This document shows, piece by piece, positions 1-32,000 of a stretch of DNA of 32,000 nucleotides. A program made the position numbers and the translations under genes. Every line of letters begins with the position of its first letter. The stretch's first letter is position 1. The DNA lies in contig NZ_MPKA01000065.1 in NCBI RefSeq assembly GCF_001945605.1, positions 30,001-62,000 of the forward strand, given 5' to 3'. The stretch comes from Dubosiella newyorkensis (lineage in GTDB: Bacteria; Bacillota_I; Bacilli_A; Erysipelotrichales; Erysipelotrichaceae). The notes below the pieces were generated by a model, which had not been told where the DNA came from, did no database searches, and saw only the letters and a list, made by a program, of their open reading frames with translations.

Positions 1-3000
1 TTCCTTTTGGATACGTGAATGTGGTTGGATCGTTCCAAGATCCGCCATTCAGATCATAGGTGATCGTGAACGTTGGCTCTTTTTCAGGATCGACTTTCTT
101 CCACAACGCATAGAATGTTAGATCTTTAGCTTCCATCGTGACCGGCTCCTTCACTCGAAGCGATTCGAGCTCTTCGTTTTGATCCAAACCAAAAGCTTGT
201 TCATGTTTCGATAAGCTCCAGCCAGCGAAGACTTCGTTTTCATTTCTTGTCAAATCATCCGAATTTGGAACTGTGATTTTTGTTCCTTTCTTCACGTTTG
301 TTTGTGTCTTTTGATCGCCTCCTTTTCCACCATTGAGATCGTAGTATACCGAATATGTATCGAACACATCCGCGATCCCGTTTCGATCTAAATCGTAGCC
401 CCATACCGCGTACACTATTTGATCTTGGTCTATGAGCTCGACTTCTTTGATCAAGTGGTTTTCCGGATCCTCATCTTCACGCGAATAGATTGGCAGCGCT
501 TTTTCGCTCCATCCGATCCATACAACACACTTACCGTCATTCACGCTCATTGTCGGTTTCTTTTGAGAGAGCGTGATCGTATCTCCTGGCAAATGGAAGC
601 TTCTTGACGGCATGCCGTGAGCTTTTCCGATTGAGTTCGTATTGGCGTTATAGATCAGCTGGACCATTTCCTTAAAATCGGCGACGCCATTTTGGTTCGC
701 GTCTTGCGCCCATAAGGCATAAAGCGTCACGTTGTTGGCCGGCATCGTTAAATCCTTATCGGAAAATTTCAACTTCTCATACAATTTGCCATCCACCGCC
801 TCTTCATGCTGCTGCAAGCTCCAGCCCACGAATACTTCATCCTCGCTTCGAACAAAGGCTTGTTGATCAAAGATCGAAACTTGTTCTCCTTTTTTGATCG
901 GATCGACATGGGTAGGCAGCTCGCCTCGACCACCATTCAAATGATAGCTTAATGTGTATGTTTCCAAGACATCGGCGATTCCGTTTTGGTCGGTATCATA
1001 ACCCCAAACCGCATATACCGTCAGATCGTGGTTTTCGAGTTTGACTTCTTGAACCAACAAAGAAGTTGGATCTTCGTCTTTTCTTTCCAGGATCGGCAGC
1101 GCTTCTTGGCTCCAGCCAATAAACTTGACTTGAATTCCATCAACCGCTTCATGGACCGGTTCTCCTTCTAGAACAATCGTAGCGCCGGGCAGACACTGTT
1201 TTCGACTTTCTGGTAAATTTTTGACCAGCCCTTCTTTGGCATTGGCATCATAGTTCAGGCGGACAAATTCTTGATGATCGGCGACGCCGTTTTCATTACG
1301 GTCGCTTGCCCAAACGGCATAGACATCATTGACATCTTCCAATACGATCTCGCTATCCAGCAATTCCTGACTGATCTTGGCATGATCTTCCAGTGTTTCG
1401 ATGTCATTTTGCGGCGTCTTACTCCAGCCGACAAAGAGTGCTTTTTCTTTTTTGAAACTGTGGTTCTTGATCGTAGCGTCTTCTTTCGTTCGACCATACA
1501 AGTGTTGGGCGCTCGAAGAAAGAACCGCCTTGGTCTGAACGATATGGTGGTGTGGACAAATCACGACTTGTTCCTCATCTCCTGTATTCGAATGATAGGA
1601 AATATGGACTGCCTTTTCGGCATAATCCGGAATTCCGTTATGATCCAGGTCTTCTGCCCATAACGCATATACGATCACATCGTTGGAAGGCATCATGTAC
1701 TCGTCGTTTGTCACGATCGTTTTCAATATTTCGATGTCTGGATCGACATTCACGATCAAATCGATCTTTTCTGTGCTCCATCCTGCGAAGATCGCGTCGC
1801 CTTTTTTCAGTCCTTGCGGATGTTCGAGGATGATCTTCGATCCCGCTTTGACGGTTTGCGGTGAAGGAACCGTTCCCTCTTTGCCATTGAGATCATAAGA
1901 CAGAGTGTAGTCTTTTAAGAGATCGGCTTTGCCATTTCCATCTCGATCATATCCCCATAAAGCGTAGACGTGGATATCTTGACTTTCGAATGTGATCATC
2001 TGGATCGTCGAAGGCATCGGATCTTCTCGTTCAAAAATGTGATCGATCTTCTGCTGCGACCAACCAATAAACTTCACAGGAACACCATTGACATCGCTAT
2101 GTTCTGGCGACTTCGCTACGAGAGTCACCCGGTCGTTTAGAATATGATTCTTGCTTGATGTCGGTAGACTTGTGACTGTACCTTCGTTTTGGGCGTTGCC
2201 TTCATAAAAGAGCGTGAAGCGTTTTTCCATATAATCGGCGATGCCATTGTGGTTGTGGTCTTTGGCCCATACGGCGTAAAGGATTTGATCATCCGGACCA
2301 ACAACCCAAGCCGAACCTGGCTTTTTGATCAAATCGAGTTGCGATTTGGTCGCGTCGGCTTCGATCGCATTTTTCTCTTGAGTTTCGCTCCAGCCAACAA
2401 ATACTTCATCTTCGTTTCTTGTTAGCAAGGATTCGGATGCGAGCTGGATCGCCGCTCCTTTCTTTAAGCCTGTCAAGGATTCAGGTCGTTTTCCCTTTCC
2501 TTGGTTCAAATCGTATGCAAGCGAATATGTCTCAAGCACATCGGCAATACCGTCCCGGTTGGAATCATAGCCCCACGCGGCGTAGACGGTTGCATCTTTG
2601 TCTTGCAAGGTGAGTGTATGGATTGTAGTAGGCGCTTTTTCCTCTCGCTTGAAAATATGATCTTCTTTTTGGGATGTCCAGCCAATAAAGACGATTGCGC
2701 TTTCGTTTTCGTCACGGTGCGCCATCTTTCCTTCTTCGATGAGTGGCACATTGGCTTGCGGGAAGTAGTTTTTCGTATCGACTGGCATCGAATTGTCCTT
2801 GCCGCCATTCGCGTTATAGGTTAGGTGGATCCACTCCTCATAATCTGGGATGTTGTTTTGGTTCGTGTCGATCGCCCAAACCGCATAGACATCGCTTCCG
2901 TTTGTCGTTTTCGCTTTTGTGGATAAAACGACTTGATCAAGAAGATGTAAAGATTGTTGTTTTTCTTTCGAATCGACAAGATCGATTCGTTGAGAACTCC

Positions 3001-6000
3001 AGCCAATAAAGACCGCGTTCTCTTTTTGGAACGTATAGTTTTTGAGGTGCTCATCCTTTTCGGTCGATCCATAGAGCGCGTTGGCGTTTTGCGCGAGTTC
3101 GGCATTCATACCATTGAGATGATGGTGCGGACAAATTACGACAAGTTCAGGCTCGCCTTCTTCCACATTGTTGGCGTGATAATATATGTGGGCTGCGTTT
3201 TGCGCGAAATCAGGTGTTCCATCATGGTCTTCGTCTTTCGCCCACACTGCATAATAGGTGACATCGTGATAAGGCATGATCGGCGTATCATCAGTCACAA
3301 GTTTTTTGAGGATCTCGATATTGCTGTCGACTTTCAAAATCGTATCGAGTTTTTCCAAGCTCCAGCCCGCAAAGACGAGATCGTCTTTTTTGAACGTTTT
3401 TTGCGGATGAAGGATCGTATACGATTCGTTAGCTCGATATTTCTTTGTTGCAAGATCAAGGCCATGGCCGCCATTAGCGTCGTATTGAACTTGATAGGTG
3501 TCGAGAATGTCGGCTCTTCCATCGTGATTGGAGTCATAGCCCCAGGCTGCATAAAGAGTTTCATCGTGATCGCTCAAGCTGATTTGATCGATCAAGTCAG
3601 GGAGCGGATCTTCTCGTTTATAGATCGTATCGGTCAACTCTTTACTCCATCCTAGGCAAACGATCGATTTTCCATCGACAGCGCTATGGGTAGGCAGTTT
3701 CTTTTCGAGCGTTACCGTTTCGCCAACGATATGGTTTGTTGAATCGGAAGGCACGTTATTGAGCACTCCTTGGTTTTGGGCGTTGCCTTCATAGTGGATG
3801 GTCAATGATTTTTCGTAAAAATCGGCGATGCCATTTCCATTGTTGTCTTGCGCCCATACCGCATAAAGCGTGATATCTTTAACAGGCATGACATAGAGTG
3901 AATTTGGAGCGAGGACCTCGGCTGATTTTTTCAAAGGATCTTTGTGTTTTTGCAGGCTCCATCCAACAAATACTTCTTTTGGATTTCGTGTGTAATCGTT
4001 CTTGGAAGAGATCGTAATGTTGGATGCTTTCGCGATATTGTTTTGTGGCTTAGGAACAATTCCCTTTCCTCCGTTGAGATCATAGGTCAAGGTGTATGTG
4101 TCGAATACGTCGGCGGTTCCATCGTTGTTGGTATCCGTTCCCCATAGGGCGTAGACTGTCTCATCTTTTTTGCCGAAGGTAAGCTCTTCGAGCGTTTGTG
4201 GCAAGGTGTCCGTTCGTTTTACGATCGAAGGATTTTGTTTCTTCGTCCATCCGATAAAGACGACTGGCGTGTCGTCGATATTTTGACAGGTTGGTTTTCC
4301 TGTCAATTGGATCGTATCTCCTGGAAGATGGATGTCTGTATCGTTTGGCATATTTTGGACATCGCTTTCTTTTGCGTTGGCTTCATAGGTCACTTTGACG
4401 TGTTCTAAGAAATCGGCTGTTCCATTGTGGTTGATGTCTTTTGCCCAAAGCGCGTAAATGTCGTTTCCTTCTTTTTGGATCGTGATCGATGATACGATTG
4501 AATATTTTTTGATCTCTTCTTCGGACGATTGGATCGATGATTCTGGTTTTATCGTTGTCCAGCCCATAAAGACAGCGTCTTCCATCGTGAACGAATGATT
4601 CTTATTCGTGTCGCTTTGGTTGAGCTTGCCATAAAGGTTCATCGCATCCGCAACGAGTTCGGCTTTTGTTCCTTCTAAGTGATGATGGGCGCACTCGAGC
4701 GTATCGCTTGTTCCATTGTTTGCATGATAGCGGACATGGTGAGCGTTTTGCCCGTAATCTGGGATCGAATCGCCATTTTGATCTTCGGCCCATACCGCGT
4801 AAAGAGTTACATTACGAGATGGCATGCTCATCGTATAGTTTGTCATGATCTGCTTAACGAGCGTTGGATCGGCTTGGGCTGAAAACGTTTGGTTGATTGG
4901 TGTTTCGCTCCAGCCGGCAAAGATGGCACCATCTTTTTTTAGCTCATTGACTTGTTGAACAATGTGTACGATATCCCCTTCATGATGCGATGAGGAGGCT
5001 GGCGCATTGCCGATTGCCCCATTTGGCGAGTAGGAAACGAGATAGAGCGCTTCATAATCGGCGACGCCATCTCCGTTTGAGTCGGTTACCCATACAGCGT
5101 AGACGTTGTTTTGGCTTCGTTTCATTTCGAGGCTCTCTACGAATTTGACCGTTTCGAGCTGCCCTTTTGTTCGGATATCTTCATGCTTTTCTAAACTCCA
5201 GCCTACAAAGAGGGCGTTTGATTTTGTAAATCCATCAGGGGCAGTTCTGAATAGTGTCGCTTCCGTTCCCACGACGTGATGGTGTGAGCAAGTGAACGTT
5301 TGATCCGTTCCATTGTTGGCGTGATAGCGGACATGAACGGCTTGATCGGCGTAGTCTGGTTTTCCATTATGATTGGAATCGATTGCCCAGACGGCATAGA
5401 AAGTTACATCGTGTGATGGCATTGTGTAGTCATCGGCGGCAATGATCGAATTGATATCGTCTGGACTAGCGTCTTCATCAAGTACTTTGTTGATCTTTTT
5501 TGTGCTCCATCCGACAAAGAGGCAATTTTGCCGAACTAGATTGGTATGATTGTGCAGAGTAAAGCTTTCTTGAGCGCGATGCGACGATGGTTGAGGAATC
5601 GTTCCTGTTCCGCCATTTGGATCGTAAGAAACGATATATGATGTATCGATGTCGGCGATACCGTCTTTGTTGGAGTCATAACCCCAGGCCGCGTAGACGG
5701 TAAGATCTTTTCCGCCAAAGCGGATCGTGTTGATCAAAGTTGGTTGTGGATCGTTGGCGCGGTAAATCGAATCGCTCTTCTTTTCGCTCCATCCAAGGAA
5801 GACGACATTGTCTATTCCATAGCTTGGTTTTTCTTGACTGAGTTCGACTTGTTCTCCAGCTACATGATTCTTGCTTGAAGCAGGCAGTCCATTGATCGTA
5901 GCGCCTGATCCATTGCCATCATAATTCAATGTCAAGGAGCGTTCTAAATAATCGGCAATGCCGTTTCTATTGATGTCTTTGGTCCATACCGCATACAATG

Positions 6001-9000
6001 TGGTGTCATGGTTAGGCATTTTATATGTTTTTGTGATGAGCGATGGGCGTTGATCTCCTGCGCTCAGTGGTTTGAGTTTTGTTTCGCTCCAGCCAGCGAA
6101 GACGAGTTGTGGATCGGTGTGTATCGGCTCTTTAGAAAGCGTGATCGTTTCTCCATAAAGATACGTGGATGAGGATGCTTTTATGCTTCCACCGTTCGCG
6201 TCGAACGTAAGTGTGTAAAGACTTTCGTCATAATCTGGAGTCCCGTTCTTGTTTTGATCGATGGCCCATACGGCATAGACGTCTTGATCGCTTGCTGGCA
6301 TCGAATCGATTTGGGTGATGATCCCAGCAGTCTCTTTTTCAGAAAAACTCGTTACTAGTTCTTGTTTTTTCTCTTTGCTCCAGCCAATCAGGACAGCTTG
6401 ATCACGAGTGAAGGTATGAGGGGCGCTCGCGTTAATGTCATCCTCGCTTCCAACAAGCTGGTCAGGTTCAAATAATGTCACAGCTTCCTTTTCAACGTGA
6501 TGATGTCCGCATCGAATGACCATGCCTTTGTCGTTGTTGGAATGGTAGAGGATTGAGTAGCCGGTTTCAGTAAAATCGGCCGATCCGTTGGAGTTTTTAT
6601 CTTCGGCCCATACGGCATAGACTTTATTCTCTCCATCTGTGATTTGAAGTTCGGTAATGATACCGGCTTTTTTCGCTTCAGCGGTCGTTTGAATGTTTTT
6701 TTGATGTTGGGTCTTGCTCCAGCCGATAAAGACGGCATGTTCTTTGGTAAAGCGCAAAGTGCCGTTGGAAGCGTTTTTCAATAGAGCGCATGTTTCTTTA
6801 GCAACATGTTGATGCGAGCAATTTACCGATTCATTGGCTTGTCCATTGTTCGCGTTGTATTGAACTTGATACTTTGTTTCGTTGTAGTCTGGCGTTCCGT
6901 TTTCATTTATATCCATTGCCCAGATGGCGTATAAAACAATGTTTTGTCTTGGCATGGAATAGTTAGAATTGGCTTGCAGGATCTGATTGATAGTTTCTTC
7001 TTTTGTTGACGCATCGAGAGCTTCTACAACCGGAGTTATTCCCCAGCCAACGAAAATCTCTTTAGATTTTCGCTTTAGATTTTTACCTTCTGCTAAATTA
7101 ACAGAAGTTCCTTTCTTCAAATTGGAAACACGTTCCGGTCTAGTGCCAGAACCGCCATTCAAGTCATATGATAAAGTGAACGTTTCGAGAACATCAGCTT
7201 TTCCGTTCGCGTCTTCGTCATAACCCCAAACGGCATAGACAATTTGATCTGCTGGTTTCTTACCATTTGTTGATTCAGGAATCGTGATTTTTTTCTCGGT
7301 CGTAGGCGTTGTATCCGCTTCTTGATAGATTTTTTCGTCCTTCTTTGTCGTCCAGCCGATGAAAACAACTTTTTTACCGTTCACATCGGAGTGGATTGGA
7401 GTTTTAGAGAAATCCAATCCAGCCACGCTTCCTGGAAGATGAAGTGATGCGTTTGGCAAACTCGAAACAATTCCACTTTGTTGAGCATTGCCGTCATACG
7501 ATACTTTGACAAGTTCAGTGTAGTCAGGAATGCCGTTTGCGTTTGTATCTTTAGCCCAGACGGCATATAACGTCACATCGGCAGCATCGATCCAGATTTT
7601 CTCACTTGTAATCAAAATACTCTTCAACTCTTCCACTTCGTTTGCGGAGAAGATTTTATTGCTTTGCGTTCGGCTCCACCCCGCGAAAACGACTTTTTGT
7701 CCATCTAAATCGTCGCGAGTCGGTTTTAGCTCATACGACACAGAAACCTGGGTTCGTTTGGAAATATTCGTTTGAGCTTCAGGTACGGATCCTTTTCCGC
7801 CATTTACGTCATACTTCAATGTATACTTTTCTAAAACATCAGCTTTTCCATTGGCATCTTCATCATAACCCCAAGCCGCGTAAACAACGAGATCTTTGGT
7901 TCCTAGTGTCGCTGCTTTGATCAATTCAGCGGAAGGATCTGAATCCGCTCTTGAATAAATTCCCTTTTTCTCCAAGGACCAGCCAAGGAATACGACTGAT
8001 TTTCCATCAATCGAATCATAGATTGGTTTATCGCTGCTCAATTGAACTTTGGCTTCTGGGAAATGATGATCCGTATCGACAATGTTCCCTTTTCCACCAT
8101 TTAAATCATAAGTAATATGAACCCACTCTTCATAGTCTGGGGTATCGTTGTTGTTGGAATCGAGTGCCCATACAGCATAGACATCTTTTCCGTCAGCTCC
8201 CATCGTTACTTCAGTAACCGTTTTAACACTTTGAGATGTTTCATTCGTTTCTACTAGATCATGTTTAGTTTCGCTCCAGCCTAGGAAAACAACTTCATCT
8301 TTTTCTTCATTAAAATCATAACTAACTTGTTTTCCTTCCGCATTCATACCTTGTACTATTGCGGTTGGAGTTAACCTTACGTCCGGCTCATTTGGCACAT
8401 GATGGTCTAAGCACGAAATCACTTGATCTTCTTTGTCTGGTTTATTCGAATGATATTTTACGTGAACTGAATTATCGTTGTAATCGGGGCTTCCGTTCTT
8501 ATTCGCGTCTTTAGCCCAGACCGCATACAGTGTGATATCCGTTGCCGGCATAGTAAAAGAATCAAAAGAATGGATTATATCTTGAATTTCTTGACTAGTG
8601 TTTTCATTTAAAACATTTGAAATCGGTACTTCGCTCCATCCTACCAACAAGGCCTCTCCTCTTTGAAGGTTCGATCCTTGTCCTAAAGCGAACTGATCGC
8701 CTTCTAAATGTTGTTCTGTTGAAGGAACCGTTCCTCCACTCTTTCCATTTCCATCGAATTGGAGCTTATAGATTTTTTTTACTTCTGCTGTGAAAATTTG
8801 ATTCGAGTCGATCTTCATTTCTTTGACTTCAGAAGCAGTATATTTCTTTTCAGCTCCATCCTGATCCGTTCCGATCCAGTTTCCCGTAAACTTGTATCCT
8901 TCCTCTGGTAAAATGGCAGGAATTTTATTATCCTGTGAAAATTGTTCTCCATGCCAGACGTTTCGAGAAATAGATGTCGTCTCATCCGTACCAATATGCG

Positions 9001-9025
9001 CGTTTGAAGCTTTGAAAGTCACTTG
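1..9025 (-). repeat. tandem in-frame array of ~30 modules (~290-350 nt each) of Listeria-Bacteroides repeat (Flg_new / InlB B-repeat-like) type
   Basis: Each module reads (Y/F)xLxY(D/H/N)xNGGxG ... (V/I/L)F(V/I/A/L)GW(S/T) ... MPxxD(V/I)T(L/V)YA(V/L/A)W. GW codon pairs lie at approx 220, 511, 820, 1110, 1430, 1780, 2060, 2392, 2680, 3000, 3365, 3645, 3960, 4250, 4565, 4910, 5200, 5510, 5790, 6090, 6380, 6720, 7045, 7360, 7680, 7980, 8280 and 8638. The first module (approx 8780-9025) has the canonical GYKFTGNW form. The last module (TFTITYDLNGGSWNDPTTFTYPKG) is cut by the window edge. Confidence 0.85.
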
Positions 9026-12000
9026 ATGCGGTTTCTGGAAACCAATCCAAAGGTTTCGATTTGTATCGGCTTTTCCATCTTTTCCAACTTCGATTGTTGC
9101 GGTCGCGCTCTTTCCATCATCCGAGTGGAATGTTCCATATTCTGAAGAAGTTGGAAGCGAGAATTGCATAGGATCATTGTCGTTGGCATTAGGAGATCCC
9201 GGATTGATTATACGTACCGGATACTTGTCTGCTCGACGGCCCGTCAATTCAAACTTTCCATTTACGGTTGTCGTTTCATGACTTTCATGATCGCCTTGAG
9301 CGATTCCGCTTTCATGAGGCGCTTCCACCTTGACAGGAGTAGTGTAGATTTCATCTATTCCTTCGTTATAGATCCCATTGTAGTTTTTATCCAAAAAAGT
9401 CGTTCCAGCGATGATTCCTGTTTGGAATTCGATTTGAATATGAGGAAGTGGGATATGACCGCCGTTTGTTGCTTCACCAACTGAATAAGGCGCATAACCA
9501 CAAGGACCAAAATTAACGACCTTGCCAACCAACTTGTCATGGTCCACCTGTTTATAGTGAAGGAAAATCTTAATATAGGCATCTTTCGGTATAGCATTTG
9601 CCTTCTGCTCCTGAGTAGTAAGAGCGTCAAGATAATCAGGATCCACGCTAATTCGAATCATCTTCACGTCTTTCCACTCATTATCTTTGATTTCTTCGGC
9701 TGATTTATAATTATTGATGTTGTTGTAGTGGCTCGTATCGCCAATCTTAGCCTTGGAATCAACTGTCGTACTGTATTGAACACGAACTCCTTTATGAGCG
9801 TCTTCTGCAATTCTTGCCGGGCCCGTCATTTCCATATCAAAATCAAATGGATTGTCCTGAACATGACTATCCCAAAAATCTCCTTTTTTCGGAACTGGAA
9901 TAAAATAATAAAACTTTTTCGCATCTTCCTCGGAAAATCCTCTTCCTGTATTATTTCGAATCGTAAAGCGCAAATCGATGTTTTCGTCACTATCCTTTAA
10001 GAAAACTTTTTCCCCTGTATTGTCAAAATTGACATAACCACTGTCTTCATGCCCTTCGGTTCGAGCGCAATCGCAATCCTTTTCATCTGGACATAATTTC
10101 GCATCAAATCCAAATGTCAATCCTTGACGTCCGGCGACAATCGACAACTTGGTATCGGAGGAGTTGATATTAAATGTACTAAAATATTCAGCAGTATCAT
10201 TATCCCCATCCATATCAAAAGTATCTTGCTCTGTGTACAAATTGATCGTCGCACTTCGCGAATCATGATAAGACGGAACATTGGCATCTTTTACGCGAAC
10301 ACAATCCCGCATATCTAACGTCATCGCATCCGCATCTTTCGCGATTTGCATTGTAAACACCATTCGGACACGATACTGGCCTAAATCTTCTGTAAACCAA
10401 CCAATCCATCCTTTTCCCTTAGTAAAAGTAATTTTATATAGATTAAAATTTCCTTTATCTTCTGGATTCGATATTTGATAATCCACATCTCTTTGAAGAA
10501 CAGTCTCTGTGACCGTGCCCGTTTCGATTTCTTCTCCTGTAAGGAAAATCTCATCCGCAGTACTGCCGCTTTCTTGAATCAGCTGAAGATTTTCAATAGA
10601 AATCTTTTTAGGCAATCGGATATAAATGATTGGGCTTGTACTGATATTGATCGTTGTATATGGATAGCCCATCGCGCCAATTTCACAATCGAAATTGACG
10701 TTATTACCCGCTACCGTAGAAGAAGTACTTAAAACTGGTGTACTGACTCGTCTTTCATCCAAAGCATTTTTAATTCCCAACGGAATTCCTTCTCCTTTAT
10801 TTTGAACATCGTTTTGATCGTTTTTAAAATTATCATAAATAACAATGGATGATGTAGCCTCATTGGTCGTATTTCCATCAAACTCCGCTTTATCTTCCTG
10901 ATTGTCTGTCTTTGCCATTTTCAAAGTAGCAAACTCAACATTATCGCCCTCAGAAACATTTAATAGCTTTCCAAATGTCATGGCAAAGCCCGCAGGATCC
11001 AATGGTCTTCCGTTCACGTAGCTTCGATAATCGGTATCATAACTGCCTACATCTGCTATGATATTTGTAAAGTATTCTCCCTCTTCTAAACCAGCTGCTT
11101 TTGCATTGAACAATACGTATCCATTTTCGCTTCTCAACGATGAAATATCTCTTTCTTCTGAATGTTTTGTTGTTGTATATTTTATGTTCACTGTGTTTCC
11201 AATTGTGGCAGGAATACGTTGCGCTACTACACCAATTTTATCGGTATTATTATACGTAAACGTTAACGTCATTGGACTGCTCGCCTGGGTTCCTTTGTTT
11301 ACAACTTGAAATCCACCTAAGTTATAAATAATATTTGAATCAACTTGATTTCCTTTATAAACACCAGGTGTAATATTATTAGCTCCCACATACATTTTTG
11401 CTCCAGTGTTAGCCGTAAAACTTTTCGCTTTAAACTCCCAGTTCGCGATTTGTTTATTACTGTCCGTATCGCTTTGTTGATCCCAATGTTCGACAGTCCC
11501 GACAATCGTAGGTTTCCCTCTTACTATTTCACTCTCTTTTGTATGAAAAGAATCATATACGTTTTCGGTGTTGCCTCGGTCTTCACCCCAATGTATCGTC
11601 GTTCCGGCAGTTGGAGCTTCAGTTTCCCAGAAAAAATATGGTGTAAAAAATTCATCCGATGGAATATAGATATTTTCCCAGGTCAAAGTCACTACCCCTT
11701 TGCCACTCTGATCTTTAGGTTTACTTACAACCGGCTGTTTAGGATCGTACAAACCCAACTGACTTTGGTTACTTGGATTGCTCACACTATATTCGGTTCT
11801 TTTATAAGAAGCGTAGACCCTTTTCCCATCACTTTTTTCGAAATATGGCAAAGAAATATCGAACGTCAATTTTTTAAAAAACATTCCTAAAGAATAGTTT
11901 TCTTTATCTGACCGAAACCAAATTTTTCGAAGTTTAAATTCCTCGTTCAAAGCCGTCGTAAATTGTGTTTTGTCATCTTTCGTGGAAATCATCGGACCGG

Positions 12001-13393
12001 TTTTTAAAGTTCCTGTGTTTGCGGTATTTCCACTTGTAGCATCCAAAACAACTTTCCCCGTAATGATCGGTGTACTTTCAATCTTGTCATATTGATCATC
12101 CGTTTCAACTCTTTCCATATTTTCATTAAGAGTATACGTTTTAATTTGAAGCTTGTTGTTTAAACTTGTATCGATCTTTTTATTCCATAAAGTGGTGTCT
12201 GGAGCCAAAATAATATTAAAGCTCGTGATCTGCGCGGTATGATGAAGTGAATAAACGATCGTGCCCGATCGTGGATGGTAATCTCCATATTTTCCATCGT
12301 TTTGACTTTTTAATCCCGACAAGGAGGCAGGTTCTACCCCTTCCACCTGTCCTTCCGAAGAGTTTGGAGTTGGATATTCTTTCACCACTAGGCCATCAGG
12401 AACGACGATTTCCACTTTTTTGTTTTGCAAATTTAATTCACTTTCCACCTCGATGTGCAAAGTGACTTGCTTGGTATAGTCAATCTTGAAACTGTGATTG
12501 CCGTTATCGTCATTAGTCAAAAGATCTTGTTTGACGTCATTCGCAATACCACCTCTAATTTCCGCCGTTTTGATTGCCATTTTTTTAGAGGTTGCTTCCA
12601 GTACAGAAGTCGAATCTTCATTCCCTTCCGCTAGCGTATTTTGCTTTTCTTTTTTTGATAAATCATTTTCAGTGGTTTCACCTTGATTATTCTCATCGGC
12701 AATAGCGCTACCCTCTTGCTGAGATTCATTTTCCAAGCCTTCTTTTTCTTGCTGTTCCTCTTCCTCCTGCCAGGCTTTCGCTTCCATGAAATCCTGGTAG
12801 GCGTTTGTCACCACGGTATAAAGCTTGGACAATGTTTGCTCGTCGGCTTGTCCGCTCTCCTCGATTTGCCCATCAAGCGCGTTCAGATGGCTGATTATGG
12901 CCTCTTCCTGTTTGAGCACGGCTTCCATAAAACCGTATTCGTCTTCTTCTAGCTGCGTGAGTTCATCCTCGTTCAAGGCGACGTAGGTGTCGTATGCGTG
13001 TTCTATACGCGTATAGACGGCTTGCAGTGGATCATCTTCCGCGCTTTCCTCTTTGAGGATGGCGATGATGTCTGCGATGTTCCTTTGCAAACATGTTATA
13101 CAGCGGTACTGGCACGGGTTCGTGCCGCACTGATCGTTATGTTCCGGATGATGCGCACAAAGGCCTTCCGTATTTTCTCCTTCGCTCCATTCCTTTTGTT
13201 CGATTGGTTCCTCTACAGACTGTTCTTCCACGATAACAGGCTCTTCTTCGCCTTCCTGCGCCCAAACGGGTATATGAATCGTGTTGGTAACGCTCAAAAG
13301 TGCGCAAAGTGATGTGGCAAGGAGTTTTCTTCCCATCGCTATGATCACTTTCCGCTCGTCAGTTCTTTGAAGCTTTTTCTTCTTCATCTTCAT
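1..13393 (-). CDS. giant secreted / cell-surface repeat protein, N-terminal part only (>=4,464 aa; C-terminus lies left of the window)
   Basis: Hand translation of the minus strand, line by line, from ATG 13393 (second ATG at 13387; SD AAAGGAG = plus 13397-13403) down to base 2 met no stop codon. Frame check: the start codon and the Trp codons of the recurring GW motif (first bases 8638, 5200, 2392, 511, 220) are all = 1 mod 3. Every minus-strand ORF the track lists inside 1-13400 starts at a coordinate = 0 or 2 mod 3. The ORF leaves the window, so no stop codon or C-terminal anchor is visible; this is presumably why the track omits it. Confidence 0.9.
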   Translation of the reverse strand, partial: MKMKKKKLQRTDERKVIIAMGRKLLATSLCALLSVTNTIHIPVWAQEGEEEPVIVEEQSVEEPIEQKEWSEGENTEGLCAHHPEHNDQCGTNPCQYRCITCLQRNIADIIAILKEESAEDDPLQAVYTRIEHAYDTYVALNEDELTQLEEDEYGFMEAVLKQEEAIISHLNALDGQIEESGQADEQTLSKLYTVVTNAYQDFMEAKAWQEEEEQQEKEGLENESQQEGSAIADENNQGETTENDLSKKEKQNTLAEGNEDSTSVLEATSKKMAIKTAEIRGGIANDVKQDLLTNDDNGNHSFKIDYTKQVTLHIEVESELNLQNKKVEIVVPDGLVVKEYPTPNSSEGQVEGVEPASLSGLKSQNDGKYGDYHPRSGTIVYSLHHTAQITSFNIILAPDTTLWNKKIDTSLNNKLQIKTYTLNENMERVETDDQYDKIESTPIITGKVVLDATSGNTANTGTLKTGPMISTKDDKTQFTTALNEEFKLRKIWFRSDKENYSLGMFFKKLTFDISLPYFEKSDGKRVYASYKRTEYSVSNPSNQSQLGLYDPKQPVVSKPKDQSGKGVVTLTWENIYIPSDEFFTPYFFWETEAPTAGTTIHWGEDRGNTENVYDSFHTKESEIVRGKPTIVGTVEHWDQQSDTDSNKQIANWEFKAKSFTANTGAKMYVGANNITPGVYKGNQVDSNIIYNLGGFQVVNKGTQASSPMTLTFTYNNTDKIGVVAQRIPATIGNTVNIKYTTTKHSEERDISSLRSENGYVLFNAKAAGLEEGEYFTNIIADVGSYDTDYRSYVNGRPLDPAGFAMTFGKLLNVSEGDNVEFATLKMAKTDNQEDKAEFDGNTTNEATSSIVIYDNFKNDQNDVQNKGEGIPLGIKNALDERRVSTPVLSTSSTVAGNNVNFDCEIGAMGYPYTTINISTSPIIYIRLPKKISIENLQLIQESGSTADEIFLTGEEIETGTVTETVLQRDVDYQISNPEDKGNFNLYKITFTKGKGWIGWFTEDLGQYRVRMVFTMQIAKDADAMTLDMRDCVRVKDANVPSYHDSRSATINLYTEQDTFDMDGDNDTAEYFSTFNINSSDTKLSIVAGRQGLTFGFDAKLCPDEKDCDCARTEGHEDSGYVNFDNTGEKVFLKDSDENIDLRFTIRNNTGRGFSEEDAKKFYYFIPVPKKGDFWDSHVQDNPFDFDMEMTGPARIAEDAHKGVRVQYSTTVDSKAKIGDTSHYNNINNYKSAEEIKDNEWKDVKMIRISVDPDYLDALTTQEQKANAIPKDAYIKIFLHYKQVDHDKLVGKVVNFGPCGYAPYSVGEATNGGHIPLPHIQIEFQTGIIAGTTFLDKNYNGIYNEGIDEIYTTPVKVEAPHESGIAQGDHESHETTTVNGKFELTGRRADKYPVRIINPGSPNANDNDPMQFSLPTSSEYGTFHSDDGKSATATIEVGKDGKADTNRNLWIGFQKPHQVTFKASNAHIGTDETTSISRNVWHGEQFSQDNKIPAILPEEGYKFTGNWIGTDQDGAEKKYTASEVKEMKIDSNQIFTAEVKKIYKLQFDGNGKSGGTVPSTEQHLEGDQFALGQGSNLQRGEALLVGWSEVPISNVLNENTSQEIQDIIHSFDSFTMPATDITLYAVWAKDANKNGSPDYNDNSVHVKYHSNKPDKEDQVISCLDHHVPNEPDVRLTPTAIVQGMNAEGKQVSYDFNEEKDEVVFLGWSETKHDLVETNETSQSVKTVTEVTMGADGKDVYAVWALDSNNNDTPDYEEWVHITYDLNGGKGNIVDTDHHFPEAKVQLSSDKPIYDSIDGKSVVFLGWSLEKKGIYSRADSDPSAELIKAATLGTKDLVVYAAWGYDEDANGKADVLEKYTLKYDVNGGKGSVPEAQTNISKRTQVSVSYELKPTRDDLDGQKVVFAGWSRTQSNKIFSANEVEELKSILITSEKIWIDAADVTLYAVWAKDTNANGIPDYTELVKVSYDGNAQQSGIVSSLPNASLHLPGSVAGLDFSKTPIHSDVNGKKVVFIGWTTKKDEKIYQEADTTPTTEKKITIPESTNGKKPADQIVYAVWGYDEDANGKADVLETFTLSYDLNGGSGTRPERVSNLKKGTSVNLAEGKNLKRKSKEIFVGWGITPVVEALDASTKEETINQILQANSNYSMPRQNIVLYAIWAMDINENGTPDYNETKYQVQYNANNGQANESVNCSHQHVAKETCALLKNASNGTLRFTKEHAVFIGWSKTQHQKNIQTTAEAKKAGIITELQITDGENKVYAVWAEDKNSNGSADFTETGYSILYHSNNDKGMVIRCGHHHVEKEAVTLFEPDQLVGSEDDINASAPHTFTRDQAVLIGWSKEKKQELVTSFSEKETAGIITQIDSMPASDQDVYAVWAIDQNKNGTPDYDESLYTLTFDANGGSIKASSSTYLYGETITLSKEPIHTDPQLVFAGWSETKLKPLSAGDQRPSLITKTYKMPNHDTTLYAVWTKDINRNGIADYLERSLTLNYDGNGSGATINGLPASSKNHVAGEQVELSQEKPSYGIDNVVFLGWSEKKSDSIYRANDPQPTLINTIRFGGKDLTVYAAWGYDSNKDGIADIDTSYIVSYDPNGGTGTIPQPSSHRAQESFTLHNHTNLVRQNCLFVGWSTKKINKVLDEDASPDDINSIIAADDYTMPSHDVTFYAVWAIDSNHNGKPDYADQAVHVRYHANNGTDQTFTCSHHHVVGTEATLFRTAPDGFTKSNALFVGWSLEKHEDIRTKGQLETVKFVESLEMKRSQNNVYAVWVTDSNGDGVADYEALYLVSYSPNGAIGNAPASSSHHEGDIVHIVQQVNELKKDGAIFAGWSETPINQTFSAQADPTLVKQIMTNYTMSMPSRNVTLYAVWAEDQNGDSIPDYGQNAHHVRYHANNGTSDTLECAHHHLEGTKAELVADAMNLYGKLNQSDTNKNHSFTMEDAVFMGWTTIKPESSIQSSEEEIKKYSIVSSITIQKEGNDIYALWAKDINHNGTADFLEHVKVTYEANAKESDVQNMPNDTDIHLPGDTIQLTGKPTCQNIDDTPVVFIGWTKKQNPSIVKRTDTLPQTLEELTFGKKDETVYALWGTDTNNDGTADVFDTYTLTYDLNGGKGIVPKPQNNIAKASNITISSKNDYTRNPKEVFVGWSLQKHKDPLKKSAEVLAPNSLYVMPVKDITLYAVWAQDNNGNGIADFYEKSLTIHYEGNAQNQGVLNNVPSDSTNHIVGETVTLEKKLPTHSAVDGKSIVCLGWSKELTDTIYKREDPLPDLIDQISLSDHDETLYAAWGYDSNHDGRADILDTYQVQYDANGGHGLDLATKKYRANESYTILHPQKTFKKDDLVFAGWSLEKLDTILKVDSNIEILKKLVTDDTPIMPYHDVTYYAVWAKDEDHDGTPDFAQNAAHIYYHANNVEEGEPELVVICPHHHLNGMNAELAQNANALYGSTEKDEHLKNYTFQKENAVFIGWSSQRIDLVDSKEKQQSLHLLDQVVLSTKAKTTNGSDVYAVWAIDTNQNNIPDYEEWIHLTYNANGGKDNSMPVDTKNYFPQANVPLIEEGKMAHRDENESAIVFIGWTSQKEDHIFKREEKAPTTIHTLTLQDKDATVYAAWGYDSNRDGIADVLETYSLAYDLNQGKGKRPESLTGLKKGAAIQLASESLLTRNEDEVFVGWSETQEKNAIEADATKSQLDLIKKPGSAWVVGPDDQILYAVWAKDHNHNGIADYMEKRFTLFYEGNAQNEGTVTSLPTSSKNHILNDRVTLVAKSPEHSDVNGVPVKFIGWSQQKIDHIFEREDPMPSTIQMITFESQDIHVYALWGYDRDGNGKADLLKDYTLSYDLNGKEGTVPSPQTVKAGSKIILEHPQGLKKGDAIFAGWSTEKIDLIVNVDPDIEILKTIVTNDEYMMPSNDVIVYALWAEDLDHNGIPDYAEKAVHISYHSNTGDEEQVVICPHHHIVQTKAVLSSSAQHLYGRTKEDATIKNHSFKKEKALFVGWSKTPQNDIETLEDHAKISQELLDSEIVLEDVNDVYAVWASDRNENGVADHQEFVRLNYDANAKEGLVKNLPESRKQCLPGATIVLEGEPVHEAVDGIQVKFIGWSQEALPILERKDEDPTSLLVQEVKLENHDLTVYAVWGYDTDQNGIADVLETYTLSYHLNGGRGELPTHVDPIKKGEQVSIFDQQAFVRSEDEVFVGWSLQQHEEAVDGKLYEKLKFSDKDLTMPANNVTLYALWAQDANQNGVADFKEMVQLIYNANTNSIGKAHGMPSRSFHLPGDTITLSQKKPTMSVNDGKCVVWIGWSEKALPIYSREDEDPENHLIKEVELIDQDQIVYAVWGYDLDRNGIADVFDTYSVYYDLNGGKGGDQKTQTNVKKGTKITVPNSDDLTRNENEVFAGWSLSKHEQAFGLDQNEELESLRVKEPVTMEAKDLTFYALWKKVDPEKEPTFTITYDLNGGSWNDPTTFTYPKG
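9040..9420 (-). other. SdrD-B / Cna-B-like (prealbumin-fold) domain inside the giant protein
   Basis: GIIAGTTFLDKNYNGIYNEGIDE...HETTTVNGKFELTGRRADKYPVRIINPG...NRNLWIGF resembles the GxIxGxx(W/F)xDxNxNG ... TTxxxGx(Y/F)x(F/L) ... YxV pattern of SdrD B-like repeats. Recognition is by eye only. Confidence 0.5.
13259..13393 (-). other. predicted Sec signal peptide of the giant protein (aa 1-45)
   Basis: Basic n-region MKMKKKKLQRTDERKVIIAMGRK, hydrophobic core LLATSLCALLSV, c-region ending VWA followed by QEGEEE. Starting at Met20 (ATG 13336) would give a more canonical length but has a weaker SD. Confidence 0.6.
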
Positions 13394-13454
13394 AATCTCC
13401 TTTCAACCTATCCATGACTTATCTGAAAATACTTTCTTAAATTCCTTTTTTAAA

Positions 13455-13483
13455 ATTATACTTATTTTTTTGACTTCAATCAA
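13455..13483 (-). promoter_or_regulatory. sigma-A-type promoter of the giant gene
   Basis: On the minus strand: TTGATT (13483-13478), a 17-nt spacer, then TATAAT (13460-13455). It lies ~60 nt upstream of the SD/ATG and downstream of the leuS terminator. Confidence 0.6.
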
Positions 13484-13534
13484 ATTAATTTGCGTTTTTC
13501 AAGCTTTTTACTTCAATTGTATTAAAAATGTTAC

Positions 13535-13569
13535 GACAAAAAAAGACTGCTACATTTTCTTAGCAGTCT
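13535..13569 (-). terminator. rho-independent terminator of leuS
   Basis: 9-bp perfect stem AGACTGCTA / TAGCAGTCT (13544-13552 with 13561-13569), 8-nt loop, then a run of T on the transcribed strand (plus-strand A run 13535-13543). It starts 9 nt after the leuS stop. Confidence 0.85.
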
Positions 13570-13577
13570 AGATTGAT

Positions 13578-15974
13578 TTATTTCGCGACAATATTGACAA
13601 CTTTGCCTTTGACCACGATGATCTTCTTGATCTCTTTGCCCTCGATATGGCGTTTGACCGAATCCAGTCCCAGAGCCTGCTCCTTCAAGCTCTCGTCATC
13701 CGAGCCTTGCTTCGTTTCGAATTTGCCACGCACTTTGCCGTTGACCTGCACGACGATCGTCACATTCTCTTCTTTAAGAGCGTTTTCATCATACGTAGGC
13801 CAAGGCTCATACGCGATCGATTCCTTCGAATCCGTTAAATACTGCCACAACTCTTCGCCAAGATGGGGAGCGAACGCCGAAAACATCTTCACGAACCCTT
13901 CCGCATATGGACGATACAGCTTCTTGCTTTTGTAAGCTTCATTCACGAAAATCATCATCTGCGAAATCGCCGTATTGAAGTTGAGTGTATCGATATCATG
14001 CGAAACCTTCTTCACCGTCTGGTTATAGACTTTATCCAAGCTATGATCGTTGACGTCACTGATTTCAACAGCTCCATGGATCAAACGATCCACCCGGTCC
14101 AGCCATTTTCTCGTTCCGTCCAGACCCGTCGTCGACCAAGGAAGACCCGCTTCCAAAGGACCCATGAACATCTCGTAAACGCGCAAAGCATCCGCCCCAT
14201 GACTTTCCACGATCTCATCCGGATTGACGACATTGCCTCTCGACTTCGACATCTTCTCGCCATTGCTTCCAAGGATCATCCCTTGATGGAACAGTTTTTG
14301 GAAAGGTTCTGGTGTAGGAAGGATTCCTTGATCATATAACACTTTATGCCAGAAACGGCTATACAACAAATGTAAGACCGCATGCTCCGCGCCACCTACA
14401 TACAAATCGACCGGCAGCCAATGTTTCAATAGCTCAGGATCCCCGATCGCCTTGTCGTTATGCGGATCGATATAACGCAAATAATACCAGCAGCTGCCAG
14501 CCCATTGCGGCATCGTATTCGTCTCGCGTACGCCCTTCACACCATCGATCTCCACATGTAAGAAGTCCGGACAATTGGCCAAAGGCGATTCTCCCGTGTC
14601 CGCTGGCTTGAAGTTTTCCGTGGCAGGAAGCTCCAAAGGAAGTTCTTCAACATCGACCGTGCGCATCGTACCATCCTCCATATGGATGATCGGGATCGGC
14701 TCGCCCCAATAGCGCTGTCTAGAAAAGAGCCAGTCTCTTAACTTATATGTCGTCTTTGCTTCGCCAACACCCTTCTCTTCTAGCCACTCGATCATTTTAT
14801 CGATCGCCTCTTGCTTGCCAAGACCATTCAGCCATTCCGAATTGATATGGACACCATCTTCTGTGAACGCTTCCTTTTCGATATCGCCACCCTCCAAAAC
14901 AGGAATGATCGGAAGCCCAAACTCTTTCGCGAACTCATAATCCCGCGTATCGTGAGCAGGAACCGCCATGATCGCACCCGTACCATAGCTTGCAAGAACG
15001 TAATCCGAAATATAGATCGGGATCTTCTTGCCATTGACAGGATTGATCGCATAAGCGCCCGTGAATACACCCGTCTTGTCTTTGTTCAGATCCGTACGCT
15101 CCAGATCCGACTTGCTTTGGCACTCCTTTTGATACGCCTCGACTGCCTCTTTTTGCTTAGGCGTCGTGATATCGCTCACAAAAGGATGTTCCGGAGCCAT
15201 GACACAATACGTCGCTCCAAACAATGTGTCGCAACGCGTCGTGAACACGGTAAACTCTTTATCGTGTCCATCGATCTTGAAGACGACATTCGCGCCCTTC
15301 GATTTACCGATCCAGTTTCGCTGCATTTCCTTTGTCGACTCAGGCCAGTCCACGAGCTCAAGATCATTCAAAAGCTGTTCGGCATAATCCGTGATCTTCA
15401 AGACCCATTGACGCATCGGCTTGCGAATGACAGGATAGCCGCCGCGCTCGCTCTTTCCATCAATGACCTCTTCGTTGGCGAGGACCGCCTTCAATTCAGG
15501 ACACCAATTGACCGGGATCTCATCCACATAGGCAAGCCCCGCATTGTACAATTGAATGAAGATCCACTGCGTCCATTTATAATAGCTCGGATCGCTTGTC
15601 GCGATTTCCCGATCCCAATCGTAGCTGAACCCTAATGATTTGATCTGATCGCGAAAATGATCGATATTCTGCTGGGTGAAGATCGAAGGATGATGACCCG
15701 TCTGGATCGCGAACTGCTCAGCTGGAAGACCAAACGAATCAAACCCCATCGGATGCAGAACGTTGAAACCTTCCATTCTCTTTTTTCGCGCGATAATATC
15801 TGTCGCCGTATAGCCTTCCGGATGCCCTACATGTAATCCATTTCCGCTCGGATATGGAAACATATCCAACACATAATACTTTGGTTTGGAAAAATCCGCC
15901 GTATCGGTCTTGAACGTTTTATTGTCTTCCCAAACTTTTTGCCACTTCTTCTCAATAGTCTTGTGATCGTACAT
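13578..15974 (-). CDS. leuS: leucine--tRNA ligase
   Basis: Track ORF 13578..16076. It contains the class I synthetase HIGH ([14 protein letters not shown]) and KMSKS (EKMSKSRGN) motifs and overall LeuS-like sequence. I place the start at [15 protein letters not shown] (ATG 15974, SD AGAGGT 7 nt upstream). The 34-codon upstream extension runs through the T-box terminator. Confidence 0.97.
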
Positions 15975-16005
15975 CGTATCTACCTCTATTCTCTCTAAAT
16001 AAAAT

Positions 16006-16214
16006 AAAAAAAACGCCCTTAACGATAAGGACGTTTGCACGCGGTACCACCTTACTTCTTGCCAAAAGGCAAGCACTCATTCCCTTTAACGCAAGGATCA
16101 CGGTTTCCATTACGAAACAGCTCCCCGACGAGTTCAAAGCCTTCCAACAAGGATTTTCACCAACCATCCTCTCTCTAGCGAATTCCAGCCTCTACTGCTT
16201 CGGTTCTATACCTG
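16006..16214 (-). promoter_or_regulatory. T-box riboswitch leader (Leu specifier) with intrinsic terminator
   Basis: Minus strand shows AGUAGA and AGAGAG elements, a GGUGAAAAUCC distal-loop-like element, and a specifier context GAA-CUC-G (CUC at 16132-16130, a Leu codon). The conserved T-box sequence AAGGUGGUACCGCG lies at 16053-16040. It is followed by a 10-bp terminator hairpin AACGUCCUUA/UAAGGGCGUU plus a U run (16036-16006). Confidence 0.85.
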
Positions 16215-16220
16215 TCTCAA

Positions 16221-16249
16221 AATGTAACAAATTTTCAAACATCCGTCAA
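16221..16249 (-). promoter_or_regulatory. sigma-A-type promoter of the leuS T-box leader
   Basis: On the minus strand: TTGACG (16249-16244), a 17-nt spacer, then TACATT (16226-16221). Confidence 0.55.
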
Positions 16250-16275
16250 CCTATCCTCAAACAAATGATTCAAAA

Positions 16276-16740
16276 TCATGCCTCAAACTCGATCTGATCG
16301 ATCTGTACACCCGAATAATAGATCCGAACCCTCTTAGAGAGACCCTCAAAACGATACTCGACATCCAAAAATGTAGTTTGATCCATGAATTCGATCGAGC
16401 CTTGCCTTGTCTCGTAGTTTTGATATAAGATCAGATCCGCCTCGTCAAACCCACACTTTCTTATCCTTTCATTGTGATAGAGGATCTTTTTCGCCTCGAA
16501 AACAATCGCCATTTCGATCCGGTTTTCCTTTTGCGCCAAATACAGCGCTTGACTTTTCGATACCGAAAGGCAAACAAAAGAAACAAGCTGGATCGAAAAC
16601 AAAAAAAGCACGATCGCCACTTGACTAATATAGGCGTTGGAACACTTGGAATTCTTCTTTGTCGATCGAGATATAGATTTTATCTTCCTCTTCATAAAAC
16701 ACGACTTTTTCCACATTCTCCAATAAGATCTCATAGCCAC
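16276..16740 (-). CDS. comGG: ComGG-like competence pseudopilus protein (start uncertain)
   Basis: Last ORF of the comG cluster, with a basic N-terminus then a TM segment VAIVLFLFSIQLVSFVCLSV. The track M at 16740 is a GTG. Alternative starts are ATG 16734 (SD AAGAGG), ATG 16695 and GTG 16620. Assignment rests on position and topology only. Confidence 0.4.
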   Translation of the reverse strand: MAMRSYWRMWKKSCFMKRKIKSISRSTKKNSKCSNAYISQVAIVLFLFSIQLVSFVCLSVSKSQALYLAQKENRIEMAIVFEAKKILYHNERIRKCGFDEADLILYQNYETRQGSIEFMDQTTFLDVEYRFEGLSKRVRIYYSGVQIDQIEFEA

Positions 16741-17014
16741 CTCTTTTTATGAGCCGATCTCGATCTTGCTCGATCCGATACGATTGATGAAAGATCGTCG
16801 CCTCAAGCGCCCCTTGATCCACTCTGATCGAAGAAGCCGGAGCTAGAAAACTGCGCAACTGCAGCACCAAGAACTCCCTTTGCGAATCGCGATGGTTTTT
16901 CACGATCTGACTAGCAACCTGCATGAATCCGCTCAACAGCCCGATCAGCAAAGAAACGACCAAAAGCGAAAACAACGCCTCAATCATCGTAAAGCCATTG
17001 GATCTCGATTTCAT
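16625..17014 (-). CDS. comGF: ComGF-like minor pseudopilin
   Basis: N-terminus MKSRSNG/FTMIEALFSLLVVSLLIG has a class III (prepilin) signal with Glu at +5. A G-rich SD (GGTGGGGG) precedes ATG 17014. It is sixth in the comG operon order. Confidence 0.6.
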   Translation of the reverse strand: MKSRSNGFTMIEALFSLLVVSLLIGLLSGFMQVASQIVKNHRDSQREFLVLQLRSFLAPASSIRVDQGALEATIFHQSYRIEQDRDRLIKRGGYEILLENVEKVVFYEEEDKIYISIDKEEFQVFQRLY

Positions 17015-17129
17015 GATCGACCCCCACCCCGCTTTTTCGATACACGAATACAGCCGAAGAAAACATCAAAACGAGCAAACTCACGATCAAAAAACCAAAC
17101 AAAGCATCCTGCAATAAAAAACCATTCAT
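16980..17129 (-). CDS. comGE: ComGE-like minor pseudopilin, short (49 aa from ATG 17129)
   Basis: MNG/FLLQDALFGFLIVSLLVLMF is prepilin-like. ATG 17129 overlaps the comGD stop (ATGA). The track ORF start at 17195 would overlap comGD by 70 nt. Confidence 0.45.
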   Translation of the reverse strand: MNGFLLQDALFGFLIVSLLVLMFSSAVFVYRKSGVGVDHEIEIQWLYDD

Positions 17130-17506
17130 TCTAGACGCATCCGCCCCATGCCGATCTGAAACACGAGCTGATAGCTTTTCTTTCCATCCACGCACCTTAA
17201 TGTTCCTCCCTTCGAAATATTGCCTTTCTCGTTATAGTGGAACGAAAGCGGCTCGCAAACAAAATCAGCAGGAAAAACGATCCTCTCCCTTCCAATATCC
17301 GCTTCCTTTTCACCAATCGCGACATCCTGTTTTTCCCGATACGAATAAGCGAGCATCTGCGCGCTCAAGCACGCTTCCTCGATCTTGTTCATGACAAGCT
17401 TGTTGCTCGCTCTAGGAATAGAAAAAGAAGAAAGGATCATGACGATCAAAAGCACGACCAAAGTCTCTTTCAGCGTAAAGGCATTATTCATGATTCGCCT
17501 GGCCAT
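17126..17506 (-). CDS. comGD: ComGD-like minor pseudopilin
   Basis: MARRIMNNA/FTLKETLVVLLIVMILSS is a prepilin-type leader plus a hydrophobic helix with Glu at +5. It is fourth in the operon. An alternative start is ATG 17491. Confidence 0.6.
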   Translation of the reverse strand: MARRIMNNAFTLKETLVVLLIVMILSSFSIPRASNKLVMNKIEEACLSAQMLAYSYREKQDVAIGEKEADIGRERIVFPADFVCEPLSFHYNEKGNISKGGTLRCVDGKKSYQLVFQIGMGRMRLE

Positions 17507-17801
17507 CTTGAATATAGATCGCCTTGCCGTTTGGACACGCGTTTTGTCCTTCTTTCAAATAGCCTTGAGCGATCAGATCATCGATACTTGTCGGCGTTTC
17601 TTCTTGATCGATCTCATACAACAAGATCGCCGAGTTGACGACCTCGATCAAGGCGCTACACCCTTTATTGCGGATGATCTTCTCCTTTTGCTGCAAGTTT
17701 GGCAAAGTCAAGATCAAGACGATCGCGATAATGAGCATCACCACGAGCATTTCTAAAAGCGTAAACGCGTTTTGTTTTTGAGTTTTATTTCTTAGTTTCA
17801 T
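17484..17801 (-). CDS. comGC: ComGC major competence pseudopilin
   Basis: MKLRNKTQKQNA/FTLLEMLVVMLIIAIVLILTLPN is a prepilin signal. ATG 17801 is preceded by GAGGGA 6 nt upstream and lies just after the comGB stop. The track ORF (to 18020) adds 73 codons that overlap comGB. Confidence 0.85.
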   Translation of the reverse strand: MKLRNKTQKQNAFTLLEMLVVMLIIAIVLILTLPNLQQKEKIIRNKGCSALIEVVNSAILLYEIDQEETPTSIDDLIAQGYLKEGQNACPNGKAIYIQDGQANHE

Positions 17802-17812
17802 ATCCATTCCCT

Positions 17813-18874
17813 CTAAAATGTCGTCAATAGCGAAAGCGGAGAAAGGAGCACTTGGTAGACGACGATCACAAGCGCGCCCATGCTCAAATACGAGAGGACA
17901 CTGATCCATTTCACGATATGAGCGCACCCTTTTTGAAGTTCCTTTTCTTTCTTTTGAACGTAGAGCCTTAAAAGTCGATGCAGATCTTGACATTCCATCC
18001 CGATCTGGAAAAAATCGCAAAATTCCGTCTCAAGATCACAAAAACACCGTTCGATCGCCTCTCCATGAGCTAGCCTTTGATAGGCGTTTCGAGCCGTCAT
18101 CCTCACATGCGCCTGCCCATTCAGAGAAGAGAGAAGCTGAAGCGTTTCCATCGAAGAAAGTTGAGGAGAAAGAACGCCTTCAAAAAACAAGGCGAACTGC
18201 ATCGAATAATACATTTGAAGAAACGGGATTTTTTGAAGCTGCTTTTCAACCCAAGGAATGGGATGTTCGACATAGACATAGAAGAAAAGAAGAAAAAAAG
18301 CGCCAAGAAAAACACTCAAAATTAGCATGATCGCCTTGAGAACCCTTAAAAAAAGAGCTTCCTGATCGATATAGGCCATCATTTGCGGCAAGATCGTATC
18401 GATAAAAAAGAGAGTCATTAAAAAAGAAAAGAAAAAGATCGTGACAGGATAGAGAAGTTTTTGCGCCATTGAAAAAAAATGTTTTTTCGAATAAGCATTC
18501 ACATGTTCTAAAAGCGTAGCGGCATCCTTCAAAGACATATGCCTGGCTAGTTCACACAACTTAAGACAAAATGGATCGTTCATGCTCGAAAGAATATTGA
18601 ACAGCTCCTCTCCTTTCTCAAGTCGAGCTAAGATCGCTTTAGAATCCGAAAACGAAAGCTCGATCTGCTTCTTGATTGGGATCCCGCTTTGCGAAAGAAG
18701 AAGAAAAATCGACAATTCATGCTTGAAGCGCTTGGATGTCAAATTTGGCTTGCTCGTCTTCGATCCTATTCGACTCCAAAGCTCTTTGGATCCTTTGCTC
18801 CAAGCGAACATGGTTTGTTGAATATTCTTTGGCAAGAAGGATCGTCTCCGCTTCTTTACGGTCGACGATTTCAT
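17813..18874 (-). CDS. comGB: ComGB, type II secretion / type IV pilus platform protein (GspF family)
   Basis: Polytopic membrane protein with the GspF-like two-repeat layout, immediately downstream of comGA. ATG 18874 has a strong SD (AAAGGAG, 7-nt spacing) but lies 158 nt inside comGA. An alternative start is ATG 18808. Confidence 0.8.
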   Translation of the reverse strand: MKSSTVKKRRRSFLPKNIQQTMFAWSKGSKELWSRIGSKTSKPNLTSKRFKHELSIFLLLSQSGIPIKKQIELSFSDSKAILARLEKGEELFNILSSMNDPFCLKLCELARHMSLKDAATLLEHVNAYSKKHFFSMAQKLLYPVTIFFFSFLMTLFFIDTILPQMMAYIDQEALFLRVLKAIMLILSVFLGAFFLLFFYVYVEHPIPWVEKQLQKIPFLQMYYSMQFALFFEGVLSPQLSSMETLQLLSSLNGQAHVRMTARNAYQRLAHGEAIERCFCDLETEFCDFFQIGMECQDLHRLLRLYVQKKEKELQKGCAHIVKWISVLSYLSMGALVIVVYQVLLSPLSLLTTF

Positions 18875-19712
18875 AAATACACTCCTTTCTGCTAGAGGGC
18901 GTTTGATAAAGCCGTTGCGCGAATACGCCGCTTACAAGCCCAATTAGATCATAGGCTTCGATCCCAAAATCAAGAAGTCGAAAAAGCGCCTCTTTCGCAT
19001 TTCCCGCATGAATGGTCGAGACGACTAAATGACCAGAAAGCGCGCAATTGACCATCTTCTTGGCGCAATAGGCGCTGCGGATCTCGCCAATATAAATAAT
19101 GTCTGGATCGTGACGCATGAGCTGTTCAATCCCCTTTTCGTATGTGAACCCTTCTTCCTCGTTGACTTGAAGCTGAACGAAGAGCGGATCTTGGATCTCG
19201 ACCGGATCTTCAAGAGAGACGATCTTGTACCGTTTGGATAAAGCGATCTCATGCAAGATCGCGTGGATCGTCGTCGTTTTCCCTGAATTGGTCGGTCCGC
19301 ACGCTAAAAACAAGCCTTGTCGAAAATGCGTGAGCTGCTTCATGAAATCGATCGCTTCTTGATCGCTTGTCAACTCTTCGATCTTTAGATCGCTCTTCAT
19401 AGCGAATAGGCGTAACACTCCTGTTTCAAGATGCTGGTTATGCAAGATCGAAAAACGCGCGTCGATCTTCTTTCCTTGGATCTCGATCGAAAACGAACCC
19501 GACTGCGGAAGTTTTGGATTGGTCAGATCGAGTCCGGCAATAAATTTCAAATAAGAAAAAAGCTTAGGATCCCATAGATCTTGATGAAGCGAACACATTC
19601 CTTTGGCCGTTCGCAACTGGATCTGAAGATGCTCGTCGTTTTTATAAAAGTGCAGATCGCTCGCCTTCTTGTTCAAAGCATATTCGATCAATTGTTCAAG
19701 TTGATGTCTCAA
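18717..19712 (-). CDS. comGA: ComGA, competence pseudopilus assembly ATPase (GspE / PilB family)
   Basis: Walker A GPTNSGKTTT, Walker B-like DPDIIYIGEIR, and a His box (VVSTIHA). The start codon is TTG (19712) with GAGGGGGG 6 nt upstream; the track prints it as M. Confidence 0.9.
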   Translation of the reverse strand: MRHQLEQLIEYALNKKASDLHFYKNDEHLQIQLRTAKGMCSLHQDLWDPKLFSYLKFIAGLDLTNPKLPQSGSFSIEIQGKKIDARFSILHNQHLETGVLRLFAMKSDLKIEELTSDQEAIDFMKQLTHFRQGLFLACGPTNSGKTTTIHAILHEIALSKRYKIVSLEDPVEIQDPLFVQLQVNEEEGFTYEKGIEQLMRHDPDIIYIGEIRSAYCAKKMVNCALSGHLVVSTIHAGNAKEALFRLLDFGIEAYDLIGLVSGVFAQRLYQTPSSRKECIYEIVDRKEAETILLAKEYSTNHVRLEQRIQRALESNRIEDEQAKFDIQALQA

Positions 19713-19769
19713 ACATATCCCCCCTCTTATTCAATACGACAAAATTTCAAAAAATGGCCCCAAAAAGTT

Positions 19770-19796
19770 AAAAAAAAATGAGAAGCAGAGCTTCTC
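19770..19796 (-). terminator. rho-independent terminator after the MBL hydrolase gene
   Basis: 7-bp stem GAGAAGC/GCTTCTC (19780-19786 with 19790-19796), 3-nt loop, then a 9-nt T run on the transcribed strand. It overlaps the stop codon at 19795-19797. Confidence 0.7.
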
Positions 19797-20406
19797 AATA
19801 CCGAAAATATGGATTCCAACGCATTTCTTGACCAATACTCGTGCTCGGACCATGACCTGGATAAACACGAAGATCGGGATCGAGCGTTTTCAAATAATGG
19901 ATCGACTCGATCATATCCTTCTCGCTTCCACTCGGAAGATCGACACGACCCACCGAACCTTGGAAGAGGACATCGCCTGTGAACACGTCGTTTCCGATTT
20001 GCAAAATCGTCGAACCGATCGTGTGGCCTGGCAAAGTTTTCGCGAACACTTTGAAGGCGCCAATATTCTGTTCGCCTTCATGGAGCGGCAACGGTTTGGC
20101 ATGACTCGCGATTTGTTGATAAAAATATTTCGATCCGTTCAGATCTAGATCGTGCAGAAAATCAAATTCTTTCGGATTCATATAGACATCGACATCAAAG
20201 CGTTTTAGAAGCTTGTCGAGTCCGGCGATATGATCAAAATGTCCATGTGTCAAAACGATCGCGTCAAGTTTGGCATCTTCTTGTTTCAAGATGTCTTCTA
20301 ATTGTGGATAATCATCGCCTGGATCAATGAGCAAAGCGTGATGGTCTTTCACGAGCACATAACAGTTCGCTTGTCCAGGCCCTAATGGCTGTGTAATTAT
20401 TTTCAT
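19795..20406 (-). CDS. MBL-fold metallo-hydrolase (glyoxalase II-like)
   Basis: Motif LTHGHFDHIAG (HxHxDH) plus downstream PGHT and GHG metal-ligand positions. 203 aa. Confidence 0.85.
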   Translation of the reverse strand: MKIITQPLGPGQANCYVLVKDHHALLIDPGDDYPQLEDILKQEDAKLDAIVLTHGHFDHIAGLDKLLKRFDVDVYMNPKEFDFLHDLDLNGSKYFYQQIASHAKPLPLHEGEQNIGAFKVFAKTLPGHTIGSTILQIGNDVFTGDVLFQGSVGRVDLPSGSEKDMIESIHYLKTLDPDLRVYPGHGPSTSIGQEMRWNPYFRY

Positions 20407-20422
20407 CTTTTTCTATTTCAAT

Positions 20423-20446
20423 AAAAAAGACCGCAATACGGCCTTT
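20423..20446 (-). terminator. probable rho-independent terminator after rpmG
   Basis: Minus-strand RNA AAAGGCCG-UAUUG-CGGUCUUU forms 8 bp including one G.U pair, followed by a U run. It starts 1-2 nt after the rpmG stop. Confidence 0.45.
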
Positions 20447-20447
20447 C

Positions 20448-20597
20448 TTATCTTTTCTCCTTATGATCTGTTTTTTGATTGCATTTTGGGCAGTATTTTT
20501 TCACCGTCATGCGATCTGGATGTTTTTTCTTATTTCTAGTACCGATGTAGTTTTCTTCCCCACAAACAGAACATTTAAAAGTAATACGATCTCTCAT
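20448..20597 (-). CDS. rpmG: 50S ribosomal protein L33 (zinc-ribbon form)
   Basis: Not in the track (49 aa). Translation is MRDRITFKCSVCGEENYIGTRNKKKHPDRMTVKKYCPKCNQKTDHKEKR with CxxC...CxxC. SD GAGGAGG lies 7 nt upstream of ATG 20597. Confidence 0.9.
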   Translation of the reverse strand: MRDRITFKCSVCGEENYIGTRNKKKHPDRMTVKKYCPKCNQKTDHKEKR

Positions 20598-20624
20598 GGT
20601 CAGACCTCCTCACATTACTGGAAA

Positions 20625-20654
20625 ATAATACCATAAACCCGAAATCGTTGACAA
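20625..20654 (-). promoter_or_regulatory. candidate promoter of rpmG
   Basis: On the minus strand: TTGTCA (20654-20649), an 18-nt spacer, then TATTAT (20630-20625). Confidence 0.4.
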
Positions 20655-20662
20655 GTCTTTCT

Positions 20663-21427
20663 TTATCTCATCGCTTGATGGATCGTTTCGAGCGTTTGAT
20701 TGAGCGCTTTCAGATCGATTTGTCCTGGAGCCGACGCTTGAATTCCTGCTCCAAATGTAAGCGAAGAACCAAAAGCTTCCCCGCTCAGGCGGCTGATCAC
20801 CCCTAGCTTGCCCATGGCCATCGTCGCTAGCGGACACGTCGAATAGTAGCGCTTCATCCGTTCTGTAGCCGACAGCAGTGTTAAAACATCTTGGATCGAA
20901 TTGGGCATAAGCGCGATCTTCAAGACATCGGCTCCCATATCCTGCATTTTGCATAGTCGAGAAATGATTTCTTCTTGATTGGGTGTTTGTTTGAAGTCGT
21001 GGTTGGAAGCGATCACTTTGACTTGCGCTGCGTGGACTTGATCGATGATTTCTTTTACAAGTCCCTCTTCTTTAAAGATCTCGACATCGATCATATCGAC
21101 AAGTTGGCTCTTGGCCATTTCGATATTGAGCGTTTTATAAGTTCGATCGTCGATTTCTTTTACTCCCCCTTCTTTATTGGTCCTGAACGTCATCAAGATC
21201 GGTGTTTCTTGAACGACTTCTCGCAATCGCTTGGCGGCTTGCTTGAGTTTTTCAAGATCTAACACATCATCAAAATGATCGACGCGCCATTCAATCATAT
21301 CGTATTCCATTCCTTTTAGTTGTTTTGCGTCTTGAAGAAGTTCTTCTTGCGTCGAGCTAGTGAGAGGAACGATTACTTTTGGCTTTCCCGCTCCAATTTC
21401 TATTCCGCGGATCTTTACTGTTTTCAT
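20663..21427 (-). CDS. aroD: type I 3-dehydroquinate dehydratase
   Basis: From MKTVKIRGIEIGAGKPKVIVPL...EWRVDHF...MAMG the sequence is AroD-like (254 codons). The first 61 codons of the track ORF (to 21610) are low-complexity, overlap the divergent aroK start, and were discarded. Confidence 0.92.
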   Translation of the reverse strand: MKTVKIRGIEIGAGKPKVIVPLTSSTQEELLQDAKQLKGMEYDMIEWRVDHFDDVLDLEKLKQAAKRLREVVQETPILMTFRTNKEGGVKEIDDRTYKTLNIEMAKSQLVDMIDVEIFKEEGLVKEIIDQVHAAQVKVIASNHDFKQTPNQEEIISRLCKMQDMGADVLKIALMPNSIQDVLTLLSATERMKRYYSTCPLATMAMGKLGVISRLSGEAFGSSLTFGAGIQASAPGQIDLKALNQTLETIHQAMR

Positions 21428-21497
21428 ACTGTCAGTATAAAAGATGTGAAAACAAATGTAAATGATTGAAAAATATAGACTAAGTTTCAATCTTTCT

Positions 21498-21505
21498 TGT
21501 ATAAT
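21498..21505 (+). promoter_or_regulatory. extended -10 element (TGTATAAT) upstream of aroK
   Basis: TGnTATAAT at 21498-21505, 33 nt upstream of ATG 21539. I found no good -35 element. Confidence 0.45.
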
Positions 21506-21538
21506 GAGTGCGTTTATATATAGGAGCATCGAATAAAT

Positions 21539-22042
21539 ATGAATATATTTTTGATTGGTTTTATGGGGGCTGGCAAGAGCACCATCGCGAAGCAATTTGC
21601 CAAAACGCATGGCAAAGAAGTCGTCGAGATGGATGAGCGCATCGCCAAAAGCAATGGAATGTCGATTTCCGAAATTTTCGAAACACGAGGAGAGGCGTAT
21701 TTTCGTGAAGAAGAGACGAAACTGCTTAACGATCTAAGTTCAAAAAAAGATGTGATCGTCTCGTGTGGCGGGGGCGTGGCGATGCGAAAAGAAAATGTCG
21801 ACATCATGAAACAAAGCGGAACGATCGTTCTTCTTAGCGCTGAGCCAAAGACGATCTTAAAGCGCGTGGAAAACGAACACGATCGTCCGCTGCTCGAAAA
21901 CAATAAGACGATCGAGCACATTCAAGAACTCATGGAGGCGCGCAAGCCATTTTATGAATCTGCGGCCGATGTTGTGGTCGTGACGGATGGAAAAAGCGCT
22001 TCAACGATTTGCGAAGAGATCTTCAAGAAGATCCAAGAATAG
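21539..22042 (+). CDS. aroK: shikimate kinase
   Basis: MNIFLIGFMGAGKSTIAK (Walker A at the extreme N-terminus), FR..E and GGG(V) motifs, 167 aa. Confidence 0.92.
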   Translation: MNIFLIGFMGAGKSTIAKQFAKTHGKEVVEMDERIAKSNGMSISEIFETRGEAYFREEETKLLNDLSSKKDVIVSCGGGVAMRKENVDIMKQSGTIVLLSAEPKTILKRVENEHDRPLLENNKTIEHIQELMEARKPFYESAADVVVVTDGKSASTICEEIFKKIQE

Positions 22043-22053
22043 AAAGGATCATT

Positions 22054-22923
22054 ATGTCAAATTCAATTACAGGTCATACAGGGCTTCTTTGCTTGTTAGG
22101 TTCGCCTGTCGCCCACAGTATTTCTCCGGCTATGCATAACGAAGCGTGCAGGCAGCTTGGGCTTGATTATGCCTATCTTGCCTTCGATGTCGATGAAGAG
22201 CATTTGAAGGAGGCTGTCGATGGACTTAAGGCCATGAAGGTGCGTGGATGGAACATCACGATGCCTTGTAAAAATAAAATGTGCGTGTTGGCGGATCGTC
22301 TTTCGCCAGCTTCCGAGATTTCGGGAGCGTGCAATACGATTGTCAATGAAGATGGGATCTTGACTGGCTATACGACAGATGGGATCGGTTTTCGCGAAGC
22401 TTTGAAAGAAGAAGGGTTCTTGCTTCCTGGCAAAAAGATGACGCTTCTTGGAGCTGGAGGTGCGGCGACTGCCATTTTAGTGCAGGCGGCTTTGGATGGT
22501 GTTCAAGAGATCCATGTGTTCAATATCAAGGATCCTTTTTATGATCGTGCCCAGCAGATCGTAAAGACGCTCAACGAAAAGACGAATTGTCATGTAACGC
22601 TGCATGATTTTAGCGATAAAGCTATTTTGAGCGAAGCGATCAAAAATAGCGATCTGCTCGTGAATGGAACGAATGTCGGCATGGCTCCACATACGGATCG
22701 TTCGATCATTCAAGATCCTTCCTTGTTTCATCCAGATTTGTTTGTGTTCGATGTCATCTACAATCCAAAAGAGACCAAGCTTTTAAAGGATGCCAAGGTG
22801 GCGGGTTGTAAAACTGCGAATGGTTTGTATATGCTTTTGTATCAAGGGGCGGCATCGTTCAAGCTATGGACTGGAAAAGAGATGCCGGTGAATATCATCA
22901 AAGAGAAATATTTTTCCAAGTAA
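22054..22923 (+). CDS. aroE: shikimate dehydrogenase
   Basis: GLLGSPVAHSISPAMHN, NITMPCK, NTIVN..G.L.GYTTDG and the Rossmann motif LLGAGGAATA. I place the start at ATG 22054 (SD AAAGGA, just after the aroK stop). The track ORF start at 22009 overlaps aroK. Confidence 0.9.
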   Translation: MSNSITGHTGLLCLLGSPVAHSISPAMHNEACRQLGLDYAYLAFDVDEEHLKEAVDGLKAMKVRGWNITMPCKNKMCVLADRLSPASEISGACNTIVNEDGILTGYTTDGIGFREALKEEGFLLPGKKMTLLGAGGAATAILVQAALDGVQEIHVFNIKDPFYDRAQQIVKTLNEKTNCHVTLHDFSDKAILSEAIKNSDLLVNGTNVGMAPHTDRSIIQDPSLFHPDLFVFDVIYNPKETKLLKDAKVAGCKTANGLYMLLYQGAASFKLWTGKEMPVNIIKEKYFSK

Positions 22924-22950
22924 AAAAGTGGCTCTAAATGCCACTTTTTT
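22922..22950. terminator. bidirectional rho-independent terminator between aroE (+) and the small minus-strand ORF
   Basis: AAAAAAGTGGC-tctaaat-GCCACTTTTTT is an 11-bp stem flanked by A/T runs on both sides. It abuts the aroE stop (22921-22923) and the minus-strand ORF stop (22949-22951). Confidence 0.8.
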
Positions 22951-23128
22951 AGTCGTTATGATCTTCTTCTGAATATTGAGCAATGAAGTCTTCAAGATAG
23001 GCTTGAAACGCTTGAGATTGCGTGATCTTCGCTCGGATACAAGCAATTTTGAACTTTTCGCAAAGTTCGCGTTCGATCTTGAAGGTTTTGGTGATGAGAT
23101 CTTTTTTTTGAGCTTGATTCTCTTTCAC
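22949..23128 (-). CDS. small hypothetical protein, 59 aa, ribbon-helix-helix-like
   Basis: Not in the track (GTG start, 59 aa). GTG 23128 is preceded by AAGGAG 6 nt upstream and lies 22 nt downstream of the PBP stop. Translation is (M)KENQAQKKDLITKTFKIERELCEKFKIACIRAKITQSQAFQAYLEDFIAQYSEEDHND. A beta-strand-like KTFKIE is followed by two amphipathic helices. It ends at the bidirectional terminator. Confidence 0.5.
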   Translation of the reverse strand: MKENQAQKKDLITKTFKIERELCEKFKIACIRAKITQSQAFQAYLEDFIAQYSEEDHND

Positions 23129-23149
23129 GATTTTCTCCTTCTGCTTTTT

Positions 23150-25201
23150 TTATTCTGGATACAATTCAAAATACGTTTTGAGTACAGGTCCGACCACTTC
23201 GGTCGTACAAATATTTGGCGCCACGCTTTGAGAATTGACAGACGAGGTTGGCGACATGCAGGCGAACGATACTTTTGGATCGTCGTAAGGCCCAAAACCA
23301 ACAAGGTTGGCTGTCGTCCATTCGTTGACTTCGGCCGTTCCGGTCTTCGCCGCCATCGGGATTTCCATATCTTTGAGCGGATCGCCGCAGTTGCCGCTTG
23401 TCACACAAGCTCTAAATCCTTCGCGGACTCGATTCAAATACTCTTCATTTTGTTCAGGTAGCGTGGAAATCAGTTTCTTTCCAAAGGCATCGAGAACTTC
23501 ATCGCCGCCGACTTCTTCCGCGTATTCTAAAAAATGCGGTTGATAAAGCGATCCGCTTGTCGCGATCGTCGAAACGTAGGAAAGAAGCTGGACGGGCGTA
23601 TACATATCGAGCTGTCCGATCGAGTAGTTCAGCAAGATTCCCGGGCTCGAGGCGACACCCATATAGCCTTGGACTTCGCCTGGAATATCCAAATTCGTCT
23701 TATTGCCAAGGCCAAAGAGCGAATAGTAGTTCCGCATTTTGTTGAAGGTGCGTTGAAGATCCGAGAAGGCAGGCATCTTTCCTGGAACATAAGTCCCTCC
23801 GCCTAAACGAATAGCAATATGGAACATGTAGACGTTACTGGATACTTCAAGAGCCTGAATGTCGTTGACGGGTCCATGGTTTTCAAAAGAGCCGAACTCT
23901 TCCCCATTCAAGTTCATCACTTCGTCGAGGATGACTTCGCCTGGCGAGACGACATGTTCGCTCAGTCCCATATAGACGGTCGCGCCTTTGATGGCCGATC
24001 CAGGATTGACAAGAGAGACGTAATTGCCCGAGGCAAAATACGTCATCTTTCGGGTTTCTAGATCCATTTGATAGCCGGATAGAGCGAGGAGCGATCCATC
24101 ATTCGGATTTTCCATACACATGAAAAGCGACGAGAAATTTTCTCGGTTTCGAGTTCCCGCGTTTTTTTCAAGAGTGCTTCGCACGGTGTCGTCCATCACT
24201 TGTTGAAGGTCGATGTCTATCGAGATCACGATATCGTTTCCCTTTCGTCCACTTTGGATCATTTCTTTGACGGCGAGTCCATTGGAGTCATAGGTGATCT
24301 TGTTGATTTCATTGGTTCCGGACAAAAGGTCGTTGTATTGATACTCTAGACCGGATTTTCCTACGGGCGCGTTGAGCTGATAGCCTTTGGCTAGATAATA
24401 GTCTTTCGATTCGGCGGGGAGTCCTTCGGTATTGGTGGATACGGTTCCTAGCACGTCGCTGAGCGTTTCTCCATAGGGGTATTCGCGTTTCCATCCGCCA
24501 AAATCGACGTCAAAGCCTGGGAATTCGGTTTTATGTTCCATCAAGTAGGCGACATCGTCGTCTGGAATATCTTCTAGGATCACACTTTCCTGTCCTGTCG
24601 AGAGGTTGCTGATCATGCGTGAATACAAGATATAGGTGACCATTTCTTCGTCGCTCATTTCTTTGAGCTCGTCTTCGCCGATCCTCGAAATCAAAAGTGC
24701 GTAGCGTCGGCTTTCTCTTTCATTTCCCCAAATTCCGCTCGAATACGCTGTTCTTTCTTTTTCGGTGAGAAGATGGTTGGCGGCGTATTCGGGATCGTCG
24801 GCGTCGAGCGTGTTCTTCCATGCGATATAGGCTTCTTTTTTAGCTTGTTCGCTAAAATCGGAAAGTGGCACGTCGAAAACTTTGGCAATGCGGTTGGCGT
24901 AGATCAAATAGTCTTCGGTGCTCATATTGTTTGGCGAAGTGAAGACGATGTTGTGGGAGACGACAGTTTTGGCGAGCACGCGTCCTTTACAGTCGAGGAT
25001 ATTTCCTCTTGGGGCGCTTGTATATTGATAGATCGATGTATAATCATCCTTTTTTTGGACGTAATCATGATAAGAAAAGACTTGTAGATAGATCAAACGA
25101 ATAAAGATCGTTACAAACACGACGGCGATGATGAGCGAGAGCACGCGGATCCGTTTCGAGATGACTCGGTCAATCGCTTTTTGGCGGACCACTTTTTTCA
25201 T
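23150..25201 (-). CDS. class B penicillin-binding protein (PBP2-type transpeptidase)
   Basis: N-terminal membrane anchor VLSLIIAVVFVTIFIRLIY. Transpeptidase motifs SxxK (GSAIKG), SxN (SSN) and KTG(T) (AAKTGTAE). 683 aa. Confidence 0.92.
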   Translation of the reverse strand: MKKVVRQKAIDRVISKRIRVLSLIIAVVFVTIFIRLIYLQVFSYHDYVQKKDDYTSIYQYTSAPRGNILDCKGRVLAKTVVSHNIVFTSPNNMSTEDYLIYANRIAKVFDVPLSDFSEQAKKEAYIAWKNTLDADDPEYAANHLLTEKERTAYSSGIWGNERESRRYALLISRIGEDELKEMSDEEMVTYILYSRMISNLSTGQESVILEDIPDDDVAYLMEHKTEFPGFDVDFGGWKREYPYGETLSDVLGTVSTNTEGLPAESKDYYLAKGYQLNAPVGKSGLEYQYNDLLSGTNEINKITYDSNGLAVKEMIQSGRKGNDIVISIDIDLQQVMDDTVRSTLEKNAGTRNRENFSSLFMCMENPNDGSLLALSGYQMDLETRKMTYFASGNYVSLVNPGSAIKGATVYMGLSEHVVSPGEVILDEVMNLNGEEFGSFENHGPVNDIQALEVSSNVYMFHIAIRLGGGTYVPGKMPAFSDLQRTFNKMRNYYSLFGLGNKTNLDIPGEVQGYMGVASSPGILLNYSIGQLDMYTPVQLLSYVSTIATSGSLYQPHFLEYAEEVGGDEVLDAFGKKLISTLPEQNEEYLNRVREGFRACVTSGNCGDPLKDMEIPMAAKTGTAEVNEWTTANLVGFGPYDDPKVSFACMSPTSSVNSQSVAPNICTTEVVGPVLKTYFELYPE

Positions 25202-25350
25202 CGTCGTTCGTTTTAGCTTATGTTCGATAATTCTCCCCCCTTTTTTTCTATCTTTTAATTATACCGTGATGGTCTGAAAAATCAACGACTCCTCTTTCCT
25301 TCGTCCTGTTTAGAAAAATGGTATATACTGTAGGAAAACGAGGTATAAAT

Positions 25351-26400
25351 ATGAAACGAAATGAAACGAGAAGTGTTCGCGTGGGTGATTTGATCCTTGG
25401 TGGAAACGACGAGGTGATCATTCAGTCGATGTGCAACGTTCCTACAAAAAACGCTAAAGAAGTGATCGAGCAGATCCTCGATCTTGAAGAGATGGGATGT
25501 CAAATGATCCGGGTTTCTTGCATGGATCTCAAGGATGCAGCGGCCATCAAAGAGATCAAAGAAAATATCCATATTCCTTTAGTGGCGGATATTCATTTTG
25601 ATTATAAGCTGGCGCTTGCCTGCATCGAAAATGGGGTGGATAAGATCCGTCTCAATCCGGGGAATATTGGTTCTAGAGAAAATGTGGAAAAGGTCGTCAA
25701 CGCCTGCAAGGAAAAAGGCATTCCGATCCGGATCGGGATCAATTCAGGTTCTTTGGAAAAAGATATTCATGAAAAATATGGCAAGCCGACTGCGGAAGGA
25801 ATGATCGAAAGCGCAAGAAGGCATGTCGAGATCTTGGAGTCGATGGATTTTTACGATACAGTGCTTTCTTTCAAATCGAGCGATCCGCTCTTATGTATCG
25901 AAGCGTATCGTCTTGCGAGCGAGACATTCGATTATCCGCTTCATTTAGGTGTGACGGAGGCTGGAACGATGATGACAAGCGCCATCAAGTCCTCTTTGGC
26001 TCTTGGCAATTTGTTGTTGGACGGGATCGGAAATACGATCCGGATCAGCGTAAATGGAGCTCCACAAAAGGAGATCCCGATCGTCAAAGAGCTTCTGAAG
26101 GATTGTGGTTTATTGAAAAGCGTGCCAAATTTGATCGCGTGTCCAACGTGCGGGCGAACGCAATGGAACATGGAGCCTGTCGTCAATTGGGTCGAATCGT
26201 ATTTACAGAAAGTGAATAAAGAGGTGACGGTTGCGATCATGGGTTGCGCGGTCAATGGGCCTGGCGAAGCGAAACATGCCGATATCGCGATCGCTGGCGG
26301 TAAAGACGAGGGATTGTTGATCAAGCGGGGTGTGATCATCGAAAAGATCCCGCAAGAGAAGATGGTGGAGCGCCTGAAGGAAGAAATTGATGCATTCTAA
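25351..26400 (+). CDS. ispG: 4-hydroxy-3-methylbut-2-en-1-yl diphosphate synthase (flavodoxin)
   Basis: IspG/GcpE-like throughout (VRVGDLILGG...IQSMCN...RINPGNIG...CPTCGR...GCAVNGPGE, giving the three Fe-S Cys). I place the start at ATG 25351 (SD GAGGT 6 nt upstream). The track start at 25318 adds 11 codons. Confidence 0.95.
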   Translation: MKRNETRSVRVGDLILGGNDEVIIQSMCNVPTKNAKEVIEQILDLEEMGCQMIRVSCMDLKDAAAIKEIKENIHIPLVADIHFDYKLALACIENGVDKIRLNPGNIGSRENVEKVVNACKEKGIPIRIGINSGSLEKDIHEKYGKPTAEGMIESARRHVEILESMDFYDTVLSFKSSDPLLCIEAYRLASETFDYPLHLGVTEAGTMMTSAIKSSLALGNLLLDGIGNTIRISVNGAPQKEIPIVKELLKDCGLLKSVPNLIACPTCGRTQWNMEPVVNWVESYLQKVNKEVTVAIMGCAVNGPGEAKHADIAIAGGKDEGLLIKRGVIIEKIPQEKMVERLKEEIDAF

Positions 26401-26449
26401 TACGAATCGAAAGTAAGAGTGTGCTATTTTTTTCTAAAAGGAGGCTGTT

Positions 26450-26977
26450 ATGGAAGACCAATATATTTATGAAACAAACGCGGATAATACGGCTCGTTTT
26501 GTGATCGGGACCAAGGGCAAAAATCCTTTGATCGTCATGAGCATCAATCCAAGTGTCGGCTCTCCGACTCGCACTTCTCCAACTTTAGGCACGGTTCGCC
26601 ATATTGCGGCGGATTATGGATACGACAGCTGGATCATTCTTTGTCTCTATCCGCAAAGGGCGACGCATTTGAACGAATTGGATCAAAACGCCGATCCGCA
26701 GCTTGTGGAAGAGAATGAAAAAGTCATCAAAGAAATCTTGTCTCAATTTCCAGATCATAAGATCTGGGCGGCGTGGGGAACGCATTATCATGCGCGCTTC
26801 TTCTTTCCGCAATGTTTGAAAAAGATCGTCGAGATCGCGAATGAATACCATGAATCTTGGATGCATTATGGTCCTTTAGATGAGGATGATACGCCTCGTT
26901 ATTGTTTGTATTTAGAAAATGGCGAAGGCTGGTATCCATTTGATGTGGAAGCGTTCTTAAAGAAAACTTTGTATTGA
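26450..26977 (+). CDS. DUF1643 domain-containing protein
   Basis: PLIVMSINPSVGSPTRTSPTLGTVRHIAADYGYDSWIILCLYPQRAT resembles the conserved DUF1643 N-terminal core (NPS...D.T...GY....NL). SD AAAGGAGG precedes the ATG. 175 aa. Confidence 0.7.
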   Translation: MEDQYIYETNADNTARFVIGTKGKNPLIVMSINPSVGSPTRTSPTLGTVRHIAADYGYDSWIILCLYPQRATHLNELDQNADPQLVEENEKVIKEILSQFPDHKIWAAWGTHYHARFFFPQCLKKIVEIANEYHESWMHYGPLDEDDTPRYCLYLENGEGWYPFDVEAFLKKTLY

Positions 26978-26980
26978 TCA

Positions 26981-27009
26981 AAAAGATCGGTCGCTTGGAT
27001 CGATCTTTT
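26981..27009. terminator. bidirectional terminator between the DUF1643 gene (+) and the recombinase gene (-)
   Basis: 9-bp stem AAAAGATCG / CGATCTTTT (26981-26989 with 27001-27009), 11-nt loop, with T runs on both strands. Confidence 0.7.
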
Positions 27010-27036
27010 TTCAGTATAAGTCGCTTTTCTTTTTTT

Positions 27037-27987
27037 TTAGCTCAGAGTCGATAATGCTCTCATAACGAGATCGATATCTTTATTTTCAAGTTCCTGAATA
27101 ATGTGTAAATAAGTTTTTTGAGTAGTCGTCATGCTGGCATGACCTAATCGTCTTGCTACACTGGCAGTCGATACACCCGCGAACAATAATAAGGATGCAT
27201 GGGTATGACGAAGTCCATGGATCGTAATGACCGGAATATTGGCTTCTTTGCAGTGGCGTTCCAATACATCGTTGACTGTTGAATTGTAAATTTTCTTATT
27301 TACAAATATTGGACGATCTTCGGGAAGACCTTGAATCAAGGATGAAAACTGGACGACAGTTTGCCAATCGATTTGGATCTTTCGAACTGAAGAGTGGTTT
27401 TTCGTGGGTGAAAATCCACCGTTTCCTTTATAATCCCATGTTTTTGATACTGATACTGTTTGATGGGCGAAATCGAAATCTGCTGGAGTGATCGCTAAAG
27501 CTTCTGAGAAGCGCATTCCTGTTTTCGCAACAAGTAGAATAAACCAATCCCATGTGATTTCTTCTTTCAAGTAAAGTGTTGATAATAACGTATGCAGTTC
27601 GTATTGATTCAAATATTTCAGCTTTTTAGGTCGTGGTTGTTTTCCTTTGATGATCGCTTTTCGAGTTGGATCTCTAGGAACCAATCCTTCATCGACCGCA
27701 TCCATGATCGCGCCTTTTAGTTGATGATGAAAGTCCATCGTAGTTTGACGCTCATGTTCGATCGCATACTCGTTTAAAATTTGTTGGTATGTGATCCGAG
27801 ACAAATCACAAAGTTTTAAGTTTGGGGCTAGCTTCCGAATCCACGAAAGACTCATATAATACTTATTCATTGTTACATCTCGGATAGCACCTTTCTTATA
27901 AACTTCGATCCATTTTTCAAAATAATCACAAAACAAAATTGTATTAGTTACTTCATTAATCATTCTTTTTTCTCCATCTTCGTTCAT
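27037..27987 (-). CDS. tyrosine-type site-specific recombinase / integrase
   Basis: The C-terminal catalytic region has the R...HxxR...Y signature: GMRFSEALA (Arg), HGLRHTHASLL (HxxR), RLGHAS and TTQKTYLH (Tyr). The N-terminal SAM-like core-binding domain is FEKWIEVYKKG...TMNKY. The ATG overlaps the stop of the upstream hsdS gene (ATGA). Confidence 0.9.
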   Translation of the reverse strand: MNEDGEKRMINEVTNTILFCDYFEKWIEVYKKGAIRDVTMNKYYMSLSWIRKLAPNLKLCDLSRITYQQILNEYAIEHERQTTMDFHHQLKGAIMDAVDEGLVPRDPTRKAIIKGKQPRPKKLKYLNQYELHTLLSTLYLKEEITWDWFILLVAKTGMRFSEALAITPADFDFAHQTVSVSKTWDYKGNGGFSPTKNHSSVRKIQIDWQTVVQFSSLIQGLPEDRPIFVNKKIYNSTVNDVLERHCKEANIPVITIHGLRHTHASLLLFAGVSTASVARRLGHASMTTTQKTYLHIIQELENKDIDLVMRALSTLS

Positions 27988-28520
27988 TGCGACTTATACT
28001 GATGAAGGGTGATAAGTTTATCAGCATGATACATAAATTGCCCTATATTAAACTGTTCATATTTTTGTTGTGGAATTTTTATTATAAAATTTCTAGCAGT
28101 TACTCCAGTTATTCCCTTTATGGATGATCCTTGAAGATTTAAATTTCCGTTTAAAGTCTTGTAACATAAAAACGTTCCAAATAGAGTATCAATATTTAAA
28201 TTACTAAAGGATATAAAATCTTGACTAGTAGCATAACTATAAGGGAAATATCCAACTTTTCCTACACCAACTCTAGTTACTATTGCTATTGAATTTGCAG
28301 GAACTTGCTTTGAAGCTGAGTTGTTCAAACCATTTTCAGAAATATACTTTTTAGGTTTTATATCAAATAATTTCCCCACCACTAAATCAGATGATTGAAT
28401 CCACGGTAAATTTCCATCCCAATACTTCTTAACTGAAGTTTTTGGAGTACCACCTCCAAAAAACTTATTAGCAATATCTCCCAACCTACGCTGTTCCCAA
28501 GCAGTAACTTTTTGGTAATT
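27984..28520 (-). CDS. hsdS: type I restriction-modification specificity subunit, half-size (single TRD), no ATG start
   Basis: The frame is open from 28520 and reads NYQKVTAWEQRRLGDIANKFFGGGTPKTSVKKYWDGNLPWIQSSDL...EQFNIGQFMYHADKLITLHQYKSQ. This is a typical TRD entry motif (GGGTP...W.G.IPW) and a conserved C-terminal helix. The only start candidate is TTG 28484, which the track prints as M. It could be a silent cassette or the 3' half of a disrupted full-length hsdS. Confidence 0.65.
   Translation of the reverse strand, partial: NYQKVTAWEQRRLGDIANKFFGGGTPKTSVKKYWDGNLPWIQSSDLVVGKLFDIKPKKYISENGLNNSASKQVPANSIAIVTRVGVGKVGYFPYSYATSQDFISFSNLNIDTLFGTFLCYKTLNGNLNLQGSSIKGITGVTARNFIIKIPQQKYEQFNIGQFMYHADKLITLHQYKSQ
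27998..28015. repeat. direct repeat B, copy 1 (ACTGATGAAGGGTGATAA)
   Basis: Exact 18-nt match to 28561-28578. It encodes the ITLHQ helix at the 3' end of the hsdS half-gene. Confidence 0.9.
28483..28503. repeat. direct repeat A, copy 1 (AACCTACGCTGTTCCCAAGCA)
   Basis: Exact 21-nt match to 29034-29054. It encodes AWEQRR at the 5' end of the TRD. Confidence 0.9.
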
Positions 28521-28543
28521 TTAAATTTCACTCACTTATAATT

Positions 28544-29146
28544 TTAATTTTCTAACTTACACTGATGAAGGGTGATAAACTTGTCTATATCCAAAAATAA
28601 ATTCCCGATTTTATTCTGTTCTTCTATACCTGGAATTAGAATAACTTGTTTAAAAAAATCTTCAGGAACTAATTCGTTCATCATAGTGCCAAGTTTAGTA
28701 GATTGATTAAGAATAGGCCTAAATATAGATTCTAAATAGAACAGTTTTTTTGTAAACAAAGGATTGAGCATCGATACTGGCCTAATTGATGAAAAACGAG
28801 GAGACATTAATCCAATACCCCTAGTATTTACAACAAATCTACCATGAGCAAATTGCTTATTAGAATGGCCTTCGAAACCTGCATCTCCTATTCTCAATAC
28901 TTTATAAGACTTAACGGAAGTCTCTGCAGATCCATTTCCATCTTTTTTATATTTCATAGTTGCTACGGACAATGTTTTATCAACTGTTATTCCAATTAAA
29001 TTACGTTCATTATTGATTTTATATAGTTCTCCAAACCTACGCTGTTCCCAAGCATCGTTAAAGCCCTTGAATCGAATTTGAGGAACATTAGACTGTTTTT
29101 GATGGATTTTTGTACTATTTACTTGTTCATTCTTGAATGTTTCCAT
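28544..29146 (-). CDS. hsdS: type I restriction-modification specificity subunit, half-size (single TRD)
   Basis: The N-terminus VPQIRFKGFNDAWEQRRFGELY and the C-terminal conserved region IEEQNKIGNLFLDIDKFITLHQCKLEN are typical HsdS elements. At 200 aa it is about half of a canonical two-TRD HsdS. ATG 29146 lies 2 nt after the hsdM stop. Confidence 0.8.
   Translation of the reverse strand: METFKNEQVNSTKIHQKQSNVPQIRFKGFNDAWEQRRFGELYKINNERNLIGITVDKTLSVATMKYKKDGNGSAETSVKSYKVLRIGDAGFEGHSNKQFAHGRFVVNTRGIGLMSPRFSSIRPVSMLNPLFTKKLFYLESIFRPILNQSTKLGTMMNELVPEDFFKQVILIPGIEEQNKIGNLFLDIDKFITLHQCKLEN
28561..28578. repeat. direct repeat B, copy 2
   Basis: Exact 18-nt match to 27998-28015 in the same orientation, at the 3' end of the first hsdS. 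Confidence 0.9.
29034..29054. repeat. direct repeat A, copy 2
   Basis: Exact 21-nt match to 28483-28503 in the same orientation, near the 5' end of the first hsdS. Confidence 0.9.
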
Positions 29147-29148
29147 AA

Positions 29149-31695
29149 CTAGTACCCTAATAAGCTTTTAAAAGCTTCCAGTCCTTTCATGTCATATTCA
29201 TTTCCTGTTAGATCATCGATCATTTTGGCAAGTTCTTGTTCAGTCTGATGGATTTGATCATCTAAATCATTCAGAGTTTCGCTATATTTATCTTCCAATT
29301 GCTCTAATTGTTTTTTAAGTTTTTCCATTACATTTTGAGGGATTTGAATGAGTTGATCCATTAATGGACTTATCCACTTTTCATAGACGAGCGCCTTAGC
29401 TTCTTCAATTGAAAGAGATTCAAGTTTATCTTTTGTCATAGCATGAATATTTTCCTTGCTTGTTTTGATTTCTTTTTGGATAGCTTTCTGCTCTTTCAAA
29501 AGTTTATTCGCTTCGTTTAATTTCTTAAGCAATTCATCATCATCTTTATCCTTTTTCAATTCTTTAATTCTATTAGTTAAGTTAGAAGTGACGAATTGTG
29601 TTCCTTCCTCATTGGCTAAATTCTCTTTTTCTTCTTCGTCTAAATTTTCAAGAATTTCTTGGATTTCATTATCAATTTGATAAATATGTTGCTCTAACTG
29701 TTCTATTTTTTTGAATTCTTCGGTAAAATATCGTCGTTCGACCAATTCAAATGGAATAATATGACCTTTCCAACCTTCTTGGGTTTCTACGTCTTTTCCA
29801 TTCTTTTTTTTCATCACTAAATTTGGATCGACTTTGGTCAACGCTCTTTCAGATTCATTTTGAATATTTTCCAAATCCCCAAGAATGACTTTCCAGTGAT
29901 TATCTAAAATTTGATATGCCTCATAACGATCGATCAACGAAAACTCTTTTAACTTATGAAATAAAAGATTTCCTAAATCATCTTCTTCTCGATTAAGATC
30001 GACCTCCATCATCCCTTCGATCAAACGCTGTTTTAAATCCGATTCAAACGAGTTAGACTCCTTATAAAAAGCTTTCTTAAACGAGTGAATATCGGAATCT
30101 TCTTCAAAAATCTGTTTTAAATCATTTCCTTTTACACTAACGTACGAGTCGTTCTTTTCATTAAATAGTTTCTTTTTTAGATTTGGGAAATTTTTCCAAT
30201 AGACATCAAATCGAGAAAGTTCCGATTTCGGAATTCCTCCATACATTGAAGCATACAAATCCCATGTTTCCGTAGGTTCAGAAGAATCTACATACCGAGG
30301 AATATTCAAGTTATAGTCATTTGCTCGAATTTCTTCTAAAGAAACAGTTCGTGAAAACTTATCTATTGTCTTTCTAGATACCACTACATCTCGAATTCTT
30401 TTGATATCTGATGCTCGTAAAACATTACTTTTGCCTGATTTCTCAAAATATTTGGAACTATCCACGATTAATACATCGTTATTCTCCCGTTTTTGTCGTA
30501 ATAACATAATAATCGTTGGTATACTCGTCCCATAAAAAATATTCGCAGGAAGACCGATTATCGTATCGATATTATTATTCTCAATCAAGTTTTTTCGAAT
30601 CTCGCCTTCCTCGCCACCACGAAATAATACACCGTGAGGAAGAACGATAGCCATAATGCCATCCGGCTTTATATGATACAAATCGTGTAATAAGAACGCG
30701 TAATCCGCCTTTGTCTTTGGAGCTACTCCATAACGACGATACCGAGGATCGTTTCTTTTCCCTTCCGGATCCCATTTTTGCGAATAAGGGGGATTAGATA
30801 CCACAGCATCCACATATAGTGGCATTCCTAACTTTGTTTCATTAGGTGGCCAATCATCTTCCAAAGTATCAGCATTTCGAGTAAAGATATTGCTCGGCTT
30901 GATTCCACGCATGATCAAGTTCATCCGCGTTAAGTTATATGTATTTCGCTTCAATTCTTGGGCATAATACTGAATTCGATCTTTGCTTTCTAGATATCGC
31001 GAAGCACTTTCTCCAATATTCAACAACAAAGAACCTGACCCACTCGTCGGGTCGTATATTTTAATTTCTTTTCGATCTTTTAAATGGTTCGCGACCAAGT
31101 CAGACATCAACACTGAAACTTCATGCGGTGTATAGAACTCACCAGCCTTCTTTCCAGCATTCGCGGCGAACATTCCAATTAAATACTCATAAACAAAACC
31201 AAGCACATCATAGTCCTGCTTACTATCCATTGGAATGTCCTTGATCAGTTGCAATAAATTAATGATCGCTTTCGTTTGAGATTGAGCACTATCTCCTAAT
31301 TTACTCAATCCCGTTTCCAAAGTTTCAAAAATTCCATCAAACACATCGCGATGTGTATTTGAAATCAAACGACTAAAGGCAGACAATGCTTCACGTACAT
31401 TTGAAACATCAAATTCCTTTTCATGTTCGATCCAAGTAGAAAACAAATTAGGATAACTAATAAAATATCCCAGACGATCTTGAATATATCGAACCGTTTC
31501 CTGATCTTCTTCAGTCACCAATGGTAACGTTTCTTCATCCCATCCATCATTAATCAGAAGTTTTAATTCCTGCTCTGACAAGTATTTGTAAAAAATAAAC
31601 CCTAGAATATAATCTTTATACTCACTTGCCTCGATTTTAGAACGCATCTGGTTTGCCGATTCCCATATTTTGGCAGCCAATTGCTGTTTATTCAT
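29149..31695 (-). CDS. hsdM: type I restriction-modification DNA methyltransferase subunit M, long form (~848 aa)
   Basis: HsdM N-terminal domain (LAAKIWESANQMRSKIEASEYKDYILGFIFYKYLSE), AdoMet motif I (IYDPTSGSGSLL) and catalytic motif IV (VVSNPPYSQKW). I place the start at ATG 31695 (GGAGGA 7 nt upstream). The track start at 31710 is a TTG. Confidence 0.9.
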   Translation of the reverse strand: MNKQQLAAKIWESANQMRSKIEASEYKDYILGFIFYKYLSEQELKLLINDGWDEETLPLVTEEDQETVRYIQDRLGYFISYPNLFSTWIEHEKEFDVSNVREALSAFSRLISNTHRDVFDGIFETLETGLSKLGDSAQSQTKAIINLLQLIKDIPMDSKQDYDVLGFVYEYLIGMFAANAGKKAGEFYTPHEVSVLMSDLVANHLKDRKEIKIYDPTSGSGSLLLNIGESASRYLESKDRIQYYAQELKRNTYNLTRMNLIMRGIKPSNIFTRNADTLEDDWPPNETKLGMPLYVDAVVSNPPYSQKWDPEGKRNDPRYRRYGVAPKTKADYAFLLHDLYHIKPDGIMAIVLPHGVLFRGGEEGEIRKNLIENNNIDTIIGLPANIFYGTSIPTIIMLLRQKRENNDVLIVDSSKYFEKSGKSNVLRASDIKRIRDVVVSRKTIDKFSRTVSLEEIRANDYNLNIPRYVDSSEPTETWDLYASMYGGIPKSELSRFDVYWKNFPNLKKKLFNEKNDSYVSVKGNDLKQIFEEDSDIHSFKKAFYKESNSFESDLKQRLIEGMMEVDLNREEDDLGNLLFHKLKEFSLIDRYEAYQILDNHWKVILGDLENIQNESERALTKVDPNLVMKKKNGKDVETQEGWKGHIIPFELVERRYFTEEFKKIEQLEQHIYQIDNEIQEILENLDEEEKENLANEEGTQFVTSNLTNRIKELKKDKDDDELLKKLNEANKLLKEQKAIQKEIKTSKENIHAMTKDKLESLSIEEAKALVYEKWISPLMDQLIQIPQNVMEKLKKQLEQLEDKYSETLNDLDDQIHQTEQELAKMIDDLTGNEYDMKGLEAFKSLLGY

Positions 31696-31749
31696 ATCCT
31701 TTTCCTCCAATACAAATCTATTTATTAAACATCTCTTCTGTTTATTCCC

Positions 31750-31758
31750 ATTATAGCA
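31750..31758 (-). promoter_or_regulatory. candidate extended -10 (TGCTATAAT) upstream of hsdM
   Basis: Minus-strand TGCTATAAT at 31758-31750, ~55 nt upstream of ATG 31695. There is no convincing -35 element. Confidence 0.4.
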
Positions 31759-31819
31759 ATCTCTAAAATGATAGGCATCTGGAACTAAGTAAAAGTTCGG
31801 AAAAAATATGATTTTAAAT

Positions 31820-31855
31820 AAAAAAAAACGAAGCCCTGCTTAACCAAAACTTCGC
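31820..31855 (-). terminator. probable terminator after the alpha/beta hydrolase gene
   Basis: Short stem CGAAG/CTTCG (31829-31833 with 31850-31854) with a large loop, followed by a 9-nt T run on the transcribed strand. The stem is weak. Confidence 0.4.
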
Positions 31856-31861
31856 TTATGT

Positions 31862-32000
31862 TTAACTCTTTTTCAACAAAAACTCCAAGACCACCTTATT
31901 AAAAGCTTCAGGATCCTTGTTTGCGACAAAATGATTTCCCTTCAAGATACAAAGTTTTGCGCCAGGAATCTTCTTTGCGATCGATCTTGTATGTTCTTCC
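31862..32000 (-). CDS. C-terminal fragment of an alpha/beta-fold hydrolase (5' end beyond the right edge)
   Basis: Minus-strand translation is EEHTRSIAKKIPGAKLCILKGNHFVANKDPEAFNKVVLEFLLKKS, with stop TAA at 31864-31862. The pattern IP.A.L..L.G.GH....E.PE.F...(I/V)..FL is the usual C-terminus of this fold, here with N-H in place of G-H. It is not in the track because its start lies outside the window. Confidence 0.5.
   Translation of the reverse strand, partial: EEHTRSIAKKIPGAKLCILKGNHFVANKDPEAFNKVVLEFLLKKS

Follow-up and report, generated by a model that had tools for sequence, protein, structure and literature searches.

The window, meaning the whole 32,000-nucleotide stretch of DNA analysed here, comes from a gut bacterium of the Erysipelotrichaceae and begins inside a giant surface-protein gene on the minus strand. 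Its open reading frame spans positions 2..13402, with the likely ATG at 13393-13391, and encodes a product of more than 4467 aa; the gene runs past the window start, and the C-terminal ~100 aa of the protein are probably missing from the window (the orthologue P0007 continues ~100 aa beyond this point and ends in a transmembrane segment and a basic tail). A signal peptide is followed by an N-terminal Cys/His cluster, an unannotated head of ~1500 aa and then Flg_new/B-repeat modules. The whole protein matches Pfam Flg_new at 6.7e-59 (196.3 bits, cut-off 27, 8 stretches) and Flg_new_2 at 1.6e-11 (44.5 bits). The gene neighbours are leuS, the comG operon, patatin and tyrS, and neither in the window nor at the D. 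muris-like orthologue locus does a metal-uptake or metal-homeostasis gene adjoin the giant gene. The features are as follows.

2..13393, minus strand: giant surface-protein gene (open frame, Pfam matches, orthologue collinearity)
13088..13165, minus strand: N-terminal Cys/His cluster GLCAHHPEHNDQCGTNPCQYRCITCL, aa 80-105 (related clusters in homologues)
8168..8515, minus strand: class-C module 1, aa 1630-1745, pentad CLDHH at 8399-8413 (Asp variant at +2)
6608..6919, minus strand: class-C module, aa 2162-2265, pentad CSHQH at 6806-6820
6266..6607, minus strand: class-C module, aa 2266-2379, pentad CGHHH at 6497-6511
5090..5386, minus strand: class-C module, aa 2673-2771, pentad CSHHH at 5276-5290 (the shortest, without the hairpin insertion)
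4445..4789, minus strand: class-C module, aa 2872-2986, pentad CAHHH at 4679-4693 (in AlphaFold2 model 2)
2876..3241, minus strand: class-C module, aa 3388-3509, pentad CPHHH at 3119-3133
1310..1657, minus strand: class-C module, aa 3916-4031, pentad CPHHH at 1544-1558 (in AlphaFold2 model 1)

Seven class-C modules and their orthologues

The repeat region holds 27 complete YAVW-delimited modules, earlier divergent ones and a truncated last one, in agreement with the ~30 counted in the sequence-only reading. That reading had also placed a His/Cys motif at seven positions, and all seven proved exact, in frame and on the minus strand within one open reading frame. In the modules concerned, here called class C, the opening Y[HYN][ASG]N[NG] stands in place of YDxNGG, and all seven pentads share one column of the module alignment. 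Cys is otherwise rare, as had been claimed: the 4467-aa product contains 25 (0.56%), and 7 of the 13 in the repeat region are the motif Cys. HHH runs occur five times in this product, always inside the pentads (5/5). The module at aa 2162-2265 has a second Cys at +10 (ETCAL; the motif Cys is position 0), which is kept in orthologues. An insertion of 15-40 residues after beta2 is frequent in class C and is predicted to form a beta-hairpin in the model of module 22. Where the protein is well ordered, class C recurs about once per super-repeat of five ~100-residue modules (~520 aa), arranged C-B-A-B-A.

The protein is highly repetitive, which would favour regarding the motif as a chance product or as an artefact of recently copied modules. 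In the repeat region, however, C.[HD].H was observed seven times against 0.047 expected (maximum 2 in 20,000 shuffles), class-C modules are only 26-38% identical to the first class-C module, and synonymous codons differ among the seven motifs (TGC/TGT, CAT/CAC). The low identity and varied codons indicate that the motif is kept at the protein level and is no by-product of recent DNA duplication. Together with the conservation in orthologues and in two phyla described below, these results refute an origin by chance or duplication, to which we assign a vanishingly small probability.

Positional orthologues with 41-54% overall identity were found in a Dubosiella muris-like bacterium (P0003/L004), in Erysipelotrichaceae OPF54 (L005) and in P0007. 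P0003 is complete (3535 aa), collinear at 41% identity and flanked by the same comG-leuS synteny. Conservation of the motif in orthologues had been set beforehand as a test, and it was borne out: the triad of Cys, His/Asp(+2) and His(+4) is kept in 16/16 alignable orthologous module pairs, while the His at +3 and those in beta1 vary. The Asp variant CLDHH (aa 1630-1745) corresponds to CPHHH in P0003, and the counterparts of the module with the second Cys (aa 2162-2265) read CTHHH..ETCAL in P0003 and CAHGH..EKCTL in L005. Orthologue pentads are CGHHH for aa 2266-2379, CPHHH and CKHHH for aa 2673-2771, CPHHH and CAHNH for aa 2872-2986, CPHHH and CAHHH for aa 3388-3509 (a module also present in metagenome fragment P0013 at 99% identity), and CPHHH, in P0007, for aa 3916-4031.

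Conservation of the C-x-[H/D]-x-H triad

The survey took in 150 representative proteins and 67 loci, which together gave 1100 distinct modules. Cys occupies position 0 in 98/1100, and 92 carry the full C-x-[HD]-x-H, with Cys in 100%, His (86%) or Asp (14%) at +2, and His at +4 in 100%. These 92 modules come from 62 proteins or loci in two phyla, the carriers being Erysipelotrichaceae, Lachnospiraceae, Christensenella, Oscillospiraceae, Monoglobus and Coriobacteriia. We concluded that the seven modules are a genuine subclass maintained by selection, shared by orthologues and present in two phyla. No description of the class-C motif was found in Pfam, NCBIfam, PDB sequences or the searchable literature, which agrees with the earlier remark that it is undescribed for Listeria-Bacteroides repeats. 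The signature ...Y[HYN]xN(4-25 residues)[FYVI]xC-x-[HD]-x-H[VIL]xG... can serve to annotate this module, which current Pfam/NCBIfam models miss.

The three positions vary together. C(0) pairs with H(+4) in 93/96 modules and D(0) with Y(+4) in 168/231 (statistics that take no account of phylogeny), and the commonest (0,+2,+4) triples are C-H-H (79 modules), D-N-Y (74) and C-D-H (13). Tyr at +4 accompanies Cys in 1/96 modules, and degenerate class-C-like modules drop all three triad residues at once (SPERY, DLAKY). Other module classes carry a polar set at the same positions, most often Asp/Asn/Tyr; since these classes have Asp at 0 and a polar residue at +2, the site is peripheral and not deep in the core. 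His/Asp exchange and near-exclusion of Tyr are typical of metal-ligand positions, and the substitution pattern at 0/+2/+4 is compatible with ligand behaviour. No conserved fourth ligand was detected by covariation, which leaves three conserved candidate ligands within five contiguous residues; about 5% of triad modules have a further Cys at +10.

Predicted structure and readings of the site

Two AlphaFold2 models (pLDDT 87.6 and 90.2) gave the same local structure in two different modules. In both, beta1 and beta2a pair in the register column 18-Cys and Tyr(column 20)-hydrophobic(-2); three irregular residues follow the Cys, and His(+4) then forms an isolated bridge that matches an isolated bridge at column 16. 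Cys and the last His thus flank a three-residue bulge in strand beta2. From DSSP strings and the strand alternation rule, rather than from measured distances, we infer that Cys and His(+4) would share a face with the invariant core Tyr at an effective i/i+2 spacing, that the beta1 His (columns 17 and 21) would lie on the opposite face, and that the three triad side chains may converge. The H-x-H strand ligands of carbonic anhydrase and Cu,Zn-SOD have a similar one-face spacing. In Foldseek the three-module model matched 2y5p chains with TM(target) 0.68-0.71, rmsd 3.6-4.2 A and probability 0.97-0.99, and the single class-C module model had 2y5p as its top but weak match (E 0.9, TMt 0.55), the weakness probably being explained by the insertions. 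Against Pfam PF09479, module 10 alone scored 17.6 bits (E 0.004, cut-off 27) and module 22 gave no match; class C was assigned to the Flg_new family because it aligns clearly with the neighbouring classes. The class-C modules are modelled with the B-repeat fold (beta-grasp, as in PDB 2Y5P).

The sequence-only reading had treated the whole His/Cys cluster, a constellation of one Cys with three to five His, as a conserved unit. Its core C-x-[H/D]-x-H stood, and the remainder did not: the middle His (+3) is present in 75% of triad modules and is otherwise replaced by Y, N, Q, G, S, R, I, F or P, and the beta1 His of vHvxYH occur in 67% (column 17) and 60% (column 21). These frequencies bear on one large site, in which the beta1 His and the whole C-x-H-H-H would supply 5-6 ligands to a metal-scavenging patch. 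The beta1 columns are enriched in triad modules and are among the columns most informative for Cys, and the +3 His is frequent, as such a patch would have it. The beta1 His, however, become Q, S, Y, N or E in many triad modules, including a deep 'VEYYANGG...FYxCxHHH' branch, they differ between orthologues, their mutual covariation is weak, and in both models they would face away from Cys(0) and His(+4). We consider a single large site very improbable; at most, the beta1 His, possibly joined by His(+3), would make up an exposed patch of their own in particular lineages.

Our best reading, which we hold tentatively as a real possibility, is that the class-C triad is a candidate transition-metal site. 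In this mechanism Cys would end beta2a, three residues would bulge and His(+4) would rejoin the sheet about one strand-step away, at the N-terminal pole of the module and underneath the aromatic residue in the DxNxNGxPDY linker that leads into it. Cys, His/Asp(+2) and His(+4) would converge on one ion, most likely Zn2+ (Cu+ and Ni2+ are also possible), and the fourth coordination position would be taken by water, by a side chain close by or by a partner molecule. With the class-C array placed along a rod-like adhesin stalk, the ion could make the junction of linker and module stiffer, or could provide periodic sites of metal-dependent contact or sequestration along the fibre. Structural Zn sites usually have four protein ligands, and no known metal-binding domain matched the class-C module in fold or sequence.

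The same residues could instead form a structural or pH-sensing clamp that holds no metal, in which Cys/His/His replaces Asp/Asn/Tyr and keeps the beta2 bulge against the linker aromatic residue, possibly titrating near gut pH and altering stalk stiffness. The coupled D-N-Y set of the other classes points this way, as do the association of His/Tyr(+4) with an aromatic linker residue even in modules that lack Cys, the same isolated-bridge geometry around a lone His(+4) in class-B modules, the confident modelling of the bulge with no ion present, and the failure to find a fourth ligand or adjoining metal genes. A clamp would nevertheless leave unexplained why Cys never becomes Ser, Thr, Ala or Asp while both His are kept (92/98) and why Tyr, common at +4 elsewhere, is nearly excluded there with Cys; the His/Asp alternation at +2 is also more typical of ligands. 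We regard the clamp as rather unlikely.

Cys-His-Asp/His is also the catalytic-triad composition of cysteine hydrolases and transferases, an observation counted against the metal reading. The triad could accordingly be a reactive nucleophile, a thiolate-imidazolium pair placed at periodic points of the fibre for thiol-disulfide exchange with Cys-rich host mucins, autocatalytic cross-linking or thioester-like covalent adhesion. Besides its composition, the predicted spacing of Cys and His(+4) would suit a dyad, each module has a single free Cys in strictly anaerobic gut bacteria, and the carriers are adhesin-like, are anchored by sortase, SLH or TM, and have heads of the BspA-LRR or SdrD-like kind. 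Catalytic triads, however, are seldom contiguous in sequence as this one is; class C does not resemble the thioester, isopeptide or ester-bond domains, and its invariant columns hold no Gln, Lys or Thr partner; and in the AlphaFold2 register the Cys would point to the core side below the linker, where its accessibility is doubtful. A nucleophile seems to us quite unlikely.

Comparison with known systems

The modules of this protein share family, fold and the hallmarks Y-x-N-G, F-x-G-W-S and L-Y-A-V-W with the Listeria-Bacteroides/InlB B-repeat (PF09479, PF18998; 2Y5P), to which class C adds the C-x-[HD]-x-H bulge. The best Foldseek match to the three-module model was the SHIRT repeats of S. 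gordonii SGO_0707 (PDB 7AVH; E 1.5e-4), which likewise string beta-rich domains head to tail into an extended stalk; with a TM-score of 0.18-0.33, 11% identity and no reported Cys/His motif, the likeness is architectural only. Classical zinc fingers, knuckles and ribbons, with four Cys/His arranged as two pairs, were rejected, class C having only three contiguous ligand-type residues. TED, isopeptide and ester-bond domains, which would show a conserved Cys-Gln, Lys-Asn/Asp or Thr-Gln pair, were rejected: class C has no Gln, Lys or Thr partner in its invariant or near-invariant columns, Pfam gave no match, and Foldseek returned B-repeat and SHIRT only. Peptide deformylase, LuxS, PGRP-type amidases, type-1 copper proteins and the high-affinity Ni site of NikR contain His2Cys/His3Cys centres, in which one Cys and two or three His usually leave an open or exogenous fourth position. 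They share the ligand set with class C but draw it from distant segments of unrelated folds, and no indication of catalysis or electron transfer was found in class C.

The streptococcal polyhistidine triad proteins PhtA/B/D/E and HtpA are also Gram-positive surface proteins with several short His-rich motifs on small beta units. In PhtD, HxxHxH and a Glu form a tetrahedral Zn2+ site, a precedent for repeated Zn sites in such proteins (PMC3842936). Pht proteins offer the best functional parallel to metal sites repeated on a surface, with metal binding by class C as a candidate property, although the Pht motif has no Cys, there is no homology, and linkage to the Zn transporter AdcAII (adcAII) is seen for pht genes whereas the giant gene has no adjoining transporter. 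Membership in the Pht/Htp family was rejected, as the motif differs and searches of Pfam, NCBIfam and PDB sequences gave no Pht-related match.

The 'zinc zipper' of the Aap/SasG G5-E repeats joins two chains in trans through Zn2+ sites whose coordination is incomplete. Like class C, these repeats stand in tandem in the stalk of a giant Gram-positive surface protein, but the fold is different, a Pfam search gave no G5 match, and the Aap/SasG ligands are His/Asp without Cys. Purely hypothetically, a three-ligand class-C site could work in trans in a similar way. Class C might then be an unrecognised metal-binding repeat with a three-ligand Cys-His-His site and an open position every ~520 residues, where a second fibre, another cell or a host glycoprotein would complete the coordination of Zn2+ or of thiophilic Cu+/Ni2+ in trans; we rate this extended proposal as doubtful. 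If true, aggregation or adhesion would be gated by metal, or the surface would act as a large metal buffer. On the same view, the module appears to have passed horizontally between Bacillota and Coriobacteriia.

Few surface proteins of gut commensals (Dubosiella, Allobaculum, Lachnospiraceae and Coriobacteriia among them) are as large or as poorly understood as the giant Flg_new-repeat proteins, whose stalk repeats are usually regarded as inert spacers. The stalk described here is patterned, with modules of at least three classes, and is no uniform rod. Should the triad bind metal or be a reactive thiol, the fibres would carry periodic chemically active sites, which would matter for how zinc or copper is handled in the gut lumen, for aggregation that depends on metal or redox state, and for mucus adhesion.

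The N-terminal cluster searched against Pfam and NCBIfam gave no match. It contains a CAHH string at aa 82-85, as the sequence-only reading had noticed, and a related cluster follows the signal peptide in several homologues (P0003, P0010, P0080, P0014, P0143, P0137). In some homologues the N-terminal element reads C-x-H-x-H-x3-C and so contains the same C-x-H-x-H; the cluster and this related element were counted toward the metal reading.

The giant gene, its modules and the Cys/His motif

The Cys/His motif is carried by a giant gene, and translation of the gene likely starts at the ATG at 13393-13391, which is followed by a basic-hydrophobic signal peptide. The features used here are as follows.

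2-13402, minus strand: open frame of the giant surface protein, 4467 codons, continuing past the window start
101-8515, minus strand: stretch in which the module classes form a higher-order super-repeat
1622-1657, minus strand: example of an inter-module linker, aa 3916-3927, AEDLDHNGIPDY

The head region of approximately 1500 residues (1497 aa in the NCBIfam search) gave no significant family match in Pfam or NCBIfam. From about aa 1560 onward, modules of ∼100 residues follow one another, each closing with (L/V)YA(V/A/L)W, and Pfam matched the whole protein to the Listeria-Bacteroides/InlB B-repeat family (Flg_new, 6.7e-59 over 8 stretches; Flg_new_2, 1.6e-11). Linkers of the form D-x-[ND]-x-[ND]-G-x-[PA]-D-[YFVIL] lie between all modules; their final residue is aliphatic if a class A module follows and aromatic if the next module is of class B or C (the classes are defined below). 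The linker pattern is akin to DxDxDG-type Ca2+-binding loops, and because of this resemblance the stalk may be calcium-rigidified through its linkers.

Alignment of all 27 complete modules defined three main classes, and two more modules belong to a fourth type.

Class A: GYD..G.AD[VIL] linker, YDLNGG opening, KKG
Class B: A.D.N.NG.ADY linker, ...NH[IV].GE or [LIF]HLPG
Class C: the His/Cys class

The better-ordered parts of the protein follow a C-B-A-B-A super-repeat of ∼520 residues per unit. The C-B-A triplet matches segments of many other species' proteins at ∼40% identity; hence the module order did not arise by accident in this protein but is old. The homologue P0003, which matches a Dubosiella muris locus, is complete (3535 aa); it aligns collinearly with the window protein (41% identity), and the two loci share the comG operon - leuS - giant gene order, for which reasons we regard P0003 as a positional orthologue. 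The window protein is >900 aa longer, so whole super-repeats have been gained or lost.

The seven Cys/His pentads picked out by the sequence-only reading, each containing the triad Cys(0)-x-His/Asp(+2)-x-His(+4), proved exact in residues and coordinates on translation. Every one of the protein's five HHH runs falls inside them, as do 7 of the 13 repeat-region Cys, and C.[HD].H occurs seven times in the repeat region against an expectation of 0.047 (20,000 shuffles of that region). The class C modules share only 26-38% identity with the first of the seven, and the synonymous codons used for the pentad Cys and His differ among them, so the motif is maintained at the protein level. Low module identity, differing codons and the shuffle expectation together rule out a duplication artefact. 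A heme or Fe-S site was ruled out by the lack of CxxCH and the single Cys, and an intramodule disulfide by the presence of one Cys per module in six of the seven.

Conserved core of class C and its coupled positions

A class C HMM collected 1160 module instances, 1100 of them distinct, from all proteins and loci obtained. Among the distinct modules, Cys occupies the motif column in 98, and the full C-x-[H/D]-x-H is present in 92 of these, derived from 62 different proteins or loci. In the 92 triad modules Cys(0) and His(+4) are each found at 100%, with His (86%) or Asp (14%) at +2. At +3, the middle residue of HHH, His is found in 75%, and the others have Y, N, Q, G, S, R, I, F or P. Of the vHvxYH histidines of beta1, that of alignment column 17 is present in 67% and that of column 21 in 60%; a deep branch, VEYYANGG...F[YF]xCxHHH, has Q, S, Y, N or E in their place. 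Class C-like modules that lack the Cys also lack both His (SPERY, DLAKY). Thus, of the composite motif first described, C-x-H-H-H plus vHvxYH, the Cys and the +4 His stand as invariant and +2 as His/Asp, but the middle His and the beta1 histidines do not belong to the invariant core. Loss of the motif in orthologues had been named as a possible refutation; in our alignments the triad is retained in every alignable module, and +3 (Q/H/G, H/N) and the beta1 His vary.

The sequence-only reading had also not recognised the motif from described Listeria-Bacteroides repeats. NCBIfam gave no match for any module class, and the class C profile found only chance-level matches in PDB sequences (E >= 0.02). 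The searchable literature on the Flg_new/B-repeat family and on CxHxH-type motifs held no description of a Cys/His variant, and the source databases gave no names for the homologues. A class C module alone scores under the Pfam threshold, and its family membership is taken from the whole-protein Pfam score and the fold. Judged by these comparisons, class C is an undescribed variant within the Flg_new/B-repeat family, with a clean, widely conserved and easily testable signature.

Coupling among positions 0, +2 and +4 was counted in 827 gap-free distinct modules. His is found at +4 in 93/96 modules with Cys at 0, and Tyr at +4 in 168/231 modules with Asp at 0 (Fisher p ∼ 4e-58 for each, uncorrected for phylogeny). 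The most frequent triples are C-H-H (79), D-N-Y (74), D-K-Y (24), D-T-Y (19) and C-D-H (13). Tyr is the commonest +4 residue elsewhere, yet it is almost absent when Cys is present. From these coupled triples, class C looks like a soft-ligand counterpart of a polar clamp that other classes hold at the same place.

Outside class C, modules of related proteins carry Asp(0)-x-Asn(+2)-x-Tyr(+4) (74) or Asp-x-Asp-x-His (11) at the same bulge. Two class B examples are found in the window protein.

4142-4444, minus strand: class B module with DTDIH
7871-8167, minus strand: class B module with DTDHH

Such residue sets suggest a conserved polar clamp or, possibly, a hard-metal site, neither of them described for B-repeats.

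Predicted position and possible role of the triad

Two AlphaFold2 models were built, one of the class C module at window 1310-1657 (module 22, pentad CPHHH; 29 class C rows, pLDDT 87.6, pTM 0.80) and one of the C-B-A triplet at aa 2864-3197 (13 rows, pLDDT 90.2, pTM 0.68). In Foldseek searches the triplet matched the InlB B-repeat 2y5p (TM(target) 0.68-0.71, probability 0.97-0.99) and the SHIRT tandem stalk domains 7avh (E 1.5e-4); for the single class C module 2y5p was the top match, a weak one. DSSP assigned both class C modules alike: beta1 (columns 18-21) has as its partner a short beta2a, whose end is the Cys or lies just ahead of it, residues +1 to +3 follow without regular structure, and His(+4) forms an isolated bridge whose partner is an isolated bridge at beta1 column 16. 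Both models, and the conservation pattern in which the invariant Tyr of column 20 faces the always-hydrophobic position -2, would fit a register that pairs Cys with column 18 and His(+4) with column 16. By the alternation rule, Cys and His(+4) would share a face with this core Tyr, about one strand-step apart, and would sit at the N-terminal pole of the module under the short helix that AlphaFold2 places at the final D-Y/F of the linker (PDY). Consistent with this placement, modules whose linker residue is aromatic tend to carry an aromatic +4 (H or Y). The spot is probably peripheral and not deep core, since other classes carry Asp at 0 and polar residues at +2. The class B module of the triplet model has the same isolated-bridge pair (V139, H162), so the bulge appears to be a shared scaffold, to which class C would add the Cys and the His/Asp(+2). 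The beta1 histidines are predicted to point to the opposite, solvent-facing side of the sheet. Given this position and their incomplete conservation, the single large constellation that the sequence-only reading had drawn from the beta1 histidines and the pentad together is unlikely.

Our best reading of the triad, held tentatively and at somewhat under even confidence, is a candidate three-ligand transition-metal site formed by Cys, His/Asp and His. Four observations argue for such a site: the triad is conserved all-or-none, +2 alternates between His and Asp, modules with the Cys exclude Tyr from +4, and Cys and His(+4) have a predicted i/i+2-like placement. We also count in its favor that repeated Zn sites have a precedent among Gram-positive surface proteins: the Zn2+ site of PhtD, made up of HxxHxH and a Glu, is tetrahedral (PMC3842936). 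Class C may work like the Pht histidine triads or the zinc-dependent repeats of Aap/SasG, but belongs to neither family. Several searches speak against a metal site. Covariation analysis for a fourth conserved ligand or for coupling among the secondary histidines gave weak, phylogeny-confounded signals only and yielded no such ligand; neither the PDB sequence search nor Foldseek with both models found similarity to a known metal domain; and no metal-transport genes were found in the neighborhoods of the window and of the D. muris-like locus. With these results in view, a non-metal structural clamp, possibly pH-titratable, has to be weighed; we consider it less likely, the exclusion of Tyr and the His/Asp exchange being counted for the metal site. 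A second live alternative, less probable still, is a reactive Cys-His(-His/Asp) nucleophile whose chemistry with molecules of the host or of a partner would be covalent or redox.

A conserved Cys/His cluster near the N-terminus of the window protein was likewise counted for the metal-site reading.

13088-13165, minus strand: N-terminal Cys/His cluster GLCAHHPEHNDQCGTNPCQYRCITCL, aa 80-105, just past the signal peptide

The cluster is retained in homologues (P0003, GLCVHHPWHDAQCG..CQYRCVPC; P0080, GLCEHHPAHTEECGY; P0010, FCKHHPEHTEECGF), and a related form, C-x-H-x-H-x3-C-[GY], is found in others (twice, as CTHVHDETCG, in P0014 and once in P0143). Pfam and NCBIfam gave no family for these clusters. 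The cluster resembles a small metal-binding knuckle, so far not described, on surface proteins of gut Firmicutes.

The module at 6608-6919 has a second Cys (Cys 2205, window 6788-6790, ETCAL) 10 residues past the triad Cys. Three species keep it in this module (ETCAL, ETCAL, EKCTL), the one in which +3 departs from His (Q, H, G). Cys 2205 could be a fourth ligand or a partner peculiar to this module.

Distribution of class C and neighboring genes

An exhaustive search of 1.84 billion representative proteins with a profile of the seven class C modules found 316 proteins at E <= 1e-3; a word-indexed homologue search with the same profile found 2. Among the best 150 of the 316 matches together with P0001 and P0002, the two proteins of the word-indexed search, 22 proteins contain the motif. 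A genome scan (one genome per species, 8-row alignment as query) detected class C modules in Dubosiella muris, Erysipelotrichaceae OPF54 and Allobaculum; in Frisingicoccus caecimuris, Dorea sp. CAG:317, Christensenella, Anaerovoracaceae, Peptococcaceae, Monoglobus and Oscillospiraceae; and in the Actinomycetota Collinsella provencensis, Adlercreutzia rubneri and an Atopobiaceae MAG. All of these genomes came from gut or rumen material. The query pattern matches the window sequence itself, but the scan brought up no identical locus, and its best match reached 68% identity. The OPF54 locus (L005) is 50% and the further orthologue P0007 54% identical to the window protein; with P0003, they place the window organism among the relatives of the Erysipelotrichaceae.

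Homologue C-termini carry a PxTGD-type sorting signal followed by a TM segment and basic tail, or SLH domains, or a TM segment and basic tail, and other triad-bearing proteins contain BspA-type LRR/DUF285 or SdrD_B-like regions. By these features the homologues are adhesin-like proteins of the cell surface. A 57-residue query (end of the preceding module, linker and class C N-terminal half) was 58-60% identical to segments in C. provencensis and A. rubneri and 43% in the Atopobiaceae MAG, and the first two are as close to it as many Clostridia. This closeness of Coriobacteriia segments suggests that adhesin genes with class C modules moved horizontally among gut bacteria.

Directly upstream of the giant gene and on its strand lie leuS and a comG-like competence pilus operon, which includes small pilin-size ORFs.

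13578-16076, minus strand: leuS
13578-19712, minus strand: leuS and the comG-like operon together
17813-18874: ORF adjoining the T2SSE ATPase, no Pfam match; the orthologue has a weak T2SSF match at this position
18717-19712: T2SSE ATPase of the comG-like operon
27037-27987: phage-type integrase
29149-31710: type I restriction-modification HsdM methylase

The same leuS/comG-like order is found in the D. muris-like locus L069, with a sortase gene and a LytR-CpsA-Psr gene further upstream. The stretch from integrase to HsdM (27037-31710) has a GC content of 31-36%, compared with ∼44% elsewhere, and is probably a mobile or shufflon-like restriction-modification island.

Follow-up and report, generated by a model that had tools for sequence, protein, structure and literature searches.

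The window (the whole stretch of 32,000 nucleotides of Dubosiella newyorkensis DNA that was analyzed) carries a block of Type I restriction-modification (R-M) genes on its minus strand. The sequence-only reading had placed hsdM, hsdS-a (S-a), hsdS-b (S-b) and a tyrosine recombinase in this order, and the coordinates were borne out, as was the layout of the flanks, with a hydrolase gene, a terminator-like hairpin and a promoter candidate upstream and a hairpin downstream. Genes and flanking features were as follows.

31862-32000, minus strand: 3' end of an alpha/beta-hydrolase gene, an unrelated flank (open reading frame ending ...NKDPEAFNKVVLEFLLKKS and a stop)
31826-31857, minus strand: terminator-like hairpin and T-run closing the hydrolase gene (13-pair stem, then TTTTTTTATTT)
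31750-31758, minus strand: promoter candidate upstream of hsdM, extended -10-like TGcTATAAT (read from sequence only)
29149-31695, minus strand: hsdM, 848 aa, long-form Type I methyltransferase subunit (HsdM_N and N6_Mtase, Pfam)
29152-30252, minus strand: C-terminal extension of HsdM, about 367 aa, a helical domain kept in relatives
28544-29146, minus strand: S-a, a chimera in which the start and leader of hsdS are followed by TRD 'a' and then by the shortened tail of silent cassette 1, ending ITLHQCKLEN and a stop (L001 comparison)
28562-29050, minus strand: TRD 'a', 489 bp (3 perfect copies in the resolved assembly L001)
27984-28520, minus strand: silent cassette 2 (= S-b), an open frame with TRD 'b' and the tail ITLHQYKSQ and a stop, with no ATG
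27037-27963, minus strand: tyrosine recombinase (int), 308 aa (Pfam Phage_integrase, 9.8e-21)
26980-27010, no strand assigned: hairpin between the convergent int and DUF1643 genes, a bidirectional terminator candidate (repeat search)

In a second assembly (L001, GCA_041448535.1), the counterpart of the hydrolase gene (9148-9834) matched Abhydrolase_1/6. A two-hexamer promoter scan did not call TGcTATAAT at 31758-31750, and a plus-strand terminator was reported at 26989-27005, within the 26980-27010 hairpin. The sole match of the tRNA/Rfam search was a T-box leader at 16024-16217. The block had been called AT-richer from two spot counts, 18/60 G+C (28561-28620) and 30/60 (14401-14460), and both were exact; in a windowed check, G+C was 34.7% in the block (27037-31710) vs. 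44.1% in the rest of the window, and the block fell below the minimum of any equal-sized window elsewhere (39.2%).

The ATG of hsdM was preceded by GGAGG, with an alternative TTG at 31710. The product (WP_076341451.1/OLU46403.1) carried both HsdM_N and an N6-adenine methyltransferase domain, matched TIGR00497 at 318 bits, and matched PADLOC PDLC03022 end to end at 1200 bits. Matches to PDB 3lkd (8e-117) and to the EcoR124 M protein (1.5e-74) were confined to aa 3-481 and about aa 3-481, respectively. The C-terminal extension was modeled by AlphaFold with a pLDDT of 92.1; it had no PDB fold match with E < 0.1 (Foldseek; best E = 0.12), no PDB sequence match and no Pfam family above threshold (sub-threshold KIF21A_4th only). 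A 292-aa standalone homologue was found downstream of an unannotated 531-aa ORF, and the two may be a split hsdM. The HsdM family was spread across several phyla; in a scan of genome contigs for relatives the best identity was 63% or less, D. newyorkensis itself not being among the matches.

The two S ORFs had been taken for tandem half-size hsdS genes. They are instead promoterless TRD cassettes with truncated tails, the first of them fused to the hsdS leader, i.e., silent TRD cassettes rather than a pair of independent genes. S-a (OLU46402.1, on a 77.6-kb contig) had no Pfam match and matched PADLOC Specificity_I over positions 3-196 of the ~413-position model; its 5' part is L001 hsdS and its 3' tail is L001 cassette 1. 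S-b matched Methylase_S and PADLOC positions 225-393 of 411. The frame reported for S-b (27984-28520) was correct, although 28520 is merely the first codon past an in-frame stop and not a start; the earliest possible start is TTG 28484, with no spaced Shine-Dalgarno. Other strains (P0174, P0173) have TRD b in the hsdS that is expressed. Both S ORFs end directly after ...ITLHQ(C/Y)K and are without the distal ~16-20 residues of the conserved helices found in the full-length HsdS of the same strain. An HsdS with two TRDs and central and C-terminal conserved helices is present in L001 (413 aa), and the window has only truncated single-TRD ORFs. Judged from these ORFs, the locus as written in the window is probably inactive, since the dimerization helix of S-a is truncated and S-b is without a usable start.

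Each TRD is bounded by short direct repeats, designated R5 and R3, and copies in the window were located by repeat search.

29028-29054, minus strand: R5 copy 1, ..GCTTGGGAACAGCGTAGGTT.., encoding AWEQRR (27 nt, 96% repeat family)
28477-28503, minus strand: R5 copy 2, head of cassette b
28555-28578, minus strand: R3 copy 1, TTATCACCCTTCATCAGTGTAAGT, encoding ITLHQCK
27992-28015, minus strand: R3 copy 2, end of cassette b
27011-27024, plus strand: inverted copy of the R3 core and tail (TCAGTATAAGTCGC; 2 copies vs. 0.01 expected)

The R5 motif is TTGGGAACAGCGTAGG (WEQRR; 2 copies observed vs. 0.02 expected) and the R3 motif is TTATCACCCTTCATCAG.GTAAG (ITLHQ.K). Both share the core CAGCGTA(A/G)G, and every R5 and R3 site is on the same strand. 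They were kept at the nucleotide level in all int-bearing loci, a GC-rich actinobacterial one included, whereas the two relatives that have an HsdM of this family but no int were without them. Neither the window nor any other D. newyorkensis locus contained R5 or R3 in inverted orientation, and silent copies in opposite orientation or inverted repeats inside hsdS were likewise absent. The only inverted element at the locus is the 14-nt core after int, and 27011-27024 together with 27989-28002 brackets the recombinase gene. The same kind of inverted copy lies next to int in L030/31 (18 nt) and in L027-29 (10 nt perfect, about 14/16 by eye), and the inverted counterpart in L008 is a whole inverted cassette.

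Identical HsdM was found at the same site in L001, where the order is hsdM, hsdS (413 aa), fic, hsdR (1,040 aa), two silent cassettes and int, all co-directional. Window positions 32000 to 28555 correspond to L001 9696-13141, and window positions 29052 to 24144 to L001 17639-22547. The comparison gave 0 SNPs over 9,904 and 3,445 bp (13.3 kb), whereas other strains differed from the window by 0.7-0.9%, and by this identity L001 and the window are the same strain. Relative to L001 the window is without exactly 4,995 bp, comprising the rest of hsdS, fic (207 aa, between hsdS and hsdR) and hsdR (EcoR124-type, with an EcoR124_C domain), so that in the window contig the hsdS leader and TRD 'a' are followed directly by the tail of cassette 1. 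The junction falls inside TRD 'a'. As the three TRD-a copies in L001 are identical over about 490 bp, with identity ending exactly at R5 and R3, the junction can be placed only within TRD a, and site-specific and homologous recombination leave the same junction; with three identical repeats, L001 itself could be imperfectly resolved.

That no restriction subunit adjoins M and S holds for the ORFs of the 32-kb window, none of which is hsdR, but not for the locus of the same strain, in which hsdR lies between hsdS and the cassettes. The search for hsdR outside the window returned an identical HsdR both in L001 and as OLU47866.1, with an identical Fic as OLU47865.1. The window proteins are OLU46399-46420, and the accession and UniProt series indicate that OLU47865 and OLU47866 come from the draft genome of the window itself. 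The suggestion that HsdR is encoded elsewhere was therefore right for the draft assembly and wrong for the genome, where the gene belongs between hsdS and the cassettes.

The other suggestion was an orphan Type I methyltransferase, perhaps switchable, with an epigenetic regulatory role; in such a system M and a half-size S would methylate a palindromic bipartite motif. Points in favor of an orphan are a window without hsdR, an intact hsdM with a good RBS, and half or truncated HsdS being able to dimerize in other systems (EcoDXXI/EcoR124 truncations). We now consider an orphan highly improbable: the same strain carries fic and hsdR inside the locus, and an identical HsdR is on record for the same genome series, so a cognate hsdR is in the genome if the OLU series is one assembly. 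In addition, S-a is without the distal half of the central helix of full-length HsdS, S-b is without a start and RBS, and the exact 200-aa S-a product had no match in the contig index and was unique to one assembly.

The window is best read, at a probability of roughly 80%, as one configuration of a complete, recombinase-shuffled Type I R-M locus, and the 4,995-bp omission is most likely an assembly shortcut through the thrice-repeated 489-bp TRD, because identical hsdR and fic are on record for the same draft genome. Assemblers usually break at repeats of this kind instead of bridging them. Alternatively, a minority of the sequenced culture may have carried the locus in an excised or deleted form. 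Recombination at TRD a (or R5) between hsdS and cassette 1 would have excised a fic-hsdR circle of about 5 kb and left the chromosome restriction-off and probably modification-off, either transiently, as an excision-reintegration intermediate, or through a deletion that became fixed in some of the cells. The window is the exact chromosomal product predicted for this S1 x c1 excision; the same architecture with other TRDs occurs in an independent 52-kb metagenome contig (L036), and ORFs corresponding to the S2 x c1, S2 x c2 and S1 x c2 products are on record (P0171, P0185, P0178, P0181), so that R-less junction contigs or ORFs are found in several other samples. Contigs of about 4 kb with fic-hsdR only, bounded by R3 and R5, also recur in assemblies (L026). 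RecA acts readily on direct repeats of 489-513 bp, and circles are documented for the pneumococcal tvr locus. Still, we rate a physically real R-less form as less likely than not: all R-less assemblies are apparently short-read, each junction crosses a TRD of which the nearest resolved locus has duplicate copies, the very situation in which assembly shortcuts arise, and fic-hsdR is still in the same draft genome. The excised circle would carry neither the recombinase gene nor an origin, and its loss would therefore be irreversible. Short-read contigs cannot settle between an artefact and a real R-less form.

Evidence of shuffling came from the assemblies of the species, in which seven TRD types (a-g), 100% identical wherever present, occupied any of four slots; all TRD sites were direct and the cassettes always co-directional. 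Between L033 and L036, with 2-3 mismatches in 11 kb, TRD e lay in different slots; this slot change was seen between assemblies, not within one clonal culture. A literature search on D. newyorkensis and restriction-modification found no reports.

The recombinase (OLU46420.1) had been given an ATG overlapping the S-b stop. That in-frame upstream ATG (27987) would make a protein of 316 aa; the start is instead ATG 27963, backed by the RBS, by homologues and by NCBI. The protein fell below the cut-off for every named NCBIfam Xer/integron family (sub-threshold matches only). The recombinase family scan scored at least 8,000 candidates, all with E ≤ 1e-30, and the best matches outside D. newyorkensis were ~77-81% identical among the matches listed. 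Orthologues (69-87% identity) occupied different genomes and different chromosomal sites and always lay directly after co-directional hsdS cassettes; S/S' lengths differed among samples with an identical recombinase. Because orthologues adjoin hsdS cassettes and TRDs are permuted in near-identical strains, the proposal of a specificity-switching enzyme gains support in a modified form, with a putative role for the recombinase in shuffling. Were the R-M genes instead cargo of a low-GC islet acquired by horizontal transfer, with the recombinase as its integrase (the other function suggested for it), the clearly low G+C of the block, the position of int at its edge and the scatter of the HsdM family across phyla would be accounted for. 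A search for direct and inverted repeats (26400-32000) found no convincing att-like pair flanking the block, however, and the tRNA/Rfam search found no tRNA near it. The constant position of orthologues immediately 3' of an hsdS cassette at varied chromosomal sites, the inverted R3-core copies that bracket them and the co-occurrence of the R5 and R3 DNA motifs with the recombinase also argue against an islet integrase, which we regard as very unlikely.

From the observed anatomy, TRD permutation, repeat conservation and recombinase-cassette linkage, an excision-reintegration chemistry may be proposed for the full locus, i.e., hsdM, hsdS (leader, TRD, central helix, TRD, C-terminal helix), fic, hsdR, cassettes 1 and 2 and the recombinase. 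The direct R5/R3 sites would be recombined by the recombinase, or the duplicated TRDs by RecA. Excision at one repeat type would release a fic-hsdR circle, and reintegration at the other repeat type would swap a silent TRD into the expressed hsdS, altering methylation and restriction specificity. More speculatively, and in our estimate unlikely, the R-less form could be a programmed state, in which the recombinase reversibly excises a non-replicating hsdR-fic circle in a combined ON/OFF and specificity switch, any TRD serves in either HsdS half, and the inverted cores around int flip or limit recombinase expression. If so, a subpopulation would turn restriction off transiently or permanently and be open to foreign DNA, and a new specificity would be installed on reintegration at the other repeat type.

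Reading the window as a configuration of a complete locus removes a false lead, the 'orphan' methylase being an ordinary R-M system seen with its repeats collapsed or its parts rearranged, and such pseudo-orphans are to be expected from short-read assemblies wherever TRDs are duplicated. In gut Firmicutes, loci of the co-directional form M-S-R-S'-int are probably frequent, judging by the recombinase family and the four loci inspected, and would diversify methylomes and barriers to phage and DNA uptake within strains. D. newyorkensis is a much-studied mouse-gut commensal, and diversification at strain level bears on engraftment, phage susceptibility and genetic tractability of gut commensals.

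Compared with EcoR124I-type (Type IC) systems, the locus shares EcoR124_C in HsdR, the match of HsdM aa 4-481 to the EcoR124 M protein (1.5e-74) and the order M-S-R, and differs in its long-form HsdM, inserted fic, silent cassettes and recombinase. Half-size or truncated HsdS are able to homodimerize, as in EcoDXXI/EcoR124I truncations and half-hsdS of lactococcal plasmids. S-a resembles these in having one TRD and part of the central conserved helix, but ends about 16-20 residues short of the point needed to rebuild a full-length coiled coil, and it is the product of a join to a silent cassette, not of a dedicated gene.

Inverting hsdS shufflons or 'epigenetic invertons' (SpnD39III ivr/cod with PsrA/CreX; E. 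faecalis EfiA; B. fragilis) have been described (Huang et al., 2020, PMC7672463; Atack et al., 2020, PMC7394358). Like them, the Dubosiella locus has silent partial copies besides an expressed hsdS, a tyrosine recombinase of its own (about 308 aa; efiA is 930 nt) and repeats in conserved hsdS regions; in L008, a relative from Fusibacter, inverted cassettes lie on either side. The D. newyorkensis cassettes, in contrast, are all direct, with only the 14-nt inverted core downstream of int, and reciprocal recombination between them would therefore delete or excise rather than invert.

The closest known system is the excision-reintegration locus tvr of Streptococcus pneumoniae (SpnIV; TvrR), in which two types of direct repeat sharing a core, a locus recombinase and, experimentally, circular intermediates were shown, and in which tvrT is a doc homologue (Kwun et al., 2018, PMC6265443). 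Both are Type I loci whose several TRD segments all point the same way and are found in differing slots within and between strains, and both have short direct repeats of two kinds with a common core, a tyrosine recombinase encoded at the locus and a Fic/Doc-superfamily gene (tvrT there, the 207-aa Fic in Dubosiella). They differ in that the Dubosiella recombinase lies at the far 3' end after hsdR, whereas that of tvr lies between TRD groups, and in the ~370-aa extension of the Dubosiella HsdM. No phd-like antitoxin or attenuator was seen in the Dubosiella locus; L001 has only fic between hsdS and hsdR and no phd-doc pair beside int. Any Dubosiella TRD fits the N- or C-terminal slot, unlike the separate N- and C-terminal sets of tvr, and hsdR and fic lie inside a segment bounded by direct repeats, so that excision would remove restriction. 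Direct-repeat, tvr-like TRD shuffling is not confined to pneumococcus and occurs in D. newyorkensis.

The genes downstream of the hydrolase hairpin formed a single co-directional set on the minus strand, as follows.

Features of the R-M block in the window
31857-31826, minus: terminator-like hairpin, before which the alpha/beta-hydrolase gene ends
29149-31695, minus: hsdM, 848 aa from an ATG behind GGAGG (HsdM_N and N6_Mtase domains, TIGR00497 match)
28544-29146, minus: S-a, a 200-aa half-size hsdS ORF
27984-28484, minus: S-b, a 166-aa half-size hsdS ORF
27037-27963/27987, minus: tyrosine recombinase gene (int), last of the set
26980-27010: hairpin between the R-M gene set and a convergent DUF1643 gene

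The sequence-only reading had described this order (hsdM, two half hsdS, recombinase), a terminator and hydrolase gene upstream of hsdM and an AT-rich block with no hsdR adjoining M/S. ORFs, domain matches and the hairpin bore out the layout, and no hsdR was found within the 32-kb window. G+C was 34.7% inside the block and 44.1% outside it, lower than in any stretch of equal size elsewhere, and both earlier spot counts were exact. As gene set, composition and hsdR absence all hold in the window, the observation was correct. Two starts were revised: the S-b ORF stands but not its start at 28520, the first candidate being an unsupported TTG at 28484, and the recombinase stands but not an ATG overlapping the S-b stop, as a start at 27963 is backed by an RBS, homologues and NCBI. 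The DUF1643 gene (26450-26977, plus strand, convergent with the recombinase) recurs across a great many D. newyorkensis contigs and looks like core flanking sequence outside the block.

Elsewhere in the window, one uninterrupted reading frame (2-13402, minus; at least 4,467 codons) continues past the left end and accounts for the strong AT skew and the absence of other long ORFs there; given its signal-peptide-like start (MKMKKKKLQR...VWAQE), it probably encodes a giant surface protein. An 832-aa ORF (13578-16076), presumably an aminoacyl-tRNA synthetase gene, is preceded by a T-box leader (16024-16217, minus; Rfam RF00230, 113.5 bits).

An identical HsdM is encoded in NCBI assembly GCA_041448535.1 (locus L001), flanked as in the window by the hydrolase gene and by DUF1643-ispG-PBP. 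After hsdM, L001 has a 413-aa hsdS, a 207-aa fic, a 1,040-aa hsdR (HSDR_N, SWI2_SNF2, T1R_D3 and EcoR124_C domains), two cassettes and the recombinase. Window 32000->28555 corresponds to L001 9696-13141, and window 29052->24144 to L001 17639-22547. An extended comparison gave 0 SNPs over 9,904 + 3,445 bp, repeat boundary excepted, whereas other D. newyorkensis genomes were 0.7-0.9% different; the window is therefore L001's strain minus 4,995 bp.

Short direct repeats bound each target-recognition domain (TRD), R5 at the 5' and R3 at the 3' side. R5 (27 nt, ...GCTTGGGAACAGCGTAGGTT..., encoding AWEQRR) begins, and R3 (~24 nt, TTATCACCCTTCATCAG.GTAAG, encoding ITLHQ.K) ends, both S-a and S-b, with two copies of each in the window vs. 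0.02-0.08 expected; both ORFs stop a few codons past ITLHQ. Each half ORF carries one TRD, S-a aligning to positions 3-196 and S-b to 225-393 of PADLOC specificity-subunit profiles (~411-413 positions). The L001 HsdS reads leader, TRD a, ...ITLHQRKCDQLKNIKKSLLEKLF..., TRD a, ...ITLHQRKVEKLKKVKASLLEKMFV; 3' of hsdR, cassette 1 comprises TRD a and the tail CKLEN-stop, with neither leader nor start, and cassette 2 comprises TRD b and the tail YKSQ-stop. From these sequences and TRD-a identity, S-a is assigned as hsdS leader, TRD a and cassette-1 tail, and S-b as silent cassette 2. If the window arrangement is real, methylation and restriction would probably both be off, because S-a ends ~16-20 residues short of the distal end of the central helix and S-b has no start.

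The expressed L001 hsdS (12550-13791) thus holds the same TRD twice, which predicts a palindromic target, and a third copy is in cassette 1. The three copies are identical over ~490 bp, identity stopping exactly at R5 and R3; as reciprocal exchange alone cannot give three identical copies, duplication, gene conversion or residual L001 assembly errors would be needed. The L001 fic gene (13800-14423, 207 aa, Fic-family, HPFREGNGRSGR motif) lies between hsdS and hsdR, its end overlapping the hsdR start, and no antitoxin was seen.

The window comes from a 77,655-bp draft contig of Dubosiella newyorkensis, where its proteins carry the accessions OLU46399-OLU46403 and OLU46420. Extending the hsdR search beyond the window, as had been proposed, recovered an HsdR (OLU47866.1) and a Fic (OLU47865.1) identical to those of L001, numbered in one accession and UniProt series (A0A1U7N) with the window proteins; the 413-aa full-length HsdS had no OLU accession. 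With that HsdR on record and hsdR inside the same-strain locus, the orphan methyltransferase suggested earlier as one reading is not supported, and a clonal orphan is very improbable. Contigs of ~4 kb with fic-hsdR only, R3 and R5 at their ends, are the usual assembly product of the D. newyorkensis locus (L026, 11 samples), and hsdM-bearing contigs (L002-L007) stop within the repeat after one k-mer. On the simplest reading, fic-hsdR ended up on a small contig of its own in the draft assembly and leader, TRD a and cassette tail were joined; the missing 4,995 bp would then be an assembly shortcut (probability about 0.55-0.6). A real excised or deleted subpopulation is a possible but less probable source, to which recurrent contigs and ORFs arranged as in the window lend weight.

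Recurrent R-less forms (contig L036; ORFs P0171 to P0185)
L036: M; leader, TRD d, cassette-1 tail; TRD e, cassette-2 tail; int
P0171: leader, TRD d, central helix, TRD a, CKLEN-stop
P0185: leader, TRD b, central helix, TRD c, YKSQ-stop
P0178: leader, TRD b, YKSQ-stop
P0181: leader, TRD b, CKLEN-stop

These are exactly the chromosomal products predicted if direct hsdS and cassette sites recombine, releasing a fic-hsdR circle. Every such junction also crosses a TRD that the nearest resolved locus has in duplicate, and shortcuts during assembly could equally have produced them.

TRDs differed in arrangement among D. newyorkensis assemblies. Seven types (a-g), each 100% (occasionally 99.8%) identical at every occurrence, occupy any of four slots: S1 and S2 of the expressed hsdS, and cassettes 1 and 2.

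TRD types by locus
L001: hsdS a, a; cassettes a, b
L034: hsdS b, c; cassettes g, a
L033: hsdS d, e; cassettes d, f
L022: hsdS ?, a; cassettes c, b
L024: hsdS not covered; cassettes c, a
L037: hsdS not covered; cassettes a, g

TRD e occupies S2 in L033 vs. cassette 2 in L036, although the two differ by no more than 2-3 mismatches in 11 kb. R5 and R3 have the same strand at every site. The arrangements identify the locus as a putative TRD-shuffling system.

The recombinase search returned at least 8,000 candidates at E ≤ 1e-30; among the matches listed, the best outside D. newyorkensis were gut Firmicutes (~77-81% identity). A Huintestinicola-like lineage carries M(534 aa)-S-R-S'-int, all co-directional, with S/S' of 405/148, 198/363 and 407/374 aa in three samples sharing an identical recombinase. 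In Fusibacter, long-M-S-R leads into an inverted cassette, a direct cassette, int and a further inverted cassette, and in a Senegalimassilia MAG (L013) M and a half-S precede inverted int and hsdR. Other D. newyorkensis genomes carry a second locus type, ordered S-R-S-M-S'-int; one example (L030 2541-10927, GCA_948699105.1) lies at a different chromosomal site, with an 87% identical recombinase and the same R5 and R3 motifs. R3 (CTTATCACCCTTCATCAGCGTAAG) and R5 (TTGGGAACAGCGTAAG), which have CAGCGTAAG in common, were almost base-for-base conserved in all int-bearing loci examined, a GC-rich actinobacterium included, and absent from both int-less long-HsdM family members, Myroides and Aquimarina. 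Judged by sequence, the recombinase goes with the hsdS cassettes.

An inverted copy of sequence at and after the R3 core brackets the recombinase gene in every locus examined: 14 nt in the window (27011-27024 vs. 27989-28002; 0.01 expected), 18 nt in L030 (9957/10939), a 10-nt perfect match extending to ~14/16 by eye in L027 (9969/10947), and a whole inverted cassette in Fusibacter (L008 18106/19114). This suggests that inversion can affect int, or a larger segment such as that of the Senegalimassilia MAG, perhaps as a control of recombinase expression.

The HsdM C-terminal extension (~367 aa, aa ~482-848; window 29152-30252, minus) is conserved from end to end across several phyla (54-62% identity), with standalone homologues of ~292 aa. 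It is predicted with high confidence to form long helices and two beta-hairpins (pLDDT 92), with neither a sequence nor a fold match in the PDB.

Recombinases associated with hsdS have been catalogued in six clades, with direct instead of inverted repeats in a small fraction of loci (Huang et al., PMC7672463). Inverting shufflons are defined by inverted hsdS copies, which the D. newyorkensis locus lacks. In the pneumococcal tvr/SpnIV locus, co-oriented TRD segments are shuffled by recombinase-driven circle excision and reintegration, guided by two direct-repeat types sharing a ~11-bp core, and a phd-doc pair lies inside the locus (PMC6265443). The D. newyorkensis locus likewise has TRD segments in one orientation, two direct-repeat types with a common core and its own recombinase, and the L001 Fic-family gene recalls the doc-like tvrT. 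It differs from tvr in that int comes last at the 3' end, hsdR and fic fall within the interval predicted to be excisable, TRDs are slot-agnostic and HsdM is of the long form. With these differences, the locus is a predicted member of an established class, the phase-variable Type I R-M systems shuffled by a recombinase, and within it of the direct-repeat (tvr-like) type.

Follow-up and report, generated by a model that had tools for sequence, protein, structure and literature searches.

Two short direct repeats, R1 and R2, are the 5' and 3' borders, respectively, of modular TRD cassettes on a type IC-like R-M island of Dubosiella newyorkensis, and they probably mark where a modular system of specificity cassettes recombines. 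We confirmed the repeats in a 32,000-nt stretch of DNA (hereafter, the window) and compared the locus with other contigs of the same species, in which cassettes change between fixed slots.

Repeat-bordered cassettes and the adjoining recombinase

The locus comprises the following features (positions are those of the window).

27011..27024, no strand assigned: right arm of a 14-nt inverted repeat, an inverted remnant of the R2 core, 13 nt past the int stop codon
27037..27987, reverse strand: tyrosine recombinase gene (int; Pfam Phage_integrase, E=9.8e-21)
27989..28002, no strand assigned: left arm of the perfect 14-nt inverted repeat, formed by the 3' part of R2 and the junction
27998..28015, reverse strand: R2 copy 2 (extended, 27992-28015)
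28016..28482, reverse strand: TRD cassette B, 467 nt, in the silent slot beside the recombinase (Pfam Methylase_S, E=7.7e-16)
28483..28503, reverse strand: R1 copy 2, before the start-less cassette (extended, 28477-28503)
28504..28560, reverse strand: silent-array spacer, 57 nt, which gives the window hsdS its premature end (CKLEN-stop)
28561..28578, reverse strand: R2 copy 1, 3' cassette border, coding ITLHQ (extended, 28555-28578)
28579..29033, reverse strand: TRD cassette A, 455 nt, with copies in other contigs
29034..29054, reverse strand: R1 copy 1, 5' cassette border, coding AWEQRR (extended, 29028-29054)
29055..29146, reverse strand: fixed N-terminal leader of the expressed hsdS (slot 1 context), with the ATG at 29146
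29149..31695, reverse strand: hsdM, 848 aa, with HsdM_N and N6_Mtase followed by a C-terminal extension of ~360 aa

In the whole 32-kb window, R1 (AACCTACGCTGTTCCCAAGCA) and R2 (ACTGATGAAGGGTGATAA) each occur in two exact copies of the same direction (28483-28503 and 29034-29054 for R1; 27998-28015 and 28561-28578 for R2), with 0.00 and 0.02 matches, respectively, expected in shuffles. At up to three mismatches, neither a third copy of R1 on either strand nor an inverted copy of R1 or R2 was detected in the 32 kb. The earlier note on this DNA had described two co-directional repeat pairs around variable TRDs of ~450 nt, with a tyrosine recombinase adjoining, and all of this is borne out: cassettes A and B, of 455 and 467 nt, are ~31% identical, that is, unrelated, and the recombinase gene lies next to the repeats. 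The similarity extends to 27 nt with one mismatch for R1, and to 24 nt with one mismatch, or 67 nt at 72% identity, for R2. The two repeats have a common core, CAGCGTA(A/G)G, with CAGCGTA common to both here and CAGCGTAAGT in relatives; the borders are non-palindromic, with no convincing dyad symmetry in R1 or R2 on inspection by eye.

Across 46-57 related loci, the W-E-Q-R-K codons are TGG GAA CAG CGT AAG in 95-100% of cases, compared with background frequencies of 21% for CGT and 42% for AAG. Thus, the identity of R1 and R2 exceeds that expected from common protein motifs, and the sites are under DNA-level selection. They also move together with the recombinase. The proposed reading of R1 as AWEQRR holds for the copy at 29034-29054; the copy at 28483-28503 is in frame but untranslated because it lies upstream of the sole possible start (TTG 28484), just past the in-frame stop.

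The HsdM subunit of a type I R-M system is encoded in the window (Pfam N6_Mtase, E=2.5e-102, and HsdM_N; TIGR00497, 318 bits with a cut-off of 243), and the 848-aa product is recorded in 12 contigs. The 853-aa version from a TTG start gave no match on look-up, the real product being 848 aa. In place of an HsdS with two TRDs and two helices, the window contains one TRD and one start-less cassette, and no hsdR was found within the 32 kb. The upstream hsdS ends with ITLHQCKLEN-stop and does not include the C-terminal conserved helix that follows ITLHQ in full-length alleles (RKVEKLKKVKASLLEKMFV); it is truncated and probably inactive. The exact 200-aa product is recorded nowhere else.

Read from its first ATG, the int gene encodes 316 aa. 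The more likely start is the ATG at 27963, with a GGAGA ribosome-binding site, which gives 308 aa. The contig collection lists the 316-aa product in 40 blocks and the 308-aa product in 91. The catalytic motifs (R159, H257-x-x-R260, H283 and Y293) are present. Within the species, int is 100% conserved and lies at a constant distance from the R2 site. The 14-nt inverted repeat brackets the gene in the window, and inverted repeats of at least 11 nt flank int in 45 of 69 relatives versus 1 of 69 shuffled controls. Furthermore, R1/R2-like sites were found in most of 80 relatives, with the R2 core ~25-45 nt upstream of int in ~20 of the 80. All-direct arrays of 4-5 cassettes without inverted repeats are present in L047, L085 (Peptostreptococcus porci) and L045 (Bovifimicola), and L123 carries an in-frame hsdS with 3 TRDs adjoining the same recombinase.

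The intact locus and cassette permutations

The full locus has the order hsdM-[slot1][slot2]-fic-hsdR-terminator-[silent1][silent2]-int. Its hsdS is one full-length gene, leader-R1-[TRD]-R2-central helix-R1-[TRD]-R2-C-terminal helix, in which R2 is followed by C and then GTAAGTGTGATCAG in the central context and by GTAAAGTTG in the C-terminal context. The intact silent array reads R1-[silent TRD]-R2-57-nt spacer-R1-[silent TRD]-R2 and is followed by the tyrosine recombinase. An identical 57-nt spacer separates silent1 and silent2 in L001, L002, L004-L006, L091, L100 and L104; an HsdR of 1040 aa with an EcoR124_C domain is encoded in L001, L006, L091, L100, L103 and L104; and the terminator between hsdR and the silent cassettes with int lies at 14601-14625 in L091.

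The sister assembly GCA_041448535.1 shows zero SNPs relative to the window (100.000% identity over 10,016 nt and 99.97% over 3,446 nt) and contains, between two copies of cassette A, exactly 4,995 bp that are absent from the window. Given the zero SNPs apart from this missing segment, the window is a short form or an assembly collapse; its hsdS is truncated, its single silent cassette is start-less, and hsdR is missing. In the sister assembly, hsdS has two TRDs and encodes 413 aa (L091). No identical protein was retrieved when the full-length A-A HsdS was used as the query, and therefore the expressed gene is seldom assembled intact. Because the window arrangement is derived from the intact locus by shortening, two half hsdS genes are not a working design; the intact locus has one full-length hsdS. 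The earlier note had allowed that the repeats might simply mirror the internal symmetry of an hsdS that was formerly full-length, and had proposed a comparison of related strains. R1 and R2 indeed flank both TRDs of the intact hsdS, and the window is a derived, shortened state of the intact locus; however, the same comparison revealed permutations of cassettes, which contradict plain decay.

We compared ~25 contigs of the same species, with flanks 98.4-100% identical. Seven cassette types (A-G) fill the four fixed slots in at least six different permutations, in direct orientation in every case, given here as (slot1,slot2/silent1,silent2).

(A,C/D,B): L100, L101
(B,A/C,D): L006
(B,D/C,A): L104 and 10 similar places; L001
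(A,A/A,B): L091/L105
(/B,C): L002
(/A,C): L004, L005, L107
(A,E/..): L102
(F,E/F,G): L103

The slot contexts are constant and the cassettes change. One leader stands ahead of cassette A, B, C or F depending on the contig; across other contigs, cassette A recurs at 99.8-100% identity in each of the four slots, and cassette B is found elsewhere in slot 1 (L006 and L104) and silent1 (L002). The same cassettes, at least 99.6% identical, thus occur in differing slots of near-identical strain backgrounds, which supports the view that recombination at the repeats moves and deletes cassettes. L008 (C beside int) and L100 (B beside int) show 0 mismatches in 3,083 nt downstream, and L002 and L005 show 7 differences in 3,400 nt, with silent1 being B versus A. 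Cassette position hence changes between otherwise identical genomes, as in a tvr-type system, these differences being between samples that could be different strains. The deletion predicted earlier, in which the hsdS 5' leader is fused to the recombinase-side cassette, exists in L003 and L114 (leader-C-int), whose data sets are independent and of which one is a k=31 Logan contig, and a further short form, leader-F-spacer-E-int, is present in the 52-kb contig L106.

The R1 'TA' variant is constant to the post-hsdR slot and the last base of R2 (C or T) is constant to the slot, whereas the R2 variants 'TTATTACC' (cassette D) and 'TCATCACC' (cassette F) move with the cassette. Because some variants stay with the slot and others move with the cassette, exchange is limited to no more than 19 nt of R1 and to 12 nt of R2, which is short for RecA-dependent exchange. 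Additionally, the change from (B,A/C,D) to (B,D/C,A) is the exact outcome of R1(slot2) x R1(silent2) excision followed by re-integration at R2. The duplicated cassettes in (A,A/A,B) and (F,E/F,G) are not given by simple intramolecular cut-and-paste and need sister-chromosome exchange or gene conversion.

Neither a circle-specific junction (post-hsdR context/cassette/central context) nor a circular product was found among the assembled contigs, and a metagenome scan with the R1 pattern yielded 12 loci, 3 of them from this species and 0 with a circle-type junction. Contigs that end at R1/R2 (L007-L010, L092-L097) were considered as mixed populations and rejected as such, a single genome being sufficient at k=31: Logan contigs break at the repeats because of shared 30-mers (GA+R1+TGGAGAA, or the multi-context cassette A) at this k.

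Proposed mechanism and alternative explanations

Since every cassette carries R1 and R2 in frame, each of the four slots, and so each half of the expressed hsdS, can accept any cassette. We propose that int would recombine R1 with R1 or R2 with R2 and that, all sites being co-directional, the product would be an excised circle, usually with fic, hsdR and one to three cassettes. Re-integration via the other repeat type would swap two cassettes, and failed re-integration would leave a short locus without hsdR, of which the window (hsdM-leader-A-spacer-B-int) may be an example. The parts of this explanation that we infer are the recombinase as the catalyst, circle formation and switching within a clone. 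Unlike tvrR, int lies outside the excised segment, and its action on R1 and R2 is presumed.

As a broader and more tentative proposal, the locus might be an active, independently evolved tvr counterpart, widespread in gut Firmicutes, in which an inverton-type recombinase acting on co-directional sites pastes up to seven 'universal' TRD cassettes into either hsdS half. Because the excised circle would carry hsdR and fic, the same reaction would turn restriction off, producing R-less short forms, and int, bracketed by inverted site cores, could flip or regulate its own gene.

For the window itself, there is a substantial chance, short of an even one, that the arrangement, with two apparent half genes and neither fic nor hsdR, arose because the assembly collapsed at the triplicated cassette A and that the real genome contains the full GCA_041448535.1 locus. 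Neither flank differs from that assembly by any SNP, and exact repeats of ~500 nt delimit the missing 4,995 bp; this is a classic collapse setting, and the absence of the exact 200-aa hsdS product from all other records fits it. However, short forms without need of a duplicated cassette exist in independent assemblies (L003, L114 and L106), the same kind of shortened locus is genuine at tvr (PMC6265443), and conservative assemblers normally break, rather than join, at such repeats. The ~500-nt A duplication could also account for the short form in the window with no part played by the recombinase, through RecA-dependent deletion or collapse. An unlikely source of the permutations is general homologous recombination or gene conversion, together with inter-strain transfer, with conserved hsdS segments serving as short homology; int would then be irrelevant or a leftover of an ancestral inversion system. 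The duplicated cassettes, A in L091 (A,A/A,B) and F twice in L103, do resemble copy-and-paste, RecA could readily use the ~500-nt A duplication to produce the window deletion, excision independent of TvrR and of RecA is also seen at tvr (PMC6265443), and every variant comes from a different sample. Against such a process stand the exchange windows of just 12-19 nt, the site nucleotides kept far beyond codon usage where the recombinases are ~75% identical at the amino acid level, the 100% conservation of int in the species at a fixed distance from the R2 site, and the int relatives in invertons that use the same R1 sequence.

Plain gene decay, in which the repeats would mark only the two-fold symmetry of an hsdS that was once full-length and would play no part in recombination, is highly improbable. 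It accounts for R1 and R2 flanking TRD1 and TRD2 of the intact hsdS and for a window copy that is truncated and without hsdR, but leaves unexplained the identical cassettes in different slots of near-identical strains, the start-less cassettes with the same borders behind a terminator, and the codon-level invariance. We give still less credence to a classical inverton with an overlooked inverted partner: although the recombinase family is that of classical invertons and a 14-nt inverted R2-core remnant flanks int, there is no inverted R1 or R2 with up to three mismatches in the 32 kb, the cassettes are co-directional in all ~25 species contigs, and int is never flipped.

Implications and relation to known systems

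We therefore prefer the reading of R1 and R2 as recombination borders of a modular cassette system. To our knowledge, the sole excision-reintegration R-M switch studied is pneumococcal tvr, and surveys of phase-variable type I systems looked for inverted repeats. Judging from the Dubosiella locus and from its many relatives in gut Clostridia and Erysipelotrichia, direct-repeat cassette arrays may well form a common class largely missed by inverted-repeat surveys. If active, such arrays would bring methylome and phage-defence diversity to abundant mouse and human gut commensals and would account for the fragmented or collapsed assembly of these loci. As a warning, 'half hsdS' genes beside an integrase may represent a larger locus in shortened or collapsed form.

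Classical hsdS invertons (EfiA/Listeria/L. salivarius type; PMC7672463) have a recombinase of the same family as int, the same hsdS family and the same R1 sequence as the locus described here, and in both the recombinase gene directly follows the hsdS 3' end. In Listeria innocua, which has a classical hsdS-int-hsdS inverton (L124), R1 (GCTTGGGAACAGCGTAAG) forms a perfect inverted repeat of 19 nt, and the integrase encoded between the convergent hsdS genes is 63% identical to the int protein. Identities of 55-66% were found with copies on plasmids and chromosomes of Enterococcus, Listeria, Ligilactobacillus and Mycoplasmopsis, and int appears to belong to 'clade 4' of Huang et al. Classical invertons have convergent hsdS genes and inverted repeats and undergo inversion, whereas here all copies are direct, and hence the same chemistry would give excision and integration. 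We found the inverton-associated recombinase family and no inverted repeats in opposed hsdS genes, the only inverted element in the window being the 14-nt R2-core remnant that flanks int. One recombinase family and one site sequence thus occur in an inversion layout in some genomes and in an excision-integration layout in others.

The locus is similar to integrons in that it is a one-orientation, promoterless cassette array beside a tyrosine recombinase, with circular intermediates expected. In contrast to integrons, it has neither attC-type imperfect palindromes nor the attI/Pc arrangement, its cassettes are in-frame protein domains rather than whole genes, and int scores far below the cut-offs of the integron-integrase models (TIGR02249, 44 bits with a cut-off of 265; PRK15417, 34 bits with a cut-off of 435). 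In Lactococcus lactis, HsdS domain shuffling creates new specificities via recombination in hsdS conserved regions, by homologous recombination between plasmid and chromosomal genes. Half-size HsdS proteins of EcoDXXI and EcoR124, with a single TRD, can act as homodimers; these are engineered truncations that retain the conserved helix, unlike the single-TRD product of the window, which is without it.

At the tvr (SpnIV) locus of Streptococcus pneumoniae, excision-reintegration is carried out by TvrR (Kwun et al. 2018; PMC6265443), with direct repeats of ~18 bp and ~70 bp that have a common ~11-bp core, with circles, with shortening of the locus on circle loss, and with an attenuator preceding tvrR (PMC6265443). 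Accordingly, the direct-repeat topology is not 'essentially undescribed', as had been claimed: tvr already works in this way, and direct-repeat hsdS loci were flagged as probable excision systems by Huang et al. 2020 (PMC7672463). Both tvr and the locus described here are type I R-M loci with several TRD cassettes in a single orientation, two kinds of short direct repeat with a common core, a tyrosine recombinase and a Fic/Doc-fold gene within the locus, and a terminator-like element ahead of the recombinase; in both, cassette order varies between isolates and the locus is shortened if the excised part is lost.

The components of the two loci differ. An orthologous relationship between int and TvrR was rejected (23% identity over 147 aa, pairwise E=1e-6, with the TvrR of L098); TvrR is Xer-like (Phage_int_SAM_1/4), whereas int resembles phage/Tn916-type integrases. 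HsdM is 27% identical to its tvr counterpart, HsdR is of the EcoR124_C type here and of the EcoEI_R_C type in tvr, and the tvr TRD proteins represent a different hsdS family from the cassettes described here. Furthermore, the N-terminal and C-terminal cassettes of tvr are separate classes, the first one being immobile, whereas here every cassette has both borders and cassettes are seen in every slot. The tvr circle carries tvrATR, whereas the excisable segment here contains fic and hsdR but not the recombinase; unlike in tvr, a Phd-like antitoxin is absent. The switching topology is known from tvr and is built here from unrelated parts.

Repeats and genes in the window

The 21-nt repeat R1 (28483-28503 and 29034-29054) and the 18-nt repeat R2 (27998-28015 and 28561-28578) each occur twice, both pairs co-directional, as the earlier note had described. 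No further copy of either was found in the window on either strand with up to 3 mismatches, the chance expectation being essentially nil. R1 is extensible to 27 nt with one mismatch and R2 to 24 nt with one mismatch, followed by weaker similarity up to 67 nt. The repeats lie in an island of 30-39% G+C (45-49% in the surroundings) with the following features.

Features of the island
29149-31695, minus strand: hsdM (848 aa)
28544-29146, minus strand: single-TRD hsdS (200 aa)
57 nt, minus strand: spacer
27984-28484, minus strand: second TRD segment
27037-27987, minus strand: tyrosine recombinase gene

In two details, the sequence departs from the note's description. The second R1, although in frame, lies upstream of any start codon and right behind a stop, so that the second cassette is start-less, and the first gene is incomplete, stopping ten residues into the expected long conserved helix (its C-terminus reads ITLHQCKLEN before the stop, where intact alleles have ITLHQRKVEKLKKVKASLLEKMFV). 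Furthermore, no hsdR was found anywhere in the 32-kb window. Given the truncated helix and the missing hsdR, the window copy is probably inactive.

Several other elements were recorded in the window. Cassette A contains a promoter-like site in sense orientation (28729-28756, minus strand; TTTACA-16-TAGAAT, 10/12 matches), which would thus travel with the cassette; promoter-like sites overall show no excess over shuffled sequence. The C-terminal third of hsdM (29149-30240, minus strand) encodes a lysine/glutamate-rich extension of ~360 aa after a normal HsdM (residues 1-485), which looks like a coiled coil and in which no Pfam family scored above threshold; many relatives have this long form, and others the usual ~500-530 aa. 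A single ORF of at least 4,467 codons (2-13402, minus strand) continues past the window start and, given its signal-peptide-like N-terminus, presumably encodes a giant surface protein. Finally, an 832-aa ORF (13578-16076) is directly preceded by a T-box leader (16024-16217, minus strand; 113.5 bits, gathering score 93).

The intact locus, its cassette orders and the short forms

Exact-sequence look-ups of the recombinase and HsdM yielded about 25 contigs (L numbers denote retrieved contigs or loci), which represent one chromosomal site, with an abhydrolase gene on one side, DUF1643, gcpE and PBP genes on the other, and flanks 98.4-100% identical to the window; NCBI labels one HsdS allele Dubosiella newyorkensis. 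The intact locus consists of hsdM, full-length hsdS, fic (207 aa), hsdR (1040 aa, EcoR124_C type), a strong terminator, a silent array and the recombinase gene. Its hsdS is an ordinary full-length gene (leader-R1-[slot 1]-R2-central helix-R1-[slot 2]-R2-C-terminal helix), and the silent array reads R1'-[silent 1]-R2-57-nt spacer-R1-[silent 2]-R2, followed by the recombinase. In L091, a strong terminator-like hairpin (14601-14625) follows the hsdR stop and precedes silent 1, which places the silent cassettes and the recombinase behind it; the short form in the window lacks this hairpin, a loss that could boost recombinase expression.

The contexts between cassettes are fixed across contigs, whereas the cassettes vary. 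We distinguished seven types (A, 455 nt; B, 467; C, 512; D, 461; E, 482; F, 479; G, about 475), with same-type copies 99.6-100% identical.

Cassette orders in different samples, written (slot 1, slot 2; silent 1, silent 2)
(A,C; D,B): L100, L101
(B,A; C,D): L006
(B,D; C,A): L104 (and ten similar places), L001
(A,A; A,B): L091/L105
(; B,C): L002
(; A,C): L004, L005, L107
(A,E; ..): L102
(F,E; F,G): L103

Cassettes A, B, C and D were each found in three or four slots, without any change of orientation. Over 3,083 nt downstream, L008 and L100 match without a mismatch, yet they carry C and B, respectively, next to the recombinase; similarly, L002 and L005 have 7 differences in 3,400 nt, yet B and A in silent 1. 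Because the longest repeat in loci with four distinct cassettes is about 27 nt, assembly ambiguity is not the source of these orders. That contigs break at R1 or R2 was considered as evidence of mixtures and rejected, since k-mer sharing accounts for it.

Sequence variants delimit the exchange. A TA variant at the R1 start is always retained by the post-hsdR slot and the last R2 base (C or T) is slot-linked, whereas the R2-start variants TTATTACC (cassette D) and TCATCACC (cassette F) move along with their cassettes, which places the crossovers within a stretch of no more than 19 nt in R1 and 12 nt in R2. If a circle were cut out between two R1 sites and went back in through R2, two cassettes would trade places; by the site order, this would convert (B,A; C,D) into (B,D; C,A). 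We consider such recombinase-driven excision-reintegration the rather probable mechanism of this locus family, although (A,A; A,B) and (F,E; F,G), in which a cassette is present more than once, call for exchange between chromosomes or for gene conversion. Among assembled contigs, no junction of an excised circle was found.

Neither fic nor hsdR is present in four contigs: the window (leader-A-spacer-B-int, int being the recombinase gene), L106 (leader-F-spacer-E-int), and L003 and L114 (both leader-C-int; one Logan and one JGI assembly), the last two presenting the deletion form that the note had predicted. The window is 100.000% identical to GCA_041448535.1 over 10,016 nt and has one mismatch in 3,446 nt, which fits the last R2 base being tied to the slot; apart from this, the window differs only in lacking the 4,995 bp that separate cassette A in slot 1 from cassette A in silent 1. 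By this comparison, the window is a derived state of an (A,A; A,B) locus. The short form could represent a true deletion or excised state; collapse of the triplicated repeat of ~500 nt by the assembler is quite possible, if short of probable, and no other record of the exact 200-aa HsdS product was found. With either origin, the two apparent half hsdS genes are not the functional design.

The recombinase and its probable sites

The recombinase carries the tyrosine-recombinase motifs R159, H257-x-x-R260, H283 and Y293 and resembles phage/Tn916-type integrases. Its relatives (more than 540, at 73-81% identity) come from gut Firmicutes as well as from other phyla, and nearly all of them adjoin type I R-M genes. 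In their loci, W-E-Q-R-K (TGG GAA CAG CGT AAG) and L-H-Q-R-K (CTT CAT CAG CGT AAG) have near-invariant codons, with CGT in 98/103 cases (21% background) and AAG in 99/103 (42% background), which indicates selection on the DNA itself. The invariant codons give the two repeats the common core CAGCGTAAG, and in about 20 relatives the recombinase gene is preceded by an R2 core at a distance of ~25-45 nt. These observations point to R1 and R2 being DNA-level sites rather than mere conserved protein motifs.

Tyrosine recombinases such as Cre invert DNA between inverted sites and excise or integrate it at direct sites. The same relation has been stated for hsdS (PMC7672463). Both arrangements occur among the relatives: arrays of four or five cassettes, all direct and without inverted repeats, in L047, L085 (Peptostreptococcus porci) and L045 (Bovifimicola), and the classical convergent hsdS-int-hsdS layout in L043, L060 and L075. 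In Listeria innocua, a recombinase 63% identical lies between convergent hsdS genes, and the R1 sequence AGCTTGGGAACAGCGTAAG forms a perfect 19-nt inverted repeat. Thus, one enzyme family and one site occur in both arrangements.

Some relatives have in-frame three-TRD hsdS genes of about 600 aa, such as that in L123 (8001-9803, 600 aa), which adjoins the same recombinase family; in the relative protein P0241, two of the three TRDs are identical. These genes look like tandem cassette insertions at direct repeats.

A perfect 14-nt inverted repeat, TCAGTATAAGTCGC, encloses the recombinase gene of the window; one arm (27989-28002) corresponds to the 3' portion of the last R2 and the other (27011-27024) is an inverted remnant 13 nt past the stop codon. 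Inverted repeats of at least 11 nt, mostly containing the R2 core (ATCAGCGTAAGC...), surround the gene in 45 of 69 relatives, also where no inverted hsdS follows, compared with 1 of 69 shuffled controls. No flipped recombinase gene was found among the contigs; the 14-nt repeat could have come down from an ancestral inverton, or it could act as a self-regulating switch.

Comparison with known systems

The observation in the earlier note stands, and its interpretation is partly supported, in that the deletion form it predicted exists; its view of the topology as essentially undescribed does not hold. In the pneumococcal tvr (SpnIV) locus, TRD-encoding sequences are shuffled through a circle that is excised in a TvrR-dependent manner and then re-integrated, with direct repeats of ~18 bp and ~70 bp that have a common core of ~11 bp; an attenuator and a Doc-type toxin gene hold the recombinase back, and circle loss yields a shortened locus (Kwun et al. 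2018, PMC6265443). Huang et al. 2020 mention one more direct-repeat locus and suggest excision for a minority of systems (PMC7672463).

We compared the locus part by part with pneumococcal tvr (L098). TvrR and the window recombinase share 23% identity over 147 aa, the HsdM proteins share 27% identity, TvrT and Fic are similar at the fold level only, and the HsdR families differ. Unlike in tvr, every cassette here has both border types and fits either hsdS half, and the recombinase lies outside the excisable segment, which carries hsdR and fic. By analogy, the locus would function like tvr, while the differences in recombinase, HsdM, HsdR and layout place it outside the tvr family; its recombinase puts it in the family seen in invertons of Listeria, Enterococcus and L. 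salivarius. To conclude, the window shows a direct-repeat shuffling locus in a shortened form, with the restriction gene absent, and the locus represents a second implementation of hsdS cassette shuffling at direct repeats, one that is not orthologous to the first and is apparently widespread.
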